Shown: positions 1-64,000 of the stretch, piece after piece
Position numbering within the stretch: position 1 is the first letter of the stretch
Layout: the number at the start of each line of letters is the position of its first letter
Assembly (NCBI GenBank): GCA_963791045.1
Contig: CAWBQK010000013.1
Coordinates: 1-64,000 of the forward strand
DNA length: 64,000 nt
Direction: 5' to 3'
Origin: Candidatus Latescibacterota bacterium
Lineage (GTDB): Bacteria > Krumholzibacteriota > Krumholzibacteriia > WVZY01
The notes under the pieces: model-generated
Seen by the model: only the letters and a program-made list of their open reading frames with translations
Told to the model about the DNA's origin: nothing
Databases searched by the model: none
Translations under genes and position numbers: made by a program

Positions 1-647
1 GTCCAGTAACGTCCCCTTCCATCGTCGTCATTGAACTTAAAGAATCGATCTATATATTCCTGTGCGTACGGCTGACGCTGATCAGTCCATGTGAATTTGT
101 TTGTTTTGGTGTAAAATAGAATGATGTCGTGAATCGGCCCGTAACGCTTTGCGCTACTGTGAGCATGGCTTCTTTTCCAAACAATTTCATTACGAAATTT
201 GTCATGACCGAAGATAGCGTCCATCAGCATCTTGAGATAGTGACTGGCCGTGGGATCACAATGGATATAGATACTTCCTGACTTTTTCAGAACGCGACGA
301 AGCTCGACTAGTGAGAGAGCAGTCATCGCCAAGTAGGCCATCATGTCGTTCTCACCCAAAAAAGTACGAAATGCTTGCATCACTTGCGAGACTTTGCCTC
401 CGGCCTCAACCACTTGCACCCAAATTGCCTCTGCTCCCTGGTCCCAATGCCAAGTATCTTCAAAAGCCCCTATTTGGGCAGCAGACTGGGTTCCGTCTTT
501 CTCTGCAAAAAGCACGTTGTAATTTTGGTCGCTTTTAAACGGTGGATCGAGATAAATTAAATCCACACTTTCATCACCGATATGGAGTTTAAGAATATCT
601 AGGTTATCGCCAAAATAGAGAATGTTCGGTTCCTTCTTTCTTTGCAC
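1..647 (-). CDS. Site-specific DNA methyltransferase (N6-adenine/N4-cytosine, beta-class order); 3' part runs off the window edge
   Basis: Not in the ORF track. Manual minus-strand translation from GTG at 647 gives MQRKKEPNILYFGDNLDILKLHIGDESVDLIYLDPPFKS...ELRRVLKKSGSIYIHCDPTASHYLKMLMDAIFG...FRNEIVWKR, with the DPPF catalytic motif near the N-terminus. AAGGAG RBS upstream. Confidence 0.9.
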   Translation of the reverse strand, partial: MQRKKEPNILYFGDNLDILKLHIGDESVDLIYLDPPFKSDQNYNVLFAEKDGTQSAAQIGAFEDTWHWDQGAEAIWVQVVEAGGKVSQVMQAFRTFLGENDMMAYLAMTALSLVELRRVLKKSGSIYIHCDPTASHYLKMLMDAIFGHDKFRNEIVWKRSHAHSSAKRYGPIHDIILFYTKTNKFTWTDQRQPYAQEYIDRFFKFNDDDGRGRYW

Positions 648-911
648 TCACCGACAACTCCTTCACTTTGTGACATTTCTTCAAACGAAGATAGACCACC
701 GGCACGGCTATTCTGGCCAAGGGTATGGAATAAATATCAAACCCGTCAAGAAAAACAAGAGCCCCAAAGCTGTTGAAGGTCTTTCGATTACCAACTTCAC
801 ATGCCGATTTGACGCCCGCCTTCCAGCCTCAAGAAAAAACCTTTCGCGAACGCCCATCTCTCGCTAGAATACGCTGAAGAACCCAGTTCAGCCGATTTGG
901 CCTAAGCAATC

Positions 912-1703
912 ATGGCGGACAAGGTCGCCCCTGAAAAAAGCGTATGGCGGACGCCCTTGGACATCGTCACCATTCCGCTACCCCAACCGCTGGAAGCCAT
1001 AATGGAGCATCCGAAAAGACCGCGCGGCCAAGCGCGGCAAGACATGGAAGAGCATTGCGAAAAGGTTCTTCGTCGGATTGAAGACCACTATTGGAAGAAA
1101 CAAAACTCCGATGACGAGGCCCAAATACCAGCTCCGAAAGTATGGCGATGGCTTGACGAAGGCGCACTGACAGATGCACCTCGGCATAGCCCCGACGGCA
1201 CCCCACTATCAATCGCGATGATGAATGCGAGAGTGTCCGCAATACGGATCATTTGGACACTAGACGCGAACGCAAACCAGAGGTCGGATACCCTCGGGAA
1301 ACATCTTGAAGAGCGCCTTGAGGATGCGTGCTTGTCCATCTTGCAAGGCGATGTGACAACCGCAGTAGTACAGAAGATTCTCGACCAAACCGACATGGCG
1401 CTGGCAAATCCTTATCGCAAACTCTCTGGAAATAACCAGCCGACAGCGAGTCATAACGATGTCCCACCCTGCCCCAGAGGTGTATCAATTGGTGATGACT
1501 TGCGCGAAAAGGCATGGAGAGCCCTGCCAGCTGAAAGTTGGTTCAGCAGTAGCATACTGCATCTTCCGTCTGAACTTTCCTTAATGTCGGAACGACTTGC
1601 CCGCGACCTCTGTCGAGGATGGGCTGCAGAGAACCACCTCGAAAGCAACAACAAAAAGACAAGCGCGCGACGTTACCGCAAGACCGCCGACCCCCCTCGA
1701 TGA
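912..1703 (+). CDS. Hypothetical protein (island-encoded)
   Basis: 263-aa ORF in an AT-richer region; no motif recognised. Confidence 0.55.
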   Translation: MADKVAPEKSVWRTPLDIVTIPLPQPLEAIMEHPKRPRGQARQDMEEHCEKVLRRIEDHYWKKQNSDDEAQIPAPKVWRWLDEGALTDAPRHSPDGTPLSIAMMNARVSAIRIIWTLDANANQRSDTLGKHLEERLEDACLSILQGDVTTAVVQKILDQTDMALANPYRKLSGNNQPTASHNDVPPCPRGVSIGDDLREKAWRALPAESWFSSSILHLPSELSLMSERLARDLCRGWAAENHLESNNKKTSARRYRKTADPPR

Positions 1704-1735
1704 AGATTGCCGAATCGTACCGAAGATTGCCGAAT
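1702..1735 (+). repeat. Direct repeat GAAGATTGCCGAAT x2, 20-bp period
   Basis: Exact 14-mers at 1702-1715 and 1722-1735, with a partial third copy (ATCGCCGAA) near 1739. Confidence 0.75.
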
Positions 1736-2021
1736 TACATCGCCGAACAACATAGCTATACTTTCGAGGTAATCGAAAGGTGATGCTATGTCAATCAATC
1801 GTTATTAACGCCGTATCAAGTGGCTTCCCGCCTCCAAGTTTCACCGCGACAAGTTCTCCAGTGGGCGCGAGACGGGTAATTCCCGAGATCAAGCTTTCAC
1901 CGAAAACTCGCCGCTATAACTGGGAGGCCGTTGTACTACATTGGGGCATCGAACCACGGAATGCAAGGTAGACCGATGAGTTCACCAGACGTGGACGTTA
2001 ACAATTCGACCGGTGATATAA

Positions 2022-2748
2022 ATGCGAAAATATGAACTTCCCTACTTTCCGCTCGACCCCCGCGATATAATCGCCAGCACGAAGCTCATGTTTCTTAACG
2101 CTGCGGAGCTTGGATGCTGGCTTCGGCTTGATCTTACTGCTGGCTTGACGGGTCAATCCCCGACGATGACGCAAAACTGGCCGAGATGACACGTGCGGGG
2201 GTTGACTGGGCACGATACGCGAGAGCGTTATTGTTTTCTTTTTCCAATCGGGACGGTCAATATGTGGACGATGACCTCGAAGCGGTGCGTATAGAACAAC
2301 TGGGGCGATTGCGGCGCATGTATAAGAGCAGGAGCAGAAACACGTAGAAAACAAAGCCAAAAGGACTCGAATTGTGTCGAAGATGGCGGACCCCGCGACG
2401 CTCCGGATTCCTGTCCGCAGCCCCCTCAGGGAAATCACGCCGACCCCTTCCCACGGAAGGAGTCGTGAAGCTTTCAAACTTAAAGATTTCCAAGTTGAAG
2501 TTCTAAACAAATGTGAGGATCGACCAACTGGGTGCGATCACCCCGCCAGTGCGACTTTTTTCCAAATCGGGAAATGGGTACCCGAATCAATCATCAATGA
2601 GGCGCTCGCCAGCATGCAAGATGCCCGAATGCGATCACTGGACCCTGAATGTGAGAACCCTTTACGCAATCACACTGCATTCTATCTTGGATGCATCCGA
2701 GACATGTGCCAGAAACAAGGGTTAAAGACGCCAATCAGATGGTTGTGA
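2022..2748 (+). pseudogene. DUF1376/YdaU-like phage replication protein, frameshifted
   Basis: MRKYELPYFPLDPRDIIASTKLMFLNAAELGCWLRL continues after a frameshift as YCWLDGSIPDDDAKLAEM, matching the DUF1376 N-terminal pattern. It probably continues into ORF 2374-2748. Confidence 0.55.
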
Positions 2749-2912
2749 ACAATCATCCGCCCCAATTAAATCAGTAGGTGGTTGAAAGGTAGTTGGAAGC
2801 ACCTTGGAACATTAAAACAATGAAGAAAAGAAAAAAGACAATCAAAAAAACCAAGGTTAAACAATGATCTGCGGAGTCGTTGGCAGATCCAGACTTGTAA
2901 CCAAACAACTCG

Positions 2913-3318
2913 TTGACTTTTGAGGAATCGCCAGAGGCACAGATGACAAAAAAGATGTGTATTGCCCAGCCCACGAAAAAAATTGATTCTGAGAGCCCAT
3001 CCGCTGAGTTGATGAAGCATAGCACGGATGATACATCACCGGCATTGGGAAACCTAACCGGTCTACACTCGTTTAGTATCGTTGCTGAATTAGGCAAACT
3101 CGGCGGTGGCACTATAGTCACCCAGAAATGGCTCGCGGACCACGTTGGATGCAATCCCATATCTATTAAGCGAGCCGTGGACCGAGGTGAACTCCCACCT
3201 CCCGTCAAAATGTTCGGCAAACCCACCTGGACTGTTGGCAGCAATAGTGCGCCATGTGGAGCATCGACTTAAGCTGGCTGCCGAAGAGGCAAAAATCCTC
3301 GCTCAACAAAGAATTTGA
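2913..3318 (+). CDS. AlpA/excisionase-like helix-turn-helix protein (probable frameshift near 3240)
   Basis: QKWLADHVGCNPISIKRAVDRGELPPPVKMFGKPTW resembles the AlpA/MerR-type winged HTH. It lies just upstream of the integrase. Start codon uncertain. Confidence 0.6.
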
Positions 3319-3561
3319 CTTATAGGACATCATAAAGTCAACCTAGCCGGTATGGTTAAAGCGATCCGGAAGCGCAAGTCATCGCAGACGAGTTTAGTAC
3401 CGGCCGACCGACCTACCCAAAGGAAAGGCTCGATGCTGAACGGGGTGCGTAGTTCGTCTTCAATGCCAACGGAGACTAACAAGATTGAACCAATCGGGCC
3501 AGAAAGTGGCGGTATACCGTCGCTCGTTATATTCGAAATCGAATCCTGGAGGATTAGTGTT

Positions 3562-4871
3562 ATGGCTGGAGCCCGAAAGAAACCGCGTGGCAAGGATGGC
3601 GTTTACCAGGGCTATTACGTCGATTGGACTGGTAAAAGGCGAACCTTCCGTGGAACGACCGACCGAAAAGACACAATAGCCCTCGCTCGGAAGCTCGAAG
3701 ATGACGACCGTCAAATCGCGTTGGGTTATCGATCGCCTCCAAAGGCCTCCGACGCTCCACGCCGATTTTTCGAGACAGCTGCCGAATACTGTCAATGGGG
3801 CGAAGCCAAGGCGGACGGGGCGGCAGACCATGGGGGGCGAAACACGCCAGGGAACGTCGCAGCAAGCTCGCGTGGTGGGGAAAACAATTAGGTCTCGCCA
3901 TGGTCGCGGACCTCTTGGAAAGCCTTCCCGTGTGGAAAAGGCTCTCCGAGAACCTGGCGGAAACACGAGCCGGTAAGACGGTGGCGAACTACGCCGAAAC
4001 GCTCGCGGCATTCTGCGATTGGTGCGTCACGCGCGGGATACTATGGATTCCGATCCTCTCGCCGCGCTCCAAGGATTCGACACGTACGCCGAAGACAGAA
4101 CGTCGCGCGCTAACAGAGGATGAAATCGATCGTCTTCTAACTCACTGCCGAACGGAATATCGGCTCTTGTATGAAACCGCGCTGGCTTCGGGACTCCGAG
4201 CCAATGAGTTGCGGAATCTCCAATCGCGCAATTTGGATTTGAATCGAGTCGGGGTTAATTTTTAGACGCTGAGTGGACTAAGAGCCGAAAACCGGCCTTT
4301 CAACCAATTCCTGGTGTTCTAGCCCGTCGATTGCACGAATCAGCCCTCAAAGGAGAAGCCCGCGAACTATACTGCCAAGGGCCGCATCTCGACGCCGAAG
4401 GTCTGCGGAAAGATGCCGTGCCGGTTGATCCGCTACTATACGTACCTTCTCATCCCGCATTCACGAACTGTATACGGACTTGAGCGCTGGCAGACGTTTC
4501 GCGATGGACGCCCGAGGGCAAAGTTGATTTCCATGCGTTGCGGACCAGCTTTTGTACTTCGGTGATCGAGACAAGGTGCAAACCTCAAGGAAGCCATGAC
4601 ACTCATGCGCCACTCTACTCCCGACATCACCGCCAACACCTACGCACGAACCCACCCCGACCGAATGAATCAATTGGCCGAAAAGATCGGTCAGCGGTTG
4701 AAATCGAACCAAAGTTGTGTCAGTAGCGTGTCAGAGGCGGTAGTAGGCGCTGAAGAATCCGTCGCCAACGCCAGTGAAGGCAAAAGGATAAGTGACGAAG
4801 AAGAATGGTGGAGGCGGCGGGAATCGAACCCGCGTCCGAAGACAGATCCATGCAAGCGTCTACGTGTGTAG
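3562..4871 (+). pseudogene. Tyrosine recombinase/integrase with several frameshifts
   Basis: GGAGG RBS precedes ATG 3562. Catalytic motifs are spread across frames: LASGLRANEL (R), DFHALRTSF (HxxR), LMRHS...ITANTY (H, Y). Confidence 0.85.
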
Positions 4872-5159
4872 TCCGTGGATTTAATCCCGTCCTCCGTTGC
4901 TCCCCACAGACAGGATCATCGAAGGACCCACCCCTAAGTTTCGCCGGGAACGCCGAGGCACTCAAACCCGACTATTCTCCAGAATATGACGCCCACTCAC
5001 CGGCCCTGGAGACCCAACCGGCGGGGACGAGCCACTATTTAAGCAGCCAGTGCGACTGGTTCGTCAACACTTCTTTGTTTGCCACAGTTTTAACGAGCTC
5101 ATGACAATCTCGACACGCAGCTTACACTCCACTATCCCCGTCGAACCCAAATCGCCCCC
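4806..5159 (-). ncRNA. ssrA: tmRNA (transfer-messenger RNA)
   Basis: 5' end GGGGGCGATTTGGGTTCGACGGGG and 3' end GGACGCGGGTTCGATTCCCGCCGCCTCCACCA, 354 nt. The tag reading frame ends ...EPVALAA-stop (5039-5068). Confidence 0.96.
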
Positions 5160-5332
5160 ATTCAAGGCTGGAATGCAATGCACATAATATATAGCAACTT
5201 TCGCTCCCAAAAGCAATCAGCGCCCGAGGGCGTCCCGCTCGAACGGTCCCGTTTCCGACGGCATCCGGGTGGTTCCCGTAACGCCAATGATGTGATATAT
5301 TTGACGAAATCATCCATCAAGGAGGAAGCCAA

Positions 5333-5629
5333 ATGAAAGTCATCGCCGATCTGACCGTTATCCCCATCGGTGTCGGGATCTCGTTATCAAAGTACGTCGC
5401 GGCCTGCGAAAAGGTCCTTCGCGACGCCAATCTGGAAATCAAACTCCACGCCTACGGCACCAACATCGAAGGCGAGTGGGACGAGGTATTCGCCGCGGTC
5501 AAACGCTGCCACGAAGTGCTCCACGAAATGGGCGCCCCGCGCGTGTCCGCCGTGCTCAAAATGGGAACACGCACCGACCGCGATCAATCAATGGACGACA
5601 AAATAAAAAGCGTCGAAGACAAACTGTAG
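5333..5629 (+). CDS. MTH1187/YkoF-like thiamine-binding family protein (DUF77)
   Basis: VIPIGVGISLSKYVA...HAYGTNIEGEWDEV...GAPRV...GTRTDR...KIKSV; AGGAGG RBS. Confidence 0.9.
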   Translation: MKVIADLTVIPIGVGISLSKYVAACEKVLRDANLEIKLHAYGTNIEGEWDEVFAAVKRCHEVLHEMGAPRVSAVLKMGTRTDRDQSMDDKIKSVEDKL

Positions 5630-5765
5630 CGACACTCAATAATATCAAAGTTATGATTGCGTGGAGCACCCTGAGCTATAGTCCGCTTGCGAAGGGTAGC
5701 GACACTCAATAATGTCAAAGTTATGATTGCGTGGAGCACCCTGAGCTATAGTCCGCTTGCGAAGG
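5626..5765. repeat. 70-bp tandem repeat x2 (one mismatch), containing CACCCTGAGC...GCGAAGG
   Basis: Units at 5626-5695 and 5696-5765; a related copy lies at 15985-16066. Confidence 0.9.
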
Positions 5766-5786
5766 CAGCCGTTCGAATTACACCGG

Positions 5787-6020
5787 ACATCGTTGAAAAG
5801 TTTAAAAAACTTTCGATGTCTGGTGTTTTTTTATTGACGGGTTTTTGAGAGCGGTTTTTTGATTTCGCAGAATACGTGCTGATTTCAACACACACACGCG
5901 ATTTGTTGAAATCAGAAACGCGCTTTTCTTAACTTTGACGTTTTTGATTCGTTAGTTTGTTTTTATCGCTTCACACGCCACGCACGGCCCTCCAAAAACC
6001 CCATGTTATAATACCAGTGT
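5787..6020 (+). promoter_or_regulatory. Conserved non-coding leader of HNH gene copy 1, with two hairpins and an extended -10 TGTTATAAT
   Basis: Hairpins GACATCG...CGATGTC (5787-5820) and CTGATTTCAACA/TGTTGAAATCAG (5879-5915). Sequence blocks are shared with 54726-54944. Confidence 0.65.
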
Positions 6021-6091
6021 TGACGATCCTCCCCGTTGACATGTGCAGCTGTCGTAAGTCAACACACGACGCCATTCCCCGGGAGGTTCCC

Positions 6092-7240
6092 ATGCCGCGC
6101 CAATCGCTCACCAAATTGTCCGATAACGCTCTTCTCTCTCGTCTTCAAAACTCGTCACCCACGAAAAGCAAACCACACTCTCTATACTAGAGCACCTCGC
6201 CGAGGTCGACCGGCGCGATCTTTATCTTGCCTATGGATTCAGTTCCCTCTTTGATTATTGTGTCGGCGCACTCGGGTATTCGCGGTCGGCGGCGGGCAGA
6301 CGGATCGCCTCGGCCCGTTGTATTCGTCGTTACCCCGAAGTGTTCGATCTTCTCGAGTCGGGCAAGGTCAACCTGTGCACAGTCGGTCTCGTCGCCCCGA
6401 TACTCAATGACGAGAACAAGGACCTGCTCCTCCGCGAGATCCGCGGCAAGACAAAGCAGCAGGTCGAGTCGATCGTATCCAGGTACAAACCACCCATCGC
6501 CTACCGCGATAGGGTGCGTCCCGTGCGTGTAGCCGTCCCTCAACCGAGGCAAAACACCCAGAATCGCCGTAACCCGTTGATTTTTAACTCCCACTGCGGG
6601 ACTAGCAATCGAACAAATTGCGGGATAGTTGATTCTGGCGGGAGCCTGGGGTCGAGCCCGAGGAGCAAGGAGACAACGAGCGCATGCCCCGCGCCGGGGG
6701 CGCCTGGCGGGAATGAACAGGGCATACGGTGCAGTGCCGCACGAATCGAAAAACGGTTACTGATTCAGTTTCTTGCCGGACGAAGAATTCATGGCCAAAC
6801 TCGAGGAAGTCAAGTCCCTGCTCTCGAACAAGATACCGAACGGCACATTCGAAGACGTGTTCGAAACGATGATGGACGAATTCATCGACCGTCACAGCCC
6901 CAAGAAACGAGAAGAGCGCAGAATGAAGAAAAACAAACAAGCCCCATCGACAAAACAGACAACAGAGAAGAGCGCGACCGACAAACAGACTCGCCACATC
7001 CCCGCCACGACACGCGACAAAGTCTATGTCCGCGACAACGCGCGATGCACGTATGTCGGCAATAATGGAAAACGGTGCAATTCCACACACAACTTGCAAA
7101 TCGATCACATAAAGCCTGTCGCGCGAGGCGGACCAAACACGCTTTCGAATCTTCGCTTGTTATGCGGCAAGCACAACCGGCTCGAGGCAAAAAGAGTGTT
7201 GGGGGAAAAAACAGTTGAACGATACAGCAGAAGAGAGTGA
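6092..7240 (+). CDS. HNH endonuclease with DUF222-like helical N-terminus (frameshifts near 6148 and 6775)
   Basis: LSDNALL...HLAEVDRRDLYLAYGFSSLFDYC...AAGRRIASAR at the N-terminus; RCTY...RCNSTHNLQIDHIKPVARGGPNTLSNLRLLCGKHN at the C-terminus. GGAGG RBS. Paralogous to 54960-56301. Confidence 0.85.
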
Positions 7241-7279
7241 TCCTACACACCGAACGAGACACCTGACCCACAAGCGGCG

Positions 7280-8176
7280 CTACTTCACAAGAAGCGTAGA
7301 GTGAAAAACACCGCCACCGGAGACATCAACGACATCGACGTCATACTGCCCTGGTTCGAGCGATCCGGGCGCGAGAAAGAGACACAAAGAATAGTTCTCG
7401 CTGAAAACCCGTCCGGTGACGGACCTTTCCCAAACAAGGTCAGTCCCCGCCTGAACGAGACGAACCGTGTACATATCATTGGGCACAGGCGGCGCACCCA
7501 GACCCGTAAGTTCGAGCAAGAGAAACTGCGCCTCGTCCGCCTCAAAACTCGCCGCCTCAAAAGTCGATTCCCCACCGCGCATGGCGCCCATCTCGTCGGA
7601 AACGATCGTCACGCCACCAAGCACGCCTCTCGAATCGCCATCAAAATCCCCACGATCCGGACGGGTCATTAGCAACCCGACGGCAACAACCGCGATCACG
7701 AGATAAACGGCCGCAGCCGCCGGCCTCAACGCGGCGCCTAAAAAGATTTCCCACCATCGCCGTCCATACACATCTTCACGGACAGACCGATGGGATACCT
7801 GTCGGGAGCGCGATTCAACCCCATCCTCAACGGACGCCGTCCGCTCAACAGTCTCGAGCATTTCGATTTCGTCCTGGCACTCGCGGCAGATTTCGAGATG
7901 CTTCTCGATACCCTTCCGCACTGAAGAGTCCATGGCAGCCCGGTTTTCTACGAAATCAACTAACGCCGCAGCGTCAGGATGGGCGGGAAACTCTTCAACC
8001 AGGATCGACTTGAATTCGGAGGCAAAGCCAAGGAGTTCGGCGCACGCCTCGCACTTCGCCACATGGGCCTCGACCTTCTGATTTTCCAAAGAGGTCAACG
8101 AACCCGTGGGCATCCAAACAAGAAGCTCCTGAATAACCCCACACTCGCCGTCTTGTGATATATTGCCACCGCTCAC
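7280..8176 (-). CDS. Membrane anti-sigma factor with two zf-HC2 (ZAS) motifs, one TM helix and an extracytoplasmic beta-rich domain
   Basis: HVAKCEAC and HLEICREC motifs; hydrophobic AAAAVYLVIAVVAVGLLM; directly downstream of the ECF sigma gene. Confidence 0.8.
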   Translation of the reverse strand: MSGGNISQDGECGVIQELLVWMPTGSLTSLENQKVEAHVAKCEACAELLGFASEFKSILVEEFPAHPDAAALVDFVENRAAMDSSVRKGIEKHLEICRECQDEIEMLETVERTASVEDGVESRSRQVSHRSVREDVYGRRWWEIFLGAALRPAAAAVYLVIAVVAVGLLMTRPDRGDFDGDSRGVLGGVTIVSDEMGAMRGGESTFEAASFEADEAQFLLLELTGLGAPPVPNDMYTVRLVQAGTDLVWERSVTGRVFSENYSLCLFLAPGSLEPGQYDVDVVDVSGGGVFHSTLLVK

Positions 8177-8246
8177 TTGGTTCTCCCCGAATAAATCGAG
8201 CCATCAACGACCCGCAACCGTTCCACGATATTCTTACGGACGCCCA

Positions 8247-8879
8247 TCACGGCGCTTGCATCAGCGCACGCGCGCCTTTCAAACATCGGAACAATTTGAC
8301 GCGCGCAGCCTCTTCCGAGATCCCCAGCCGTTTGCCGATTTCTTTTCTGCTGTAACCCTGAACGTACGCAAACAGGAGCATTTCACGGCAGCCCTGATTC
8401 AACTGCGACAGCACCCGGTTCAAATCGGCCCGGCGTTCGATTTCGCCGCCCGTCGAACGCGGCGACACAGGGTCAGCGCTGACGTCGAGCGACACGTGTT
8501 CGCCCCTGTTCTTGATTTTTCTGTAACTTGTAATACACATGTTTTTTGTAATGCGACGGACATACGCGCGAAGGTCTCCGCCTTTGAAACGTCCGTCTCT
8601 CAGATTCTGGACGACGGCGAGAAGTGTCGCCTGGACGATATCCTCGGATGTCTCGAACCCCCACACACGGTGCGCGGCGACGGATTTCGCCCAACCCGCC
8701 ACCAGGCGAACGTCTTCGGGCCGTCCCTGGAGAAAACCCTGGACGACAAGATCGGATTGGTCGGCGGAGGGATCATGAGCGCGGCCGGGATCGGGCAACT
8801 CCGATCGGTCCGGCGATTGGCTCACTCCCTCATCTGTTGCGTCTTTACGGTCTTCGGAAACCAAATGCTGCTCTCCCAT
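8247..8879 (-). CDS. ECF RNA polymerase sigma-70 factor
   Basis: Region 2 (SEDIVQATLL...YVRRITKNMCITSYRK) and region 4 (GYSRKEIGKRLGISEEAARVKLFRC). Confidence 0.92.
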   Translation of the reverse strand: MGEQHLVSEDRKDATDEGVSQSPDRSELPDPGRAHDPSADQSDLVVQGFLQGRPEDVRLVAGWAKSVAAHRVWGFETSEDIVQATLLAVVQNLRDGRFKGGDLRAYVRRITKNMCITSYRKIKNRGEHVSLDVSADPVSPRSTGGEIERRADLNRVLSQLNQGCREMLLFAYVQGYSRKEIGKRLGISEEAARVKLFRCLKGARALMQAP

Positions 8880-9008
8880 TCTCTGTTAAGAGAATGGTAC
8901 TCCTTCGTTTCCCGAGACGTCAAGGCGCCCGCTTCCCAATCGCCCTCTCCTCACCCAGCCGATTCAAAACCCGGGGCCCCCATGAGCACCACCCAACCCA
9001 ATGATTCC

Positions 9009-9034
9009 ATCGTACAGACGATCAAAACGTTACA
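9009..9034 (-). promoter_or_regulatory. Putative ECF promoter for the sigma/anti-sigma operon (TGTAAC-N16-CGAT)
   Basis: Minus strand reads TGTAACGTTTT-gatcgtctgta-CGAT, the same motif and spacing as 12154-12179. Confidence 0.7.
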
Positions 9035-9048
9035 CATGGGTTGACAGG

Positions 9049-9077
9049 TTGATTCACCCCGAACTTGGGTATATGCT
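9049..9077 (+). promoter_or_regulatory. Putative sigma70 promoter of the CHAT gene
   Basis: TTGATT-N17-TATGCT ending 10 nt before GTG 9087. Confidence 0.45.
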
Positions 9078-9086
9078 TACTGTGTT

Positions 9087-12000
9087 GTGGAATCAGTACT
9101 TTGGAAGACTTTCGGAATCGCCGTGATCGTCACTCTGTGCCTCCTCCTCGTCACAAGCGCCGGTGGCATCGACGGACGTTCTGAAGGCGATGACGACGCG
9201 GCGGATCTCATCGAGCTTGCCCGGACGCGGATCGAGCAAGACCGCCTCGAAGAGGCGGACGACCTGCTCGTCGTAGCGTTACGCGACATAGAAGCAGATT
9301 CGACTGGAGATGAAAATCTTCTGGCGGATATCTGTGTCTACCGCGCAAGGATTGCGACAAGCCTCGGCAACTCCAACGACGCCCGCCCACTGTTTGAAAA
9401 AAGCCTGTCGATAAAAACACGTTACTGGGGAGTCGATCATCCCGAATGCGTTCCGGCGATCACCGGCATCGCGACACTGGAGCTGATCGCCGGAGATTTC
9501 ATAGAAGCGGAGCAACTCTTCGAGCGCGGTCTCTCTATTCTGATTCCCAGGCTCGACCCGCTCCATGAATGGATCGTGGAAGCGGCCATCGGGCTTGCCG
9601 AGAGCCAGGGATACCGGAACGACTATGCCGCCGCCGAATTGACACTCCGGCCGAGTCTCGATGCGTTAACGATGCGGGGCGGCAACACCGACGGGCGATC
9701 GGTGCGCTTGATGCTTGCCCTGGCCGAAGCGCTTTCGATGCAGGGGAAAGATGTCGAATCAACTCTTCTGTTCCGAAAGGCCTATTTGATCGCAGAGGAA
9801 GTCTACGGACTCAATCATACGACCACGGCAAGGGCGCTCGCCGGCCTCGCGCACACGTACCGGCGCTCGGGAACAGTAATGGAAACCCGCGCCCTTTACA
9901 GGCAGTGCGTCCAGATCGTCGAATCACGCCACGGCGCGCTCCATCCGGATCTCGTCCACTACCGGTCTCGTCTTGGGATGTCGCTCTTCGAAGGGGATCG
10001 CTGGTCCACCGAAGCCGTCGCTTCGATCGAGCGCGCGATCTTTGACGCGGAGGAACTGTACGGACCTGAAAGCTATCAGGCGGCCCTCGAAGAACGCCAG
10101 CTCGGTCTCGTGATGATGGGTCGGTACGAGTGGCCGGAAGCCGCCGATGTCTTTGCCTCGTGCATCCCGAATCTCGAACGTTATTTCGGCGCCAACCATC
10201 CCTTTCTCAGCAAGAGCCTCAAGGGAATGGCGTGGTCGCTTCTTCATCTGAATCAGCCCGACGACGCCCTGTATTATGTGGATCGCGCCGTATCGCTCCA
10301 TGAAAAATCGCCGACCTTCGACGCATTCGAGCTGTCATTTATCCTCGGCATGAAAGCGACCATCGAAATCGACGCACATTCTTACGACGCGGCGTTGCGC
10401 TCGTCAAGACGCGCCGTCGAGTTGGCGATCAACGTCCAGGAAAATAATCTCAAGATCTCATCGACCCGCGAAGCGGTCTTGTATGCCACACGCCCGTGGG
10501 CGACGGCACAGGCGCTGGTCGCGGCGGCCGTGGCTCACCCGAGTTTGACCGACGCGGACTGGGGAACCGTCTTTGCACTCGTCGCAAAATCCCATGGAAG
10601 CGTTCTCGACTGGCAGGCCGAGCGCCACCGGTTCATTCAATCGATCGGCGGAACAGCCGGGCCGAACGCCGCGGCAAAAACCGCGGCGCAGGACCTATCG
10701 GATTTGACTCTTAACGGCCCGGGCCCCGACACGACGACGTATTACGGTCAGCTCGCAGCCGCGCGGCGAAGAGTCGAAGAGGCCGAACGTGAGTTGTCGG
10801 CGGCCACCGAGGAATGGCGGGCCGCGAGCGAATACGCCGACATATACCACAGAATCTCGCGGGAATCGCTTTCCGACGCCTTGCCCCCCGGGACCACCCT
10901 TGTGCATTTTCTGACATTCACAAAAATCGTCGACTCGCCGTCAAACACGCCATCCTGGCGGGAACCGCACTACGCGGCGTTTCGTTTGTCGAAATACGAT
11001 GAGAATGTCGAGGAACTCGATTTCGTCGACCTGGGCAAGGCAGTGTCGATCGACTCGCTCATCGGCGTCTACAGACAAGCCGTCGACGAAATCCGCTCCC
11101 CCCAACGACCGTCCGCGCGGGAAGAAGCCGAATACAGGCAGTCCGCGCGCACACTCCATGATCGAATATGGTCACCGCTCTTCCCGGATTCTGCGAGCGA
11201 CCCGAACCGGGCCGAGACGGACGCAGCGCCACTTGTGCTAATCATACCCGACGCGGGACTCCACCGCGTCGACTTCAACACGCTCCTCTCCCCTTCCAGC
11301 GAACTCGTCATCGAGAAGTACAAGACCCACCTGCTATCGTCGAGCGCCGACCTGTTGCGGTCACCGCCAAACAACGGCATCGGACGAAACATGTTGGCCG
11401 CGGGCAACCCGGCCCCAACGGTAAATGGTTCATTGAATCTAACGGAGAACAGCCACGATACACATCCAAACAGGGTCAACTGCGTCGACGAATCCGTTTT
11501 CTCCGTCGTTCTTCCCGGCGCCGAACTCGAAACAAAAAACGTCGCGCTGATTTTTGAAAAAGAATCGGGGGAGTCGACATACGTCCTGACCGGCACCGGT
11601 GCGACCGAAACCCGAATCAAGCAGAATATCGAATCAAAACGAATCGTCCACCTCGCGGCCCACGGTTTTGTCTGCGGAGGGAACGACAACCGGCCGCGAT
11701 TCATCGCAACGGACCCGCTCGATCCGCTCCTCATGTCGGGCCTCGTCTTCTCGCCGGTCGACGGCGTGGACGACGGACTCTTGACTTCCCGTGAGGTCGC
11801 CTGTCTCGACCTATGCGGCGTGGAACTGGTCGTTTTGAGCGCCTGTGGGTCCGGGCTCGGAGAAATTGTCTGGGGCGAGGGGATGTTCGGGCTCCGCCGT
11901 GCGTTCGAGATCGCCGGCGCGCGAACGGTCATGATGGCACTTTGGCGGCTCGACGACACAGGCGCCCGCCTTCTGATGGAAGAATTCTACAAACGCAAAC

Positions 12001-12131
12001 TCGCCGGCGCGTCAACACTGGACGCAATCCACGAAGCCCAGATCGAGAGACTCGCCGACGTTCGCCGCCGCCTCAACCGATTTCACCCAGCTCTTTGGGG
12101 CGGGATCGTCACCGAGGGCGACTGGCGATAG
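9087..12131 (+). CDS. Exported TPR-CHAT (caspase-like, clan CD) protease
   Basis: N-terminal hydrophobic signal/anchor FGIAVIVTLCLLLV; TPR-like GxxHP repeats; CHAT motifs IIPDAGLHRVDF, IVHLAAHG (His), VVLSACGSG (Cys), AGARTVMMALW, HPALWGG. Confidence 0.92.
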   Translation: MESVLWKTFGIAVIVTLCLLLVTSAGGIDGRSEGDDDAADLIELARTRIEQDRLEEADDLLVVALRDIEADSTGDENLLADICVYRARIATSLGNSNDARPLFEKSLSIKTRYWGVDHPECVPAITGIATLELIAGDFIEAEQLFERGLSILIPRLDPLHEWIVEAAIGLAESQGYRNDYAAAELTLRPSLDALTMRGGNTDGRSVRLMLALAEALSMQGKDVESTLLFRKAYLIAEEVYGLNHTTTARALAGLAHTYRRSGTVMETRALYRQCVQIVESRHGALHPDLVHYRSRLGMSLFEGDRWSTEAVASIERAIFDAEELYGPESYQAALEERQLGLVMMGRYEWPEAADVFASCIPNLERYFGANHPFLSKSLKGMAWSLLHLNQPDDALYYVDRAVSLHEKSPTFDAFELSFILGMKATIEIDAHSYDAALRSSRRAVELAINVQENNLKISSTREAVLYATRPWATAQALVAAAVAHPSLTDADWGTVFALVAKSHGSVLDWQAERHRFIQSIGGTAGPNAAAKTAAQDLSDLTLNGPGPDTTTYYGQLAAARRRVEEAERELSAATEEWRAASEYADIYHRISRESLSDALPPGTTLVHFLTFTKIVDSPSNTPSWREPHYAAFRLSKYDENVEELDFVDLGKAVSIDSLIGVYRQAVDEIRSPQRPSAREEAEYRQSARTLHDRIWSPLFPDSASDPNRAETDAAPLVLIIPDAGLHRVDFNTLLSPSSELVIEKYKTHLLSSSADLLRSPPNNGIGRNMLAAGNPAPTVNGSLNLTENSHDTHPNRVNCVDESVFSVVLPGAELETKNVALIFEKESGESTYVLTGTGATETRIKQNIESKRIVHLAAHGFVCGGNDNRPRFIATDPLDPLLMSGLVFSPVDGVDDGLLTSREVACLDLCGVELVVLSACGSGLGEIVWGEGMFGLRRAFEIAGARTVMMALWRLDDTGARLLMEEFYKRKLAGASTLDAIHEAQIERLADVRRRLNRFHPALWGGIVTEGDWR

Positions 12132-12153
12132 CACCCCAAATCAATAACTCTCC

Positions 12154-12179
12154 TGTAACGTTTTCCCGCACCATGCGAT
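12154..12179 (+). promoter_or_regulatory. Putative ECF promoter of the secreted FG-GAP protein gene
   Basis: TGTAACGTTTT-cccgcaccatg-CGAT, about 115 nt upstream of ATG 12295. Confidence 0.7.
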
Positions 12180-12294
12180 CTCCATTATAGACCCCAATCG
12201 ATTCCGCATCTGTTGGCAACCGGCGCCCCGGTCTCGGGAAACCCATTTCGTTGCGGCGCGGCGAGCGGGCCGTAGCTTTACCGAGGAGAAAGAC

Positions 12295-15200
12295 ATGAGA
12301 GCGACATTCGTCCTTTTGGCAATGGCCTGCACGTTGTTGGCCCCAATGACGGGAAACGCCGTCAAGGTAGTGGTCGACGCAAATGAAGATGCTTACGTTT
12401 TGAGTTCTACTCCGACGACCCTGTACGGAGGGGCCACGACACTGCTCGTCAAGCACACCGAACCCCCTTCAGAGACAATGGCCAGGGCGTTCCTGCAATT
12501 CGACTTGTCGTCGATTCCAGCCGATGCATCAATCCAGGTCGCGCTCCTGTACATGTACGATCAAACCGCCGGGGGCGGAAGCAATCTCAATATCTACCCC
12601 GTCGATACCATATGGTCGGAAGCCACCGTCAACTGGGATAACCAGCCGTCTTACGATCCCGTGGCCGCGGGTATTCTGCTCGGTTACACATACACAGGTT
12701 GGTACAACGCCGACGTGACCGGCCTTGTCAATGAGTGGCGGGATGGGCTTCGCTCGAACCACGGACTTCTCGTAAAAGAAGGCGGTTATTTTTGCCCGGT
12801 GACACTTCCCGCGTGCGGCCCCCGCACATTCAGGAGCAGCGAGTACTCCGGCTTCAAGCCCTATTTGATGGTTATATACGACTCTCCCACCGTCGACCTT
12901 CCGGCTGATATGGATGCGCACGTGAGGGAGTCCTCGGACACTACCAATTACGGTTTGAGCGAAACGCTGAATATTGGTGACAAGGGTTGCCGGAGCTATC
13001 TTGGGTTCAACACAGCGGGCATCCCGGCCGGCGCCACGATCGAATACGCCAGAATTCGACTGTACCATTTCGCCTACTCGGGAGGGTTTCCAGGGGCAAC
13101 GGGGTTTATGACGAGCGCCTTCCGCGTCACTGAGTCGTGGTCGGAGGAAACCATCAACTGGTCGAACAAGCCATCCCACGCCACAACGCCGGAATCTATC
13201 AATGTGAACAATATCGGTGGAATCTACGTCGGATGGGCCAATTTTGACGTGACGTCTTTGGTCGAAGACTGGGTTGGCGGAGAAACAAATCACGGCGTAG
13301 TAGTCCGTGAGGCCGTGACATCCAGCTTCGCCAGCCAGACGGGATTCATGCGCAGCGATGAATACGCCGACCCCGATTACAAGCCCCGAATTGAAGTGTT
13401 TTACTCGTTCGCGCCGCAAAACGAATTTGCGCCGGACCAGTATCTCACCGGCGTATCCATGGGCGACGACTGTTGGGGCGACATTGACGGCGACGGCGAC
13501 CTCGACCTTGTCGTTTGCGGCGACGACGGCGGCGGCCCCCTCACCAGTCTCTTCATCAATCACCTGGGGACCCTGACGGAAAGCTACACCCACCCGTTCC
13601 CGGATATTCGAGGTGCGGCGAGCACCGGCAATCTCGACTTCGGAGACTATGACAACGACGGCGACCTCGACCTGGCGCTCGCAGGCGAGGGCTCAGGTGG
13701 TCCCGTGACGGAGATTTATAAAAATAACGGCGCCGGAACGTTTACCCTCGACACCCGTCAGTCATTGACGCCGGTCAAATACGCATCGCTCGACTGGGGT
13801 GACTACGACAATGACGGGGACCTCGACCTCTATGTCCAGGGGCACAACGGCACCGTTTCGTTGTCGAGTGTGTACGAAAACGATGGCACGGGGCTTCTCT
13901 CCGGAACCGCGGCGGCATTGACTCCCCTTTGCGCGGGGTCCGCCGACTGGGTAGATTTCGATGGCGACACCGATCTGGACCTGGCTGTTACCGGCTCCGA
14001 CCTCGTCGCCCGTCACACCATATTCTACGAAAACGACAACTCGGCGTTGACACCGTTGGGCAACAAGGGACTCCCCGATGTGGCCTACTCGGACATGGCG
14101 TGGGGAGACTTCGACAGCGATGGCGACCTCGATCTCGCATTTATGGGACAGGTGATGGCGCCCGGCGGCGAATATACTCGAGTCTACCAAAACGACGGAG
14201 GGGGCGGACTCTCGCTCGCCTGGGACGTTGACAACCTTCGTCTCGGCGAGTGCGCCTGGGGTGATTTCTCGAATGACGGCAAACTCGATGTCATCTTCTG
14301 CGGCGACCACGCCATTCTCGGTCCCTTGACGGAAATCTTCTACAACGACGGCACCAACAACTTCTCCGGGCTTGCCACACCCCTCGTCACGGGTGTCCAA
14401 CGGGCGTCGGCAAGCTGGGCCGATGTCGACAGCGATGGCGATCTCGATCTCTTCATGACCGGAGAGGATATCACGACTGCGAAATACGCCGTCCTTTACG
14501 AAAACACCGGCGGCCCCGCCAACACACAGCCAGAACCGCCGACCGAATTCGAGACCTCTCGTCTGCCCGGTTTTTCACCGCTTCTGCCGGACACACTCAT
14601 AATGAGATGGGACGGAGCAAATGACGAGGAAACCGCTGAGAGGGGATTCTATTATTGTGTCCGCGTCGGCCATGGCTGGAAAGGCGATGACATTTACTCG
14701 GGCACATATGGTTCACCGCTTATGGGAAACGTCCAGGGAGCCAACGAGCTCAGAGTCGCCATCCCGCCCGTCGAGCCCGACGACCACTTCTATTGGAGCG
14801 TTAAAACGATCGATGCGGGATTGATGGCTTCCGAGTGGTCAACGCAACAATGCAGCTGGAAACCGGACAGCCTGTGGTGGAATATCGACACGTGCAACGA
14901 CGACGCCTACGTCGATAACGGGCTCCCCAACAACACCTATGGAGTGACCGAAGCCATAAACTTGATTGTCGGCGACCAGGGCTATTCGAGCAGAATAGCC
15001 CGCTCGTACTTGCAATTCAACAAACCCACATCCCTCGATCCTGGAGCGGAGATCGCCAAAGTGGAATTGTACGTGCACTGTCGAAGTATCATCTCACCGC
15101 CATACTATGTCGAAGCCCGGCGTGAGAACGACGACACTTGGGACGAAAACACGATCACGTGGAATAACGCTCCCACAGCGTTCCACCCGTACGCCGACGA

Positions 15201-15708
15201 TGCCGTACGCGTAACTCCGGGGTGGTGCGTGTGGGACGTCACGTCGAGTGTCAACGCCACCGTGGACGGCGTCATCACGTTCGTTCTTCGGGGCGCCACA
15301 CCACCCGAAGGAACACTAGGAGTTCAAGCCGAGTTCGACAGCAAGGAGACGGCAAACGCACCCTATCTCAAGACTCATTACATGACCGTTGTCGGAATCG
15401 GTGACGACGCACCGGAGCCGGACCGATTTGCGCTCTCGCAAAACGTGCCCAATCCATTCAACCCGACTACGCGCATCAGCTTCACGATTCCGAACGGTTC
15501 GGGACCTGAACACGTAACCCTGAAGATTTACGATGTGTCAGGAAGGCTCGTGCAAACACTGTCTGACGAACCCAGGGGGGGCGGTCTCCATACGATCGAA
15601 TGGAACGGAAAGGACCGCCAAGGCTCACCCGTCGCCAGCGGCGTGTATTTCTACAGGCTTCGGTGGAATGAAAACGTCGAATCAAAAAAGATGGTGCTCT
15701 TGCGTTAG
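12295..15708 (+). CDS. Secreted protein with three DNRLRE/CBM96-like domains, an FG-GAP/VCBS beta-propeller and a C-terminal FlgD-Ig domain
   Basis: Signal peptide; three DAYV/DAHV...YG...WxExT[VI][NT]W modules; seven [WF][GVA]DxxxDGxLD repeats; ends QNVPNPFNPTTRI...SGVYFYRL...KKMVLLR. Confidence 0.9.
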   Translation: MRATFVLLAMACTLLAPMTGNAVKVVVDANEDAYVLSSTPTTLYGGATTLLVKHTEPPSETMARAFLQFDLSSIPADASIQVALLYMYDQTAGGGSNLNIYPVDTIWSEATVNWDNQPSYDPVAAGILLGYTYTGWYNADVTGLVNEWRDGLRSNHGLLVKEGGYFCPVTLPACGPRTFRSSEYSGFKPYLMVIYDSPTVDLPADMDAHVRESSDTTNYGLSETLNIGDKGCRSYLGFNTAGIPAGATIEYARIRLYHFAYSGGFPGATGFMTSAFRVTESWSEETINWSNKPSHATTPESINVNNIGGIYVGWANFDVTSLVEDWVGGETNHGVVVREAVTSSFASQTGFMRSDEYADPDYKPRIEVFYSFAPQNEFAPDQYLTGVSMGDDCWGDIDGDGDLDLVVCGDDGGGPLTSLFINHLGTLTESYTHPFPDIRGAASTGNLDFGDYDNDGDLDLALAGEGSGGPVTEIYKNNGAGTFTLDTRQSLTPVKYASLDWGDYDNDGDLDLYVQGHNGTVSLSSVYENDGTGLLSGTAAALTPLCAGSADWVDFDGDTDLDLAVTGSDLVARHTIFYENDNSALTPLGNKGLPDVAYSDMAWGDFDSDGDLDLAFMGQVMAPGGEYTRVYQNDGGGGLSLAWDVDNLRLGECAWGDFSNDGKLDVIFCGDHAILGPLTEIFYNDGTNNFSGLATPLVTGVQRASASWADVDSDGDLDLFMTGEDITTAKYAVLYENTGGPANTQPEPPTEFETSRLPGFSPLLPDTLIMRWDGANDEETAERGFYYCVRVGHGWKGDDIYSGTYGSPLMGNVQGANELRVAIPPVEPDDHFYWSVKTIDAGLMASEWSTQQCSWKPDSLWWNIDTCNDDAYVDNGLPNNTYGVTEAINLIVGDQGYSSRIARSYLQFNKPTSLDPGAEIAKVELYVHCRSIISPPYYVEARRENDDTWDENTITWNNAPTAFHPYADDAVRVTPGWCVWDVTSSVNATVDGVITFVLRGATPPEGTLGVQAEFDSKETANAPYLKTHYMTVVGIGDDAPEPDRFALSQNVPNPFNPTTRISFTIPNGSGPEHVTLKIYDVSGRLVQTLSDEPRGGGLHTIEWNGKDRQGSPVASGVYFYRLRWNENVESKKMVLLR

Positions 15709-15873
15709 AAATTTCCTCAGGCGGTGCTAGCAGGGGGGAGAAAGAAGCCCGGGACATGCGTGTCCCGGGCTTCTCCATTTGGGCTCCGGCACATGCGCCG
15801 GCCAGGCCAGGCCGCGCCCCAGAGTGACTTTCTCACGAACGACGTCGACAGGCCGTTAGCCTGGCGGCGCTAT

Positions 15874-15912
15874 ACGCAAGAAGGCCCGGTCTCAGACCGG
15901 GCCTTCTTGCGT
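15874..15912. terminator. Perfect 18-bp hairpin between convergent transcripts
   Basis: ACGCAAGAAGGCCCGGTC-tca-GACCGGGCCTTCTTGCGT, immediately 3' of tRNA-Lys. A second hairpin lies at about 15745-15775. Confidence 0.7.
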
Positions 15913-15916
15913 GATG

Positions 15917-16066
<150 letters not shown>

Positions 16067-16176
16067 ATATTTGATTTCAAAGATAACGCCCGGTCACTAT
16101 AAACGTTCCACCAAAAAAAATCAAGGAGGAGCCAATACCCCGGCTCCCCCTTTTTTGCCCGAGTCCAGGCAATACT

Positions 16177-16614
16177 CTAGAACGGCAGATCGTCGTCGTC
16201 GCCGCCTCCGCCGCCACCAGCGCTCTGAGCGACATTCTCATCCGGCCCGAATTCCTGCGCCGGCACGTCTCCCGTTTCCCCAGCCCGACCCAACATCACC
16301 ATATTCGCGGCGATAACTTCGGTCGTGTACTTCTTGTTCCCCTGCTGATCATCCCACGAACGCGTCTGAAGACGACCCTCGATATAGACCTGCTTCCCTT
16401 TTTTTAGGTACTCACCACAGATCTCAGCGAGACGCGCCCACGCAACAACGCGGTGCCACTCGGTGCGTGTTTCCTTTTCACCACTCTTGTTGGTGAACTT
16501 CTCCGACGTGGCAATGTTGAAATTAGCGACGGCCGTTCCGCTCGGCGTATACCTGAGCTGTGGATCGGCGCCAAGATTTCCAACCAGGATGACCTTGTTT
16601 ACCCCACTCATCAC
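16177..16614 (-). CDS. ssb: Single-stranded DNA-binding protein
   Basis: [14 protein letters not shown]...TEWHRVV...EGRLQTRSW...DDDLPF. Confidence 0.98.
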
Positions 16615-16674
16615 ATACCTCCCGTTAAAATTGGAACAAAATCAAAGCGTGCGGGACCCCTTCCCGCACGCTTT

Positions 16675-16703
16675 TTTATATCGCAAAACAGGCCCCGGGT
16701 CAA
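16675..16703 (-). promoter_or_regulatory. Sigma70 promoter of ssb, followed by a 5'-leader hairpin
   Basis: TTGACC-N17-TATAAA on the minus strand; hairpin AAAGCGTGCGGGA/TCCCGCACGCTTT at about 16644-16674. Confidence 0.6.
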
Positions 16704-16933
16704 GCCGAAACCGGCTACAACCCTCTTCCGACGGGCCTCCAGACCCCCAAACCGCGCTCCCTCCCTTCCGACCGGCGCCGCGGCCGCCGAATCGCTCGGG
16801 GTGCAACCCAAACTGGCCAATCTGCGTAGGTTGTGGTAATATGTCCCGATCTCCCGTGTCCACAAATGTTCAATAACGCGGCGGCCCCACACCACCGCGC
16901 TCAGTTTACTTTCTACCCAAACAAGGAGGCTGC

Positions 16934-19900
16934 ATGCGCTCTCGACACACAAGAACGCTTATTGGAGTCATCCTGGCGATGGTGCTGATCGTCCCCACGC
17001 TGGCGCTATCCCAGACCAAGCTCCTTCGATTCCCCGATATCCACGGGGATAAGGTCACGTTCTGCTACGCAGGTGACCTGTGGCTCGCCGACGCGACGGG
17101 CGGAACCGCCGTACGGCTGACTACACACCCGGGGCAGGAACTCTTCCCCAAATTTTCACCCGACGGCAAATGGATCGCTTTCACCGGTCAGTACGACGGT
17201 GACGAGCAGGTCTATATTATACCGACGGAGGGTGGGGTTCCGACCCAGCTTACATTTTACCCGGCGCTCGGGCCTCTACCTCCGCGTTGGGGTTATGACA
17301 ACCAGATCTACGGGTGGACCCGCGACGGTAACGCGGTTCTGTTCCGGTCGATGCGTTACGGCTTTGACCTGACCGACACCCGGCTCTTCACCGTGACCTT
17401 GAAGGGCGGACTCCCCGAGCCGCTGCCGATGCCCGTGTCGGGCGCCGGCGAGTTCTCCCCCGACGGGTCGAAAATGGTCTATTCCCCCCTCATTCGTGAT
17501 TTCCGAACATGGAAGCGCTATCAGGGTGGCTGGGCGCAGGATCTTTATACATTCGACCTGACGACATTCGAAGCGACGCAGGTCACCGATCACGACCGCT
17601 CGGACCGTGATCCGATGTGGATCGGCGACATGATTTACTTCTCGTCGGACCGTGACGGAAAACTCAACCTGTACTCGTTCAATCCCGCCACAAACGAGAC
17701 CGATCAGCTCACGAAAGAAAAAACCTACGACGTCCGCTGGCCGAGCGCCGGTGACGACGGCCGTATCGTTTATGAGTTGAACGGCGAGCTTCAGGTTTAT
17801 GATATCGCCACGGCGAAATCAGCTAAGATCTCGATTCTCGCCAACAACGACGGTGTCGCTATGCGGCCGACGCGGATTTCGGCAGCTCGCAATGTCGAGG
17901 CGTACGGACTAAGCCCCAAGGGCGAACGCGCCGTATTCGCCGCGCGCGGTGACATCTTTACCGCGCCGATCGAAAAAGGCGCCACGCGTAATCTTACCAA
18001 CTCGTCGCGTTATCACGACAAGTGGCCCGCGTGGTCTCCTGACGGGAAAAAGATCGCGTTTATCTCCGACCGCACCGGCGAGGAAGAAATCTATCTCGTC
18101 GACCAGGACGGCAAGGGCGAGATCGAGCAGCTCACCAACAACGGCAAGGAAATGCGGTACGCGCCCAAGTGGTCTCCATGCGGCAAGATGATCGCGTTCA
18201 CCGACAAAAACGGCAAAATCTGGGTGCTCGATGTCGCGACCAAGAAGTCCATCGAAGTCGCCAACGAAAAGAACAACTGGACGACCGACTACATGTGGTC
18301 GCCCAACGGCGGATATCTCACCTTCAGCATGGAAGACGAAACCGGCTTCGCTTCGATTTACATTTGGAGCGCCGGGGACAAAAAGCTCCACCGGATCACC
18401 GGGCCGTACTTCAACGAGTTCGAACCCGTGTGGGATCCCAGCGGCGACTATCTCTATTATATGAGTGATAGAGAGTTCGCACCCCAGATCGGATCGATCG
18501 AGTGGAACTATCTCGTCGATCGCGAGACGTATATCTACGCGCTTGCGCTCCGCAAAGACGTCAAGAACCCGTTCCCCTTCGAGAGCGACGAGGTAAAAAT
18601 CGACGAAGAAAAGAAAGACGGGGACAAGGACGACAAGAAGCCCGAGAAAGGCAAAGACGAAGACAAGGACAAGGACAAGGACGAGAAGAAAGACGAGAAA
18701 AAAGAGCCGATCAAGATCGACTTTGAAGGACTCGCCGACCGTGTCGCCCGCATTCCCGTGGACGCGGACAACTTCTATGGTCTCGAAGCCGTCGAAGGCA
18801 AGATCATCTACGTCGCCGGAAGCCCGTTCTACTACGGACGTGCGAGCGATGTAAAACGGACGATCAAAGTCTTCGAATTCGAAGATCGTAAAGAAAGCAC
18901 GATCGTCGAGGACGCCGGCGGATACGCGCTGTCAAACGATGGCAAGAAACTGCTCGCGCGCGTGAACGGCCAGTTCAAACTTTTCGACGCAAAGCCCAAG
19001 GGCGGAGACGCCAAGGCAGTGTCGACGAGCGGACTCATGGTCGACAGAGTTCCCGCCGACGAGTGGGCCGAGATCTTTGACGAGGTCTGGCGCCGCTTCC
19101 GTGATTTCTTCTATGCGGAGAACATGCACGGTTACAATTGGGAACAAATCGGCGACCGCTATCGCCCGCTTGTCGAGCATGTCGCACACCGCGCCGACCT
19201 CAACTATGTGCTCGGCGAAATGGTCGGAGAGCTCAACACATCGCACTCTTACATCCAGGGCGGCGACTACGAAGTTCCCGACAGACCGAGAGTCGCGCTT
19301 CTTGGAGCTCGCCTCGAACTGGACCCGAAGGAAAACCGGTACAAAGTTGTCGAGATCCTCAAGGGTCAAAACCAGGAGGACCGGTACCGCTCACCGATGA
19401 CAGAAATCGGTGTCGACATAAACGTGGGCGACTACATTCTCGCCATCGACGGTGTCGATCTTACCGGCGACGAGAACCCGTACCGGATGCTCCGCAACAA
19501 GGCGGACCGCCCCGTCGCGCTTCTCGTCAACTCTTCGGCGAAGAAGAAAGACGCACGCAACGTCACCTTCGAGCCGATCTCGAGTGAGCGGAGCCTCCGC
19601 TATCTCGAATGGGTCGTCGGCAACCGCGAGAAGGTCGCGAAGGCCACGGACGGGCGTGTCGGATACCTCCACGTACCCGACATGGGTTCCGACGGAATCC
19701 GTGAGTTCATCAAGTGGTACTACGGCCAGATCAAGATGGAAGGTCTTGTCATCGACGTCCGCGGAAATGGCGGCGGAAACGTATCGCAGATGCTCATCGA
19801 ACGACTGGGGCGCGAACTCCTCAGTCTCGACTACTCGCGCAACAGCGAATACGCGAGCCCGTATCCGAACTCCGTTTTCAACGGCCACCTCGTCTGTCTC

Positions 19901-20260
19901 TTGAGCGAGACGTCGGCATCGGACGGGGACATCTTCCCCGCGATGTTCCGCAAGGCGGGCCTTGGTCCGCTAATCGGCAAACGCTCATGGGGCGGCGTGA
20001 TAGGTATTTCGGGCCGCGGTCCATTAATTGACGGCGGCACGGTATATGTCCCCGAGTTCGGTTTCCTGAACACCGACGGTGAGTGGGATATCGAGAACTG
20101 GGGCGTCGATCCCGATATCGTGGTCGAGAACGATCCGAAATCGGTTATCGAAGGACGCGACCCGCAGCTTGAACGTGGGATCGAAGAGATCATGAAGATG
20201 ATCACCGAAGACCCAATCAAGATGCCGAAGCGTCCCGCCTATCCTGTGAAGACGAAGTAG
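16934..20260 (+). CDS. Tricorn protease homolog (S41 peptidase with beta-propellers and PDZ), exported
   Basis: PD40-like FSPDG repeats; GELNTSH; IDVRGNGGG; ASDGDIF; GKRSWGG; GVDPDI. Confidence 0.95.
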   Translation: MRSRHTRTLIGVILAMVLIVPTLALSQTKLLRFPDIHGDKVTFCYAGDLWLADATGGTAVRLTTHPGQELFPKFSPDGKWIAFTGQYDGDEQVYIIPTEGGVPTQLTFYPALGPLPPRWGYDNQIYGWTRDGNAVLFRSMRYGFDLTDTRLFTVTLKGGLPEPLPMPVSGAGEFSPDGSKMVYSPLIRDFRTWKRYQGGWAQDLYTFDLTTFEATQVTDHDRSDRDPMWIGDMIYFSSDRDGKLNLYSFNPATNETDQLTKEKTYDVRWPSAGDDGRIVYELNGELQVYDIATAKSAKISILANNDGVAMRPTRISAARNVEAYGLSPKGERAVFAARGDIFTAPIEKGATRNLTNSSRYHDKWPAWSPDGKKIAFISDRTGEEEIYLVDQDGKGEIEQLTNNGKEMRYAPKWSPCGKMIAFTDKNGKIWVLDVATKKSIEVANEKNNWTTDYMWSPNGGYLTFSMEDETGFASIYIWSAGDKKLHRITGPYFNEFEPVWDPSGDYLYYMSDREFAPQIGSIEWNYLVDRETYIYALALRKDVKNPFPFESDEVKIDEEKKDGDKDDKKPEKGKDEDKDKDKDEKKDEKKEPIKIDFEGLADRVARIPVDADNFYGLEAVEGKIIYVAGSPFYYGRASDVKRTIKVFEFEDRKESTIVEDAGGYALSNDGKKLLARVNGQFKLFDAKPKGGDAKAVSTSGLMVDRVPADEWAEIFDEVWRRFRDFFYAENMHGYNWEQIGDRYRPLVEHVAHRADLNYVLGEMVGELNTSHSYIQGGDYEVPDRPRVALLGARLELDPKENRYKVVEILKGQNQEDRYRSPMTEIGVDINVGDYILAIDGVDLTGDENPYRMLRNKADRPVALLVNSSAKKKDARNVTFEPISSERSLRYLEWVVGNREKVAKATDGRVGYLHVPDMGSDGIREFIKWYYGQIKMEGLVIDVRGNGGGNVSQMLIERLGRELLSLDYSRNSEYASPYPNSVFNGHLVCLLSETSASDGDIFPAMFRKAGLGPLIGKRSWGGVIGISGRGPLIDGGTVYVPEFGFLNTDGEWDIENWGVDPDIVVENDPKSVIEGRDPQLERGIEEIMKMITEDPIKMPKRPAYPVKTK

Positions 20261-20498
20261 GCACCGCGGACATAGTGGTTATTCCGAGGGAGCGGTAAAA
20301 CATTCTCGGGTTCAGGCCTTTAGGTCGGGTGCATCTTCAATGACGCGCCCCCGAAGGGTGATTCGCCCGCGAACGTCTTACCGCTCCCTTTCATTTTCCC
20401 TCTTTTGGCCTGTTGGGCTGGACAAATCAGAGGCGTCTGGCAATATTATGCTAGGTTTGGGACTTTTCTTTTTCATAAAAACAGGGTAGAATATTGCA

Positions 20499-21485
20499 AT
20501 GACACCAGATACAAGAATACTCTCAGGCATCCAGCCGACAGGAAAGCTCCACCTCGGCAACTATCTCGGCGCGCTCAAGAACTGGGTCGCGCTCCAGGAC
20601 GAGTTCCCCAACTCGTGCTACTACTGCATTGTTGATCTCCATGCGATCACAGCGCCGTACGATCCAAGAGTTTTCAAGGACAATGTCTTTGACGCGGCCT
20701 TGAATTTTCTCGCCGCCGGGCTCGACCCCGAGAAATCGTTCATATTCATCCAGTCGAAGGTCAGCGAACACAGCGAACTCATGTGGCTCCTCAATACGAT
20801 CACGCCACTGGGGCTGCTCGAACGGATGACACAGTACAAAGACAAAAAGCAAAAGCATGTCGACCACATAAACGCCGGTCTTCTCAACTACCCCGTTCTC
20901 ATGGCGGCGGACATTCTGATATACAAAGCGTCGATGGTTCCGGTGGGAGACGACCAGGTTCAGCACCTCGAACTCACACGCGAAATCGCGCGCAAGTTCA
21001 ACCACACATTCGGCGACACTTTCCCCGAGCCTGAACCACGACTCACAGTTAGCAGGCGGATCATGTCGCTCACCTCACCCGAGAACAAGATGAGCAAAAG
21101 CGACAACGACAAGAGCTACATTATGATTGACGAGGAGCCCGAGAGCATTAAACAAAAGCTCCGAAAGGCGGTCACCGATGCGGGGACAACCGGGGAGATC
21201 GGCCCCGGGGCCAGAAACCTCATCACCATCCTCGAGGTCATAGCCCCCGACCTTGCCGCCAAGTTTTCGGCAGACGCAGAGAAAGGCGAAATCCGTTACG
21301 GCGACCTTAAGTCACAACTGGCCGAGTCGCTGGCGGAGTACCTCGCCCCGTTCCGCGAGAGGCGTGCCGAACTGGCTTCAAAACCTGATGAAGTGTGGGA
21401 AATCCTCGAGGCGGGAACCGTGGAGGCGCGAAAGATCGCCTCGGCCACTCTCCGGGAGGTCAAGGACCATATGGGCTTCGTCTAG
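20499..21485 (+). CDS. trpS: Tryptophan--tRNA ligase
   Basis: SGIQPTGKLHLGNY; VPVGDDQVQHLE; KMSKS. Confidence 0.98.
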   Translation: MTPDTRILSGIQPTGKLHLGNYLGALKNWVALQDEFPNSCYYCIVDLHAITAPYDPRVFKDNVFDAALNFLAAGLDPEKSFIFIQSKVSEHSELMWLLNTITPLGLLERMTQYKDKKQKHVDHINAGLLNYPVLMAADILIYKASMVPVGDDQVQHLELTREIARKFNHTFGDTFPEPEPRLTVSRRIMSLTSPENKMSKSDNDKSYIMIDEEPESIKQKLRKAVTDAGTTGEIGPGARNLITILEVIAPDLAAKFSADAEKGEIRYGDLKSQLAESLAEYLAPFRERRAELASKPDEVWEILEAGTVEARKIASATLREVKDHMGFV

Positions 21486-21511
21486 ACGGACTCGGTCAAG
21501 ATCGATGGACA

Positions 21512-21548
21512 AAAAAAGCCGCCCGGCCTTCGCCGGGCGGTTTATTTA
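21512..21548. terminator. Bidirectional intrinsic terminator between trpS and tRNA-His
   Basis: A-tract, then CCGCCCGGC-cttc-GCCGGGCGG, then TTTATTT. Confidence 0.75.
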
Positions 21549-21553
21549 TCAAA

Positions 21554-21630
21554 TGGGGTGGATGACGGGACTTGAACCCGCGACAACTGGATCCACAATC
21601 CAGGGCTCTACCAACTGAGCTACACCCACC
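21554..21630 (-). tRNA. tRNA-His(GTG)
   Basis: Cloverleaf with G-1, anticodon GTG and CCA end. Confidence 0.97.
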
Positions 21631-22206
21631 GTCTCGTGCCTTACCGAACCGCTTTAATGTAATACAAACAGACCGGTTAGGCAAACGGGATTCTAACAGA
21701 TCGCGGACCTGATAACAAGTGCTCGATTTTACCGTCCGGAAGCATCTTCGGGCCGGAAACGACGATCGCCCGCTCGACCCGGCGGGGCGCCGAATCGCGC
21801 GGGCGATCCTGTTTGGCGGGCAGCTGCCTATTTGGGAAGCAGCGCCTGCCAATCTTCCTGAACAGCGATTCATCGTGGCCAGCCAGAGGGAATATGGATA
21901 GCCACGAGAGAAACAGAAACAGTCACGCAACAGGTGACTACACTGAATGTTACAATGTATCGATCAATCACCTCCTTCTTTCCTGCGAGGGCTTCGATCC
22001 CACCCCCTACGCTAAGACTCTATAAGAAATATAGCGTCAAAATTCAAGGCGCGCAATACCATCGGCGGAGATTTTTGTCAATGTTATACTCTACACTTGC
22101 TCCGAATCGGCAATGTGGGCGGGGTTTCATGAATTGGATTTTTGAAACAATCCCGGAGGGTGCGGGTGGCACGCTACAGTTCGAACTTGTCGCAACCAAC
22201 TCCATC

Positions 22207-24453
22207 TCACTTTAAAAGTATCAGCTTTCTGGTCATCACCTCGCCTCCGGCGGAAAGCCGACAAAAATAAACACCCGAACTCACTCTGTCGCCACTATCG
22301 TTCGTACCATCCCAGTTTCTGCGATAGATTCCCTCATCCATCCGTTCGTTGACGAGAGAAACGATGCGCTTGCCCTGAATGTCGTAAATGACCAACTTCA
22401 CGGCCATACGTTCAGAGAGCTCGAAGGAAATTGTTGTCTGAGGGTTGAATGGGTTTGGGTAGTTTTGATTGAGTGCCAGGCGTGATGCATCCGGATCGCC
22501 AACCGAAGTCGGCGTATCCAACAGCAAAATGTCGAATCCATCGTGGCGCGAAGATGATACGTAGAAGTATGGAGGCGCCGCCGCCGCACGACCGCGTGTT
22601 CCCCCGCTATACATTGCAATACTGTCCGGATTCGCGGGGTCGGTTACCTGGATGACATAAAGATCGCCCGTCTCCAACGTTAAGTAAACTTCGTCGTCGA
22701 AAAACGAAATATTTGAAGCACCAGAGGCTGTTGTGTAGCTTCCAACCTCTACGGGCAGGGTCGGAGTCGAAACATCAATAACCAGCAGACTCTTGTCGGC
22801 AGGCGACGACTTACAGGCGAGATACGCGTGGGTCCCGTTGACAGCGACATCCCATGCCGACCCGCTGAAACTGTATGTGCCAACCTCGGCAGGATGCAAC
22901 GGATCCGAGATATCCATTACCCGGAGACCGTCTTCAGCGTTGGCGAGAAACGCATACATAGCCGACACATCAAGGGCAAAGATATCCTCGTCAGTGTCAT
23001 ACGCTGCGACCTGTGTCGGGCTTGAAGGATCGGATATGTCGTAGACAATAAAGTTATCATACGCGAAATTGTCGCCACCGCCTGTATATGCATATGAACC
23101 CGACACATCGATTGCCGTGAGGCACGCGCTCAGATTAAATCCTTCGAGTGTGGGGTCCTCGTTATCGGAGATATCTATCACTTGAATTCCACCCCAATAT
23201 TGGGACCACGTGTCGCAGTTCGCGAGATAGACATAACTGCCTGAAGCCGCCAGGTCTTTGGTTTCAACGTCAAGCCAGGGCGGCTCGGTCGAAAGCGCAA
23301 CTGGATGGAGGGGGTTAGACACGTCCGCCATCGAGAACCCCTCCAGACTCCTCAGAAACAGAATGTCGTTCTCGATGACGGAGGAATGCGAAGGGGCAAC
23401 CCCGCGAAACCACGCAATCTCCGCTGGACTTGTTTCGTCCAGCACATCGATGATCTTGACTCCGTCGTAATATCCGCAGACAAAAGCGAAGTCTCCATTC
23501 ACGGCAACCTCGTCTCCGTCACCGTTGAGCACCTCGCCGACCTGCAATGGAGCCGTTGGGATGGAAACATCGACAATCCTCAAACCTTCACCACTTGTCA
23601 CATAGGCATGATTCCCCTGCAATGAGACATCTTTACAATCCACTATCGATAGATGAGCGGCCTCGGTGGGAATAGCGGGGTTCGAAACATCGACCACCCA
23701 TAAACCACTCAGATTGACTGCCCCTGCAATGTAAACAAAGTTGCCATCAACCGACAGGCCGCTGAAATATGCGTAGGATGCCGGCTTGATCCAGGATCCC
23801 TCCTGGTATGGGTTTTCAGGATCTGTCACATTGATGACTTCCAACTCCTCTTCCACAAAGTCGGTGACATAGGCATAACCACCTTGAGCCACCACCCTCC
23901 AGGACCAACCCGATGTCGCGATATGGCCAACCTCGTTGGGATTTTCGGGATTCGTGATATCCAGAACACGAAACCCATCGGTCCTTTGGCAAACGTATGC
24001 ATAATTGCCTGATATCGCTATACTCTGGGCAAAACCGCCGACATCGGCGCCCACTTCAACAAGATTCGCCGGATCGGCGATGTCGACAACTCGAACACCA
24101 CTGTCACCGTTCGCGACATAGGCATAGTTCCCTGATAATGTGAAATCCTGGATGTGTTCCGAGAATACAATATTACTGATCCGAACCGGGTTGAGCTTAT
24201 CAGATACATCGATAGCCACGAGGAATTGACTGAAGCCCGCGAAGACAACATCACCATCGATCGCAATGGGTTCGCACTGACCGCCTTCCCATTCTCGAAG
24301 CAGATCAACATTCGAACTGGGACTGGAATCAAACGGGCGGGATCCAGAGGGCAGTTCCGCGTCCGAAGCGCGGTTTACGGACATCGAGACGAGCAATGAC
24401 AACAGTGCCGCGAAAAGAACTCTATGCTTGTTTGGATACGTGTGCATAGACAT
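22207..24453 (-). CDS. Secreted LVIVD-repeat beta-propeller protein with C-terminal FlgD-Ig domain
   Basis: Repeated GNYAYV...G[LV]RVVD[IV]SDP..P motifs; QNYPNPFNPQTTI...SGVYFCRL. Confidence 0.9.
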   Translation of the reverse strand: MSMHTYPNKHRVLFAALLSLLVSMSVNRASDAELPSGSRPFDSSPSSNVDLLREWEGGQCEPIAIDGDVVFAGFSQFLVAIDVSDKLNPVRISNIVFSEHIQDFTLSGNYAYVANGDSGVRVVDIADPANLVEVGADVGGFAQSIAISGNYAYVCQRTDGFRVLDITNPENPNEVGHIATSGWSWRVVAQGGYAYVTDFVEEELEVINVTDPENPYQEGSWIKPASYAYFSGLSVDGNFVYIAGAVNLSGLWVVDVSNPAIPTEAAHLSIVDCKDVSLQGNHAYVTSGEGLRIVDVSIPTAPLQVGEVLNGDGDEVAVNGDFAFVCGYYDGVKIIDVLDETSPAEIAWFRGVAPSHSSVIENDILFLRSLEGFSMADVSNPLHPVALSTEPPWLDVETKDLAASGSYVYLANCDTWSQYWGGIQVIDISDNEDPTLEGFNLSACLTAIDVSGSYAYTGGGDNFAYDNFIVYDISDPSSPTQVAAYDTDEDIFALDVSAMYAFLANAEDGLRVMDISDPLHPAEVGTYSFSGSAWDVAVNGTHAYLACKSSPADKSLLVIDVSTPTLPVEVGSYTTASGASNISFFDDEVYLTLETGDLYVIQVTDPANPDSIAMYSGGTRGRAAAAPPYFYVSSSRHDGFDILLLDTPTSVGDPDASRLALNQNYPNPFNPQTTISFELSERMAVKLVIYDIQGKRIVSLVNERMDEGIYRRNWDGTNDSGDRVSSGVYFCRLSAGGEVMTRKLILLK

Positions 24454-24554
24454 TACAGGACACTCCTCTCAACGAGAAATACTCATTGCCAGGGCGGCAC
24501 CCCTGGCGTGATTCAAATGTGCAATAGAAGTAAGTTGCTCCTTTCAGTCGTTGA

Positions 24555-25427
24555 CTAATCCGAATAGCGCTCTTTGATCTCACCCCACGTGCTGTGCTCG
24601 ACAGGGACGCTACCCGTGTGCAGCCAGTGCCTCGTGAACAGCACAAAATCAATGAGATCCAGGTTGTCGCTGCAATAAAAATCCATGTCGGGATCGAACA
24701 TTCCCGCCATATAAGGCTGAGCGAACGTGGCGAAATCCACAATGTCCACCAGGTTGTCACCATTGAGATCAACCGTGTGGAGCTGGCTCGGCGGGTCGCC
24801 GGGCAGGATCACTCCGCCGTCACTGGCCGGACAAACGAGCACGCACTCTTCCGCCGCCGGACCCATCGGCACCGCACGGGGCGTCGTCGTGGTTAACTCG
24901 GGAGTATTCCCGACCACCAGGCCGCACACGTAGCTGGGAAACCCAATAACCTCCTCGAATACCAGATCAGACGTAACGGCCCGAAGAGAACCCGTCATCG
25001 GATGCGGCGCGAACTCGATCGTGATGTTGGTGGTCGCACATCCCTCGCACAACCACAATATAACAAATTCCTGTATGACGACGCGGCCGGATGCGTCCTG
25101 CGGCGTGAAAAAGGCCATTGTGCGACCTTGATCGGGAGTACCCATCCAAAGACCGTCGTTGGATTCGAGTTCACCGAGCCAGATGATTTCCGGCGGAAAC
25201 TCAATCTTGTATTCGATTCCCTCGAGTGGCGTGTCAAAACCTGAGGCAACCAGATACAGAGTGTCCAGCACCGATCCTGCAGGTGCTTCCGGGCAGTTGG
25301 CATGTTGTTGTGTAAGCGCTCGATCGAAGTACAATTCGAGAATGGGAGTTGCGGTCGCGTCAACAGGGACGGAGACGGCGGACAATAATAGAAGAATAAG
25401 AACGGAACCAATTAGCGCACTCTTCAT
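24555..25427 (-). CDS. Secreted protein with a dockerin/EF-hand-like pair and a C-terminal STWGEIK tail
   Basis: GGAGG RBS before MKSALIG... signal peptide; DLNGDNLVDIVDF and DFYCSDNLDLIDF; ends SVPVEHSTWGEIKERYSD. Confidence 0.8.
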   Translation of the reverse strand: MKSALIGSVLILLLLSAVSVPVDATATPILELYFDRALTQQHANCPEAPAGSVLDTLYLVASGFDTPLEGIEYKIEFPPEIIWLGELESNDGLWMGTPDQGRTMAFFTPQDASGRVVIQEFVILWLCEGCATTNITIEFAPHPMTGSLRAVTSDLVFEEVIGFPSYVCGLVVGNTPELTTTTPRAVPMGPAAEECVLVCPASDGGVILPGDPPSQLHTVDLNGDNLVDIVDFATFAQPYMAGMFDPDMDFYCSDNLDLIDFVLFTRHWLHTGSVPVEHSTWGEIKERYSD

Positions 25428-25532
25428 GGTGGCCTCCCTCATTGGGGTATCCGTTTTATCGGCCTCTATTACATTATACCACAAAACTTCAGGGACGGTG
25501 ACAACAAGAAGGGTGGATGGGGTGCCACGATC

Positions 25533-25578
25533 GGAGCCTCAAAAGAGGTGGCGCGCCTCAATTGGAGCCTTATAAGAG

Positions 25579-25588
<10 letters not shown>
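25533..25588. repeat. Imperfect direct repeat duplicating the tRNA-Arg 3' end
   Basis: GGAGCCTcaaAAGAGgTGGCGCGCCT (25533-25558) versus GGAGCCTtatAAGAGTGGCGCGCCT (25564-25588). Confidence 0.7.
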
Positions 25589-25656
<68 letters not shown>

Positions 25657-25683
25657 GCTCGAAGAATCGAAGCAGATTATGAA

Positions 25684-25763
<80 letters not shown>

Positions 25764-25880
25764 ACCTGATGTGTTGTGAGCCACAAATATGTACCGGATA
25801 ACCACTTTTGTCAAGATGCCCAGTGAGGATCTGCCGCCCAAGCACCACATTCCGCCCAAAAACCCCCACCGGCAAAGCCG

Positions 25881-27145
25881 TCAGGCGTAGCGGAACCAGC
25901 GGATGATTTCGCGAAGCCCCGGACGCTTTCCATACATAAGGATCCCCGTCCGGAACACGCGGGAGCTGAAGATAATGACGCCGTATATGGTCACCAACAA
26001 CAGGGCAAATCCCAGGGCCACCTCCCACCACGGCGGTTCTGAAATGACAACCCGCGCGAGCATAAGCATGGGAGTAAACAGAGGAATCAATGAGAGAACC
26101 GTGGCCACGATACTGCTGGGGTTCTGGATGACGACGAAGACGAGCATGATCGGAACGAGCATCGGAAACACAACGATACTCTGGAGCTGCTGCGCGTCCT
26201 GCTCGGTCGAACACATCGATCCAATGATCGTGAATATCGACGAATACATAAGAAAACCGAGAATGAAGAACGCCACGAAGTAGATCACATCACTCGGCGA
26301 GATCTGAATGAATTGGGCAATCTCCGCCGCTATGACGCTCGACGACAACCCGAGCCCCAGCATGATCAACGACCAGATCCCGATCTGGGTGAGCCCGAGC
26401 GATCCGACTCCGATGATCTTGCCCACAAAAAGATCCCTGGGTTCGACCGAGCTCAGCATCACTTCGATAACGCGCGACGTCTTGTCCTCGATGATGCTTC
26501 TCTGGACGGAAATCCCCCACGAGAGAAGCGTCATATAAAGAATCATAACAAAAACCACGACGAGGAAAAACTCGCCGACCAGCTCCGTGGTCACGGGCAC
26601 GCCCGAGCTGTTCAATTTCATCTCGCTGAAGTGTACGCGTTCGGTGAGTGCGACCACCTTGTCGTAGTCCATCCCCTCGTTCGCAAGCCTCTTCGCAATG
26701 ACTATCGAGTTGAGATTCTCCCGAATCTCCTCCATAACGCGCTCGTTGAAGTAATCCTTTGAGATGTAATTGACCGTCCCGGTCTCAAAAACATCCTCGG
26801 GGATCTCAATAAGGATATCGAGCGCGTTGTTGTCAACGCTGGCAACATGGATCGCGAGATAGTTATCGGCATCGCGCTCGCCAAGATCCGGCACGACAAA
26901 ACGGTAATTCGCGCCACCCGCTTCGGCCTCGTCTGGAAAGAGGCCACAAGCTCATCCGCGATGACGCCGGTGCGGTCGAACACGGCGACGGACACTTCCT
27001 CCGCGGGAATAAAGAACAGGGTGAGGAGAGGGATCGCGTAGACGGCAAGAATAAGAATCGGCGCAAGGATCGTGCTAATGATAAAGCTCTTCTTGCGGGC
27101 GCTTTCTACATACTCGCGGCGTATCACATGGAGCGCTTTCCTCAT
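25881..27145 (-). CDS. ABC-2 type transporter permease (NatB/YhaP-like); frameshift near 26900-26940
   Basis: MRKALHVIRREY...KKSFIIST in one frame; IEDKTSRVIEVMLSSV...GKIIG...GILMYGK in another. Confidence 0.85.
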
Positions 27146-28051
27146 GTCGCTCCCCCCCAACCTTTTCGACAAAGATGTCGTGGATCGTGGGCTCCGCCAC
27201 TTCGAACTTCTGGATATCGAGACGCTCGCTCGCCGCCGCGAGAATGTCCCTCGTCCGCGCGCCTTCCCGCAAACTGACGAACACACCGTTGCCGTGGTCG
27301 TTCACACTCTCAACATCGGGAAGCTCGCGCAAAAACGACCCGTCGCCATTGAACTTCATCGAGATCGTATTGTGCCCGTACTCTTTCTTGATATCGGCGA
27401 GCTTTCCCTGGAGGATCGTCCGGCCGCCGTCGATCAGGCAAATCTCAAGGCAGAGTTTCTCCACCTGTTCCATCATGTGCGTGGAGAAAATAATCGTGTG
27501 ACCCTTGCGGTTGAACTCGAGAATGATGTCTTTGAGGATATTCGTGTTCACGGGATCGAGTCCGGAGAATGGTTCGTCGAGAATCACGAGATCGGGTTCA
27601 TGCAGAATCGTCGAGATGAATTGAACCTTCTGCTGCATTCCCTTTGAAAGTTCCTCGGCCTTCTTGAGCGCAACGTCGGAGAGCCGCAGGCGTTCGAGCC
27701 ACTCGCCCGCCGCCTTCTTGGCCGCCCGCCGCTTCATTGATTTCATCTGGCCGAAAAAAGTGAGAAGGTCGATGACCTTCATCTTGCGGTAAAGCCCCGC
27801 TCCTCGGGAAGATAACCAATCCGGTCCTTTTCGAGTTTTGCGAGGGGGTTGCCCAGCACTTCGATAGCGCCCGAGTCCGGGTAAATGATCCGCATGATCA
27901 TGCGGATGGTCGTCGTCTTACCCGCCCCGTTCGGGCCGAGCAAACCGTAGATCGTCCCCGGCTCGATATCGAACGACACAGCGTCGACCGCCTTGAAGTC
28001 GCCAAAGCTTTTCGAGACTGCGTCGAGCCTGACGGCGCTGGAAATTGTCAA
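27142..28051 (-). CDS. ABC transporter ATP-binding protein; frameshifts near 27795 and in the G-run near 27155
   Basis: GPNGAGKTT, LSKGMQQK, LVILDEPFSGLD and STH motifs split over two ORFs; GGAGG before TTG 28051. Confidence 0.88.
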
Positions 28052-28064
28052 CCGGTCCTCCGAT

Positions 28065-28697
28065 TCAATTGTCGCCCCGTTCGACGGCCAACCGGGAGCG
28101 AAGCAGCAGCTCGCGGATTTCAACGAGCGCACGGTAACGGTGACTCAGCTTGTTCTTGGCCTCATCGCCAATTTCGGAAAGCGTCTTGCCGAGATGGGGC
28201 AGCTCGAACAAAGGATCGTAACCAAACCCACCGCCCCCCTTGTTTTCGTGGGCGATGCGTCCCTCGAGAATTCCCTCGGCAACAAACGCGTCGGCGCCGG
28301 CCGGCCCGGCATCGCTTGTGAGCGCCAGCGCCATCACGCACCTGAAACGCGCCGTCCGCTTGTCGTCGGGAACGCCATCGAGTTCGGCGACGAGCTTTTT
28401 GTTGTTCGCCTGGTAATCCCCATCGTCACCCGCAAAGCGCGCCGAGTACACACCGGGCGCTCCGTCAAGCGCATCGACCTCTAGACCCGTGTCGTCGGCC
28501 AGCGCGCACAAACCCGTCGCGTCGCGGATCGTCCGCGCTTTCTTGAGCGCGTTCTCCTCGACGGTCTTCCCATCCTCGACGACGTCGGGCACGCCGTCAA
28601 ATTCATCGAGCGTCACAAGCGTCACATCGAGGTCATTTAAGATCGCCTCGATCTCTCGGAGCTTATCGCGATTTTTGGTGGCAATAACGATCTTCAT
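28065..28697 (-). CDS. rdgB: Non-canonical purine NTP pyrophosphatase (XTP/dITP diphosphatase)
   Basis: ATKNRDKLRE; ADDTGLEVDALDGAPGVYSAR; GFGYDPLF; SHR. Confidence 0.96.
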   Translation of the reverse strand: MKIVIATKNRDKLREIEAILNDLDVTLVTLDEFDGVPDVVEDGKTVEENALKKARTIRDATGLCALADDTGLEVDALDGAPGVYSARFAGDDGDYQANNKKLVAELDGVPDDKRTARFRCVMALALTSDAGPAGADAFVAEGILEGRIAHENKGGGGFGYDPLFELPHLGKTLSEIGDEAKNKLSHRYRALVEIRELLLRSRLAVERGDN

Positions 28698-28750
28698 TTT
28701 ATTCCTGTGAAATCATCCCCGCGCCCACGGCGCCCACAACAAGAAAAAGC

Positions 28751-29452
28751 CTACAAACCCAGCGCTTGTTTCTGCGCCTCCACCAACTCGAGACAACCCT
28801 TTCGCCCCAGGGCCACCATCTCGGCAAGCTGCTCGTCGGTGAACGGCACCTTCTCCGCCGTCCCCTGGATTTCAATGAATGCGCCCGTCTCGCTCATCAC
28901 GAGATTGAGATCAACTTCGGCGCTGGAATCTTCTTTGTAGTCGAGATCGAGCATCGTCACGCCATCGATCACACCCACGCTGATCGCCGACACGAAAAAG
29001 TTCATGGGGTGCTGAGCATAGCCAACGTTGGTGAGCGCATCGTAGAGCGCCACGCACCCGCCAGTAATCGAGGCACTCCGGGTACCGCCGTCCGCTTCGA
29101 GAACGTCGCAGTCCACGATAACGGTGATCTCGCCCATCATGTTGAGCTGCATCGACGTCCTCAGGCTCCGCCCGATCAAACGCTGAATCTCGAAGGTTCT
29201 CCCGCCGCGCCCGCGAATCGCCTCGCGCATCATACGGCTGTTCGTGCTCCGCGGGAGCATCCCGTATTCGGCGGTCACCCAACCCTGACCCTTCCCCGAC
29301 AAAAACTTTGGAACGCCGTCGTCGACGGTGGCAGCGCAAATGACGCGCGTGTTCCCCATTTCAATTAGCGCCGACCCTTCGGCATTCTTGAGGTATCCGC
29401 GTTCGATTTTGACGGGTCTCTTGTCGTCGCGGGCTCTCCCGTTGGTGCGCAT
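28751..29452 (-). CDS. rph: Ribonuclease PH
   Basis: GWVTAEYGMLPRST; EIQRLIGRSLR; ADGGTR; EIQGTAE. Confidence 0.97.
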   Translation of the reverse strand: MRTNGRARDDKRPVKIERGYLKNAEGSALIEMGNTRVICAATVDDGVPKFLSGKGQGWVTAEYGMLPRSTNSRMMREAIRGRGGRTFEIQRLIGRSLRTSMQLNMMGEITVIVDCDVLEADGGTRSASITGGCVALYDALTNVGYAQHPMNFFVSAISVGVIDGVTMLDLDYKEDSSAEVDLNLVMSETGAFIEIQGTAEKVPFTDEQLAEMVALGRKGCLELVEAQKQALGL

Positions 29453-29520
29453 GGGATTCCTTTCACGTAACTGGTTGAATGTCGGTCCGGCGCCGGGGTC
29501 CGCCGATGCGGACGCGGGCT

Positions 29521-30318
29521 TTAAGTCGACAGAAGCCGAATTTGTGGGATTTCTCTTTCGAGGATTCGCTCCCCGACCTGTTTGAAGTCCGGTGCGATGT
29601 CGCTGAGAAAGACCTGGAGGTCGGCAGCGCCGGTTTTGTTCTCGAGGTTGTCGGCGGCGAGCGCGCGCTCGACTTCCTTCGCCGTTTCAACCGCCGAATC
29701 GACAAGCGTCACGCCATCCCCCATCGTCCTGCCGATAACATCCCGGAGAAGCGGATAGTGTGTACACCCCAGGACCATGACATCGATGTCTCTGTCGCGA
29801 AATTCGCCTAGATATTCGTCGGCGACCTTTTCGGTCACCGGCGTGTCAACCCAGCCCTCCTCGACAAGAGGAACAAAAAGCGGGCACGACTTGGCGATGA
29901 CTTCCGCGGCGGGGTCGAGTTCGAGGATGCGCCGCTCGTAGGCCCCCGAGCGAATCGTTCCCGCGGTGCCGATTACACCGATCCGCGACGTGGATGATTT
30001 CTCAACCGCGGCGCGCGCGCCGGGCTCTATGACACCGACGATCGGGATACGAAACTCCCTCTGCAGCCTGGGGACCGCTTCGGCGGACGCCGTATTGCAC
30101 GCGACAACGATAAACTTGACCGAGTGGTCGAGAAGGAACGTCACGTTTTCACGCGAAAACTTGAGGACGGTATCCGGGCTCTTTGTCCCATAGGGCACCC
30201 GCGCGGTATCTCCGAAATAAACAAAAGACTCACCCGGAAGACGGGTGAGCAGTTCTTTCAAGACGGTGAGCCCCCCGATTCCCGAATCAAAGACCCCGAT
30301 GGCCCCGCCATTCGTCAC
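29521..30318 (-). CDS. murI: Glutamate racemase
   Basis: FDSGIGGLTV; VACNTAS; LGCTHYP. Confidence 0.97.
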   Translation of the reverse strand: MTNGGAIGVFDSGIGGLTVLKELLTRLPGESFVYFGDTARVPYGTKSPDTVLKFSRENVTFLLDHSVKFIVVACNTASAEAVPRLQREFRIPIVGVIEPGARAAVEKSSTSRIGVIGTAGTIRSGAYERRILELDPAAEVIAKSCPLFVPLVEEGWVDTPVTEKVADEYLGEFRDRDIDVMVLGCTHYPLLRDVIGRTMGDGVTLVDSAVETAKEVERALAADNLENKTGAADLQVFLSDIAPDFKQVGERILEREIPQIRLLST

Positions 30319-30333
30319 AGTATTCCTCCTGTA

Positions 30334-30960
30334 TCAACGCCAGTCACGGACGAGAAACGGCCGGTAGGCGTCGATATGCCCCCCGAGCGTACCCACCTGC
30401 AAACCCTCCACGAGGATCTGGACCGCCTGGACTTCGGGAAAATTCTCCGACACCGTTCGGATCACGGCGGCAATAGTATAGTACTCCGCCGAACTTCCAC
30501 CGGGATGACCTGCCACGATCTCGGCGCTGAAGTCGAGATACACCGTCGCGGATTCCGTATCATAAAAAGCGTTCAACAGACGCGTGCCTTCGGCGATGGT
30601 GCTGATCCCGTCTTCTTCCGGACCTCCGAGCAGCGCTCCGATCACCTGTTCCACCTGTTCGACAAGTTCCTTGCCGATGGCGACGAGCCGCGTCTCGGTG
30701 AGAAGGGTCTGGTTCTGCTTGTCGGCAAAATAAAGCGTAACCGTCCGGCTCCCCTCGGGAACGACGGCCACGCCCTCGGGCCGCTCGGGGCCCGACCCCA
30801 GACGCGACCTCTGATTCCACACAAAGATCGCCCCAACGATGACAACAGCCGCAACCAGTATAATGATGAAGTGGCGGCCGCGGAGCGTACCGCTCGCGTT
30901 CATCCCGTCATCGTCCGGGAAGGGGGAGTTGTTGTCTTTTTGTTGCTTGTCGTCGGTCAT
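30334..30960 (-). CDS. GerMN-domain membrane protein
   Basis: Single TM; VTLYF; LLGGP; YLDFS; VQILVEG; typical murI-rph neighbourhood. Confidence 0.85.
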   Translation of the reverse strand: MTDDKQQKDNNSPFPDDDGMNASGTLRGRHFIIILVAAVVIVGAIFVWNQRSRLGSGPERPEGVAVVPEGSRTVTLYFADKQNQTLLTETRLVAIGKELVEQVEQVIGALLGGPEEDGISTIAEGTRLLNAFYDTESATVYLDFSAEIVAGHPGGSSAEYYTIAAVIRTVSENFPEVQAVQILVEGLQVGTLGGHIDAYRPFLVRDWR

Positions 30961-30976
30961 AGTGTGGTATCAGCAA

Positions 30977-32497
30977 TCAGCGTTTGTACTTCTCGCGAAA
31001 GCGGCGAACCGATTCCACGATCCCGTCGGCGATCTTTTTTTGAAATTCTTCATCGAGCAGGAGCTGTTCCTCGCTCGGATTGGATAGAAACGCCGCCTCG
31101 ATCAGGACGGCGGGCATGTGGGCCCCCTGGAGAACCGTAAAATTGGCCTGCTTGACACCGCGGTTGCGGATGTCGAGTCTGTCGGACATTTCTTTCTGTA
31201 CCAGCTCGGCAAGATAGCTGGACTCGTTGATAAACTCGTTCTGGACGAGATCCCACACAATAAAATCGATGTCACCCGATTTGCCGGTCCCGATGTTGAG
31301 GAACTCGTCGGCGGAGTTCTCCGTCTTCGCCACAGCGCGGTCCCACTCGGTTCGCGCCTGCGAAAGGAAATACGCCTCGAACCCGCCGGTCTCGTCACTG
31401 AACCAGCTGTTGCAGTGGATGCTGATAAATAGGTCTCCGCCAACCTCGTTGGCAATCTCCGTCCGCCCGGTGAGTGAAAGCAGACGGTCGTCCTCACGCG
31501 TGAGGATTACGTTGACACCGAGACGACGTTCGAGGGCGTCGCGCGTCTTTTTGGCGAGGATGAGATTAACGTCTTTCTCCAACACGCCTGACACGCCGGT
31601 CTTGCCATAATCCTTGCCGCCGTGCCCCGCGTCGATAACGACGGTCTTTATCTCCAGGCGGCTGCGTTCGGCGGTGCGGCGGTCGACAATCTCGACGCGC
31701 TTTCTGTCGGCGAAATCAGGTTCGGGAATCTCGGGGAGGTCACCCTTCTCGAGGATCAAACGAATCGCGGGAGGCGACTCGTCACGTTCAATGAGAATCC
31801 GTTCGGTGAACCGTTTGATGTCAAAATAGACGAAGGCGTCGCTGTCCGTCTGTTCGGCGCGGATCGTGTTGAAGAGACCGTGCGCGTCCTTGATATCGAA
31901 TTTCTTGACGTCGACGCGACCGCCGTAAATCTTCAACCGGACGAGACCCGGCGTACTCGAATCGACGTGGTGCACGAGTTCTTCGCTCATCTCGATTATC
32001 GCGGTGGATCGATTGGCCGTGACAGAGAAATCAAGACCGCTGACGTTGTAACCGACCTTCGACACGAGAAGATTCCGCGCCGTCGCGTCCCACTCAAGGA
32101 CGCTCAAGGTGTAGGGCGGCGCGACATCGACAACAAATTCCATTGGAATCATCACGAAGCCCGATTCGTATCGAACGGGACTCCTGAGCATCAACGGCTC
32201 GCCGTCGATTACTACGACGCGCGTATCAACCGTGAATGTGAACCGCGTCCGGTTGATCCCAAGGATGACCTTGCGGCTCGACGCATTCCAGAATTGGGTG
32301 GCTTTGAAAATCCGCGCGACATCGTTGGCCCGTACATACAGCACATCGCTGTCGCGGTCGAGCTGCCACATCAAAATTTGTTCGGTTCGACGGCCGTCGT
32401 CGTAAACGACGGTAACGTCTTCCTGGCCGTAGGCGAGCGGGACCAGGGGCCCGGTCACAACGACCACCAGAATTACAAAGAGGATAAAAGCGCGCAT
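30977..32497 (-). CDS. N-acetylmuramoyl-L-alanine amidase (Amidase_3) with copper-amine-oxidase-N/AMIN-like N-terminus
   Basis: VVIDAGHGGKD; EKDVNL; FISIHCN; PAVLIEAAFLSN. Confidence 0.93.
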   Translation of the reverse strand: MRAFILFVILVVVVTGPLVPLAYGQEDVTVVYDDGRRTEQILMWQLDRDSDVLYVRANDVARIFKATQFWNASSRKVILGINRTRFTFTVDTRVVVIDGEPLMLRSPVRYESGFVMIPMEFVVDVAPPYTLSVLEWDATARNLLVSKVGYNVSGLDFSVTANRSTAIIEMSEELVHHVDSSTPGLVRLKIYGGRVDVKKFDIKDAHGLFNTIRAEQTDSDAFVYFDIKRFTERILIERDESPPAIRLILEKGDLPEIPEPDFADRKRVEIVDRRTAERSRLEIKTVVIDAGHGGKDYGKTGVSGVLEKDVNLILAKKTRDALERRLGVNVILTREDDRLLSLTGRTEIANEVGGDLFISIHCNSWFSDETGGFEAYFLSQARTEWDRAVAKTENSADEFLNIGTGKSGDIDFIVWDLVQNEFINESSYLAELVQKEMSDRLDIRNRGVKQANFTVLQGAHMPAVLIEAAFLSNPSEEQLLLDEEFQKKIADGIVESVRRFREKYKR

Positions 32498-32672
32498 GTT
32501 TCCGAATGTTTGAATGAAAGCCCTATCAGCCGATCAGATGAATTACCCCAACCTACACCGCAATCCGCGTCCGGTTCAACCCAAATTCAGATGACGCTCC
32601 GCTGCGCGGCGCGGCCACCGCTGAGTTTGAGGCAAACTCCGTACCCGAACGCCTGAAAGACGAGCCCCGTCG

Positions 32673-33122
32673 TCATCTTTTTTCCTTCAGACTCCGCCTC
32701 ATATCGCGGTCGGAGTCTCTCTTGGCGATATCCCGCCGTTTGTCGTACGAGTGCTTCCCCTTGGCCAGGGCGAGCTCCACCTTGGCGACGCCCCTGTCGT
32801 TGAAATAGAGTTTGAGCGGGACGAGAGTCAGCCCCTTTTCCCTTATCTTGCCGATCAATCGTCTGATTTCTTGTTTGTGCAGCAGCAACTTGCGGTCACG
32901 CCGCGGATCGAGCTGTGTCTGCGAGGTATGCGAGTATGGGCTGATGTGAAGCCCCTTGAGAATAACCTCGCCCCGCTCGACGGTGGCGTACGTATCCGTG
33001 ATATTCGCTCGGCCCTCGCGGAGCGATTTGACTTCGGTCCCCATCAGCGAAATACCCGCCTCGACCTTCTCGACCACAGTATATTCGTGACGTGCCTTCC
33101 TATTGGATACGATTACTTTCAT
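32673..33122 (-). CDS. smpB: SsrA-binding protein
   Basis: NRKARHEY; GTEVKSLR; RKLLLHK; KGKHSYDKR. Confidence 0.98.
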   Translation of the reverse strand: MKVIVSNRKARHEYTVVEKVEAGISLMGTEVKSLREGRANITDTYATVERGEVILKGLHISPYSHTSQTQLDPRRDRKLLLHKQEIRRLIGKIREKGLTLVPLKLYFNDRGVAKVELALAKGKHSYDKRRDIAKRDSDRDMRRSLKEKR

Positions 33123-33413
33123 GCACACATTATGGTGACCACCAGGCGGCTGTGCAAGGGTCAAATTGCCAACCACTTAAACTACTCCGCGAATTATCCA
33201 TTATATATACTACGAAATCATCTCTCCGCGAAATACCCGCCAGAATCAACGTATCACCATGTTATTTCGCGCGTTACGAGCTGTGACGCCCTTCCCTGCG
33301 GCGGCCTTGCCCAATAAAAAATGACGCCCCGCCGGCGACGACCGCCATTGTATATCATTATATAACCACATCTTATAGCGGCCACCACAAGATGTTGTGG
33401 GTCAAATCTCCCA

Positions 33414-33442
33414 TTGACTTTTATGGGTGTCTCCTCTATTCT
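33414..33442 (+). promoter_or_regulatory. Sigma70 promoter of tRNA-Leu
   Basis: TTGACT-N17-TATTCT. Confidence 0.6.
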
Positions 33443-33535
33443 GCCCCCTTAGAAGTCGGCGGTCGTTTGAATAATATTCGATGACATATTGCCTGCTTCT
33501 TCACTGCCAAAACCTTCCGACTTTCAAAACTGAAT

Positions 33536-33622
33536 GCCGAAGTGGTGGAACTGGCAGACGCGCTGCGTTCAGGGCGCAGTGAGGGAAACCTCGTGGGGGT
33601 TCGAATCCCCCCTTCGGCACCA
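33536..33622 (+). tRNA. tRNA-Leu(CAG)
   Basis: 87 nt with long variable arm, anticodon CAG and CCA end. Confidence 0.97.
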
Positions 33623-33645
33623 GTTATTTGAAAGGTTTGAGGTTA

Positions 33646-33688
33646 TAAAACCCTTCGGCGGAAAGCTCCAACTGCCGAAGGGTTTTTA
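33646..33688 (+). terminator. Intrinsic terminator after tRNA-Leu
   Basis: AAAACCCTTCGGC...GCCGAAGGGTTTTT. Confidence 0.8.
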
Positions 33689-33729
33689 TGTTTTCATCCG
33701 GCGCGGGATTACGTCGGCGCGGTCTTTCG

Positions 33730-34042
33730 CAGGCCCTCGCTCAGGACGGCGCGGGTCCTGTCATCGGCCTCCCCGGGCGTGCTCGCTTACGCTTCGTGCG
33801 GATAACTGATTCGCCGATAGTAGCACCGGTCACGAAACGACCACTCGTTCGTCGACAAAAGCGCCGTGCACGCCACCCGCACTCCGCGACGCTGCGCCGC
33901 CTCGGGGGCCCCGCCGATGCCACCCGCGCCTTCTCTTGACGAGGACGGTGCGGTCTTTCGAAGGGCCCTTCCGCGGGAGCGAGCGAGAATCCACTGTCGG
34001 CGAAGCCGACAGTTAGTCGAGCGAAGCGGAGCGAGGGCCCTG
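33730..34042. repeat. GC-rich palindromic (REP/MITE-like) intergenic element
   Basis: Outer inverted repeat CAGGCCCTCGCTC / GAGCGAGGGCCCTG; inner arms 33747-33788 and 33890-33931 match 47461-47544. Confidence 0.6.
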
Positions 34043-34160
34043 GAATGACCGCACGGCCGAATATCCTCCGATGGCGCTTGACGGGTTCGAAGGTCACGCC
34101 CTATTTTTAGGACTTCGGACGCACTACGTTACAAACAAACAAACCCGCTCAATAGAGAGG

Positions 34161-35042
34161 ATGTCCATGCGGCGGTTCATATGGTTGTTGTTGCTTCCCG
34201 GTTGCCTCTGGCTTCCCACGATCACTGGTTGCTCGACGACGGGCTTTGCCGTCGGCGCGATGGGACCTATTCTCGACAACACAAAAGTGGCGGCGCTCGC
34301 CTCGAGCGACATACGCACCTTCAACGCCGCCGTCCCATCCAATCTCATGCTCCTCGAGGGGCTTATACAGACCGAACCAAAAAAGGCCGACCTGCGGATC
34401 ACCGCGGCCATGATGTACTTCAGTTACGCATTCACATTCGACAACCCCGCCGACGAAGGGTATGCATCGACGCTCTACCTCAAAGGGTTCGAACACGCGA
34501 AGGTGGCGCTCTTCAAAAACAAGAAAATCGCCGCCGCGTGGAACAAACCGTTCGATGATTTCGCCGCCGCGACGGCCGAATTGACCGTGAAGGACATGGA
34601 GGCGATCATGTGGACGGCGGCTAACTGGTCGCAGTTCATCGCGCTCCATCTTGATTCCACAAAAGTTTTGACTCAAATACCCAGAAACACGGCACTTATG
34701 GAGCGTGCGGCCGAGCTCGACGGAACGTACTTCGAGGGCCTGCCGTATATACTACTGGGCAGCCTGCACGCGTTTCGTCCCCAGTTGATGGGAGGTGACC
34801 CGGAAGCCTCGCTGGCCAATTTCGAGAAAGCGTTCGCGGTCTCCGATAACCGTTTTCTGCTTTCTCATTATCTGTACGCGAGATTCTACTGCCATCGGAT
34901 GCTCGACGATGTCCAGTTTGAAGAAAAGCTCGAGTATGTGCTCGAACAATCGGATGACATTCTCCCCGAGTACCGGCTTCTGAACACCATCGCCAAACAA
35001 AAATCGGCAATCCTGTTGAAGGAGAAAGATGAACTTTTTTAG
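34161..35042 (+). CDS. TRAP transporter TatT component (TPR-like lipoprotein)
   Basis: Lipobox-like ITGC; P.LMGGDPEAS..FEKA; LLNTIAKQK; first gene of the dctPQM operon. Confidence 0.82.
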   Translation: MSMRRFIWLLLLPGCLWLPTITGCSTTGFAVGAMGPILDNTKVAALASSDIRTFNAAVPSNLMLLEGLIQTEPKKADLRITAAMMYFSYAFTFDNPADEGYASTLYLKGFEHAKVALFKNKKIAAAWNKPFDDFAAATAELTVKDMEAIMWTAANWSQFIALHLDSTKVLTQIPRNTALMERAAELDGTYFEGLPYILLGSLHAFRPQLMGGDPEASLANFEKAFAVSDNRFLLSHYLYARFYCHRMLDDVQFEEKLEYVLEQSDDILPEYRLLNTIAKQKSAILLKEKDELF

Positions 35043-36105
35043 ACATACACATCAAAGGACACGCATCATTGCCGCCGTCGCCGCCCTCGCGCTCGTCGTT
35101 ATGGCGGGGCTCGTCATCCAGACCGGGACGACGCACGCAAAAAAAGCCAAACCGGATACGTACATCAAGTTCGCCACGCTCGCGCCCGAGGGCAGCACGT
35201 GGATGAAGGTCATGCACGCCATCGACGATGATGTCCGTGCGGCCACTGAAAACCGTGTCGGTTTCAAGTTCTATCCCGGCGGTGTCCAGGGTGATGAAAA
35301 AGACGTCTTGAGAAAGATCCGAAACGGACAAGTTCACGGCGGCGGGTTCACCGGTTTCGGTCTCGGCGCGGTCGCGTCGGAATTTCGCGTGATCGAGCTG
35401 CCTTTCATGTTCAAGGATTACGCGGAAGTCGATTACGTTCGCGGCGAGCTGGACCCCTACTTCACCGAGGTGTTCGCCGACAAGGGGTACGAGTTCCTCG
35501 GCTGGGGAGACGTCGGCTTTGTCTATCTGTTCTCGAATACGCCGATACGGTCGCCGGAAGAACTCCAACGTTCAAAGATGTGGACGTGGTCGGGCGACGC
35601 GCTCGCCGAAATATTTTTCAACGCGTTCGATGTATCGCCAATCCCATTGGCGCTTCCCGACGTACTGACATCGCTGCAGATGGGTGTCATCGACGCGGTG
35701 TACAACGCGCCGCTCGCCTGCATCGCGCTCCAGTGGTTTACCCGGGTCAAATATATGACCGACGTCCCGGTCACATACGGGTTCGGCGCACTACTCGTGT
35801 CCAAAAAATCGCTCAAGAAGGTCAGCCCCGCCGACCTGGCAACACTCAAAACAATCTGCCGAAAACACTCGGACGCTCTTATCGGCAAGACACGGACGAG
35901 CAATGCGGAAGCCATCCAGGAAATCAAGGATGAGGGCGTCGACATCCTCGAAGTCGATCCCCAGGTCGAAAAGGCGTTCTTCATAAAGGGCCGGGACGCG
36001 TGGACGGAAGGGATCGGTAAACTCTACCCCGAAGACCTGCTCAAACGCGTGACCGTACTCGTCGACGACTATCGGGCGAACCCCAAAGAGGCAAAAAACC
36101 CTTAA
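35029..36105 (+). CDS. dctP: TRAP transporter substrate-binding protein
   Basis: KFATLAPEGSTW; YPGGVQGDE; DVLTSLQMGVIDA. Confidence 0.93.
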   Translation: MNFFRHTHQRTRIIAAVAALALVVMAGLVIQTGTTHAKKAKPDTYIKFATLAPEGSTWMKVMHAIDDDVRAATENRVGFKFYPGGVQGDEKDVLRKIRNGQVHGGGFTGFGLGAVASEFRVIELPFMFKDYAEVDYVRGELDPYFTEVFADKGYEFLGWGDVGFVYLFSNTPIRSPEELQRSKMWTWSGDALAEIFFNAFDVSPIPLALPDVLTSLQMGVIDAVYNAPLACIALQWFTRVKYMTDVPVTYGFGALLVSKKSLKKVSPADLATLKTICRKHSDALIGKTRTSNAEAIQEIKDEGVDILEVDPQVEKAFFIKGRDAWTEGIGKLYPEDLLKRVTVLVDDYRANPKEAKNP

Positions 36106-36114
36106 GGCAAATAC

Positions 36115-36798
36115 GTGGAACATCCAACCATCACGTACATCCTCATTGCCTCGAGCATCGTCGTAGCGTCACTGATCCGCGCCTATCTGGACAAGACGTC
36201 GCGGCTTCGCGGCCTGTTCAGATTTCTCGGTGGTTTTGAAATCACCATCATCGCCTTGCTCCTCGGATCGCTCATCTTTTTTGGATGCCTGCAGATCGTG
36301 CTGCGCAACTTCTGGCACCGCGGCCTGCTGTGGGCCGACCCGTTGATGCGGCACGCCGTTCTCTGGCTGGGATGCCTCGGCGCCGCGCTCGCCACGAGCA
36401 AAATGCGTCATATCAATATCGACGTGTTTACACGTTTCCTCGGGCCGAAGACTCGCGTCTTCCGTGACAAGATCGTTTATCTCGCGACGGCCTTTGCCGC
36501 CTCGATTCTCGGTTTTGCCGCGCTCAAACTCGTCATCGACGAAAAGTCGTTTGGCGAAAAAGCATTCCTCAATGTCGACATATGGGTCCTGCAGGCAGTT
36601 CTGCCGCTGGCCTTTTTTCTGATTTCATACAGGAGTCTCTTCAATACATGGTGTCCGCCCGAGATCAAGCCCATGGAATGGGATGAATTCGGAATCGAGG
36701 TCGACGCAGAGCCCACGCCCACCGGCGCCGACACCGGCGACGTCCCAACAAACGAAGACACGCCGGACGACCCTATCGAGGACGGATCGGAAGACTAA
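36115..36798 (+). CDS. dctQ: TRAP transporter small permease
   Basis: QIVLRN...WADPLMRHAVLW...HINID. Confidence 0.9.
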   Translation: MEHPTITYILIASSIVVASLIRAYLDKTSRLRGLFRFLGGFEITIIALLLGSLIFFGCLQIVLRNFWHRGLLWADPLMRHAVLWLGCLGAALATSKMRHINIDVFTRFLGPKTRVFRDKIVYLATAFAASILGFAALKLVIDEKSFGEKAFLNVDIWVLQAVLPLAFFLISYRSLFNTWCPPEIKPMEWDEFGIEVDAEPTPTGADTGDVPTNEDTPDDPIEDGSED

Positions 36799-38060
36799 TG
36801 GCTATACTGATCGCCCTCATAATCGCTCTTCTTGTCTTATTCGGCGTGCCGTTGTTCGCCGCGCTTGGGGGCATCGCGCTCATCGCGTTCAAGGGCGCCG
36901 AGATCGACATCTCTTCGGTGGGCGTCGCGATGTACACACTCGCCGGGTCGCCAATTCTGATCGCCATACCGCTCTTCACATTCGCTGGGTACCTGTTCGC
37001 GCACAGCAAAGCGCCAGACCGGCTCGTCGCGCTCTCGCACGCATTCTTCCCCGGCGGACTCGCCGTGGTCGCGCTGGTGTCGTGCGCGATCTTCACCGCG
37101 TTTACGGGCGCGTCGGGTGTGACGATCATCGCGATGGGCGGACTTCTCTACCCCGCTCTTTTGAAGGAAGGCTATTCGAAGAAATTCTCACTCGGCCTCC
37201 TCACCGCATCGGGGAGCCTGGGTCTTCTCTTCCCCCCGAGCTTGCCGCTCATCGTCTACGGGTACGTTGCGTCGGTGAATGTCGACGACCTTTTTCTCGC
37301 GGGGCTCGTCCCGGGGATCCTCCTCGTCGGCGTTCTCTCCGTCTACGGCATCCACACGGGGAGAAAGCAGGGCATAAAACGCGACCCGGTATCGCTCCGC
37401 GCAATCATCCGCGCGGTCAGGGGCGCCGCGTGGGAACTCCCGCTTCCCATCATCATTCTCGGAGGGATATACGGCGGCATCATCACGGTAATGGAGGCGG
37501 CGGCGATCACTGCGCTTTACGCGTTTGTCGTCGAAGTCCTGATCTACAGGGACATCCCGCTCGGCAAGCTGCCCCGCATCACGGCGGAGAGCATGACGCT
37601 CGTCGGCGGCATCTTGATAATCCTTTCGTGCGCCATCGCGCTCACCAATTATTTGATCGACGCCGAAGTACCGCTGCTGATACTCGACTGGATGAAGTCA
37701 TACATTTCGAGCAAGTACACATTCCTTCTCCTGTTGAATGTGTTCCTGCTTATCGTCGGCTGCCTGATGGACATTTTCTCAGCGCTCATCGTCGTCGTCC
37801 CCTTGATCGTCCCCGTCGCGCTCGGGTTCGACGTTCACCCGGTCCACCTGGGAATCATCTTTCTCACCAATCTTGAAATCGGGTATCTCACACCGCCGGT
37901 GGGGCTCAATCTCTTTATATCGTCATACCGATTCAACCAGCCGGTGGTGTCGCTCTATGTCGCGAGCATCCCGTACCTCCTCCTGCTGCTTCTCGGCCTG
38001 TTGATCATCACCTACGCGCCGCTACTGAGTCTCTTTCTCGTCAATCTCTTCGGCGGTTAG
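36798..38060 (+). CDS. dctM: TRAP transporter large permease
   Basis: AIPLFTFAG; TGASGVTI; GSLGLLFPPS; IGYLTPPVGLNLF. Confidence 0.95.
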   Translation: MAILIALIIALLVLFGVPLFAALGGIALIAFKGAEIDISSVGVAMYTLAGSPILIAIPLFTFAGYLFAHSKAPDRLVALSHAFFPGGLAVVALVSCAIFTAFTGASGVTIIAMGGLLYPALLKEGYSKKFSLGLLTASGSLGLLFPPSLPLIVYGYVASVNVDDLFLAGLVPGILLVGVLSVYGIHTGRKQGIKRDPVSLRAIIRAVRGAAWELPLPIIILGGIYGGIITVMEAAAITALYAFVVEVLIYRDIPLGKLPRITAESMTLVGGILIILSCAIALTNYLIDAEVPLLILDWMKSYISSKYTFLLLLNVFLLIVGCLMDIFSALIVVVPLIVPVALGFDVHPVHLGIIFLTNLEIGYLTPPVGLNLFISSYRFNQPVVSLYVASIPYLLLLLLGLLIITYAPLLSLFLVNLFGG

Positions 38061-38080
38061 ACGGCCGCGCCCCGGACTAC

Positions 38081-38119
38081 AAGAGGGCCCCGGCGATTTG
38101 CCGGAGCCCTCTTTTTTTT
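38081..38119 (+). terminator. Intrinsic terminator
   Basis: AAGAGGGCcCCGGC-gattt-GCCGGaGCCCTCTTTTTTTT. Confidence 0.85.
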
Positions 38120-38145
38120 GAAATCATCCCACGCGCCCGTGCGAT

Positions 38146-41100
38146 TTATTTCAACATCACCATTTTCATGGTCTGGTTGAAGTTGCCGGCGCTCAGCCTG
38201 TAGAAATAGACTCCCGTCGAAACGCGCGAGCCATTTGCGTTTGTCCCGTTCCATTCAGCTGTGAACTGCCCCGGGCTCTTGACCTCGTTGACCAGTGTTT
38301 TGATCTGCCGTCCCTGGACATCGAACACGACGAGCGACACATGTGTCTGCGCCTTGATCTCGTAGCGGATTCGTGTCGTCGGGTTGAACGGGTTGGGATG
38401 GTTCTGATAGAGCCGATCGGCAAACGCGGCGATGTCGTCACCGATTCCCGTCGCCACGGGCTCAACCGGTCCGCCATACCCGCCGGCATAGGCGAGCGAG
38501 TTGACGGCGGAGACCTTGTAATACGTCCCCGCAACCGCCGTGCCGTCATCGTACACCGTGTCCGGCGCCGTCACCGTTGTGATGAAGTTGGCCGCCGCCG
38601 GTATAAACGATCCATCGATGTCCTTGTAAACCGCGTAACTCGAGACGTTGGCCTCGGGGTTCGCGCTCCACGAGATGATCGCATTCCCGCCCGCAATGGC
38701 CGCCGAGAGATTCTTTACATACACGGGATGATCCATGTCGAACGCGTGCGACCCGTAGATTCCCATGTCGGCGGGTGAACCGTCGGGGTCGTCATAGGCC
38801 GGATCGGGGTTACCGCGATCGATTTCGGGCGAGTGCATTGCCAGATGGAAATCACCCGACGCCGGATCGACGAACAACGGATCCTGCGATATGCAGCCGG
38901 CGCCCGGCGTCACACCGTTGTAGTCGGCGGTGGAACTGTTCCACACATTGCAGTAAAGCGGCGTGGGCAGGGTCGTCCCACTGCAGGAGAGACCGAACCC
39001 CGTCGAGTTCGCGATGATGTTGTTCATCACCGAAATCGCCGTGTTGGAGAAATACGCGCCACCCACGGAGGAACCGGTGTTGGCGTTCATGGTGTTGCCG
39101 TTGAAACTCCCGCTGGTCGCATTCAACATATAGCTGGCCGTTCCGCTATTTCCAACCCAGAGGTTGTGATTGACGAAACTCTCGGTCGACGCGAGATAGG
39201 CGCCGCCGCCGATCATTCCAGTATTGTTGAGTATCTTGCAGCCCGTCATCGACAAGGTCGAGCTTCCGTCGGTATCGATTCCGCCACCAATGGTCCTGGC
39301 CTGGTTGTTGTCGAGCGTGACGTTCGTCATTGTCAGATGCGAACCTTCCAAATGGATTCCGCCACCATATCCAATCGTTCCCGCCAATCCGGAGATGTTG
39401 TTCGATACGACATCGCCGTCCATCGACACACTGGTTGTGTTCTTGATATAAATACCACCGCCATATCCCATGGAGGAAGCCACGTCAGCCGAGTTGGCGT
39501 CGATGGTGTTGCCGGAAAATGTCGCCGACGTTGAATTGCCGACGTATACGCCGCCGCCCTTGGCGTTCTCCGCGGTATAAATCAGATCGTTGTTTTGAAT
39601 GGTGCAGCCGGTCATCGTCAGGCTTCCGCCGTCGACAAAAATGCCGCCGCCCTGCCCGGCACCGCACAATTCTATCTCCGTATTGACCAGCGCCAGCGCG
39701 CTGTTGTTCGCATAGATGCCACCGCCCGCGCCATACTCTCCGTTGTCGGCGTCGCAGTCGTGGATATACGAGTTGGCGATGGTCGCCGTCGCATTGTAGA
39801 CCCAGACACCGCCTCCGTACTTGCCCGCGATGGGCAGAAGCTGCGAGCCACCGGTGCCGTTCATAATTTCAAAACCGTCGAGAACCGATTCGGCCGTCGT
39901 CGCCGGTCCGATCTCGATGTTGCCGGTCAGGTCGAGAACGGTCTTGCCCGACACGAGGTCGCGCGAAGAGAATCCGCTGTCATACGCGCCGTACATCTTG
40001 ACCCCGTCGGCGATCGTGATATCGACACCGGTGTAGGTCGTCGAGGCGACGAGGAGCGAGTCCCCCGCGCCGGTTGCGCTTATCGCGTCGGCGAGTGTGT
40101 TCGCCGCATTGGCCGGTGTGATGTACGGAAAAACCCCGGCGCCCGTGGGCGAGAGGTAGTGTTTCGTCGTCTCTTTGACCTCGAAACCGTTCGAAATTAC
40201 GGCCGACTGAAGATCGCGGTTGAACACCTCGATGTCGCGGAGTCCAATCGCCGCGTCGTTATCGATGGTTATCGTGGCCTCGAATGTGTTGGCGTCGATA
40301 AAGGTCAAGGAGTTGAGCGTGATGTCGGGACCCATTTCAACATAGGCGCCGTGAACAAAGTTGGATCCCGAAATGGTGATCGTGGTGGTGACACCCTGGA
40401 AATCGTTGTCGGGGGCAGACGCCGAGGCCGTCGGCGCACTGAGAGGCGCCGGCGCGCACCCGTTGCCGTCCCACCCGATTTGCGCCGGCGTGTACTGGCA
40501 GAGACCGAATGCGTTGTTGTTCATCATGCACGACCCGTGCGGATACCCGTCACAGTTCTCGCAGTTACGATTGAGCTCGGTGCCGCAGGTACAGCCGCAG
40601 CCGCTCTCCGCATACTCGTCGCACGCATTGAAGATATGCCCCGTCTCGTGCGTCAAGACCTGACTCGGATCCCACCCATAACTCCTGGAGAGAAGTTGGG
40701 TAAAGGGCCCACCGAGATAGGCCCACGCGGAGCCGCCGAACAGATACTGCGTCGCGGCGGGCGGCGGGTTGTAGGCGACAAATGCCGAGTACGCCCAGTC
40801 CGTCCCATAGTTCGAACGTTGCCATGTGTTAAAAGAGTTGGTGTTTGTAAATACACTGGTCGATCCAAAACCAAAATTGTTCATAATCGGTTGATCCAAT
40901 CGTTCGACGTCTTCGACGTCTGGATGATCGGCTCGTACCCCTGCTGACAGCGCGAATCGGTTCCCGGGTAGAAGCGAACGAGGAAGGCATTCCAGCAGTC
41001 GAAGTTTTCATACGCCTTCGACGTCCACCAGGCAAGCCCGGTACTCGCACTCATCACGTACTCGTCCATGTGTTCCTGCGACCAGGTGTAAATGTCGGGA

Positions 41101-41759
41101 TCGATCGTTCCATTGCTTTCAACCATGAAGATCGACAACGAAATCGTTCCCGTCATTCTCTCGCTGTTGGATCCGTACGCCGGGGATTTTTCCAAGAGAA
41201 TCCCGCGATCCTTGAGCTGCGCTACATTGAGGCCGACAGACTCGAGGTTCTCTATATAATCGTCGTAATTAAAATCAGGGCGTTGTCGCGCGTCATTCGG
41301 TATCGGTTTGCGGTCCAGCGCCTCGGTGGTGGACATTTCCTCAAAATGTTTCTTCTGTACATCGCCGCGTGCCGCCGCGTTGAAGAACTTCACCATCGCG
41401 TTCGATTGAAAATCGTCGGCCTTCACCTCGCCCGGCAGCACTTCGGTGTCATAAATTGCCGTGATCCCCGCCTGACCGATCAGTTCCGCGCGGCGGTCAA
41501 ACGGTATCCACCCGAGTATCATTGACGGGGGCGACATGATCGCCACTCGTCCGCCGTGGGACTGGATGGTTGCGCGTGCGTTGTGAAGACTCGAGATATC
41601 GTCCGTGTCGAGAACGACAAGTGTGAAGCCGTCGAGCCAGGACATGTCGTTGGATCCGTCGATTTTCGCAGAGGTCGCCGGGGCGGCGATGAGCGAGATA
41701 ACAAGAGCGACGGAGAGAAGCGCGGCAAATTGCGATGTCATTCTGACCTCCAGATGCAA
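38146..41759 (-). CDS. Secreted zinc metalloprotease-like protein with Ig/TIG, right-handed beta-helix and FlgD-Ig domains; frameshift near 40885-40900
   Basis: ORF 40881-41759 carries the signal peptide and ORF 38146-40899 the rest. HETGHIFNACDEY zinc motif, downstream CMM Met-turn, GGG[IV]Y/N-ladder repeats, QNHPNPFNP tail. Confidence 0.8.
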
Positions 41760-41978
41760 AAAAAGCGGCGGGGAAAACGGGTGCGTGAGTCATTGAGTCA
41801 CTTGTGAAACAATGCGCAATAACGGGCAATGCCAATCCCCTTTTTCCCCATCGCGTGCGCGGAAAAAGCAAGATTATCGCCAACAACCGTTTGCCCCCGC
41901 TCGTCACGCGGGTGCTTTATCTCTTTCAATATTATATATCAATTACGGGTATAGACACAAGCGATGGCTGCGGGCTGA

Positions 41979-42007
41979 TTGACTTTTGGCTCCAGTTGCT
42001 GTAAACT
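41979..42007 (+). promoter_or_regulatory. Sigma70 promoter
   Basis: TTGACT-N17-TAAACT. Confidence 0.55.
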
Positions 42008-42128
42008 ATATCCATAGCCTTGTCAACGATTTAGGGCAAAAGGCTTAAGAGAGTTGTGGGTCCGCCCGCCTGTCACGGCTCTCAATCGATTTCCGCATGC
42101 CCTGCGGAGGAAGAGACGCGAGGATACT

Positions 42129-44792
42129 ATGCGCTGCACCTTGGCTGGACGTCTCGCCTTCTGTCTCGTGGTGCCCCTTATTCTGGGGGCGCTCGCGGCT
42201 TCGGCCACGTCGGCTACGCCGACCGGCCGGGACAACGACGGGCTCGTCCTCAACGATTCGGTCTACGCGGCCAACCATCCCAAGCTGCTCTATACCCAGT
42301 CCGATATTCCCGCGCTCTATAATAAGGTCCGGGACGGCGGCAATGACGACCTCGCGTATTCTTTTATCCGGATTGTCATCCAGTACATTTACCCCGGATC
42401 GACAACCGAAGAACTTCTCGACGACAACTACGGTATTTCGACATTCCCAAATCTCGGCATGGGGTCCGCCCTCGAATCACCACCCGACCCGGCGCCATAT
42501 CTTCTCGGCCATGACCTCACCGTCTACATCGCCGACACGTGGGGCCCCGATTTCGACAACTTCAACAGTGCGCTCCGTCTTCGCTCGCTGGTTCTCGGTT
42601 ACGACATGTTTTTTGGCGACGCCGAAGAGAGCGAGCGGACGTACATTCGTGACGAGATCGAAAGCTACATCGATTTGTTCTCGACCGATGACGACTATGA
42701 CATCTGGTCGTACCGCCCTTACTTAAGCAATGTGAGCGTGATGATTGCGTCGTCGCTGGGGCTTGCGGCGATTTGTCTCGATGGCGAAATCGAACCGTAC
42801 AAAATTGAATACGCGATCGACCGCGCCGACTACCTCATCCACACATGGCTCAAATATCATGTCGACGAAGAAGGCGCATACAATGAGGGAGCGTTGTATG
42901 GGGCCTGGAGCATGCGGAATCTCATCTACTACTTCTGGGCGCGTCTTCGCTACGACGGCTATGATTTCTCGCAGGACGGCAAGATTCGCAATATGGAGAA
43001 ATGGTTCGCATTCGAACTTCACCCCGACGGCGGGGCAATGACGAACAACATCCAGGACAGCGAATACCTCGAGCACCCTCTATCGCAGCATACGACATAC
43101 TTCGACTGGGCGCAGACCGCGTGGGGCAGCGGACTCTCCGCGTACATTTGGGATCATGTCGCGGGTATATACGGGCACAATTCCGGGACGGAGGCGGACA
43201 AGGCGGGCACGGTGCTCTGGAACCAGAACCTCACACCGATTCAACCCGAAACAGTTTTGCCGGCGAGCGTCGTCTGGGAACACAGGGGACTCTACTACTA
43301 TCGGTCGGGTTGGCCCGTGGGCGCAACATCCGGTGATGTGATGTTTAGTTTCTATTCGGGACAGTTCCAGGGCGGTCACTCCCAGGAAGACCAGAACCAG
43401 TTCACGCTTTATGCGTACGGCGCCCACTTCGCCATGGACCACGGTTCGGGAACGCTACCGAGAGAGAGCGAAGCGCACAACATGGTGTTTATCGACGGGG
43501 CCGGGCAGCATTTCTCGGGCGCGTCAATCGGCACCGACGGGCGGTTTCGGACGCACATCGTTAACGATTTCTCTGACTACCTTCTCGGCGATGCGACATC
43601 CGCTTACACCACCCACAGCCCCCTCAACAACCCGTCCTTCCCCTTCCCCAAAACCGACTGGTCGTGGGGTTACCAGGGCGCCAACCCCGTCGACCACGCG
43701 TACCGCTCGGTCTTTGTCGTCCGCGACCCCGGCACACCACCGTACTTCATAATTATCGACGACATCGAAAAGGACGGGGCTCCGCACACCTACGAGTGGC
43801 GGCTGCACACCGGACGGGACAACACGATCGACACCACGTCGAATCCGATCCACATCGCGGACGGCAACGCGTTCCTCGATATCCATGTACTCAATCCGGC
43901 GTTCAACCAGCTCCAGAAATCGATCGCTCATTTCAATAATCTCGTCCCCGACCCGGACTCGAATATTCTGTCGCTGAGGACGACGGCCGTAAATCCAATG
44001 TTTGCCTTTGTCCTGATCCCGGGGGACGCGGGCGTTGTCCCGCCCGTCGTCACCAGCACCACCGAATCGTGGGGTTTCAGCGTGGCAGTCGAATGGCCGA
44101 CGGGCGACACCGATCATCTTCTCGTCAACACATCCGGCGGCATCGTGTCGCACACGCTGCCGTCAGGCGCGTCGAATCCCGCGGCAGTCTGGGACATAAC
44201 AGACGAAGACATTGAGACCGACGCCGGTCTTGCGCTCGTCCGCTTTAACGGCGGCGGCGTGGAGAAGTATTCGCTCATCGACGCAACCACTTTCAGCGCG
44301 AACGGCACCAACTATGTCACGATAGGAAACGGCCCAATGACGATCGCGAATTCGGGCTCCGCGATAAACATGGACCGTTATGAAGCCGACTTCTCCCTCT
44401 ACGCTCCGGGCGTGACCGATGTTTTCTACAGGGGCCAGAGGATCTATGTCAACGAGGTGGGTGGGTATCTCACGCGCGACACCGCGGCGTCGGTTGATGA
44501 TCCCGTCGTACCGGCGCACACCATCAATGTGGCCTCGTACCCCAACCCTTTCAACCCTTCGACAACCATCGCGGTCGAGATACCGGCGCCATCTAATGTA
44601 GAGGCCGCCATCTTCGACACGTCGGGGCGCCTCGTCAAACGCTTGTGGAACGGACCGCTCTCCTCGGGTGTGCGCACGTTTCATTGGAATGGGGAGAGTT
44701 CAACCGGGGATCGTGTGGCAAGCGGAGTGTACTTCGTAAAGGTGACGGCGGGGTCCGCGTCACGGACCGTCAAGATCACCGTTCTCAAGTAG
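42129..44792 (+). CDS. Secreted heparinase II/III-like polysaccharide lyase family protein with FlgD-Ig C-terminus
   Basis: HPKLLY; GAYNEGALYG; YYYRSGW; GGHSQEDQNQF; AHNMVFIDG; IIDDI...WRLH; SYPNPFNP tail. Confidence 0.8.
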   Translation: MRCTLAGRLAFCLVVPLILGALAASATSATPTGRDNDGLVLNDSVYAANHPKLLYTQSDIPALYNKVRDGGNDDLAYSFIRIVIQYIYPGSTTEELLDDNYGISTFPNLGMGSALESPPDPAPYLLGHDLTVYIADTWGPDFDNFNSALRLRSLVLGYDMFFGDAEESERTYIRDEIESYIDLFSTDDDYDIWSYRPYLSNVSVMIASSLGLAAICLDGEIEPYKIEYAIDRADYLIHTWLKYHVDEEGAYNEGALYGAWSMRNLIYYFWARLRYDGYDFSQDGKIRNMEKWFAFELHPDGGAMTNNIQDSEYLEHPLSQHTTYFDWAQTAWGSGLSAYIWDHVAGIYGHNSGTEADKAGTVLWNQNLTPIQPETVLPASVVWEHRGLYYYRSGWPVGATSGDVMFSFYSGQFQGGHSQEDQNQFTLYAYGAHFAMDHGSGTLPRESEAHNMVFIDGAGQHFSGASIGTDGRFRTHIVNDFSDYLLGDATSAYTTHSPLNNPSFPFPKTDWSWGYQGANPVDHAYRSVFVVRDPGTPPYFIIIDDIEKDGAPHTYEWRLHTGRDNTIDTTSNPIHIADGNAFLDIHVLNPAFNQLQKSIAHFNNLVPDPDSNILSLRTTAVNPMFAFVLIPGDAGVVPPVVTSTTESWGFSVAVEWPTGDTDHLLVNTSGGIVSHTLPSGASNPAAVWDITDEDIETDAGLALVRFNGGGVEKYSLIDATTFSANGTNYVTIGNGPMTIANSGSAINMDRYEADFSLYAPGVTDVFYRGQRIYVNEVGGYLTRDTAASVDDPVVPAHTINVASYPNPFNPSTTIAVEIPAPSNVEAAIFDTSGRLVKRLWNGPLSSGVRTFHWNGESSTGDRVASGVYFVKVTAGSASRTVKITVLK

Positions 44793-45851
44793 GCCAAAAA
44801 AGCCGCCGCGGTCTTCTGTCCCCGCTATGGCATCCGCGGCCGGAAAATCTTCACCAAATATCAATCGAAAATCCTTCATCGTCGTTCTCGCCGTAATTGT
44901 AAATCTACGGAGTTCGAGTCTGTCCCTGTACGGCGCCGTCGTCGCAAATGGCTGGGGGGAGTTCGTTCCCTCCTCGAGCGTGCATGTGGCCTCGAAGCCC
45001 GCGCTCATCGCCACACTGTCGAGCACGGCACTGGCAAATCCGTACGGCCATGCGAGAAAACGCGGTTCCACGCCGAGATGTTCTTTTATCAACGCGTGGG
45101 ACGTCTTTAAATCCTCGCACACCATTCCCTGCCATGACGACCCACCCGGGGGATCGTGCAATCCAAGGCCCGCGGCGACAAACACCGGGATCATTCCATG
45201 GCGTGTCTTGACTTTGCGGTGAAGATCGTGCGAGTGCGACTGGATGGAGAAAACACCCGACTCCTGCATGGCGCGGAGTTCATCCCATGTCAAACAGTCC
45301 ACCCGGTCCCACTTCGTCCCCACCTTCGACGTCACGACAAAGAGCGTCGCTTTGAAACCATACCGTTCGAGTATCGGCCGCGCAAATTCGAGAGCGCTGC
45401 GGTCGCCGTCATCGAATGTAATCACCACCGGCTTTGGCGGGAGTCCCCCGTACCCCCGCTGCCACGCGATGAGTTTGTCGAGTCCGACCGACTCGTATCC
45501 GTTCTCCGCCAGATACGCCAACTGCTTTTCGAACGAGCAGGCGGACTGTGTCCATACGTCAACGTTGCCGAGAAGCGGCAGATTCAGAAAGAGCGCCCCG
45601 AGGATTTTGACAAAACCAACACGGCGTTGTCTTCGCGCGCAAATAGTGATGACAGAGGACGGGGACGCCGCCGAGCTCCGCGCCGCTATTGATTTCGCCG
45701 ATATGTCGCGTAAAGTTGTGTCGTACGGGGCTTGCGTTTGCGGCGCCAGGCACGCCATCACCATGAGCGCGACAACAAACAAGAATGCCGACCCAGCCCC
45801 GATCAGCGACGCGGTTCGAAGTTCGGTCATTATAATGGAACGGCGTGTCAT
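44760..45851 (-). CDS. Polysaccharide deacetylase (CE4, PgaB/IcaB-like)
   Basis: VITFDDG; IQSHSHDLH; AWPYG. GVPVLCHHYLR appears in an alternative frame near 45650, suggesting compensating indels. Confidence 0.85.
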   Translation of the reverse strand: MTRRSIIMTELRTASLIGAGSAFLFVVALMVMACLAPQTQAPYDTTLRDISAKSIAARSSAASPSSVITICARRQRRVGFVKILGALFLNLPLLGNVDVWTQSACSFEKQLAYLAENGYESVGLDKLIAWQRGYGGLPPKPVVITFDDGDRSALEFARPILERYGFKATLFVVTSKVGTKWDRVDCLTWDELRAMQESGVFSIQSHSHDLHRKVKTRHGMIPVFVAAGLGLHDPPGGSSWQGMVCEDLKTSHALIKEHLGVEPRFLAWPYGFASAVLDSVAMSAGFEATCTLEEGTNSPQPFATTAPYRDRLELRRFTITARTTMKDFRLIFGEDFPAADAIAGTEDRGGFFGLLENGDLDGP

Positions 45852-45853
45852 GT

Positions 45854-47647
45854 CTAACGCGTCCTCGCAAAGTCGATCGTCATAAATACGCCTTCGGACC
45901 GGAACCCGTCGGGAGAGGTGACGCGCGACCCCGATTTGTAATAACCGGTCCGAACATAAACGCCGCCCACCACACGGACACTGAGTTCTCCGTCAAAAGA
46001 GCCGATGCTCGCCCATCCGGCGCCGCTGTCCCTCTCTGTGCCAAAACGGCCTTCGATCCTGAGCCGGACACGCCGCCCCAGGTCGGTCACATACCGCAAC
46101 CCCAGGTAGAGATTCGTATAGTTTTCGGGGTTGAAATACCCGTTGCTCTTTTCCTCGGCAAAGTTGAAGTAGTCGATTCCCTCGATGAGTGTGGTCTGGT
46201 TAAAAAACTTGTACGGCACGTGGACCGGAGGCGTCCATTCGCCGCGGTGAAGCAAGGCGAACCGCGAGTTGCCGTCGCTGTAGTTCGAAAACCTCAGTTC
46301 CCAGAACGTCACCGCCCGATGCGCGACTCGCCAGTCAAGCCCGGCGTTGAAATTCGTCACGGATATCCCGCGATACACCGGTTCGGGGATCGTCATGGTT
46401 TGTCTCGACGACCCCAGGTCAAAGCGCACCCAGTCGCGTGGCGTCAGCGTGAAGTACACGTCCCAAAGCATCAGGTTGAAATCACTCACCGCCTCGGTGG
46501 ACGGCGGAACCGTTATCGCGTCAAACCGGTTCACCTCGTAACCGCCCTTCAGCGACATCATCAGCAGCTCAGAGAATCTGTGTTCGAGCGACAGCCAGAA
46601 CTGGTCGCGGCCGATATCGGGAACGCCGTCTTTTTTGAGCGCGCCGTGAACGTAGGACGCGCTGAATTCGGTGCTGTACCCGGACGGGAACGACGCCGAA
46701 AAGAGCGTTCGTCCATACGACCCGTCATCGGTGTTTTCGGAGTAGAGATATGACACCGACCCGTTGGGCTGCGGCGAGTTTTCGATGGTTTGCTTCAATT
46801 GCTCAAGGTCGTCGGAAGGCTCGGCATGTTGAATCGCTTCGATCGCGAGATCCGCGCGGCCCATCCAGAAAAGCGACTCGGCGAGTCCTTTTACCGCCTC
46901 GGTATTGCCGGGATGGTCTTTGAGGACGTCCTCGTATTGAGCGCGGGCCTCCCTGTGCCTGCTCGACCAGTTCAAAATTTGCGCGCGGCCGAGCCGTGCT
47001 TCCATATTTTTGGGATCGCGTTCGAGGAGATAGTCGTAAATCTCCTCGGCGGTCTGCCGGTCTTCTTGCCACGCCGCCACCCTCGCAAGTCCGAGCAAAA
47101 CATACGGCCACTCTTTCTTGCTCTTTGGAAGTAATTCGAGATAGTAATCTTCGGCGTCGTAGAGATCGTCCGCCCAACTCAACGCGCGTGCGATCCCCAT
47201 GCTCGCCTCGATGTCGCCGGGGTGATAGGAGAGGTACCTGGCATACCAAACAATCGCGGAATCTGGAACCTCGGCCCATGTGTACTGATGCCCGAGTTCG
47301 AGGGACACGGTCGATTCGAAATCAGAATCGAGCTCGAGCGCCTCGAGGTACAAGCGAATCGCGTCGCGGTGCCGATCCTCGCCCGCCGCCGTCCGCGCTT
47401 CCGCGAGCACTGACCCGGCTCGGGCTCTGTTTTCGGCCGCAGTACTCGCGCCTGACAACCCGGCACGGGTTCTGTCATCGGTTTCCCCACGCGTGCTCGC
47501 TTCGCTCCGCCGCTCTGGGGGCCCCACCGATGCCACCCGTGCCTGTTCTGTTCGCGCGAACGTGGCGCCGCCCGCGCCTACTATAAATAGCAGCAGTAGT
47601 GCGGCAAGGCGCGTGGCGGTGGGTGATTTCAATTCGAACATTGTCAT
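45854..47647 (-). CDS. TPR plus outer-membrane beta-barrel protein (PgaA-like export protein)
   Basis: ATGA overlap with the GT2 stop; signal peptide; TPR repeats (ARALSW, ARVAAW, AQILNW); beta-strand-rich C-terminus with GYFNPE. Confidence 0.78.
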   Translation of the reverse strand: MTMFELKSPTATRLAALLLLFIVGAGGATFARTEQARVASVGPPERRSEASTRGETDDRTRAGLSGASTAAENRARAGSVLAEARTAAGEDRHRDAIRLYLEALELDSDFESTVSLELGHQYTWAEVPDSAIVWYARYLSYHPGDIEASMGIARALSWADDLYDAEDYYLELLPKSKKEWPYVLLGLARVAAWQEDRQTAEEIYDYLLERDPKNMEARLGRAQILNWSSRHREARAQYEDVLKDHPGNTEAVKGLAESLFWMGRADLAIEAIQHAEPSDDLEQLKQTIENSPQPNGSVSYLYSENTDDGSYGRTLFSASFPSGYSTEFSASYVHGALKKDGVPDIGRDQFWLSLEHRFSELLMMSLKGGYEVNRFDAITVPPSTEAVSDFNLMLWDVYFTLTPRDWVRFDLGSSRQTMTIPEPVYRGISVTNFNAGLDWRVAHRAVTFWELRFSNYSDGNSRFALLHRGEWTPPVHVPYKFFNQTTLIEGIDYFNFAEEKSNGYFNPENYTNLYLGLRYVTDLGRRVRLRIEGRFGTERDSGAGWASIGSFDGELSVRVVGGVYVRTGYYKSGSRVTSPDGFRSEGVFMTIDFARTR

Positions 47648-48909
47648 CCGACCTCTCTCACCGGTTTCCAACGCGCCGGTTCGCCGTTGTTCCGCGTGCG
47701 CAGCAAACCGCCCGGCGTCGACACAAAAGTCACCGTCGCCATCAACATCCAATAGATCAGCGGGTAGAGCACGGCGATACTGTAGTACCACGGCAGGTGG
47801 CGATCGTAGCGCCTGTCGAGGAGCACGCCGACAAACAGTTGCACGAGACACATCGTCCCGATAAGCATCCCCCAGTAGTTTGGAATCGGAGAGGCGCCGA
47901 TCGGGGGATACCCCGTCGCGTACGACACCGCCCACAACACGACGAACACCACGAAGCAGTACGCCCACAGAATCGACAGATACGATTCGATGAGCACGGG
48001 CGAGAGCCGCCGCGCCTTCCAGGAAAGCGTTTCCTTTCCGTGCCGGCGAATGACCTGGGCGAGACCCGTCGCCCACCGCCGTCTCTGCCGCCACAACCCG
48101 CCGAGACTCACGGGCACGCGCATCCACACAATCGCGCGCGGCTCGTAACGGATGTCATAAAACTTGAGCTGGAGTTTCCACGTGAGGTCGATGTCTTCGG
48201 TGGACATTTCGGGGCTGAACAATCCCGAGTCGAGAAGCGCGTTGCGGTGAAAAGCGCCGACAACACCGCTCATTGTAAGGAGCTTGCCCCACACGCGAGC
48301 GCCGCGTCGCTGGAGCGACACGATCGACGCGAATTCAATCGCCTGCATCTTGGCAAGCAGGCTCCGTCGGTTCAGGACACGCGGGTTCCCCGTGACCGCC
48401 CCGACTCGCCCCGCGCGAAAATGCGGCACCATCGCGTTAAGGATGCCCGAATCGGGGACGGCGTCGGCATCGAGGATGAGCAGGATTTCGCCATTTGTCA
48501 GCGGGATGGCATCGTTCAACGCCATCGCCTTGCCTTCGTTCTTCGACTTGTCGATAAGACGAACCTTGCCCGCCTGGGCAAATGGTCGGATCTTGTCGAC
48601 GGTCGCATCCGTCGATCCATCGTTGACGATAACAATTTCAAAATTGGGGTAGTCGATCTTCAAACAACCGATGATCGTGCTAACAATATGTTCTTCCTCA
48701 TTGAAAGCCGCCATCAGCACGGTCACAAACGGGGTGTAGCCGGTGTCGCCGGGCGGCGGCACGCGGCGTTCGCGTCTGAAGAAGAACACGACGCTCGATA
48801 TCACCCACAACGAACTGCTGAATATCGGATACCACGCAAAAAAGATGAGCGCGGCGAGATACACCGGGTTCCGCTGAATCGATTCCATAAGTGTCGGGAT
48901 ATCGATCAC
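47644..48909 (-). CDS. pgaC: Poly-beta-1,6-N-acetylglucosamine synthase-like GT2
   Basis: AFNEE; NDGSTD; GKAMALN; DAD; AVTGNP; TEDIDLTWKLQ; QRRRW; PLIYW. Confidence 0.85.
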   Translation of the reverse strand: MIDIPTLMESIQRNPVYLAALIFFAWYPIFSSSLWVISSVVFFFRRERRVPPPGDTGYTPFVTVLMAAFNEEEHIVSTIIGCLKIDYPNFEIVIVNDGSTDATVDKIRPFAQAGKVRLIDKSKNEGKAMALNDAIPLTNGEILLILDADAVPDSGILNAMVPHFRAGRVGAVTGNPRVLNRRSLLAKMQAIEFASIVSLQRRGARVWGKLLTMSGVVGAFHRNALLDSGLFSPEMSTEDIDLTWKLQLKFYDIRYEPRAIVWMRVPVSLGGLWRQRRRWATGLAQVIRRHGKETLSWKARRLSPVLIESYLSILWAYCFVVFVVLWAVSYATGYPPIGASPIPNYWGMLIGTMCLVQLFVGVLLDRRYDRHLPWYYSIAVLYPLIYWMLMATVTFVSTPGGLLRTRNNGEPARWKPVREVG

Positions 48910-49316
48910 GGGGCGCCTCTATCCTGAAAATCGTCCGGCCAGAACAGCTTCTTCTTCGACGTAATTCTGTCTCGAATGATGACCCGGACATAATTCGCTT
49001 TGCTCAGCGCGTCGCGGTTTTCCATCAGGAGTTCTCGTCCGAGATAATCGTGTGTCGGCTCCCCCACGTCGCGCCGCTGGACGCGTCTCTCCCCCACTTT
49101 TTTGTGCAGGCGGATATTGTAATAGATCCACCAAAACAAGTAAGCCGCGCTCAACACGATGAGCACGGCCAGGCATATCAACGCCATTTTTGTGTCGGGA
49201 TTCATGGGCCGGCGGATGACGATCATCCAGTAGTACACAAACACCACCCACAACAACACAGAGACAATCACATGGAAGATCTGCCTGAGCATGCGCGCCG
49301 ATCCGAAAGATGACAA
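48906..49316 (-). CDS. Small two-TM protein, PgaD-like
   Basis: Two hydrophobic helices followed by WIYYN...RR, resembling the PgaD WxxYN pattern; overlaps the pgaC start. Confidence 0.6.
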   Translation of the reverse strand: MSSFGSARMLRQIFHVIVSVLLWVVFVYYWMIVIRRPMNPDTKMALICLAVLIVLSAAYLFWWIYYNIRLHKKVGERRVQRRDVGEPTHDYLGRELLMENRDALSKANYVRVIIRDRITSKKKLFWPDDFQDRGAP

Positions 49317-49441
49317 GAGCTGATGATTTAAGCGTATATCCTGATGCCATCCATGCGGCCGGAACTGATTTCAATAAATGAAATCCGGCCCAACGCAGAT
49401 GCTAAGCCAGTTCGGGCAAAAACTGGAAGCGTTATGTCAGT

Positions 49442-51241
49442 CTATTTTCTGAGAACGAGGAAGGTCATATCGTCGAGCTGGGGCATGTCCTTGACATGGT
49501 CCTTGAGCTCGCGGCGAAGACCGGAGCAGATCCGGCTGGGGGCGGATTCCCGGTGGGTTTTGAGATATTTGAGAAGCCGTTCCATCTCATAGGGTTCCTC
49601 GGCGCTGTTCGCCGCGTCGACAACACCGTCGGTGTAGCAGAACAGGAGCGAATCGTCGAGCGTGATCTTGCCCTGTTCAAAATCGAACGATTCGAAAACA
49701 CCAAGCACGGGCCCGCCGGTTTCGAGAAGTTCGTGACTCCCGTCTTTCTTCATCAAGATCGCAGGATTGTGCCCCGCGTTGCAGTAGGTCACTTCGCCGG
49801 TTTCGTGGTTGAGAACACCAAAGAACGCGGTAACGAAATCGTTGGGGCGGACCGTTTCGAGAAGTATTTCATTCGCACGCTGGGCGATATCCCTCGCCCG
49901 TGTGAAGTACGGCGCCGCCGTGTGCAGGATGGTCCGGAAGCTCGACATGATTATCGACGCGGGCACACCCTTGCCCGCCACATCAGCGATGGCGAAGGCG
50001 GCGTAGGGCTCTTTCAACGGGAAGAAATCAAAATAGTCACCGCTGAGCTCGAGCGAGGGATAGTTGCGGCCCGTTAGCGTATACGGCCCGACCTTGTGGG
50101 ATTGTTTTGGGGTAAAAAACTGCTGAACGGTCCTAGCGAGCCGGAGTTCGCGTTCGATCTCCCGTTTGACTTGCTGTTCCTCGTAGAGACGGGCGCGCTC
50201 GATAGACACGGACGCCTGCGCGGCGAACATCTCGAGGAGCTTGAGGTCGGCTTCGCGATAAATACGTTTCGCATTGCTCTCTATATTGAAGAGGCCGATC
50301 ACCTTGCCGCCGCTGAGCATCGGCGCCACCATCTCTGACTCCGTCTCCTTACGGGCGTTCACATATCTTTTGTCTTTTGAGCAGTCGGGGACGATGATCC
50401 CTTTCTTGTTCCGGGCCGCCCAGCCAACCACACCCTCGTCGAGCTTGAGCAGAATACGTTCTTCTTTTCCGGGATCGTACCCGTAGTGGATTTCACTCAC
50501 CAGGAGTTGGCTCTTGCGGTCGAGGACAAAAATGGCGGCGGCTTCGTGGCAGATGAGTTTCTTGAGGCTCGCGAGAATCTGTTCGAGCACGTCGTCGAGG
50601 ACCAGCGACTTTCCCATCGACACGCTGATATTGTAGAGCAGCTCGACTTCGAGCTGTTTTTTCTCGGCCTCGCGGAAGAGGCGCGCGTTCTCGATCGCTG
50701 TGGCAATATTATTTCCAAGTGCGAGGAAAACTTCGAGATCGTCTTTTGTGAAAGGTTTCTTGCCCTTGCGGTTGACCGCTTCCAGGACGCCGATAAAACG
50801 GTTTCCACGTTTGAGCGGGATGCTCATTATCGAACGCGTCCTGAGCCCGAACCTCTTCTCCAGTTCGGGCAAAAATCGTTTGTCCTTACTAATATCGTTC
50901 GCGACGACGGGCTTCTTAAACTTGGCGACCCACCCAACGACACCCACCCCCAACGGTATCTTGACCCCGCGGATTTCGCGCCCGTGCTTGCCCCGCGAGA
51001 GTTCGAACACCATGTGGGTCTTGTCCCAATCATACCGGAGGATCGACACCGTCTCGACATTGAGGGCGTCTTTTACGACCTTCATGATCAACTGGAGGAG
51101 ACGTGTGAAATCAAGTGTCGAGTTGAGCAGACGTGACGACTCGGTCAAGAGTTCGAGCTGCTTGACACGACTTGCCAGCTTCTCTTCCGCCGCCCTTGAT
51201 GATTTCGTAAGCGATGCTCTTTTGGACATGCCTGTTTCCAA
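49442..51241 (-). CDS. GAF-GAF-SpoIIE (RsbU-like PP2C) phosphatase
   Basis: Two GAF domains (GVVGWVA...AIENARL); SGDYFD; IADVAGKG; NAGH; YTDG; DDMT. Confidence 0.93.
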   Translation of the reverse strand: METGMSKRASLTKSSRAAEEKLASRVKQLELLTESSRLLNSTLDFTRLLQLIMKVVKDALNVETVSILRYDWDKTHMVFELSRGKHGREIRGVKIPLGVGVVGWVAKFKKPVVANDISKDKRFLPELEKRFGLRTRSIMSIPLKRGNRFIGVLEAVNRKGKKPFTKDDLEVFLALGNNIATAIENARLFREAEKKQLEVELLYNISVSMGKSLVLDDVLEQILASLKKLICHEAAAIFVLDRKSQLLVSEIHYGYDPGKEERILLKLDEGVVGWAARNKKGIIVPDCSKDKRYVNARKETESEMVAPMLSGGKVIGLFNIESNAKRIYREADLKLLEMFAAQASVSIERARLYEEQQVKREIERELRLARTVQQFFTPKQSHKVGPYTLTGRNYPSLELSGDYFDFFPLKEPYAAFAIADVAGKGVPASIIMSSFRTILHTAAPYFTRARDIAQRANEILLETVRPNDFVTAFFGVLNHETGEVTYCNAGHNPAILMKKDGSHELLETGGPVLGVFESFDFEQGKITLDDSLLFCYTDGVVDAANSAEEPYEMERLLKYLKTHRESAPSRICSGLRRELKDHVKDMPQLDDMTFLVLRK

Positions 51242-51323
51242 CTACCGGTTGGTGGATGTGCCGATGCCGGCTCGAGCCTGGGTGTAATTGTTTTTTTGTG
51301 CCCGCGCGTGCCGGTTGTTTTTG

Positions 51324-51551
51324 CTAGACCGCTTCGACTCCCGTGACTTCCGGGATTCTATCCTTGAGAAAGCGCTCGATTCCCTGGTGAAGCGTTATCG
51401 CCGCGCTCGGGCAGCCGTGACACGCGCCCTTCAATCTGAGCTGAACAACTCCGTCGATGAAATCAACCATTTCGACGTCGCCGCCGTCCGCCTGGAGAGA
51501 CGGCCGGATCATGTTGATGGCCTCTTCAATTTTCTTGCGAATCTCGTCCAC
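51324..51551 (-). CDS. NifU C-terminal (Nfu) Fe-S carrier
   Basis: IRPSLQADGGDVE...GACHGCPSA. Confidence 0.93.
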   Translation of the reverse strand: MDEIRKKIEEAINMIRPSLQADGGDVEMVDFIDGVVQLRLKGACHGCPSAAITLHQGIERFLKDRIPEVTGVEAV

Positions 51552-51591
51552 GTCTTACCTCCACTTTTGTTACCAACATCCAAAGGTGTTT

Positions 51592-52686
51592 CTAAATACT
51601 TTCCACAGGATACCGTGTCATGATCTTGTCCGCCACATCCAAAAATGCTTTTGAAATCGGCGAGTCACCGTCCGACTTGACTATCGGCACCCCTCTATCG
51701 CCGTCCGCCCGCACCTTCGGGTCCAGAGGGATCTTGCCGAGCAGCGGCGTCGACGTTTTTGCGGCGATGGCCTCACCGCCGTCTTTGTCGAAAATATCTG
51801 TCTTCTCGCCGCAGTGCGGACAGACGAACGTGCTCATATTCTCGACGATTCCGATGACGGGCGCCTTGACCTCTTTAAACATTCTCAAACCCTTTTCCGC
51901 GTCAACGAGCGCGATCTGTGACGGCGTGGTCACGATGATCGCTCCGGTGAGCGGCACCGTCTGCACGAGGGTAAGCTGCGCGTCACCCGTGCCCGGCGGG
52001 AGATCGATCATCAAATAATCGAGCTCTCCCCACTCGACTTCCTCAAGAAATTTCTTCACGACGCCCATCACGATCGGGCCGCGCCAGATGACCGGCGTGT
52101 TTGGATCGGTCAGGAACCCCAGCGACATCAACCTGAGACCATCCTGTTCGACGGGGGCGATTTCCTTTGTCGTCCCCGCGGTCGGCCGATCGGTGACGCC
52201 GAGAAGAATGTGCAGGCTCGGGCCGTAAATGTCGGCGTCGAGAAGGCCAACCTTCGCGCCGCGCTGCTGGAGCGCGAGGGCAAGATTAACGCATACCGTC
52301 GACTTGCCGACGCCGCCTTTGCCACTCGCGACGGCGATGATATTCTTCACACCCGGAATCGGGGCCTGGCCGTCAAATGGATTTCCCGACGGCGGCGGGG
52401 TTTGTGCGTGCTGGTGTGTCTGACCCTCGGCGCCGTCGACAACCTGCGGGCCTTGCATGACAATCTGAACGTCGAGCACACCCTTCGTCTTGGCGAGAAC
52501 GTCGAAGCATTCATCCTCGATCCTGAGCTTCTCGTCCTTATCCCGGGTGGCGAGGAAAATGGTCACTTTTACCCGGCCGTTATCGATTTCAACATCTTGA
52601 ATTCTATTGTTCGTAACGAGGTCGCCGTCACCCTCGACGTCCTTAATCCCACGAAGCGCTTCGATAATTGTTTCTCTCTCCAGCAT
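51592..52686 (-). CDS. mrp: Mrp/ApbC (NBP35 family) Fe-S cluster carrier ATPase
   Basis: SGKGGVGKST; DADIYGPS; WRGP; DLPPGTGD; ENMS...CPHC. Confidence 0.95.
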   Translation of the reverse strand: MLERETIIEALRGIKDVEGDGDLVTNNRIQDVEIDNGRVKVTIFLATRDKDEKLRIEDECFDVLAKTKGVLDVQIVMQGPQVVDGAEGQTHQHAQTPPPSGNPFDGQAPIPGVKNIIAVASGKGGVGKSTVCVNLALALQQRGAKVGLLDADIYGPSLHILLGVTDRPTAGTTKEIAPVEQDGLRLMSLGFLTDPNTPVIWRGPIVMGVVKKFLEEVEWGELDYLMIDLPPGTGDAQLTLVQTVPLTGAIIVTTPSQIALVDAEKGLRMFKEVKAPVIGIVENMSTFVCPHCGEKTDIFDKDGGEAIAAKTSTPLLGKIPLDPKVRADGDRGVPIVKSDGDSPISKAFLDVADKIMTRYPVESI

Positions 52687-53101
52687 GCTTCTTCTTCCTC
52701 CCTTAATTCGATCGATCGGCCCGGAAGGGTCGATTGGTGGTTGTCTTGTTCGAGTGATTTGGCACCGGGTCACGCGCGGGGAGGGCCCGGATCTTGCATT
52801 CTTGAAAACCTGCGGCAAGTAAATCACTTATGGCGTGACGCCATAATATAAACCAAAGCAGCAAAGTTCGCAATCTGATTGAGGCGGTCCGAATTTCCCG
52901 CCCCGGGTGTCGTTTCGCGGGCGTGAACGCCGGGCCCGAACCTCAAGGTATTTCAAGTTCTTACGAGTTTTTCTCGTTCTCGCGGACCCCATCGGCACGC
53001 GGGATTTGGCGCCGGTGGTGTGGCTCCGAGAAATGTGCCGGAGATCGTCCTGCGGCGGCCCGGTTTTTCGATGCGTTTATCGCCAATCCAGGAGTCGAAT
53101 C

Positions 53102-53836
53102 ATGAACAGTTTTCAGCCGCTCCTGTGCCTCGTATCCGTGGCGTTGATGGCCGTTTTTTTGCCGATATGTCCCGCTCTCGCCCAGCCGGATCTCGCCGTC
53201 TGGGCGGATGACATCACTATCGTCAAAAGCTCGACCTACAATCTGACGTACGTCACGGTGACCGTTCACAATGACGGCAGTTCCCAGTCCGATGCTTCCG
53301 CGCTGCGGATCGGCGTGTCGGAGGTTGGAATGGGGCAGGTAGAGGATTTTGAAATTCCCTCAATTCCGGCGGGCCATTCGGAAACGAGGATGGCGACCTT
53401 TGCGGGAATCGCGTGGACACACTCATGGGGGAATGCCGACCTCAACGAAGTTGTGTCGGAAACCGACGAGTCGAACAACTGTTCCAACCAGAGCGACAAC
53501 TGGATCGCGTTGGGCCCGGGGATGAACCACGACCAGTTTATCGGTGTGGTCAATCCGGGACTCCAGTCCGAAACCGTTTCATTGGACGTTGTCGTTCCGG
53601 AAGGATGGGTCATAACCGTCAATCCGCCGTCGATGATCCTGGCGCCCGGCGAGTACCGCGGTGTTGTCGTTCATTTCGAAGCGCCGGATGATTTCAAGAG
53701 CTACTCTTGTGTCGAGGTGGAATGTTCGTTCCTGGATGGGACTCCCGGTCTTCTCACGTGGGAGTTTCATATCGAATCCACGGTGCCCGTAAAAATCACC
53801 ACGTGGGGCATGATGAAATCAATGTTCAGTCGCTGA
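53102..53836 (+). CDS. Secreted CARDB/Ig-like protein with C-terminal TTWGMMK tail
   Basis: GGAG RBS; signal peptide; PDLAV...VTVHNDG...VSETDESNN; ends STVPVKITTWGMMKSMFSR. Confidence 0.8.
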   Translation: MNSFQPLLCLVSVALMAVFLPICPALAQPDLAVWADDITIVKSSTYNLTYVTVTVHNDGSSQSDASALRIGVSEVGMGQVEDFEIPSIPAGHSETRMATFAGIAWTHSWGNADLNEVVSETDESNNCSNQSDNWIALGPGMNHDQFIGVVNPGLQSETVSLDVVVPEGWVITVNPPSMILAPGEYRGVVVHFEAPDDFKSYSCVEVECSFLDGTPGLLTWEFHIESTVPVKITTWGMMKSMFSR

Positions 53837-53940
53837 GCCGCTGAGTCGAGCTCGTGTCATTCGTTCAGCGCCGGCGCCGTTCGGACCTTTTGTCGCTTGC
53901 AATTCAACGGCGTCTTGCAACGGCAACCGTCAACGACGCC

Positions 53941-54462
53941 CTACAGCGATGCGGCCCGTATAAGTTCGGTGATTCTCGAGAGATGGTGATCGTCATGCTC
54001 AGCGGCGAAAAACGCGAGGTCAATGACCCGCATCGTGGCATCCAGCCGCGGATGATGCGCCGGTCTCACCACCATCGCCTCGTCATAGCTCTCCAAACGC
54101 TGGACGAAATCCCCGCGTTCCGTGCGAAACGCCGCGAGTATATCCTCTATTGATTTTGAATTGTGCTCCGCCGCTTTGCTACGTGCATTGCTCATGTCGG
54201 CCGGGGTCAACTCGTCCAAACCTTTTTCGAAATCATCCAGTCTGTTCCGCCACAGCTCTTCCACGTCGGCGAGATGACCGGCGTTTTCCTGTATCGACCA
54301 GCCGTCGTGCAGTCTCCGCGTCAACACCTCGGGGCCAACGTACTTTATGCGGTCTTCCAGCCTTGCGGGTGTTCCGCGCAGCCGCTCCACAATATTTGGA
54401 AACATCCATACCGGTAGATCGAAGACGAAACGCCTTTTGATCCACGCTTCTCTCTTTACCAT
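53941..54462 (-). CDS. DinB/YfiT-like family protein
   Basis: WSIQENAGHL...HPRL...AEHDDHH. Confidence 0.88.
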   Translation of the reverse strand: MVKREAWIKRRFVFDLPVWMFPNIVERLRGTPARLEDRIKYVGPEVLTRRLHDGWSIQENAGHLADVEELWRNRLDDFEKGLDELTPADMSNARSKAAEHNSKSIEDILAAFRTERGDFVQRLESYDEAMVVRPAHHPRLDATMRVIDLAFFAAEHDDHHLSRITELIRAASL

Positions 54463-54725
54463 CGGACACCTCTCTTTTTTGTCGGGCGTGGCAACGAGTA
54501 AGCATACATGAAATACACGCGCTCGACAACCGATTGTGCGCGGCTGCCTGGGTGGATTCGTTGTCGTATGCGCGATGTGGCGAGGTGTTTCTTTTTGTTC
54601 GGCGGTATTGTTCGTCATAGCGCGATGTCACACCGCTGCTTACGATCACACATGCGTTATGTTTTTTCGTTGTGCGCGACATGTCCGTATTCGTGTCACC
54701 CAGAAAGCGTGAGCGTCATGACAGC

Positions 54726-54944
54726 CATCGAAACTTTTTTGTTTTTGTTTTAATTTTTTCTTGACGGCTTTTTGAACGCATCTTTTTGCGGGCTGCAATC
54801 GTGTCGTGTTTTTGTGTTGCGCGCCTGTCTATGCGTGATGTCGGCGTCTTGATTTTATCGAGACGTTTTTGTTTTGTCGGGTCGTGTTATGCGTTGTCGC
54901 GCGTCGTGCGAACGCCAAAAACCCTCGTGTTATAATACTAGTGT
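54726..54944 (+). promoter_or_regulatory. Conserved non-coding leader of HNH gene copy 2
   Basis: Blocks TTTTTT[CA]TTGACGG[CG]TTTTTGA, GACGTTTTTG and CCAAAAACCC..TGTTATAATAC.AGTGT are collinear with 5787-6020. Confidence 0.65.
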
Positions 54945-54959
54945 AACCATGGGAGGTTG

Positions 54960-56301
54960 ATGATGATCGCACGTGAACAACTTCGTCTCAAGAAGCTCTC
55001 CGACAAGACACTCCTCCAGTCGCTCGACTCCCTCGTCGGAAAAGAAAAGAACTCGACCCTCGCCGTTCTTCTTCATCTGATCGAACTCGATCGCCGGCGA
55101 ACGTATCTCAATCTTGGATTCCGTTCGCTCTTCGAGTACTGCACCCAGCATCTCAAGTACTCTTCCTCCTCAGCGGGGCGCCGTATCCATACGGCACGGT
55201 GCGTCGCTCGTTTTCCCGAGATCTACGAACTTCTCGTCAAAGGATCGGTAAACCTGAGCACCGTCTCGCAGGTCTCGGCGATTCTGAACGAGAGAAACAA
55301 GGATGAACTTCTCAAGGGGATCCAGGGCAAGTCGCAGCGTCAGGTCGAGCGTTTAATTTCGGTATTTCAGCCACCGTCGGCGTATCGCGATACGGTGAAG
55401 CCTGTTCGAGTGGCCGTCGCGGCGAAACCACTGGAGGCCTCGGCGACTCACAGAACCACGGCAGAGCCTGGATTGGCCATCGACCCGGCCGGGGCCCAAA
55501 ACTGGACATCTTTGTCCAATTCCTCCCGCAGCGGGAGTAAACCGATTAATGGGTATATGGCGCAATCATCTGCAGGGGAACAAGATAAGACCCAGAATGA
55601 CAATGGGACAGGGGATTCTGGGGCGAAAAGCTGTTACGAACAGAAGCTTCTGATCCGGTTTTTGGCGAGTTGTGGCTTCAAGAAGAAGTACGACGAGGCC
55701 TGCTCATTCCTGTCAAACCGTTTGCCCAATCAAACCTTTGAGACGGTCTTCGAGGCCGTACTTAGATGAGTTCATCGATCGTCACAGCCCGGAGGCGCGC
55801 CACAAACGACGGGAGAAACGCCGGACCAAGAAGCTCGAAAAACCAAAAGAGATTCGATGCGCCGGAACCGGGGCCAACGGAAAGATCGGCGAAGGCAAAC
55901 GCCGAACCGAGAAGCAGAAGCCCACGGGAAAAGGAGGGGCTGTCGGGAACGAACGACGAACTGAGAAGCGGCAGCCCGCTATTGCTCGTATGGGCGCCGA
56001 AAACAAACGCGCGCGACACATCCCTGCGGCCGTACGAGACAACGTGTTCAAACGCGACGGTGGGAAGTGCACGTTCATCGGCAAAGATAACAAACGCTGC
56101 AACTCAACTTGGGGGCTCGAGATCGACCACGTCAAGCCGTTCGCAAAGGGCGGCGGAAATACCAAAGACAACCTGAGGCTTCTGTGCGGGAGACACAACC
56201 GGCTGGCCGCGGAGAAGGTTTACGGCAAAGAATTCATGGAAGGCCACTATGTCGAGACACGGAGGTTGAATATTGTTGAGGGAGACGTGTACTCTAGCTA
56301 A
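54960..56301 (+). CDS. HNH endonuclease with DUF222-like N-terminus (frameshift near 55765)
   Basis: LSDKTLL...HLIELDRRRTYL..GFRSLFEYC...AGRRI; RHIPAAVRDNVFKRDGGKC...EIDHVKPFAKGG...NLRLLCGRHN. Confidence 0.87.
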
Positions 56302-56385
56302 AGCGCGCGGAGCGGCCGACGGCGAGTCCCGGAACGGCGGCGACCAAGTAGTCTAACGCGAACAACAACAAGGAGTTATAAAACA

Positions 56386-56595
56386 ATGCATGGCCTGCAG
56401 TACAGATGTGTGAAGTGCAAGAACGACAAGTGCGACGTCGGCGAGTTCAGGGCGACGGGCGGATTTCTCACAAAGATTTTCGATATCCAGTCCAAGAGAT
56501 TCTCGACGGTAACCTGCACGCGCTGTAAGTACACGGAAATCTTCAAGACCGACAGCAGCATGCTCGGTAACGTTTTTGATTTCTTCACGGATTAA
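56386..56595 (+). CDS. Zinc-ribbon protein (DUF2082-like)
   Basis: CVKC...KIFDIQ...CTRCKYTEIF; AAGGAG RBS. Confidence 0.85.
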   Translation: MHGLQYRCVKCKNDKCDVGEFRATGGFLTKIFDIQSKRFSTVTCTRCKYTEIFKTDSSMLGNVFDFFTD

Positions 56596-57198
56596 TCAGG
56601 GTCGTTCGAGATACTTCCCTGACTCAATGTAAGGTTTGAGTTGTTCGACGAGGAAATGGGTCCAGACCTTGTCGACGGTTTCGGGCCATCCCTCTTTGAC
56701 ATTCCCCGATGCATCCACGGTAAGTTTGACGACGCATGCGGCGGCTCCGCCCGCGGTTTCCGGCGACACGGGCAACGACACCTGCTGTTCGATGGTGAAC
56801 CCTGAGGGCGTGGACTGGACGACCTTCGCCTCGGCATGGCCAACGCCCACCGCGGAGAGCCCGCCAAACCCGATCAACCCGAAGACAACCACCGGGAACA
56901 CCCGTCGCGTCCATCCGAAGAGAAACCGAATCATTGCTTTCTCCTTCTTCCAGAAGAAGCCAAACTGCCCGAGGAGCGTCCCATAAGACAGCAGGCAAAT
57001 CTGATAGAGGGGAAATATGATAGCCAGGTAGGTCACCCACCAGACCCACGTGGGGGCATCCGGCGGCAAAACGTAACCGAGCACCAGCTTTCTCAGCCGG
57101 ACAACGGTCATTCCCGCAAGCGAGAAAGCGGTCAAAATGGCGATAACGCCCCAGACTCCGACGCCCCAACGGGCCTTCATACGCGCGATAAATGCCAT
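56596..57198 (-). CDS. DUF6787-like membrane protein with an additional C-terminal segment
   Basis: RMKARWGV...FSLAG...FPLYQI.LL..G.L.GQF.FFW..EK. Confidence 0.65.
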   Translation of the reverse strand: MAFIARMKARWGVGVWGVIAILTAFSLAGMTVVRLRKLVLGYVLPPDAPTWVWWVTYLAIIFPLYQICLLSYGTLLGQFGFFWKKEKAMIRFLFGWTRRVFPVVVFGLIGFGGLSAVGVGHAEAKVVQSTPSGFTIEQQVSLPVSPETAGGAAACVVKLTVDASGNVKEGWPETVDKVWTHFLVEQLKPYIESGKYLERP

Positions 57199-57488
57199 AG
57201 TTGTGTTTTCTTCCAGCGTGTGCAAAAATGTGCAAATCAGAATTGTGGCGAATGCGGCACGGCCACCATGCAGCGATCGCCGGTAATTGAGTGGTGAATG
57301 CTGGAAGTTAATAATCGACGGTGCGATAGTCAAATTATTGATGCCTGAATCGCACCGTGTTCGCGGAGTTTGCGGCGCCACGGGCGGCCCGGCATCAGAT
57401 TCGACGACGGGTCAACTAGAAGTCGAGCGACCGCCCCGGCCGCTCGAACAAGCCTTTTGGGGCCGGATTTCAACCCGGAATTATAACT

Positions 57489-58607
57489 ATGAATATTTTT
57501 GAAACGATATCTGGATTTCTGACCGGCAAGGAACTTCTTGGAATCACCCTCGGCAGTTACGGACTGGCATTCCTCGCGATCCTGCTGTCCGTGATTCTCC
57601 GGAGGGTGTTCAGTACGATCGTCGTTCGGATGATCCAGCGCTTCACGAAACGAACCGCGACCAAACTTGACGACATGATCGTGAATGCCATCGCACAACC
57701 GTTGGGTTTCGCGTTCGCAATTGCCGGGTTGTATGCGGCGGCAATAATTCTCCGTCTGCCGAACGAACCGGTGGACGTCAACAGGATCGCCTTTTCGATC
57801 CTCGGAATTCTGATTGTGATTGATCTCACATGGCTCTTTTTTCGCCTGGTCGACGCCATGGGCACATATTTCGCCGAAGCGGCCAAACGGACTGAGTCGA
57901 CGCTGGACGATCAGCTGATCCCGATCATCCGCAAATCGCTCAAGGTCTTCATCGGAGTCCTCGCGTTTGTCTTCGCCGTTCAAAACCTCGGCTACTCGGT
58001 GGCCAGCCTTCTCGCCGGCCTTGGAATTGGCGGGCTCGCGCTCGCGCTCGCCGCGAAAGACACGCTGTCGAACTTCTTCGGTTCGATCGTCATCCTTCTC
58101 GATCGTCCGTTCGCCGTCGGCGACTGGATCGAGACGGGCGGACAGGAAGGCGTCGTCGAAGAAATCGGTTTCCGTTCGACACGGATTCGCACGTTCGGCA
58201 AAACCGAGTTGTCGATACCGAATAACAACCTTGCGAACGCCGTAATCAACAACTGGTCGAGGATGCCCATCCGGCGCGTGAAGATGACTCTGGGAGTAAC
58301 ATACCAATCATCGGCCGATCAGATGGAAAACGCCGTCGAGGCGATCCGTAAGCTTCTGCGCGAACATCCGGATGTTTACCAGGATTTCTTCCTGGTGAAC
58401 TTCACCGAGTTTGGATCGAGCTCGTTGGATATTTTCGTCTACTATTTTACGACGACAACCGTGTGGGCGGAGTACCTGCGGATCCGGCAGGAAATCAACG
58501 TGGGCATGATGCGGTTGCTGGAAGGAATGGGTTTGGAGGTCGCTTTCCCGTCGCGGACTGTTTATCTCAAGAACGAACCTGAGTTTGAACCGCCAACCTC
58601 TCCCTAG
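57489..58607 (+). CDS. mscS: Small-conductance mechanosensitive channel
   Basis: LLAGLGIGGLALALAAKDTLSN; DRPFAVGDWI; IGFRSTRIR; AFPSRT. Confidence 0.95.
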   Translation: MNIFETISGFLTGKELLGITLGSYGLAFLAILLSVILRRVFSTIVVRMIQRFTKRTATKLDDMIVNAIAQPLGFAFAIAGLYAAAIILRLPNEPVDVNRIAFSILGILIVIDLTWLFFRLVDAMGTYFAEAAKRTESTLDDQLIPIIRKSLKVFIGVLAFVFAVQNLGYSVASLLAGLGIGGLALALAAKDTLSNFFGSIVILLDRPFAVGDWIETGGQEGVVEEIGFRSTRIRTFGKTELSIPNNNLANAVINNWSRMPIRRVKMTLGVTYQSSADQMENAVEAIRKLLREHPDVYQDFFLVNFTEFGSSSLDIFVYYFTTTTVWAEYLRIRQEINVGMMRLLEGMGLEVAFPSRTVYLKNEPEFEPPTSP

Positions 58608-58759
58608 AGCCGGCCACGCCGGCGGCGGAAGCGGCGGTGCGCACCACGCGCACGCCGCGCCCATCAAGACCTGCGCTCATGGAGCGCCCTCGTGGCACAC
58701 CACATACACCCCGTGCGGGGTCAAAACCAGCGCGACGCGGGGTCACGGCAAAAACAGCA

Positions 58760-59191
58760 TCAACCACCCCGAATATAGCTTTCGAGCTGATCGATGATGA
58801 ACTCTTGTTTGGAAACGATCGCTTTGATGCAGTCGCCGATCGAAACGATTCCAACAAGCCGCCCGTCATCAATGACGGGAAGGTGACGGATTCTCTTGTC
58901 GGTCATCAGCGCCATGCACTCATCCATCGTTCGATCCGGCGAGACGACACATACGTTGTCCGTCATAATGTCACGACAAGATGTGTCCTCGGCAGATCGG
59001 CCTTCAAGGGTGACCTTACGGGCGTAATCCCTTTCGGACATTATCCCGGACAGCTCTGTTCCCTCCTTGACCACGAGCGCACCGATTCCTTTTTCCGCCA
59101 TGATCTTGATCGCCTCAAAAACAGACGCACTGGGAGCGATTGTGACGACGACCCCGCCCTTGCTTTCAAGAAGTTCGCGGACTGTTATCAT
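58760..59191 (-). CDS. CBS-domain protein
   Basis: IGALVV...GIMSERDY...RIRHLPV...GIVSIGD. Confidence 0.93.
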   Translation of the reverse strand: MITVRELLESKGGVVVTIAPSASVFEAIKIMAEKGIGALVVKEGTELSGIMSERDYARKVTLEGRSAEDTSCRDIMTDNVCVVSPDRTMDECMALMTDKRIRHLPVIDDGRLVGIVSIGDCIKAIVSKQEFIIDQLESYIRGG

Positions 59192-59330
59192 ATGAATTCC
59201 CTTTCTGATTCAATCGAGAAAATATCAATCGGCATAGATCTCATACCAATTGTGTATAGCAATAATAAAGTATGTTTTGGTAACGAGTTCAAGCGGCAAG
59301 GAGACTTTTGGCGCGTTGCGGGTGAGTTCT

Positions 59331-62300
59331 TTATTTCACAATCACCCTGTATACCAGCTCGCCCGTCTCCCCAGGCGCTAGAACATAAGCTGAATTTCTG
59401 GAGAAAGTGACGCGAAGGAGCCGCTCGCTCACACTGTACTCGCATTCGTCACCGTCGGCCGGGTCGAGAGTGAGATATTCGACGGGCGCGGCATCTTTGT
59501 GCCACTCGACATCGAGACCCGCGCCAAAAGCGTCGCTCATGGGATCGACGAACGCTGAAACAGCATCGAGTATGAGAACACTCTGGACACTGTCCGCGCC
59601 GGTGTTTGTGTAGGAAATGGTGTAGGTCAAAACATCGCCCGGTTGCGCTTCGTCCAGGTCCACCTGTTTTTGCAGGACGAGCAACCCGACGGTTCCGTCG
59701 ACAACGAGCACGGCATCCGCCGCCTGCGCGGTCGCGACGAGCGGGGTACCTCCGATTGACTGCACCGCGTCGATCAACACCTGATGGGTCGTGCCCGGCG
59801 TCGATGACGTCGGAACAAAAACGCGGAGGAACAAATTCACGTGATCGCGGCCGGCGGTCGGATCCATGTCGAGGTCACCCGGCTGCAACGCGCGATCGGC
59901 GCCATCGAACACACCGTTCCCATTTTCGTCGAGGAGGAACATCGTAACCACGCCGGAGTCCGCCGCGGCGGATAGCACAACGGCTCCGCTCGTCCCCGCG
60001 TCCAGCCGGTGCGGGAAGTCGACATACGACCCCGCGACACCGTTCAGCACGGCGCCGGTAGACAAACGAATTCCAAGAACATCGGCAAAGTTCACAGTCA
60101 GGGTATCCCCCGCGTCGACGGTAGCCGGACCCACCGTATCGGGCGAAATCGAAACGAAACCGGGGAGATTTTGTTCAAACAACGTGATCGGCGCACCGCC
60201 GCCGTTGACAAAGGTAAACCGGCCGTCGCCGCCCGTGACCAGAGTCAACCCGCTGTTGTTCTCGACAACCGTCACCCCACCGATGCCGGCTTCGCCCGGA
60301 TCATAAATGCCGTCGTGATTTTCATCGTCGAACACGATACCCGTCACGACCGCACCCGTCTGCGTCACCAGTCTCACGCTCTCCGGTGAGTTCGGCGGCA
60401 ACGACGAATACGCATTGATGATCGAAGGAAACACTCCCGCCACCGCCGTCACGGGCACCTGAACATCAACAGTAAAATTCAAGGACCCACCCGCGCCGAT
60501 CATGGTCGTCCAGAACGGACCGCTGTAGCTTGCAAAACCGTCACTGAGAACAACGCTCCCCGCGGGCCATCCCGCCGGAAGCTCCCAGTACACGTAAAAC
60601 GAATCGGCAAAGCTTCCAACATTCCGGGCTTCGAGAAGAGCTGAGTAACTCCCGCCGGCATTTGCCGGACGAATGGATTGACCGCCGTCTCCGGTGCCGA
60701 GTTCGCCAAAGATTCCCGACCCGCTGCCGTCGATGATGAGATCGATTCTCGGAGGACCGACCACGGTTATTCTTGCCTCGACGCTTTCGACCACGGTGGG
60801 ATCCGAGTCGGCGACAACGTCGATCACATAAGAGTAGTCGCCGGGGAACGCACCCGAGGGAAGAACAACCTCGAACGTATACAACCCAGTGGCGCCGGCG
60901 GGAATCAAACCGGTCGTGTACGGCGTCGAGCTCGAATTGAGCGCGGCATTCCAGAAGGGAATGTCGTTCCACGTAACCGTGTATTGATCCGGGTCGCCCC
61001 CTTCGTTCTGAAGCTCGAGCGTAAAGTTCAAAACCGACGGCGCCGCCTGCGTCTGAAGCGACAGCCCACCGCCCCCGCTGCCCAACAAACCGAAAACGCC
61101 ATCCCCGTTTCCATCGATCACCGCATCGACAACCGTCACCGGATACACCTGAAGCCGGCCCAACACGCTGTCCATGTAGTATCTGCGATCTGATTTCTCC
61201 GCATCGACGATAATGTCGACCAGACCACCCGTCGCGTCGAGGGGCACTACGGCCTTGAGCTCGTATACGCCTTCGGGATAACCGGCAACGGGCGATGTGC
61301 GGTTATCGAACGTCACGCGCCAACCCGGCGGCGTGTTCCACGAAATGTCGGCCGCGTCCGCGCCGCTTGGATGCAAAAGTTCCACGATGAATGTAACGGA
61401 GTCGCCCGGCGCTACGGTCCGAAGCGAGTTGCCGCCAAGCCCCGTTCCGACCGGCCCAAAAACGCCCTCACCGGACCCATCGATAATCATGTCAACCTGG
61501 CCCTCTTCGGTGATGCTCACCGCGGCCGTGACACTTTCCGACACGCGCGAATCCACGCCCGACTCCGCATGAAGGAATGAACTCCATGTCCCGTTCTTCG
61601 CATTGCCGGGAACGATAATCTTGAGTTCGACACTAAGCTCCCCGTGCGCGGGAATAGTCGCCGTCGTGTATGGGAAGGAGTAATCGACACCGCCGACAAC
61701 AAGGACGGCTTTCCAGTTACCCGTCGGACGATCCCACGTCAGGGTGAAAGCATCGCTCACGCCCGCCTCATTCTGGATCGTTACGGGAAATACAACTTCT
61801 GTGCTTTTCTGGCTGACACTCGAACTCGAACCACCCAATCCCGACTGGGTGTCGTCATAGATACCGTCGCCGTTCGAACCGACGATCATGTCCACTCGCG
61901 GCGCATCGAGTCTCAGTGTGGCTTCGATCGAGTCATTCTTCAACGGGTCCTGGATCACGGCGGCGGCGACAATTGTCGAGTAATCGCCACCCGTCTCCGG
62001 GCTGGGCACAGTGACTTCGAGCGTCATCACGGCAGTCGCGCCGGCGGCCACAATCTGTGTGGTAAACGGCGACGAATAGGTCGCGCCCGCATAAACGATT
62101 TCCGAAACCGCGCCGGGGTCGGCCGCCCAGGTCACATCAAAAGTGGCCGGCGCCATTCCCGTATTCCTCAACTCGATCGCATAGCTCACCGTGTTGTTCC
62201 ACACGTCGGTTTGTATCGAGAATCCGCCCGCGCCGTCATCACCAACCACACCAAACCCGTTCCCCTCGACGGCCATATCGGCGCCATAAGTGGCGAGCAG

Positions 62301-63344
62301 CACATCGGCGCCCAGATGCACGCTGTCGTACCGGTTGCCGAACGTTGCACTGGCAGCGTCGAGCGTGACACCATAGCTTCCCGCCGCCGCGCCGACAGGC
62401 GCGACCACAACAACGCGGTAGTCCGCCGTCTCACCGGGCGAGAGAGTCCCGGTTGTGAACGGGAACGCGGAGAGGCCGCTACCCGTATCGAGCCACACGT
62501 CCCAACCAGCGGGAGGCGTAACCGAAAGTTCATAAGTGTCCGCGTCAAGACCTTCGTTCTCCACGCGGAGATCATAGAAAATCGTGTCGCCGGGCAAGGC
62601 GCTCCAGATCGAGAATCCGCCCCCACCGGATCCGATCGCGCCGAATTCGTCATTACCGTTTCCATCCACGGCGAGGTCGACAAATTTCCGAAAGATAACC
62701 GACACATCGTCGACATACGACCACGTTTCCCAGAGATGATCGTTGGTATTTGCCTGCTGGAAGTAAACGCGAATCGTCTGCCCCGCATAGGCGGACAAGT
62801 CGAACCCGGCGGGCGCGACGCCATCGTCGCTAAACCATCCGCTGTCCTTGAAAATGTAACTTGGGTCTGTGAACATCAACGACAACACCGACTCCAGCGT
62901 GTTGTTCGCCGTGTCCCTGATCTCGGCGTCGAACGGATCGTACGGGTCCGTGTCATAACCCTGCTGCCGGACCTGGTAGGACAACGTGGCGATGGAGATG
63001 TCCGCCGGAATCGTGACGTCCTGATACATAAAGCCGACGGCGCTCTTACGTTCGCGCGAGTACTTGAATCCCAGCCGCGCCGAGTAGCTGCCCGTGTAAG
63101 GCATGTCGGGAACAACGAGATGATCGGCAAGCGCAGGATTGAAATTGGTCCCGCGGAATGCGCCGTGAACCCAGTACGGCCCGAAGTCGCCGGTCTCGAA
63201 TGACCCGTTCTGGATTAGCTCTCCCGCGAACGCGACATGGGGAATCAGAACCAGCCCGATGATCACGAGACACACGGCGGCGCACACGATTCCGGAGTTT
63301 CCACTCCGGCGCTCCACGCCGTTTACTGCCGTTGAAATATTCAT
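59331..63344 (-). CDS. Large secreted/surface protein with six Ig-like repeats, SdrD-B-like and DUF11 domains
   Basis: Signal peptide; NGSFETG module; six D-x-x-[VI]-x-x-[NS]-G repeats; GIVFDDENHDGIYDPGE; KQVD...PGDVLTYTISYTNTG. Confidence 0.85.
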   Translation of the reverse strand: MNISTAVNGVERRSGNSGIVCAAVCLVIIGLVLIPHVAFAGELIQNGSFETGDFGPYWVHGAFRGTNFNPALADHLVVPDMPYTGSYSARLGFKYSRERKSAVGFMYQDVTIPADISIATLSYQVRQQGYDTDPYDPFDAEIRDTANNTLESVLSLMFTDPSYIFKDSGWFSDDGVAPAGFDLSAYAGQTIRVYFQQANTNDHLWETWSYVDDVSVIFRKFVDLAVDGNGNDEFGAIGSGGGGFSIWSALPGDTIFYDLRVENEGLDADTYELSVTPPAGWDVWLDTGSGLSAFPFTTGTLSPGETADYRVVVVAPVGAAAGSYGVTLDAASATFGNRYDSVHLGADVLLATYGADMAVEGNGFGVVGDDGAGGFSIQTDVWNNTVSYAIELRNTGMAPATFDVTWAADPGAVSEIVYAGATYSSPFTTQIVAAGATAVMTLEVTVPSPETGGDYSTIVAAAVIQDPLKNDSIEATLRLDAPRVDMIVGSNGDGIYDDTQSGLGGSSSSVSQKSTEVVFPVTIQNEAGVSDAFTLTWDRPTGNWKAVLVVGGVDYSFPYTTATIPAHGELSVELKIIVPGNAKNGTWSSFLHAESGVDSRVSESVTAAVSITEEGQVDMIIDGSGEGVFGPVGTGLGGNSLRTVAPGDSVTFIVELLHPSGADAADISWNTPPGWRVTFDNRTSPVAGYPEGVYELKAVVPLDATGGLVDIIVDAEKSDRRYYMDSVLGRLQVYPVTVVDAVIDGNGDGVFGLLGSGGGGLSLQTQAAPSVLNFTLELQNEGGDPDQYTVTWNDIPFWNAALNSSSTPYTTGLIPAGATGLYTFEVVLPSGAFPGDYSYVIDVVADSDPTVVESVEARITVVGPPRIDLIIDGSGSGIFGELGTGDGGQSIRPANAGGSYSALLEARNVGSFADSFYVYWELPAGWPAGSVVLSDGFASYSGPFWTTMIGAGGSLNFTVDVQVPVTAVAGVFPSIINAYSSLPPNSPESVRLVTQTGAVVTGIVFDDENHDGIYDPGEAGIGGVTVVENNSGLTLVTGGDGRFTFVNGGGAPITLFEQNLPGFVSISPDTVGPATVDAGDTLTVNFADVLGIRLSTGAVLNGVAGSYVDFPHRLDAGTSGAVVLSAAADSGVVTMFLLDENGNGVFDGADRALQPGDLDMDPTAGRDHVNLFLRVFVPTSSTPGTTHQVLIDAVQSIGGTPLVATAQAADAVLVVDGTVGLLVLQKQVDLDEAQPGDVLTYTISYTNTGADSVQSVLILDAVSAFVDPMSDAFGAGLDVEWHKDAAPVEYLTLDPADGDECEYSVSERLLRVTFSRNSAYVLAPGETGELVYRVIVK

Positions 63345-63345
63345 C

Positions 63346-64000
63346 CTAGAACTTGTAATCATTGAACATCCAGTCAGAGAGAATCAGTTGAACCCTTATG
63401 CCAAATCCTTTTTGCCACGCGTCGTTTTCTGAAAGATCCCGATCTTCGAATCCGCCGACACTGTACCCGGCGCCGATCCTCACGCGATCGAAGAAGAGAT
63501 AACCGAGCTCGGCGCCCGACCCGATCTGCCTCGTCCCAACATCGACCTGCCCGAGGAACCGCACCCACAAATCCACGTCCCAGTTACGGGCAAACCGGAA
63601 CACGTACTGGGACAACAAGAGATAGTTGCGGCTCGTCTCCGAAATTCCCGTGCTGTAATTCTCGACACGTTTCGCGGCGAGTTTGAAACGCAATTCGTGC
63701 GCGTTGTGCGGTATCACGTTGATATCCGTCGACGCGATCAGCTTCCACACGATCGCCTCGGGATCCACCGGCGAGTAGCGGTCGTACTCGGTTCTCAAGA
63801 GGAAGAGAGACCGGAACGGGGTAACCAGCGGGCGGTACACACCGGCGAGCCGGCCGTCCATGCGAAGCGACGTCTCCCGGTCATCGAATGTTGAAATCGA
63901 TATCGCATCTTTAAAAATCACCGACATACCCTTGTCAAATTCTTTTCCCGCATTGAGCTTCAACACATGACGGTTGGACGCCCGCTGCCAGCGGTATTCG
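63346..64000 (-). CDS. C-terminal outer-membrane beta-barrel part of a large protein (5' end outside window)
   Basis: Alternating beta-strand pattern; GAELGY...GAGYSVGGFEDRDL; terminal Phe. Confidence 0.75.
   Translation of the reverse strand, partial: EYRWQRASNRHVLKLNAGKEFDKGMSVIFKDAISISTFDDRETSLRMDGRLAGVYRPLVTPFRSLFLLRTEYDRYSPVDPEAIVWKLIASTDINVIPHNAHELRFKLAAKRVENYSTGISETSRNYLLLSQYVFRFARNWDVDLWVRFLGQVDVGTRQIGSGAELGYLFFDRVRIGAGYSVGGFEDRDLSENDAWQKGFGIRVQLILSDWMFNDYKF

Follow-up and report, generated by a model that had tools for sequence, protein, structure and literature searches.

A split TPR-CHAT, membrane anti-sigma and ECF sigma locus as a possible three-component counterpart of Myxococcus DdvA-DdvS

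In the regulated intramembrane proteolysis of ZAS/ECF systems (RseA-DegS-RseP, RsiW-PrsW-RasP), a site-1 cut outside the cytoplasm takes off the ectodomain of the anti-sigma factor and a site-2 protease cuts in the membrane; S41 tail-specific proteases serve as site-1 proteases of other anti-sigma factors. A periplasmic TPR-CHAT was proposed as an anti-sigma site-1 protease in 2018 and 2024 for Myxococcus DdvA, in which anti-sigma and TPR-CHAT are fused in one protein (PMC6061681, PMC11506125). The DdvA authors describe that DdvA lacking its TPR-CHAT is lost in an RseP-dependent manner (PMC6061681, PMC11506125), and by their account the H862A and C907A mutants behave like wild type without a known signal and DdvA-like fusions are limited to Myxococcota and one Comamonas; the protease role of DdvA is thus a proposal. 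The DdvA-DdvS structure is 8ROT. As described for the type III-E craspase (Cas7-11, Csx29, Csx30, CASP-sigma), a TPR-CHAT protein cleaves a sigma inhibitor and an ECF-like sigma is released (PMC10028731). The ECF54 group of Actinobacteria likewise pairs an ECF sigma with a TPR/CHAT neighbour, and proteolytic regulation has been proposed for it; as portrayed in these sources, it differs from the locus described here in being 100% actinobacterial, in lacking an anti-sigma and in a context that includes subtilase and carboxypeptidase-regulatory-like genes (PMC8999054, PMC7826278). This comparison of ECF groups with CHAT context covered part of the PMC7826278 supplement, and later groups with CHAT are possible.

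The locus occupies positions 7280-15708 of the window, the 64-kb stretch of DNA that was analysed, and consists of genes for an anti-sigma, an ECF sigma, a TPR-CHAT protein and a secreted cargo. The sigma and anti-sigma genes share a strand, with sigma 70 nt 5' of its partner; this operon diverges from the CHAT gene, and the cargo gene begins 163 bp 3' of CHAT. Coordinates and Pfam/NCBIfam matches agreed with the four genes and divergent arrangement given in an earlier note on this DNA. That note had also taken the circuit to be independent of CRISPR, and indeed we found no cas genes in the 64 kb and no PADLOC match to known defence genes. The output of the circuit appears to be a secreted cargo, not a defence island.

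The CHAT gene (9087..12131, plus strand) encodes a 1014-aa TPR-CHAT caspase-like protein, assigned from Pfam, alignment, an AF2 model and fold matches and predicted to be exported. Pfam placed a CHAT domain at residues 685-1011 (E 1.3e-53) together with several TPR matches. In the AF2 model (pLDDT 85.7, pTM 0.84), an N-terminal helix (2-24) is followed by a disordered stretch (23-35), a TPR superhelix (38 to ~600), a beta unit (603-651) and the CHAT domain (652-1011). The dyad motifs, H855/H859 in HLAAHG and C920 in LSAC, are invariant along with the residues around them in 19/19 aligned relatives, which indicates that catalysis is under selection. A hydrophobic stretch at residues 4-22 is kept in the orthologues P0020-P0022, which favours the GTG at 9087 as the start; P0019, the public gene call, begins 12 codons downstream. 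The same segment is found in CHAT proteins with complete N-termini from other loci linked to an anti-sigma, the exceptions being L038, where it lies in an upstream frame, and L010, where it is weak. Since this export signal or anchor is conserved, the CHAT protein is predicted to be extracytoplasmic. The export signal and intact dyad claimed earlier were thus found, and the extracytoplasmic location was borne out as a prediction.

The top Foldseek matches of the CHAT protein were to DdvA, 8rw5 (E 3.7e-15) and 8rot_A (E 7.6e-15), with separase and Csx29 (8eey_B, E 2.4e-13) ranking below, all with low whole-chain TM-scores of 0.22-0.45. The best PDB sequence match of the CHAT domain was 8rot_B (E 0.011), suggesting at most a marginal relation to DdvA in sequence. 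Csx29, which the earlier note had offered as the precedent, is therefore among the top fold matches, but DdvA is closer by Foldseek. Csx29 is the more remote analogue: it is cytoplasmic, RNA-activated and bound to Cas7-11, whereas the window CHAT carries an export signal, and its substrate Csx30 is a soluble protein outside the ZAS class, whereas the inhibitor here is a membrane ZAS anti-sigma.

Searching with the CHAT alignment yielded 79 related loci, 28 of them too near a contig end, leaving 51 assessable. In 17/51, a member of the same anti-sigma family is encoded no more than 2 kb from the CHAT ORF, and 16 of these 17 have an adjoining sigma; at the other, L027, the contig ends past the anti-sigma. 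A sigma alone was present in 12 of the 51 and neither partner in 22, so a good part of the TPR-CHAT relatives lack sigma linkage. All five of the closest loci (L001-L005) are linked, and in the tree the window and L001-L004 formed a wholly linked clade with 100% support, L005 having been excluded because of a split gene. The split trio was found in Krumholzibacteriota, Eisenbacteria, Acidobacteriota, Ignavibacteriota and Binatota, in at least four gene orders. The sigma/anti-sigma pair is divergent and upstream of CHAT in the window, L002, L005 and L008, and convergent and downstream in L001, L003, L004, L024, L041 and L027. L010, L011, L030, L007, L034 and L051 are one-strand operons, and in L038 and L069 sigma goes with CHAT while the anti-sigma is divergent. 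In L011 the ORFs of anti-sigma and CHAT share 4 nt, and L010 has the same overlap if a GTG at 9004 is its CHAT start.

These phyla are rich in both ECF sigma/anti-sigma pairs and TPR-CHAT genes, and with 22 assessable loci having no nearby sigma, adjacency might be coincidental. This explanation does not account for one anti-sigma family standing beside CHAT in several phyla and gene orders, nor for the clustering of the linked state on the tree, which required at least 9 changes compared to 13.8 in shuffles (0/500 shuffles as low). The density of sigma genes also rises near CHAT, to 0.071 per kb within 3 kb (26 in 368 kb), 3.9 times the 0.018 per kb at 3-10 kb (11 in 605 kb). Coincidence is very improbable on these grounds and close to refuted. 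The adjacency of the trio goes beyond chance, its recurrence in relatives despite shuffled gene order supports the earlier reading, and the three genes very probably act together.

The anti-sigma gene (7280..8176, minus strand) encodes a 298-aa membrane protein, assigned from zf-HC2, alignments, an AF2 model (pLDDT 76) and a TM span. Residues 25-46 match zf-HC2 (Pfam, E 2e-7) and a second HxxxCxxC motif lies at 93-100. The zinc ligands (C12/H38/C42/C45 and H66/H93/C97/C100) mark two tandem three-helix ZAS-like units, and both sets are 99-100% conserved among 143 family representatives (pairwise identity <=50%). In the model, a disordered linker connects the zinc fingers to the TM helix, which lies at about 152-171, coincides with the single hydrophobic span (153-171) and is Ala-rich, with a Pro at P152 in 90/143 representatives. 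The ectodomain of ~125 aa beyond it comprises a flexible tether (172-185) and a beta-sandwich (186-297). These features match the double-zinc-finger membrane anti-sigma described earlier. No anti-sigma/CHAT fusion was seen among the best 150 of 42,192 family matches (E up to 0.001), all of 163-361 aa, and a search for longer family members, which is weak evidence, found no fused form either.

One ectodomain residue alone equals the zinc ligands in conservation: R200, present in 141/143 representatives and located in a loop of pLDDT <50 between strands 1 and 2. The clan CD proteases separase, metacaspases and gingipain R cleave after Arg. R200 is accordingly noted as a candidate cut site, although we hold a cut at this position to be rather doubtful, and the residue could instead have a structural or ligand-binding role.

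Whether the CHAT protein is the protease that cuts the anti-sigma we judge to be evenly balanced. Conserved linkage would suit any physical partnership, not cleavage specifically, and CHAT might instead be a periplasmic co-sensor or partner whose TPR-CHAT binds ligand and/or ectodomain and so alters the susceptibility of the anti-sigma to another site-1 protease of S41/Prc or DegS type; or it might cut a third protein whose fragment signals. A secreted tricorn/S41 protease gene does lie 1.2 kb past the cargo gene (16934-20260), and the DdvA dyad mutants, in the published account, had no phenotype absent the signal. However, the tricorn gene is not recurrent among the 18 linked loci, the invariant dyad points to selected catalysis, and an Arg such as R200, near-invariant and placed in a flexible loop of the ectodomain, is expected of a protease substrate. 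We consider such a partnership, or a third substrate, unlikely though appreciable. If CHAT does cut the anti-sigma, cleavage would be in trans, as the two are separate proteins here.

The sigma gene (8247..8879, minus strand) encodes a 210-aa ECF-type protein with matches to Sigma70_r2 and r4_2 (Pfam) and TIGR02937 (NCBIfam, E 2.3e-19). It has sigma-2 and sigma-4 regions only, plus an N-terminal extension of ~55 aa, and its closest solved structure is M. tuberculosis SigL (E 1.9e-6). The pattern TGTAACGTTTT-N11-CGAT occurs at exactly two sites in the 64 kb, correctly placed and oriented before the sigma and cargo genes. The first (9009..9034, minus strand) faces the sigma/anti-sigma operon and ends ~130 nt 5' of the sigma ATG, consistent with putative autoregulation; the second (12154..12179, plus strand) lies 23 nt past the CHAT stop and ends ~115 nt before the cargo ATG. 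The 26-nt pattern had 2 matches in the window with up to 2 mismatches against 0.16 expected, a post hoc statistic, as the motif was derived from these two sites; the independent part is its recurrence in L001-L005. There, relaxed GTAAC-N16/17-CGAT was upstream of sigma in 5/5, and a second copy preceded a secreted-protein gene in L001, L004 and L005, with a near-match in L002 and a copy pointing off the contig end in L003. These loci contained 9 copies in 79.5 kb, and the remaining 74 had the same number spread over 1132 kb. The promoter predicted for ECF54, as listed in its sources, is GTATCAG/CTCC. Because the motif is common to sigma and secreted-protein genes in the window and its close relatives, sigma likely drives the cargo gene, in agreement with the induction that the earlier note had supposed.

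The cargo gene (12295..15708, plus strand) encodes a 1137-aa protein with an N-terminal signal-like segment, three DNRLRE/CBM96 domains (E 1e-84 and 3e-75) and an FG-GAP/VCBS repeat region. It also has a T9SS C-terminal sorting domain (TIGR04183, 36 bits vs a cut-off of 23), a feature not in the earlier note. A strong hairpin just 3' of its stop codon (15743..15774, plus strand; -34.8 kcal/mol over 15730-15790, z -3.75) is the probable transcript end, and was not flagged by a simple terminator scan because its T-run is weak.

Besides the trio, T9SS-tail proteins (6/18) were the only gene set found in at least three linked neighbourhoods. This would fit CHAT being an output of the circuit, one that works in the periplasm or at the surface as a protease to mature, trim or degrade T9SS cargo or foreign proteins and that adjoins sigma as part of a common regulon. 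So would the one-strand operons L010, L011 and L030, in which a transcript shared with sigma would place CHAT under autoregulation. Yet GTAAC-N16/17-CGAT precedes the sigma and cargo genes and no copy was found before CHAT in the window or L001-L005. The trio also persists at loci where the cargo changes (DNRLRE/FG-GAP; a 2641-aa beta-helix/Ig protein; a small tail protein with a 760-aa protein; a subtilase) or where no T9SS tail is nearby, and no T9SS-tail neighbour was seen at the linked loci of Acidobacteriota and Binatota. CHAT as an output is therefore improbable.

Like DdvA, the locus combines an ECF sigma, an anti-sigma that crosses the membrane once and binds zinc through an N-terminal three-helix domain, and, on the (here predicted) periplasmic side, a TPR-CHAT whose His/Cys dyad is intact; the CHCC centre of DdvA resembles the C-H-C-C first unit in the window's close clade, and the logic proposed by the DdvA authors, CHAT as site-1 protease and then RseP, is shared. 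Unlike in DdvA, anti-sigma and TPR-CHAT each have a gene and promoter of their own, and CHAT carries an export signal. The anti-sigma also differs, with two zinc-finger units in tandem and a separate beta-sandwich ectodomain, and what the circuit appears to switch on is a T9SS-sorted surface protein, not a CBASS/CRISPR island. The two-cut logic and the Ala-rich TM with a conserved Pro recall classical RIP of RseA and RsiW, but site 1 would here be cut by a caspase-like cysteine protease of clan CD that a long TPR array gates and that is encoded with its substrate, not by a serine protease or metalloprotease. The mechanism offered in the earlier note thus finds support in part, and with the DdvA precedent of 2018/2024, CHAT as a site-1 protease is less new an idea than that note held.

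Domain content, conserved linkage, shared promoter motif and predicted topology are shown or read from sequence; the mechanism proposed around them would run as follows. At rest, the double-zinc-finger anti-sigma would span the inner membrane and keep the ECF sigma in the cytoplasm, while TPR-CHAT, expressed from its own promoter and exported, would be periplasmic, as a soluble protein or with its signal sequence as an anchor. The TPR superhelix would bind the signal, probably a protein or surface ligand, which would render the His859/Cys920 site active. CHAT would then cleave the anti-sigma outside the membrane, with the flexible tether (172-185) or the loop with near-invariant Arg200-Gly201 as candidate sites, and a site-2 protease and cytoplasmic proteases would clear the trimmed protein. 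From GTAAC-N16/17-CGAT promoters, the released sigma would transcribe the operon that encodes it and the neighbouring cargo gene, whose product would be a glycan-binding surface protein sorted by the T9SS. As the closest solved fold is the periplasmic TPR-CHAT of DdvA, with its fused anti-sigma, the locus would be a split, three-component extracytoplasmic form of the DdvA-DdvS circuit, an explanation that, taken whole, we give an even chance of being correct.

The four genes named in the earlier note are real, and it had placed each of them correctly. The sigma gene (8247-8879, minus strand), 70 nt upstream of the anti-sigma gene, encodes an ECF sigma factor with regions 2 and 4 only (TIGR02937, E 2.3e-19), and its co-encoded partner is a single-pass anti-sigma bearing an N-terminal zf-HC2 domain and one transmembrane helix. 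No numbered ECF group could be assigned to the sigma factor, the NCBIfam matches that might have placed it being sub-threshold. An acidic, low-complexity N-terminal extension of ~55 aa precedes region 2 (8720-8879, minus strand); an extension of similar length is found in L001-L003, three of the five loci closest to the window, and is absent in L005, another of the five.

The anti-sigma (7280-8176, minus strand; 298 aa) matches zf-HC2 in Pfam at residues 25-46 (E 2e-7), carries a second H-x3-C-x2-C motif at residues 93-100 and contains one hydrophobic span, 153-171. AlphaFold2, given an alignment with 24 relatives, models the protein (mean pLDDT 76) as tandem three-helix bundles (helices 10-62 and 69-120), followed by a disordered stretch (122-153), a membrane helix (152-171), a disordered tether beyond it (171-184) and a beta-sandwich ectodomain (186-297). 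With two motifs and two bundles, the label "double zinc finger" given to this protein is correct; the second zinc-finger unit has weak profile matches to ChrR and RslA (E about 0.1). A profile of 24 members searched against 1.84 billion cluster representatives (50% identity clusters) recovered 353 family members at E <=1e-30 and 4249 at E <=1e-10. The best 150 matches are 163-361 aa each and align over nearly their full length; a fused anti-sigma/CHAT (Rosetta-stone) form was found neither among these 150 nor in a "longer" search, the latter being weak evidence. Two ORFs with HNH endonuclease domains are also present in the window, one convergent with the end of the anti-sigma gene (6773-7240, plus strand) and one at 55672-56301 (plus strand).

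Conservation in this family was counted over 143 aligned representatives, each of at least 255 aa. The motifs H38-x3-C42-x2-C45 and H93-x3-C97-x2-C100, of the H-x3-C-x2-C form that marks the ZAS (class I) partners of ECF sigmas, are 99-100% conserved, and the seven putative zinc ligands (H38, C42, C45, H66, H93, C97 and C100) are kept in 142-143 of the 143. Next in rank come R200 (141/143), G276 (133/143) and G201 (103/143). R200 lies in the loop that joins the first two strands of the ectodomain, modelled by AlphaFold2 with pLDDT <50. Several clan CD proteases cleave after Arg. Most of the ectodomain is variable, and from the near-invariant Arg-Gly in a loop that is exposed and flexible we infer a resemblance to a protease recognition site; a structural or ligand-binding role is equally plausible. 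The ectodomain has no Pfam match and an Atlas search led to unnamed clusters only, while a fold search with the anti-sigma returned only generic Ig-like/cupredoxin-like sandwiches and phage connector proteins at low TM-scores, with no functional lead.

The divergent TPR-CHAT gene (9087-12131, plus strand) encodes 1014 aa in which Pfam detects several TPR families and a CHAT domain (PF12770) scoring 182.8 bits against a cut-off of 24. The catalytic His/Cys dyad described in the earlier note appears intact, with H855, H859 and C920 invariant in 19 aligned relatives, H859 and C920 being the putative dyad. The AF2 model (pLDDT 85.7, pTM 0.84) opens with a helix (2-24) and a disordered segment (23-35), continues as a TPR superhelix to ~600 and ends in a small beta unit followed by CHAT at 652-1011. 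A Lys precedes the N-terminal hydrophobic stretch and an acidic segment follows it, and the stretch is conserved in three CHAT orthologues (P0020-P0022), whose N-termini line up with the GTG start at 9087. The public gene call begins 12 codons downstream of 9087, so that the n-region would be lost. Export, as had been proposed, is thus the prediction from this conserved N-terminus: the bulk of the protein would lie outside the cytoplasm, the hydrophobic stretch serving as a cleaved signal or an anchor. Among the loci surveyed below, the CHAT gene is spread over two frames in three contigs of metagenome-assembled genomes (L005 2805-5893, L038 9562-12676 and L030 9260-12527), which may reflect frameshift or assembly error; in L038 the signal peptide is located in an upstream frame.

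The closest structural match to the CHAT protein in Foldseek is the periplasmic TPR-CHAT of Myxococcus xanthus DdvA (8rw5, E 3.7e-15; 8rot_A, E 7.6e-15; 8ROT is the DdvA-DdvS structure), followed by human and yeast separase and by Csx29, the TPR-CHAT of the type III-E CRISPR craspase, whose chains are listed at E 2e-13 to 1e-9. Whole-chain TM-scores are low (0.22-0.45), which is expected of repeat proteins that are long and flexible. A sequence search with the isolated CHAT domain has DdvA as its best PDB match, marginally (E 0.011); PDB searches with the whole protein or its profile are dominated by TPR proteins and do not reach DdvA. DdvA is described as one polypeptide composed of a cytoplasmic CHCC zinc three-helix anti-sigma domain, a transmembrane helix, a flexible linker and the periplasmic TPR-CHAT, which on signal is proposed to cut the linker in trans within a dimer, acting as site-1 protease ahead of RseP (PMC6061681, PMC11506125). 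In these accounts, RseP-dependent degradation was shown for DdvA lacking its TPR-CHAT, the CHAT cut itself is a proposal, and dyad mutants behave like wild type in unstimulated cells (PMC6061681, PMC11506125). The window shares with DdvA an ECF sigma factor, a single-pass zinc-binding anti-sigma and a TPR-CHAT fold with a His/Cys dyad that is periplasmic by prediction. In contrast, its CHAT is not part of the anti-sigma but the product of another, divergent gene and carries an export signal of its own, and its promoter motif (below) points to a T9SS-sorted protein, whereas the DdvA regulon is an antiviral CBASS/CRISPR-Cas island. On this comparison of sequences and predicted folds, we rate the window module as a split DdvA-like system, in which the parts of DdvA are encoded as two proteins and would serve a different output. 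In the DdvA study, fusions of this type are reported only from Myxococcota and one Comamonas (PMC11506125).

The resemblance to Csx29 extends to the TPR-CHAT fold and the catalytic dyad. Unlike the craspase, whose TPR-CHAT gene accompanies Cas7-11/gRAMP and a CRISPR array and whose product binds Cas7-11/gRAMP, the window's CHAT has a predicted export signal and lies in a window with no cas domains; its 45 other ORFs contain no cas, CBASS or other recognised defence domain, and none of the five module-region proteins has a match in PADLOC. The earlier view of the module as CRISPR-independent is supported by this, and a reading of it as a defence system finds no support in PADLOC. A further group with CHAT neighbours is ECF54, which is actinobacterial, lies beside TPR/CHAT, subtilase and carboxypeptidase-like genes, has no anti-sigma and has a predicted promoter of GTATCAG/CTCC (PMC8999054, PMC7826278). 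The window and its relatives differ from it, belonging to Krumholzibacteriota, Eisenbacteria and Acidobacteriota, possessing an anti-sigma and having the motif GTAAC/CGAT. CHAT is not mentioned in the main text of the ECF re-classification paper (PMC7826278). The literature found to join CHAT with ECF factors, anti-sigmas or intramembrane proteolysis consists of the DdvA work, the CRISPR craspase/CalpL work and a review, with passing mentions otherwise; in the literature searched we found no description of a split module of sigma factor, ZAS anti-sigma and exported TPR-CHAT, a context that later ECF groups might list.

To survey linkage, we scanned with the CHAT alignment, taking one genome per species, which gave 79 loci, in all of which ORFs were called. 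Three profiles were then run, one for the window's anti-sigma family, an iterated one for ECF sigmas and one for CHAT. Loci without a match whose flank on one side was <3 kb (28/79) were set aside, leaving 51 assessable. An anti-sigma of the same family lies within 2 kb of CHAT, with a sigma gene adjoining, in 16 of these; in one more, L027, the anti-sigma is present and is followed by the contig end. A sigma gene without this anti-sigma was found in 12/51 and neither gene in 22/51. Two scores depended on broken genes: L006 was scored as having neither, its CHAT ORF being a fragment with an anti-sigma-like ORF 5.3 kb off, and L030 as linked, the first piece of its split CHAT gene starting 4 nt past the anti-sigma stop. 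All five of the closest loci (L001-L005, 35-44% identity) are linked. As an internal control, sigma genes were counted by distance: the 368 kb lying within 3 kb of a CHAT ORF contain 26, the 605 kb beyond it 11. When the neighbours were clustered across the linked neighbourhoods (the window and 17 loci, 18 in all), no genes but the trio recurred in at least three, apart from proteins with a common T9SS tail, which occur in 6 of the 18.

In a FastTree tree of the C-terminal 600 residues of CHAT (70 rows; ORFs <600 aa and the split L005 excluded), the window and L001-L004 form a clade with 100% support in which all are linked, and of the 13 rows in a second clade, 7 are linked loci. On this tree the linked label requires 9 changes compared to 13.8 in shuffles, with 0 of 500 shuffles as low; linkage is therefore clustered, without a single origin. 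The order of the genes varies. The anti-sigma and sigma genes are upstream of and divergent from CHAT in the window, L002, L005 and L008, and downstream and convergent in L001, L003, L004, L024, L041 and L027; single-strand operons in either order occur in L010, L011, L030, L007, L034 and L051, and in L038 and L069 sigma and CHAT share a strand from which the anti-sigma diverges. In L011 the anti-sigma ORF shares 4 nt with the CHAT ORF, as it does in L010 if CHAT there starts at the GTG at 9004. Titles of the linked loci name Eisenbacteria, Acidobacteriota, Ignavibacteriota, Binatota and Polarisedimenticolia. Close homologues of the anti-sigma and of CHAT come from contigs of matching length (12213 and 308279), which suggests that they are co-located. 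The recurrence expected of a working trio was thus borne out, with 17 of 51 assessable loci linked, all of the closest among them and in varied gene order, and the trio is a genuine conserved module.

A second wiring emerged among the 12 loci with a sigma gene only. In four of them (L016, L025, L036 and L065), a membrane Ser/Thr kinase gene lies between or beside sigma and CHAT, encoding a Pkinase domain, a transmembrane helix and a DUF4384 ectodomain. The sigma-kinase-CHAT units span 6420-12376 in L016, 5822-11239 in L036, 2-5531 in L065 and 4059-12538 in L025, and those of L036 all lie on one strand, where the genes abut or overlap. A relationship between the anti-sigma ectodomain and the DUF4384 kinase ectodomain was rejected (hhalign probability 0.2%). 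The kinase loci suggest that, in these phyla, transmembrane signalling partners of more than one kind are coupled to exported TPR-CHATs. A more speculative reading is that in FCB-group bacteria and Acidobacteriota exported TPR-CHATs may serve transmembrane signalling generally, as an input device.

The gene following CHAT (12295-15708, plus strand) encodes a 1137-aa protein with three DNRLRE/CBM96 domains, FG-GAP repeats and a signal-like N-terminus. A hydrophobic segment at residues 5-23, together with a T9SS sorting domain (TIGR04183, 36 bits against a cut-off of 23, residues 1052-1134), marks it as a predicted T9SS type A cargo. A strong hairpin (-34.8 kcal/mol, z -3.75) lies past its stop codon. 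Three further large FlgD-Ig/Por_Secre_tail proteins are encoded in the window at 22207-24453 (minus strand), 38146-40899 (minus strand) and 42054-44792 (plus strand); LVIVD repeats occur in one and a beta-helix in another, and one has no other domain match. None of the three genes has an exact GTAAC-N16/17-CGAT upstream.

A candidate promoter motif, TGTAACGTTTT-N11-CGAT, lies upstream of the sigma gene (9009-9034, minus strand) and of the cargo gene (12154-12179, plus strand). These are its only two matches in 64 kb at <=2 mismatches, where 0.16 would be expected, a statistic that is post hoc because the pattern was derived from those same two sites. The spacing of AAC, 16 nt and CGA is the usual ECF promoter architecture. 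Similar -35 elements have been listed for ECF231 (TGTAACCTT) and ECF120 (TGTAACAAA), both groups being described there with other anti-sigmas (PMC7826278). As an independent test of the window pattern, we searched the relatives with the relaxed form GTAAC-N16/17-CGAT, which has 0 matches in 67 of 79 loci. It lies upstream of the sigma gene on the same strand in all five closest loci (L001 14651, L002 1751, L003 5276, L004 14584 and L005 2710), and its density is 9 in 79.5 kb in L001-L005 compared to 9 in 1132 kb in the other 74 loci. Second copies precede a 183-aa T9SS-tail protein and a 762-aa protein in L001 (18775), a homologous pair in L004 (17664) and a 2641-aa beta-helix/Ig protein with a FlgD-Ig tail in L005 (6011). 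L002 has a near-match, TGTAAC-N16-CTAT, ahead of a pair homologous to that of L001, and the second copy in L003 points off the contig end. In the window and in L001-L005 alike, CHAT lacks an upstream copy.

The motif is shared by sigma and secreted-protein genes and absent at CHAT; therefore the sigma factor very probably controls its own expression and that of a neighbouring secreted surface protein gene, which varies between lineages, with CHAT expressed independently, as is expected of an upstream sensor. The earlier proposal that the sigma factor induces the downstream secreted protein gains a shared promoter motif in the window and relatives and now appears very probable.

Several other observations concern these sites. 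First, the two-gene unit in the relatives (L001 18803-21646, L004 14728-17660 and L002 4951-6959) encodes a small secreted T9SS-tail protein (175-208 aa) and a ~760-aa secreted protein without Pfam match; preceded by an ECF-type motif, it occupies the place of the window's DNRLRE/FG-GAP gene, and the window encodes no homologue of the ~760-aa protein. Second, a looser match with 2 mismatches, GGAACGTTTA-N11-CGTT (16080-16110, minus strand), ~85 nt upstream of a tRNA-Lys gene (15917-15992, minus strand), is probably due to chance. Third, a relaxed match at 17328-17352, inside the tricorn-like gene described below, was dismissed as chance, ~1 being expected per window. Lastly, when 7000-16200 was scanned for sigma-70 promoter and terminator consensus sequences, nothing stood out from chance: promoter-like sites numbered 6 where 3.0 would be expected, and terminator-like sites 12 where 10.0 would be.

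Outside the module, the window is an ordinary chromosomal region, including ssb, a tRNA synthetase, RNase PH, Ham1, glutamate racemase, SmpB and a TRAP transporter, with several more T9SS-tail proteins. No site-2 protease gene was seen in the window. Downstream of the cargo lies a secreted tricorn-like S41 protease (16934-20260, plus strand) with PD40 propellers, a PDZ domain and a low-complexity, Lys/Asp/Glu-rich insert (~553-592). As a secreted protease near the module it was considered as an alternative site-1 protease and rejected, since it does not recur beside the module in the 18 linked neighbourhoods. A tmRNA gene (4806-5159, minus strand; Rfam 180.8 bits) adjoins a stretch of lower GC (1-4800; 0.50-0.53 compared to about 0.57) that contains a DNA methylase fragment and ORFs without Pfam match and may be an island integrated at ssrA. 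A second ARAGORN tmRNA call (4256-4899) has no Rfam match.

The mechanism put forward in the earlier note, including putative Cys-dependent cleavage of the anti-sigma by CHAT, is plausible, and it is better grounded because of the predicted export, the conserved linkage, the promoter link to the cargo, a nearest fold in DdvA and a loop that may hold the scissile bond. Its fullest form, a widespread and undescribed pathway in which a free periplasmic TPR-CHAT would be the dedicated, ligand-gated site-1 protease of a double-zinc-finger anti-sigma, with R200-G201 as the candidate cut, is one we advance tentatively, as possible and still doubtful. If this is true, regulated intramembrane proteolysis would gain its first clan CD protease that acts in trans.

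A periplasmic TPR-CHAT as site-1 protease of an anti-sigma has so far been proposed only for DdvA, where the proposal is hard to test because protease and substrate are one polypeptide and no signal is known. The natural split would offer a cleaner test, enzyme and substrate being separable for co-expression, independent mutation (C920A, R200A) and in vitro mixing. The interest for the fields of ECF signalling and bacterial caspase-like proteases lies chiefly in the DdvA hypothesis becoming testable in trans. The candidate promoter motif allows regulon prediction in metagenome-assembled genomes, and a sizeable uncharacterised anti-sigma family with tandem zinc fingers is defined. In addition, the module extends the known reach of such systems beyond Myxococcota, into several little-studied phyla, and ties them to the control of T9SS-sorted surface proteins, not to phage defence.

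Follow-up and report, generated by a model that had tools for sequence, protein, structure and literature searches.

A shared ECF-type promoter motif before a sigma/anti-sigma operon and a T9SS-sorted protein gene flanking a separately encoded TPR-CHAT gene

Autoregulation is the usual pattern among ECF sigma factors (PMC7826278 supplement). Promoters of B. subtilis SigX have the form tgtAACnww / CGwCww (Huang and Helmann 1998, quoted in PMC8024623), also given as TGTAAC / CGWC (PMC12153292). For SigAb, the T-run in the spacer contributes to promoter activity (PMC12153292). The promoters of C. glutamicum SigD (ECF40) carry GTAACA/G at -35 and GAT at -10, and the motifs published for other groups include TGTAACAAA for ECF120, TGTAACCTT for ECF231 and CGAACGTTTC for ECF221 (PMC7826278 supplement).

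An ECF sigma factor is connected to a TPR-CHAT module in M. xanthus DdvS/DdvA. Here a zinc-binding single-pass anti-sigma factor is fused to an extracytoplasmic TPR-CHAT module, the His-Cys site of which is described as incomplete. DdvS promoters (GTAA-n16-CGT, start sites mapped by 5'-RACE) are autoregulated and are repeated before neighbouring target genes, which belong to CBASS/CRISPR. In the accounts of this system, fused proteins of the DdvA kind are confined to Myxococcota and one Comamonas (PMC6061681, PMC11506125). ECF54 of Actinobacteria has a conserved neighbouring protein with TPR and CHAT domains, for which proteolytic action has been proposed. As this group is summarized, it is 100% actinobacterial and without an anti-sigma factor, has subtilase and carboxypeptidase-like neighbours, and has GTATCAG / CTCC as its predicted promoter (PMC7826278 supplement, PMC8999054).

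The locus described here lies in a 64-kb stretch of DNA, the window, which is part of a contig at least 335 kb long (table 1). Exactly two copies of TGTAACGTTTT-N11-CGAT occur in it. The minus-strand copy, upstream of the sigma operon, reads TGTAACGTTTT GATCGTCTGTA CGAT; the plus-strand copy reads TGTAACGTTTT CCCGCACCATG CGAT and begins 23 nt past the CHAT stop codon. The 15 fixed bases and their spacing are identical in both; of the 11 positions in the spacer, only two are the same. Each copy lies between genes and faces a start codon, with 130 nt from the end of CGAT to the sigma ATG on the same strand, and 116 nt to the ATG of the target gene. A preliminary description of this DNA had claimed just such a pair, with unrelated spacers, at about 115–130 nt from start codons, before the sigma operon and the secreted-protein gene; all of this is confirmed. 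The sigma gene of that operon is of the ECF type, and a gene for a zinc-finger anti-sigma factor comes next.

Table 1. Features of the locus, in window coordinates.
Feature	Position	Strand	Remarks
Zinc-binding single-pass anti-sigma factor, 298 aa (P0002)	7280..8176	-	zf-HC2 2e-07
ECF sigma factor, 210 aa (P0001)	8247..8879	-	Sigma70_r2 + Sigma70_r4_2, TIGR02937
Sigma-70-like site TTGACG-N18-TACCAT	8894..8923	-	between ECF promoter and sigma start; 9/12 to consensus
Shared 12-mer GTCTCGGGAAAC, sigma leader	8907..8918	-	27 nt before ATG; overlaps sigma-70-like site 8923..8894
ECF-type promoter, sigma/anti-sigma operon	9009..9034	-	exact motif; predicted start site ~9003-9000
Elements of this promoter	-35 TGTAAC 9034..9029; T-run GTTTT 9028..9024; -10 CGAT 9012..9009	-	
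Weak sigma-70-like site TTGATT-N17-TATGCT	9049..9077	+	before CHAT gene; 8/12 to consensus
TPR-CHAT protein, 1014 aa	9087..12131	+	CHAT 1.3e-53, TPR_12; divergent from sigma gene
Second ECF-type promoter copy, before secreted-protein gene	12154..12179	+	predicted start site ~12185-12188
Shared 12-mer GTCTCGGGAAAC, target-gene leader	12231..12242	+	52 nt before ATG
Predicted target gene, 1137-aa protein	12295..15708	+	domain searches; position behind second promoter copy
Perfect 14-bp hairpin	15743..15774	+	35 nt past target-gene stop

The motif is rare. A scan of both strands of the window, allowing up to two mismatches, returned just these two matches against 0.16 expected, and none of 100 shuffles gave two or more; this is the chance-frequency check called for in the preliminary description, run within the 64-kb window. 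Base composition predicts about 5e-5 further exact copies in 128 kb. All 80 unrelated alphaproteobacterial ECF loci among the matches listed (28–36% identity) lack the motif, and a literature string search with both motifs and their complements yielded nothing but unrelated primer sequences. Relaxed forms are more frequent. TGTAAC-N16-CGAT with one mismatch has nine sites in the window against 3.2 expected, and GTAAC-N15-18-CGA has eight, only three of them intergenic: both promoters and a minus-strand site at 6333..6310, which is without a convincing downstream gene. No further regulon members were found by these relaxed scans of the window, and the statement that the pair defines the regulon of the module goes beyond a view limited to 64 kb.

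Both copies resemble published ECF promoters. TGTAAC followed by GTTTT provides an AAC and then a T-run at -35, CGAT lies 16 nt past TGTAAC, and the minus-strand copy occupies the position of an autoregulatory promoter, upstream of the sigma factor's own operon. The architecture that had been proposed (AAC-containing -35, T-run, 16-nt spacer, CG-containing -10) is thus as published, and the comparison drawn with SigX is supported by the promoter forms quoted in PMC8024623 and PMC12153292. As in SigX, the -35 element TGTAACGTT fits tgtAACnww, the -10 element starts with CGA, the spacer is 16 nt and the promoters would serve an autoregulated operon of ECF sigma and anti-sigma factor. Unlike SigX, the fourth -10 base is T instead of C, the phylum and the type of anti-sigma factor are different, and the sigma factor is not close (40.8 bits with the NCBIfam SigX model, cut-off 194). 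The closest published match to both elements is C. glutamicum SigD (GTAACG; (C)GAT), a comparison made with the summarized elements; the likeness concerns the promoter elements and need not extend to the sigma factors. The distance from GTAA to CG is 17 here and 16 in DdvS. Counting against an ECF reading, the -10 is CGAT, whereas CGTC or CGTA is commoner.

P0001 is an ECF sigma factor, with Sigma70_r2 at residues 61–122 and Sigma70_r4_2 at 152–200. It scores 69.6 bits with the superfamily model TIGR02937 (cut-off 42.9), the only one among the best 25 NCBIfam models listed to pass its cut-off. The best subfamily scores, in a comparison that included SigX, SigM, SigZ, SigE-Streptomyces, Bacteroidetes and Planctomycete models, are 40–49 bits against cut-offs of 126–350. 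The N-terminal tail of about 45 residues is variable, and the start at 8879 is supported by homologue P0004, which likewise starts MGEQHL. There are 68 close relatives, one of which is named Candidatus Krumholzibacteriota. No other sigma gene was found within the window. P0002, the product of the adjoining gene, has the features of a ZAS anti-sigma factor: an N-terminal helical domain with two HxxxCxxC motifs, a membrane helix near residues 153–171 and an outside beta-sandwich at 189–297. Residues C12, H38, C42, C45, H66, H93, C97 and C100 are invariant in 40 sequences. The structure model (pLDDT 83.2) places helical bundles at 7–62 and 69–125 with pLDDT >88, and a fold search with it returned only generic Ig- or cupredoxin-like beta-sandwiches (best query-normalised TM-score 0.27). 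A sigma-70-like site that the preliminary description had overlooked, downstream of the ECF promoter in the sigma leader, is a possible basal promoter; six such sites occur in the region against 3.7 expected, so that this site alone is not significant.

The TPR-CHAT protein carries an N-terminal hydrophobic signal or anchor and a His859/Cys920 dyad. H859 (HLAAHG) and C920 (SACGSG) are invariant in seven of seven aligned sequences, in which the N-terminus is also conserved, and the catalytic residues of a CHAT protease appear to be intact. None of five proteins matched PADLOC defence models. The gene had been assigned a sigma70-like promoter of its own, as expected for a constitutive sensor. 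Both statements are too strong. The site has only 8 of 12 consensus bases, below the 9/12 threshold of the promoter scan, and the bare pattern TTG-N20-TAnnnT has 21 occurrences in the window against 11.7 expected. This site stands back to back with the ECF -35, 14 bp apart. It would lie 10 nt before the GTG start of the CHAT gene and so imply a near-leaderless mRNA. The sequence scan turned up nothing resembling a terminator from the CHAT stop codon to the second ECF promoter, so transcription could continue into the target gene.

The arrangement of these genes differs from the known systems. Fusion of TPR-CHAT to the anti-sigma factor, as in DdvA, is not found; the 298-residue anti-sigma factor ends in its beta-sandwich, and the TPR-CHAT protein is encoded by a separate, divergent gene and has an invariant dyad. 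The gene behind the second promoter encodes a T9SS protein, whereas the DdvS targets are CBASS/CRISPR genes. Membership of ECF54 is contradicted by the presence of an anti-sigma factor, by the Candidatus Krumholzibacteriota relative and by a different motif. No DdvS or DdvA chain occurs among the PDB sequence matches. Csx29 is linked to an ECF-like sigma factor through Csx30, which places a TPR-CHAT protease above an ECF-type sigma in a signalling chain. Therein lies the likeness to the type III-E CRISPR craspase, which, however, is cytoplasmic, RNA-guided and CRISPR-linked (PMC10028731); nothing of that kind is present in the window.

Homologous contigs provide a further comparison. The over-extended CHAT homologue P0082 (55% identity) includes a 53-codon read-through of its own upstream region. 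Aligned with the window's non-coding translation, this gives S-I-V-x-T-x-x-T-L-H, with seven of ten codons identical over 9006..9035 and zero offset relative to the CHAT start codon, a level of match reached in 1 of 200,000 permutations. By degenerate back-translation of this one contig, nine of the 15 fixed bases are determined, five are merely compatible and one differs. The promoter block appears to be conserved in this one diverged homologous contig. GGTATATGCTTA (9068..9079), which holds the CHAT -10 box, is merely compatible with the P0082 residues GICL, and the HPE tripeptide that P0082 has in common with a different frame of the window is regarded as coincidental. Sigma and CHAT homologues are paired on contigs of matching size (308279, 2994 and 4415), the first of which also carries a homologue of the target protein with 61% identity. 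The contigs of the target orthologues P0111–P0115 (7 to 65 kb) match in size no contig of the sigma or CHAT homologues, so that linkage of the target to the module may not be universal.

The target protein has three CBM96/DNRLRE domains, FG-GAP repeats and a T9SS / FlgD-Ig C-terminal sorting domain. Its orthologues share 41–61% identity over the full length. The start at 12295 is supported by GAGGAG 7 nt before the ATG and by agreement among homologues, and the downstream hairpin is likely to mark the end of a one-gene transcription unit.

The leaders of the sigma operon and the target gene share a second exact element, the 12-mer GTCTCGGGAAAC, which had escaped the preliminary description. 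It is an imperfect palindrome (GTCTC-GG-GAAAC), preceded by GGCGCC at a distance of 5 and 3 nt and followed by CCATT in both regions. From the promoter block to the 12-mer the leaders cannot be aligned, and the two distances are 39 nt apart. In an unbiased test of the longest common block, 13 of 2000 shuffles gave one of at least 11 nt between the two upstream regions; two collinear blocks of at least 11 nt appeared in none of 5000. Of all 861 pairings of upstream regions within the window, only this one and one trivial palindromic terminator have two such blocks. A second promoter, with GGGAAAC as -35 or GTCTC as -10, was rejected on the ground that sequences 15–18 nt away are unrelated between the copies. 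Structured leader RNA is likewise unsupported (fold z-scores -1.87 and +0.50), and between 8700 and 12500 Rfam yielded nothing but a sub-threshold match inside the CHAT gene (E 0.41).

The explanation that best accounts for these observations, and which we regard as probable, is that both sites are promoters read by the adjacent ECF sigma factor, in a module with a CHAT sensor, feedback on its own operon and a T9SS target. The proposed mechanism is as follows. (i) In the resting state, the zinc-binding anti-sigma factor encoded just downstream would hold the sigma factor at the membrane. (ii) The separately encoded TPR-CHAT protein, exported or membrane-anchored, would sense a signal outside the cytoplasm. 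(iii) This caspase-like protease would clip the outer domain of the anti-sigma factor or trigger its clipping. (iv) Intramembrane proteolysis would then release the sigma factor. (v) Free sigma would steer RNA polymerase to TGTAAC(-35)-N16-CGAT(-10) at two places. (vi) At its own operon this would produce positive feedback, and at the second promoter, expression of a large T9SS-sorted CBM96/FG-GAP surface or secreted protein. The TPR-CHAT protease, with its intact dyad, is the likely sensor.

Other readings of the paired sites can be weighed against this one. The promoters might be of ECF type and yet be read by a different ECF sigma factor encoded elsewhere, alone or alongside the adjacent one, which would then not be autoregulated through them. 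Overlapping recognition is known, as SigH also recognizes the SigD promoters of C. glutamicum (PMC7826278 supplement), and the window, with no second sigma gene in its 64 kb, belongs to a contig that measures 335 kb or more. This alternative is nonetheless unlikely, given that a motif directly upstream of a sigma factor's own operon is the usual signature of autoregulation and that the block appears to be retained in P0082, next to the CHAT gene of this module. We give similarly little credence to the shared 11-mer as an operator for an ordinary DNA-binding regulator rather than a -35 element, with CGAT incidental or part of the site. Its core AACGTT is palindromic, and TGTAACGTT agrees with the full palindrome TGTAACGTTACA at 9 of 12 positions; with the second shared element, itself an imperfect palindrome, this makes some further common factor likely, and something besides sigma could be at work. 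Against an operator, regulator genes other than sigma were not found in the module, both halves of the motif fit ECF -35 and -10 elements in sequence and spacing, and both halves, not the 11-mer alone, appear to be retained in P0082.

The paired blocks could also be leftover identity, without present function, from decayed copies of one duplicated promoter-leader cassette, as two collinear exact blocks with GGCGCC and CCATT flanking the 12-mer in both regions might suggest. The sequences between the blocks, however, show no alignment and a 39-nt difference in spacing, and neutral decay would not spare two perfect blocks of 11–12 nt. The promoter block also appears to persist in the P0082 contig, although the CHAT proteins share only 55% identity; such an origin is very unlikely. 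Least credible of all is a match by chance. Single shared 11- to 14-mers do occur in 11 of the 861 upstream pairs of the window, but the motif-scan, shuffle, pairwise and P0082 permutation statistics, the agreement with a consensus that was fixed beforehand and the proximity of a sigma gene all speak against coincidence.

Under the preferred reading, with the adjacent sigma factor acting at both promoters, the promoter logic is textbook ECF autoregulation, an ordinary self-activating wiring, and the setting is an uncultured phylum. A separately encoded, catalytically intact TPR-CHAT protein as the likely sensor makes the module a split version of DdvA. Whether this amounts to a design so far undescribed, with a TPR-CHAT site-1 protease acting in trans, a two-gene regulon and the 12-mer as a second layer of control, is a more tentative proposition that we consider possible but doubtful. 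On this proposal, the exported TPR-CHAT protein would cut the small double-zinc-finger anti-sigma factor; the sigma factor would be of an unclassified kind typical of Krumholzibacteriota-like bacteria; the minimal regulon would consist of the sigma operon and one T9SS-exported glycan-binding surface protein; and GTCTCGGGAAAC in both leaders would confer sigma-independent control at the DNA or RNA level. If the preferred reading is right, an ECF group that is still uncharacterised would have a first regulon open to testing, made up of the sigma operon and one T9SS cargo, in a candidate phylum that lacks a cultured model; it would also supply a defined promoter to try directly in heterologous ECF reporter systems. 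The TPR-CHAT-to-ECF link, characterised so far only in the fused Myxococcus DdvA, would gain a split two-gene form with an intact protease site, and trans-cleavage of an anti-sigma factor by a CHAT protease would be opened to experiment.

An identical ECF-type promoter motif precedes both the sigma operon and the gene for a secreted target protein. This pairing, the central observation of the preliminary description, is confirmed, and the interpretation first placed on it is partly supported. The two copies share 15 fixed bases (a TGTAAC -35 element with a T-run, and a CGAT -10 element) at identical spacing, with unrelated spacers that agree at 2 of 11 positions. Both are intergenic and each is aimed at a start codon, 130 nt from ATG 8879 and 116 nt from ATG 12295, in keeping with the 115–130 nt originally estimated. 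When up to two mismatches are allowed, only these two matches occur in the 64-kb window, against 0.16 expected, and two were reached in none of 100 shuffles. The motif was not found in any of 80 unrelated loci scanned.

Features of the ECF module and its surroundings
Feature	Coordinates	Strand	Details
DNA methylase fragment	3..647	minus	beside tmRNA region
Phage-integrase fragment	3795..4265	plus	weak
Partial tmRNA-like match, second	4256..4899		
tmRNA gene	5159..4806	minus	
HNH endonuclease ORF, small	6773..7240	plus	convergent with anti-sigma gene end
Anti-sigma, 298 aa	8176..7280	minus	zf-HC2
ECF sigma, 210 aa	8879..8247	minus	Sigma70_r2 + r4_2
ECF-type promoter, sigma side	9034..9009	minus	TGTAACGTTTT-GATCGTCTGTA-CGAT; read from sequence
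Sigma-70-like site	9049..9077	plus	TTGATT-N17-TATGCT; before CHAT gene
TPR-CHAT protein, 1014 aa	9087..12131	plus	divergent from sigma gene
ECF-type promoter, target side	12154..12179	plus	TGTAACGTTTT-CCCGCACCATG-CGAT; read from sequence
Target protein, 1137 aa	12295..15708	plus	three CBM96/DNRLRE domains, FG-GAP repeats, T9SS / FlgD-Ig C-terminal tail
Perfect 14-bp hairpin	15743..15774		after target gene
tRNA-Lys	15992..15917	minus	
Tricorn-like protease	16934..20260	plus	PD40 beta-propellers, Tricorn C1/PDZ, Peptidase_S41

The ECF-type architecture claimed for the motif agrees with the published consensus sequences consulted. Promoters of Bacillus subtilis SigX have in common tgtAACnww at -35 and CGwCww at -10 (PMC8024623). 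A TGTAAC / CGWC motif is given in PMC12153292, where a spacer run of four T adds to promoter activity for SigAb. The supplement of Casas-Pastor et al. (PMC7826278) lists GTAACA/G with GAT for C. glutamicum SigD, GTAACC-CGTA for Caulobacter SigF, TGTAACAAA / TCGTCAT for ECF120, TGTAACCTT for ECF231 and CGAACGTTTC / CGTCxTA for ECF221. For the Myxococcus sigma factor DdvS, 5'-RACE mapped four promoters, all with GTAA-n16-CGT (PMC6061681). With TGTAAC, then GTTTT, a spacer of 16 nt in all and then CGAT, the window motif falls by its sequence within this family.

Possible conservation of the promoter can be viewed at one further locus. For P0082, a CHAT homologue with 55% identity, the database call includes an N-terminal extension of 53 codons; this is a read-through of its own upstream region and can stand in for that DNA. 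Residues 1–53 were compared with window positions 8925..9086, anchored at the start codon without a gap. The extension matches the window's in-frame non-coding translation as S-I-V-x-T-x-x-T-L-H, 7 of 10 codons, at 9006..9035, exactly the promoter. Outside it 4 of 43 codons are equal (11 of 53 overall), and an identity of 7 in 10 was reached in 1 of 200,000 permutations. Because a stop at 9042 interrupts the window's frame, the identity reflects conservation of DNA, not coding. Nine of the 15 fixed bases are determined and equal, five are compatible and one, the last T of the T-run, differs. Seen on one contig through the degenerate code, these matches suggest that the promoter block is conserved at the P0082 locus. 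The extension also holds G-I-C-L, which is GGTATATGCTTA (9068..9079) translated one base out of register, and is compatible with a conserved -10-like box before the CHAT gene.

Both leaders have a second exact element in common, the 12-mer GTCTCGGGAAAC at 8918..8907 (minus) and 12231..12242 (plus). An unbiased comparison of the entire intergenic region on the sigma side (207 nt) with all of the pre-target region (163 nt), with no motif chosen beforehand, recovered the promoter 11-mer and this longer block. In dinucleotide shuffles a common block of at least 11 nt arose in 13 of 2000 and one of at least 12 nt in 1 of 2000; two collinear blocks of at least 11 nt arose in 0 of 5000 and two of at least 9 nt in 9 of 5000. 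The window offers 861 pairs of upstream regions, of which 11 have a single block of at least 11 nt in common. Only two have a collinear pair of such blocks: the promoter pair and a trivial case, a palindromic terminator that is read from either side of a single intergenic region. Exact copies of the 12-mer are confined to these two sites, and at two mismatches its frequency is at chance level (9 versus 8.8 expected). The element is collinear with the promoter at differing spacing, 116 nt (sigma) and 77 nt (target) from TGTAAC. In both leaders it follows the predicted start site, 27 nt (sigma) or 52 nt (target) ahead of the start codon. It forms an imperfect palindrome, GTCTC-GG-GAAAC, with GGCGCC 5 nt (sigma) or 3 nt (target) upstream and CCATT following in both. 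A second promoter is rejected, since the two copies have no -10 or -35 partner in common. Folding gives no significant RNA structure in either leader, and the leaders match no Rfam family. Our guess is that the 12-mer serves either as an operator or as an RNA element recognised by a second factor.

Within the sigma leader, the promoter scan reports TTGACG-N18-TACCAT (8923..8894) in the stretch that separates the ECF promoter from the sigma start. It might act as a basal promoter, but the region has six such sites versus 3.7 expected. An AGGAG sits 21 nt ahead of the sigma ATG, too distant to be its ribosome-binding site. The minimum-energy fold of this leader contains a perfect 9-bp hairpin (CCAUUCUCU / AGAGAAUGG; 8871..8897, minus) that encloses the AUG start codon.

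The CHAT gene had been assigned a separate sigma70-like promoter. The sequence itself is present, but its standing as a promoter is less secure: it agrees with the consensus in 8 of its 12 positions, is absent from the promoter-scan output, and its skeleton TTG-N20-TAnnnT occurs 21 times in the window versus 11.7 expected. The GTG comes 10 nt past the end of the site and no Shine-Dalgarno sequence was found, so a near-leaderless CHAT mRNA would be implied. The candidate -35 and the ECF -35 on the opposite strand are 14 bp apart, and two polymerases would therefore compete for space. A scan between the CHAT stop and the second ECF promoter found no terminator-like site. The CHAT N-terminus, M-E-S...K and a hydrophobic stretch, is common to the homologues P0081 and P0083, which supports a start at GTG 9087 and an extracytoplasmic location. 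We favour this longer form on the homologues' N-termini; the database version (P0080, 1002 aa) starts at 9123, 12 codons inside the longest ORF. H859 and C920 are invariant in all seven aligned sequences.

Among the best 25 NCBIfam models, the superfamily model TIGR02937 alone scores above cut-off for the sigma factor, and no named subfamily fits. No other sigma gene was found elsewhere in the window. By sequence the protein is a member of a tight family: 68 relatives at E 6e-38 or better are followed by a gap to 1e-9 (78 matches from 436 candidates). The single relative listed under an organism name is from Candidatus Krumholzibacteriota, and among solved structures even the nearest relatives are remote (SigL, E 1.9e-06). 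For the anti-sigma, the family comprises 55 representatives with E < 1e-30; two HxxxCxxC motifs, C12 and H66 are invariant across 40 aligned sequences. Its predicted structure (mean pLDDT 83.2) has two helical bundles, a membrane helix (153–171) and a C-terminal beta-sandwich, for which a fold search returns generic neighbours only.

Linkage of homologues was judged from coinciding contig sizes. Sigma P0009, CHAT P0083 and a 61% identical target homologue, P0110, are all assigned to a 308,279-nt contig; sigma P0010 and CHAT P0084 to one of 2,994 nt; and sigma P0041 and CHAT P0085 to one of 4,415 nt. The sigma-CHAT pairing thus recurs. Five further full-length target homologues (P0111–P0115, contigs of 7 to 65 kb) coincide in contig size with no sigma or CHAT match, which counts against a fixed link between module and target. 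FlgD-Ig / Por_Secre_tail sorting domains are typical of Fibrobacterota-Chlorobiota-Bacteroidota (FCB) group phyla. They occur C-terminally in four large proteins of the window: the target protein and those at 22207..24453 (minus), 38146..40899 (minus) and 42054..44792 (plus). The ECF motif is upstream of just one of the four. The database version of the target protein (P0109, 1128 aa) starts at 12322, 9 codons inside the longest ORF (12295).

The ECF module (7280..15708) is bracketed by the tmRNA gene and HNH ORF on one side and tRNA-Lys on the other. From the sequence, positions 1..5159 have the look of an element integrated at the tmRNA gene. The majority of ORFs in this part score low for coding and match nothing in Pfam, and a stretch of lower GC (47–55%) lies beside the tmRNA gene. 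The tricorn-like protease lies just downstream of the module, past tRNA-Lys and an SSB gene. No ECF motif is found upstream of it; a one-mismatch match falls inside its own coding region (17327..17352).

A close known system is DdvS/DdvA of Myxococcus xanthus, in which TPR-CHAT is fused to the anti-sigma and removal of the bulky domain permits RseP cleavage (PMC11506125). The window module differs in its split genes, its intact CHAT dyad and its target gene, and no DdvS or DdvA chain is among the PDB sequence matches. Fused DdvA-like forms are limited to Myxococcota and one Comamonas in the consulted sections by the DdvA authors. ECF54 is actinobacterial, lacks an anti-sigma and has another promoter motif, whereas the window module has an anti-sigma. 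No description of a split ZAS and TPR-CHAT module was found in the open-access library searched. In the proposed mechanism, the zinc anti-sigma would hold the sigma factor until the exported TPR-CHAT protease detects a signal from outside and sets off anti-sigma proteolysis. A CHAT protease step in anti-sigma release is proposed by analogy with DdvA. Freed sigma would then act at both promoters, so that its own operon comes under feedback and the T9SS cargo is expressed, a promoter logic that is standard ECF autoregulation.

Follow-up and report, generated by a model that had tools for sequence, protein, structure and literature searches.

A Hairpin-Forming Repeat Lies in Frame in a PgaA-Like Gene of a Latescibacterota Genome and Recurs in Other Phyla

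In-frame insertions of palindromic DNA in genes are best known from Rickettsia. As set out in part of one paper, the Rickettsia palindromic elements (RPEs) are small palindromic repeats that occur both between genes and in frame in unrelated protein genes, where they add peptide that orthologs lack, and their mobilizer is unknown; in some RPE families, nearly half of the copies are in genes (PMC10969869). Part of the same paper names ERIC, BOX, QMITE1, and the Anabaena MITEs as short repeats with open frames that give in-frame fusions on insertion (PMC10969869). REPINs, as described in part of a second paper, have conserved ends and a variable spacer that folds into a hairpin, commonly show compensatory changes, are mostly extragenic, and cluster with other palindromic units (PMC3116915).

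The window analyzed here is a stretch of 64,000 nucleotides from a Candidatus Latescibacterota bacterium, and the host genome is a 3.66-Mb metagenome-assembled genome (MAG; G000) that is 80.9% complete with 5.8% contamination. Positions 47461 to 47544 of the window hold a palindrome within a PgaA-like gene. We think it probable that the palindrome belongs to a family of non-autonomous DNA repeats that form hairpins, similar to RPEs and REPINs, and that the family has reached new sites in this genome and elsewhere.

The in-frame copy in the PgaA-like gene

The gene that carries the palindrome, P0001, and the genes on either side of it are as follows.

47644..48909, reverse strand: family-2 glycosyltransferase gene (PgaC-like), upstream of P0001; 421 aa; Pfam Glyco_tranf_2_3, 1.9e-29
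45854..47647, reverse strand: P0001, gene for a TPR and 16-strand beta-barrel outer-membrane protein (PgaA-like); 597 aa; from translation, Pfam, and the AlphaFold model
44760..45851, reverse strand: polysaccharide deacetylase gene (PgaB-like), downstream of P0001; 363 aa; Pfam Polysacc_deac_1, 2.4e-20

P0001 starts with the ATG at 47647, which forms an ATGA overlap with the TGA stop codon of the upstream gene, and the glycosyltransferase gene and P0001 are translationally coupled. P0001 has a signal helix at residues 9 to 23, TPR helices at residues 66 to 289, and strands at residues 295 to 593. The TPR domain is clear in Pfam (TPR_19, 2.3e-15), the PgaA_barrel match is below the cutoff of 27 bits (E of 0.0061, 16.2 bits), and the AlphaFold model has 16 strands. 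In the same model, pLDDT is <50 for residues 1 to 20 and 22 to 66, which include the insert. The hairpin has the following parts.

47461..47544, forward strand (antisense to P0001): hairpin repeat copy; from sequence, fold, covariance model, and alignments
47462-47470 / 47535-47543: S1 stem
47471-47475 opposite 47533-47534: internal loop, TCTGT opposite CC
47476-47482 / 47526-47532: S2 stem
47485-47489 / 47516-47520: S3 stem
47490-47515: apex
47521-47525: C-rich bulge, GCCCC
47459..47548, reverse strand: 90-nt unit (30 codons) common to the closest copy, C1:120192-120281; encodes EQARVASVGPPERRSEASTRGETDDRTRAG, P0001 residues 34 to 63

Folded as single-stranded DNA, the 84-nt copy gives -22.0 kcal/mol on the forward strand (z of -3.3) and -26.3 kcal/mol on the reverse strand (z of -4.5). 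A covariance model of the repeat was built, against which this copy scores 68.3 bits (E of 1.2e-11). It encodes ARVASVGPPERRSEASTRGETDDRTRA, which is P0001 residues 36 to 62. The closest other copy, C1:120192-120281, lies in an unrelated gene and has 92% identity over 90 nt (E of 2.9e-29 by blastn in the 3.66-Mb genome), and the peptide frame is identical in the two genes. Since the CCC and TGTTC flanks are also present in this closest copy, the repeat unit is 90 nt rather than 84 nt. The similarity of 47461 to 47544 to other copies is far beyond chance. Translation, Pfam, and AlphaFold agree with the earlier note in placing the palindrome in frame in a PgaA-like gene, after the signal peptide and before the TPRs, and translation of the copy adds about 30 disordered residues (RVAS...DDRTR) to the linker that joins the signal peptide to the TPR domain.

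It had also been predicted that homologs would lack this segment, and this is borne out: the peptide is carried by 0 of 11 aligned homologs of P0001, and the insert is present at 0 of 18 orthologous loci. The closest relative of P0001 has 73% protein identity, and the N-terminal linker is poorly conserved and of variable length among homologs. With no relative above 73% identity, an empty site cannot be read at the DNA level. Public sequencing runs cover small shares (at most 0.20), with no RNA run among those listed. Contigs from four public runs are short pieces, none of which spans 47461 to 47544, and they are uninformative on an empty allele. The 30-aa peptide, a query too short to show absence, has 0 matches at an E of ≤0.001 among 1.84 billion representatives (phmmer).

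Two further genes of the MAG hold in-frame copies. Six of six orthologs of the membrane protein P0119 lack 42 to 49 aa at the site of its copy, and two of two orthologs of the S8 peptidase P0120 lack 31 to 32 aa. From these two additional cases, we conclude that the repeat behaves like the Rickettsia palindromic elements, as the earlier note had suggested. The two antisense in-gene copies are stop-free in five of six frames. Outside this phylum, an MMPL transporter of the Actinomycetota (Solirubrobacterales) has the same in-frame peptide, RVAS...DDRTR, which is present in 9 of 15 hand-picked close orthologs, while the other 6 lack 20 to 27 aa. The orthologs that lack the peptide retain DRTR-like remnants, and later loss of an internal segment is an easier reading of them than an empty site. 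A tblastn match to the G001:C2 copies was considered as another in-gene insertion and rejected, as the 155-aa frame in which it falls is spurious and lies upstream of another gene.

Copy census, covariation, and neighboring palindromes

Genome searches with the element (blastn, nhmmer) gave many further copies. The MAG contains 44 copies of the 5′ module at an E of ≤0.01 (nhmmer), and 37 closed hairpins of 31 to 301 nt are found among them (e.g., the copy at C15:193567 closes at 143 nt). The palindrome at 47461 to 47544 is a member of this dispersed hairpin family. Its core, GGGTCCTGTC...GCCACCC, is conserved, and its apex is variable. By crude gene calls, based on codon usage and covering 0.836 of the genome, 31 of the 44 copies are intergenic and only 3 lie deep in genes. 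All three in-gene copies are of the 82- to 84-nt class.

This census bears on the reading that there was no insertion at all, that is, that relatives have lost an ancestral peptide stretch or that the similarity is convergent, GC-rich palindromic noise. It is true that the length of the N-terminal linker varies in the protein family and that some MMPL orthologs resemble deletion derivatives. However, the same hairpin unit occurs dozens of times in intergenic DNA, the P0001 copy matches one in an unrelated gene at 92% identity over 90 nt (E of 2.9e-29) and has a covariance model score of 68 bits, and the insert is absent from 11 of 11 homologs and 18 of 18 orthologous loci. The copy census already refutes this reading, to which we give almost no credence.

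The intergenic copy to which the palindrome was originally compared lies in the following context.

33536..33619, forward strand: tRNA gene, about 130 nt upstream of the 33747..33931 copy; Rfam RF00005, 46.8 bits
33747..33931, forward strand: long intergenic copy of the hairpin family, a 183-nt hairpin plus one flanking base on each side; from sequence, census, and fold
33932..34062, forward strand: one copy of a second, unrelated palindromic repeat family; inverted repeat

The base of the 33747..33931 copy is as in the 84-nt form, and extra nested hairpins are inserted in its apex. The earlier note's identity counts for the two arms are exact (36/42 for 47461-47502 versus 33747-33788 and 36/42 for 47503-47544 versus 33890-33931), and the compensatory changes that it quoted (GGCaCGGGT/ACCCGtGCC versus GGCgCGGGT/ACCCGcGCC and CATCGGt/aCCGATG versus CATCGGc/gCCGATG) are present in the sequences. 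The second palindromic family has 27 further blastn matches in the genome, several of them directly 3′ of hairpin-repeat copies, and a related arm is located at 33712-33742. The hairpin repeat and this second family, often abutting, are a BIME-like mosaic.

These arm differences belong to a compensatory covariation that extends across the whole repeat family. In the S1 stem, 312 of 333 cells are Watson-Crick pairs, 2 are G-T, and 19 are other combinations, while shuffled partners give a mean of 273.9 Watson-Crick cells and 0 of 2,000 shuffles reach 312. In the S2 stem, 136 of 140 cells are Watson-Crick and none is G-T. For 44 diverse copies, the pairs outside the search pattern are Watson-Crick in 287 of 352 cells and G-U in 4; all four pair types occur, and one pair, for example, is GC in 17 copies, AU in 15, CG in 6, and UA in 3. 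In a control with slid partners, 37 to 42% of cells pair versus 94.6% in the real structure. The stem covariation is strong and almost purely Watson-Crick.

A different explanation is that the hairpins are a functional structured RNA or an mRNA protein-binding site with a role in stabilization, processing, or regulation and that the in-gene copies are incidental. The single-stranded motifs (the CCTGT/CC loop, the C-rich bulge, and the apex word CGTGCTCG) are invariant across phyla while the stems covary, and copies sit between housekeeping genes (e.g., mnmE/mnmG, gidB/yidC, and pheS/pheT), both of which speak for an RNA. Against it, no Rfam 15 family matches the elements, either at an E of ≤1 over positions 33000 to 48500 of the window or at an E of ≤10 over 13 copy-bearing loci, and orientation relative to flanking genes is unbiased: of the intergenic MAG copies between tandem genes, 6 share the strand of the genes and 8 are on the opposite one. 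In-gene copies are likewise found in both orientations, and the nested and truncated copies that occur in the family look like DNA events. Covariation that is nearly pure Watson-Crick is unusual for RNA helices, and here there are only 4 G-U pairs in 352 cells and 2 G-T pairs in 473 cells. We consider the RNA explanation unlikely. SRP 4.5S RNA, Y RNA, a CsrA site, the IncP nic site, and Tn3-type inverted repeats were dropped as candidates lacking the defining motifs (by Rfam scans alone).

Distribution and the search for a mobilizing enzyme

The repeat had been described as lineage specific, and this label is wrong. The covariance model finds it in 34 of 151 genomes of the phylum, in Solirubrobacterales, in MAGs of Marinamargulisbacteria and Omnitrophota, and in Krumholzibacteriia records, and the exact 25-base core is present in 39 metagenome contigs of 38 to 73% GC. 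Copies number at least 54 in the closed Solirubrobacterales chromosome G208, at least 30 in G212, and at least 9 in G210, and the closed or near-closed genomes G015 and G010 have at least 16 and at least 6; these numbers from outside the MAG are lower bounds, as 28 or 150 candidates were scored per genome. The hairpin apices differ by lineage and are specific to each. A single-stranded core conserved across phyla would also fit a cellular function of the RNA or DNA.

Among the matches listed for the exact core 14-mer across genome contigs, most are chance single matches: 13 of the 100 first-listed loci are real hairpins by the covariance model, and 1 to 3 of the last 21 give weak matches. Within the phylum, a 14-mer census undercounts, with 3 rich genomes versus 34 of 151 by the covariance model. 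The bipartite core has 0 matches in viral contigs. The core 14-mer was not found in print, shorter motif strings match only primers, and no paper on dispersed repeats in Latescibacteria was found by title or abstract.

A RAYT or other HUH nuclease had been suggested as a partner of the repeat and was searched for, but it does not accompany the repeat. This decides largely against a REP/REPIN population that is moved by a domesticated RAYT (TnpA-REP, a Y1 HUH transposase) whose gene is missing from the incomplete MAG. Such a population would have the build that we observe, with conserved ends, a variable hairpin spacer, compensatory changes, a mostly extragenic location, and clustering with other palindromes. 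However, PF01797 (RAYT/Y1) has 0 matches in G000, G001, and G035 and 0 in the closed or near-closed, copy-rich genomes G208, G015, and G010. A Y1_Tnp match is present in only 2 of 34 repeat-positive genomes of the phylum (weak in G028 and broken in G075) versus 25 of 174 other genomes searched, and no hairpin lies in the 3.3-kb loci around the three Y1 genes found in G210 and G211. The flanks of the repeat also lack a GTAG-type 5′ tetranucleotide, which is a feature of REP sequences. This explanation is already largely refuted, and we regard it as extremely unlikely.

A classical MITE, derived from an insertion sequence (IS) by internal deletion, with terminal inverted repeats (TIRs) and moved by the DDE transposase of its parent IS, is also very unlikely. 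The 9-bp complementary ends, GGCRCGGGT/ACCCGYGCC, could pass as TIRs, and there are one rve-type transposase in G000 and DDE_Tnp_1 genes in G001. Yet no target-site duplication is found at any of the 3 in-gene copies or of the 13 full-copy flanks inspected, and variable, covarying outermost bases surround an invariant inner loop, which is the opposite of what is expected of cleaved TIR tips. No pair of 5′ and 3′ modules encloses an ORF in the MAG (80.9% complete; four transposase families and RVT_1 searched), the genes that lie between two copies are housekeeping genes (NuoF/G in G001; EPSP synthase, PrmC, GyrA, and a Rex-like protein in the MAG), and the DDE families are not common to the repeat-rich genomes. 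Searches for PF01609, PF00665, PF07282, and PF00078 (RVT_1) found none linked to the repeat, no TnpB or reverse transcriptase was seen with it, and no transposase is among 75 ORFs adjoining metagenome copies.

The presence and absence of the insert in orthologs, together with copy number, suggest that the repeat is mobile. If the preferred reading of a mobile hairpin repeat is correct, the repeat would pass through a hairpin of single-stranded DNA to form new copies. Its invariant base, made up of GGGT/ACCC, the CCTGT/CC internal loop, and the CATCG/CGATG stem, would be recognized by a trans-acting enzyme other than a RAYT/IS200-type Y1 transposase. Selection would remove most insertions in genes, and the in-gene copies that survive would be short ones that lack stops, have a length divisible by three, and are located in linkers or loops.

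Beyond this, it is possible, and we propose it only tentatively, that the family represents an undescribed, cross-phylum class of hairpin mobile DNA. The attC-like folded base (GGGT, the CCTGT-CC loop, and the CATCG stem, with the C-rich bulge) might be the substrate of an enzyme that recognizes single-stranded DNA and is not a RAYT, TnpB, or reverse transcriptase, and the family might be a recurrent source of disordered linkers in envelope and membrane proteins of several phyla. The latter suggestion follows, within this tentative proposal, from a core that is nearly stop-free and whose antisense always reads RVAS...DDRTR.

Implications and comparison with known systems

In-frame palindrome insertion, as in Rickettsia, is seen here in uncultured sediment bacteria and soil Actinomycetota through one repeat family, which is absent from Rfam and whose core motif was not found in print. 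The transposase that accounts for REP sequences is not a companion of this family. Should the family be mobile DNA, a hairpin-recognizing enzyme still to be discovered would be implied, and closed or near-closed genomes with many copies (G208, G015, G107, and G010), set against those that lack the repeat (G012 and the f3, f6, and f7 genomes), allow a comparative search for it. Because many copies lie at contig ends, we conclude that the repeats break MAG assemblies. They also introduce stretches without homology, by which gene calling and ortholog alignment can be misled.

Integron attC sites consist of a paired base and a second stem separated by an asymmetric unpaired spacer, together with bulged bases and a terminal structure whose length varies widely. 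The geometry of the repeat is similar and would suit recognition as folded single-stranded DNA. The core sites of attC are RYYYAAC/GTTRRRY and are located at cassette ends next to an integron integrase, whereas the repeat ends in GGCRCGGGT/ACCCGYGCC, lacks RYYYAAC/GTTRRRY, and is dispersed among housekeeping genes rather than in cassette arrays. Intragenic MITEs differ from the repeat in that no target-site duplication or conserved TIR tips were found for it, nor a parent IS in searches of the 80.9% complete MAG and of four transposase families and RVT_1. Like REP sequences and REPINs, the repeat is multicopy, mostly extragenic, hairpin forming, subject to compensatory changes, and found beside other palindromes. 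REP families are usually species specific, and the repeat differs from them in having a core that spans phyla, in-frame genic copies, and no accompanying RAYT.

The likeness to RPEs is in the in-frame insertion of peptide that is absent from orthologs, in three genes of the MAG and one Solirubrobacterales MMPL gene. In contrast to RPEs, one conserved core is common to several phyla, and only 3 of 44 copies are in genes, versus nearly half in some RPE families as given in part of the paper cited above (PMC10969869). The hosts are Latescibacterota, Actinomycetota, and others rather than Rickettsia, and therefore, comparing the two by description, we conclude that the repeat works like an RPE but do not class it as one.

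The window copy and the gene that carries it

The window contains two copies of the hairpin repeat that we call family 1, a second palindromic family, and a pga-like operon (window positions):

33748-33930: family-1 copy, intergenic
47462-47543: family-1 copy, inside the gene for P0001
33932-34062 and 33712-33742: second palindromic family, ~100 nt, GACGGTGCGGTCTTTCGAAAGGCCC... with inverted partner
44760-48909 (-): pga-like three-gene operon (GT2 glycosyltransferase, TPR/16-strand barrel protein, polysaccharide deacetylase)

As claimed in the earlier note, each arm of the in-gene copy agrees with the intergenic copy at exactly 36 of 42 positions (repeat families D10 and D5), and the compensatory differences quoted there are present in the sequences of both copies. 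The 84-nt copy folds as a hairpin in single-stranded DNA, with energies of -22.0 kcal/mol (z -3.3) for the + strand and -26.3 kcal/mol (z -4.5) for the - strand.

The PgaA-like protein P0001 is encoded by ORF 45854-47647 (-) and has 597 aa with TPR repeats; its PgaA_barrel match is weak (E 0.0061, below the cut-off). The stop codon of the upstream family-2 glycosyltransferase gene overlaps its start codon (ATGA, TGA/ATG), and the polysaccharide deacetylase gene lies downstream. The element follows the sole signal-peptide-like segment of P0001, a helix spanning residues 9-23, and translation must therefore run through it. The AlphaFold model (mean pLDDT 80.5) assigns residues 66-289 to TPR helices and 295-593 to 16 strands, with confidence below 50 at residues 1-20 and 22-66. 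The insert, residues 34-63, is inside this low-confidence region, and so falls within a disordered linker.

The peptide is found in 0/11 aligned homologues (the best 12 listed, minus one 450-aa fragment), the closest of which (73% identity) is 46 aa shorter, and in 0/18 orthologous loci of related genomes, where matches start at query residues 58-97. This is what the earlier note had expected of orthologues. A phmmer search with the 30-aa peptide against 1.84 billion protein representatives gave no match at E<=0.001, although so short a query has little power in a database of that size. The linker is not conserved, so insertion is proved by the DNA match with other copies rather than by protein alignment alone. 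Public sequencing runs yield only fragments, with no contig that spans the insertion site, and neither insertion nor excision was seen as an event. Among many blastn relatives in the source genome, G000, the closest is C1:120192-120281 (92% over 90 nt, E 2.9e-29). The G000 assembly, in which the window is C13:1-64000, is 3.66 Mb in 21 contigs at ~56% GC (completeness 80.9%, contamination 5.8%), and the closest named relatives of its proteins are Candidatus Latescibacterota MAGs.

The window holds other repeats as well. A 70-nt unit at 5626-5765 is tandemly duplicated at 99% identity, with a third copy (71%) ~10 kb away at 15983-16052 (family D3). Seven repeats with ~156-nt spacing at 13474-14451 (families D1 and D2) code for WGDxDxDGDLDL-like motifs, presumably those of an FG-GAP/calcium-binding repeat protein. 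Long imperfect inverted repeats (I1, I2) lie 22 kb apart at 15432-15659 and 38195-38413. The gene at 38149-40194 (-), whose 3' end contains the second of them, encodes a paralogue of the S8/beta-helix protein P0120; the two repeats are probably C-terminal sorting domains common to paralogues on opposite strands.

Hairpin structure and genomic placement of family 1

Family 1 consists of dispersed hairpins with a conserved core, and its copies occupy non-orthologous sites. nhmmer profiles of the two element ends match G000 at 44 sites for the 5' module (E<=0.01) and 24 for the 3' module (E<=1). Downstream of 36/44 5' modules, at a distance of 31-426 nt, is a 3' arm that complements the same copy's first 9 bases (<=1 mismatch); adding two closures by eye and removing one doubtful 426-nt case gives 37 closed hairpins. 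The longer forms are the short form with its apex enlarged by extra nested hairpins, or with a second module ahead of the closing arm.

Length classes of the 37 closed hairpins (nt: copies)
31: 2
82-84: 7
92-98: 3
127-144: 9
177-202: 10
240-247: 5
301: 1

The stems covary. In the outer stem (S1), 312/333 cells in G000 are Watson-Crick, 2 are G-T, and 19 are other, compared with a partner-shuffled mean of 273.9 (sd 4.4) Watson-Crick cells; in the second stem (S2), 136/140 are Watson-Crick and 0 G-T (shuffled mean 108.6). For each stem, 0/2000 shuffles attain the observed count. The G000 arm variants GGTAC, GGCAC, GGCGC, AGCGC, GCCGC, GACAC, and CGCGC are each paired with their own complement. 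In 15 short copies taken from three genomes, pairing holds for 94.6% of cells, compared with 37-42% for partners shifted by 1 to 3 columns, and two-sided changes occur at 8 pairs, a number attained by 0/500 shuffles. In 44 diverse copies, the pairs left free by the search patterns are Watson-Crick in 287/352 cells, G-U in 4, and other in 61. Across lineages, covariation is seen in S2 and the outer portion of S1, the apex is lineage-specific, and GGGTCCTGTC and GCCACCC show little or no variation. About 10 of the 23 non-Watson-Crick stem cells in G000 are A-C or C-A on the strand called top, and 2 are G-T. Top-strand A-C cells would be G-T wobbles on the bottom strand, which also folds more stably, a weak hint that the bottom strand may be the one that folds.

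Copies are strongly depleted from coding DNA: 3 lie deep in genes, versus ~37 expected for random sites. By crude, codon-usage-based gene calls (2890 calls over 0.836 of the genome), 31/44 copies are intergenic, 9/44 overlap a called gene end, and 4/44 are inside a gene. The nine overlaps are mostly over-extended start codons, and one of the four inside copies, 11 nt from a called start, is probably non-genic. All three deep copies belong to the shortest full class. In-frame genic copies that orthologues lack do exist; besides the window copy, G000 has two:

C1:120195-120276: antisense in the gene for a 677-aa membrane protein without Pfam match
C12:21519-21602: sense in the gene for an S8 peptidase of 1273 aa (P0120), in the stretch that separates the protease domain from the one after it

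The C1 copy shares its reading frame with the window copy, its peptide being EQVRVASAGPPERRSEASTRGVADDRTRTG; 6/6 aligned orthologues lack 42-49 aa at the insert site, and the 2/2 closest orthologues of the S8 peptidase lack 31-32 aa at theirs. The two antisense copies of G000 are stop-free in 5/6 frames. No target-site duplication was seen at the three in-gene sites or at 13 inspected copies.

Metagenome locus L216 has the element in antisense orientation within an MMPL transporter gene, and Pfam domains lie to either side of it. Its peptide, RVASGGSPRTEAQPPPAGLPPDDRTR, is in the frame used by the two antisense G000 copies, a frame that invariably translates the conserved core as RVAS...DDRTR. 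The protein has its close homologues among named Solirubrobacterales MMPL transporters. Among 15 of 120 listed homologues, hand-picked to span lengths, 9 have the peptide (77-100% overall identity) and 6 lack 20-27 aa at its site, 5 of these 6 keeping a DRTR-like remnant. The insert has thus persisted through speciation as protein sequence, and it seems to have undergone several partial deletions. Further candidate frames, long and spanning copies, are at loci L221, L224, L230, L236, L253, and L043.

The second palindromic family is unrelated to family 1 and has 27 further blastn matches in G000 (C13:329391, C6:161986, C18:104636, and others). Roughly nine of them abut family-1 hairpins, the others being solitary; the adjoining arrangement is like the mosaic REP clusters of enterobacteria.

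Distribution across genomes and phyla

The earlier note had called the family lineage-specific, a description that does not hold: a covariance model, R1, built from 44 diverse copies, finds it in many genomes and in other phyla. The restriction of an exact 14-mer core to three genomes was an artefact of requiring exact identity. R1 detects family 1 in 34/151 sampled genomes of the phylum, several of which have 15 to 25 or more copies each (28 candidates scored per genome; all copy numbers outside G000 are lower bounds).

R1-positive genomes by family of the phylum
f1: 7/9
f2: 12/17
f5: 14/33
f3: 0/60
f4: 0/5
f6: 0/10
f7: 0/9
f8: 0/1
f9: 0/6

Among named records, R1 confirms copies in three Solirubrobacterales MAGs, Candidatus Krumholzibacteriia, Candidatus Marinamargulisbacteria, Candidatus Omnitrophota, one "uncultured Actinomycetes" record, and one "delta proteobacterium" record. 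Whole-genome counts are at least 54 for G208 (a closed 2.4-Mb Solirubrobacterales chromosome), at least 30 for G212, at least 9 for G210, and at least 2 for G211. A bipartite exact pattern (25 fixed bases) occurs at 39 loci among JGI metagenome contigs, where local GC ranges from 0.38 to 0.73; these are 31 distinct sequences, and 31/31 fold as hairpins on the same base. One low-GC group occupies at least 4 large contigs of one metagenome project, and its MnmE is 36% identical to that of G000 and at most 52% identical to any named protein.

In two unrelated lineages (L218/L228 and L219/L240) the hairpin lies in the origin-proximal gene cluster, in the mnmE/mnmG interval in one and the gidB/yidC interval in the other, a placement that may be coincidence. 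Many copies lie within 100 nt of contig ends in G001, G009, G004, and G035, and family 1 evidently breaks short-read MAG assemblies. Near one contig end (G035:C236:1-400, L208), the 5' half of the element recurs as five partial copies in tandem, CTCGCGGGTCCTGTCATCG..., spaced ~21-27 nt apart, reflecting either slippage or an assembly artefact.

Candidate mobilisers and comparison with known elements

Six enzyme families were surveyed for a mobiliser. The RAYT/IS200-type Y1 transposase fails as a candidate. PF01797 has no match in G000, G001, or G035, nor in the closed copy-carrying genomes G208, G015, and G010. It occurs in 27/208 genomes of the phylum, and among the 34 element-positive ones in only 2 (one weak match, one broken gene). 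No hairpin lies close to the Y1 genes of G210 and G211, and our search for a RAYT/HUH gene flanked by the repeat, proposed in the earlier note, found none accompanying family 1. None of the five genomes searched has TnpB (PF07282) or reverse transcriptase (PF00078), and DDE families show no pattern common to repeat-rich genomes. The genes between or beside copies are housekeeping genes.

The 27 closed intergenic copies have no orientation bias (tandem contexts, 6 same strand and 8 opposite; 7 convergent, 6 divergent). Together with covariation that is Watson-Crick only and the presence of both orientations in genes, this suggests that the hairpin acts at the DNA level. We infer that family 1 spreads via a folded single-stranded intermediate, recognised at the invariant base.

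Family 1 has no Rfam match, and searchable literature contains none of its core strings. Its geometry is similar to that of attC sites. The defining tests of RPEs, REPINs, and attC sites do not place it in any of these groups; its behaviour is similar to that of RPEs, as described in PMC10969869, and of REPINs, as described in PMC3116915.
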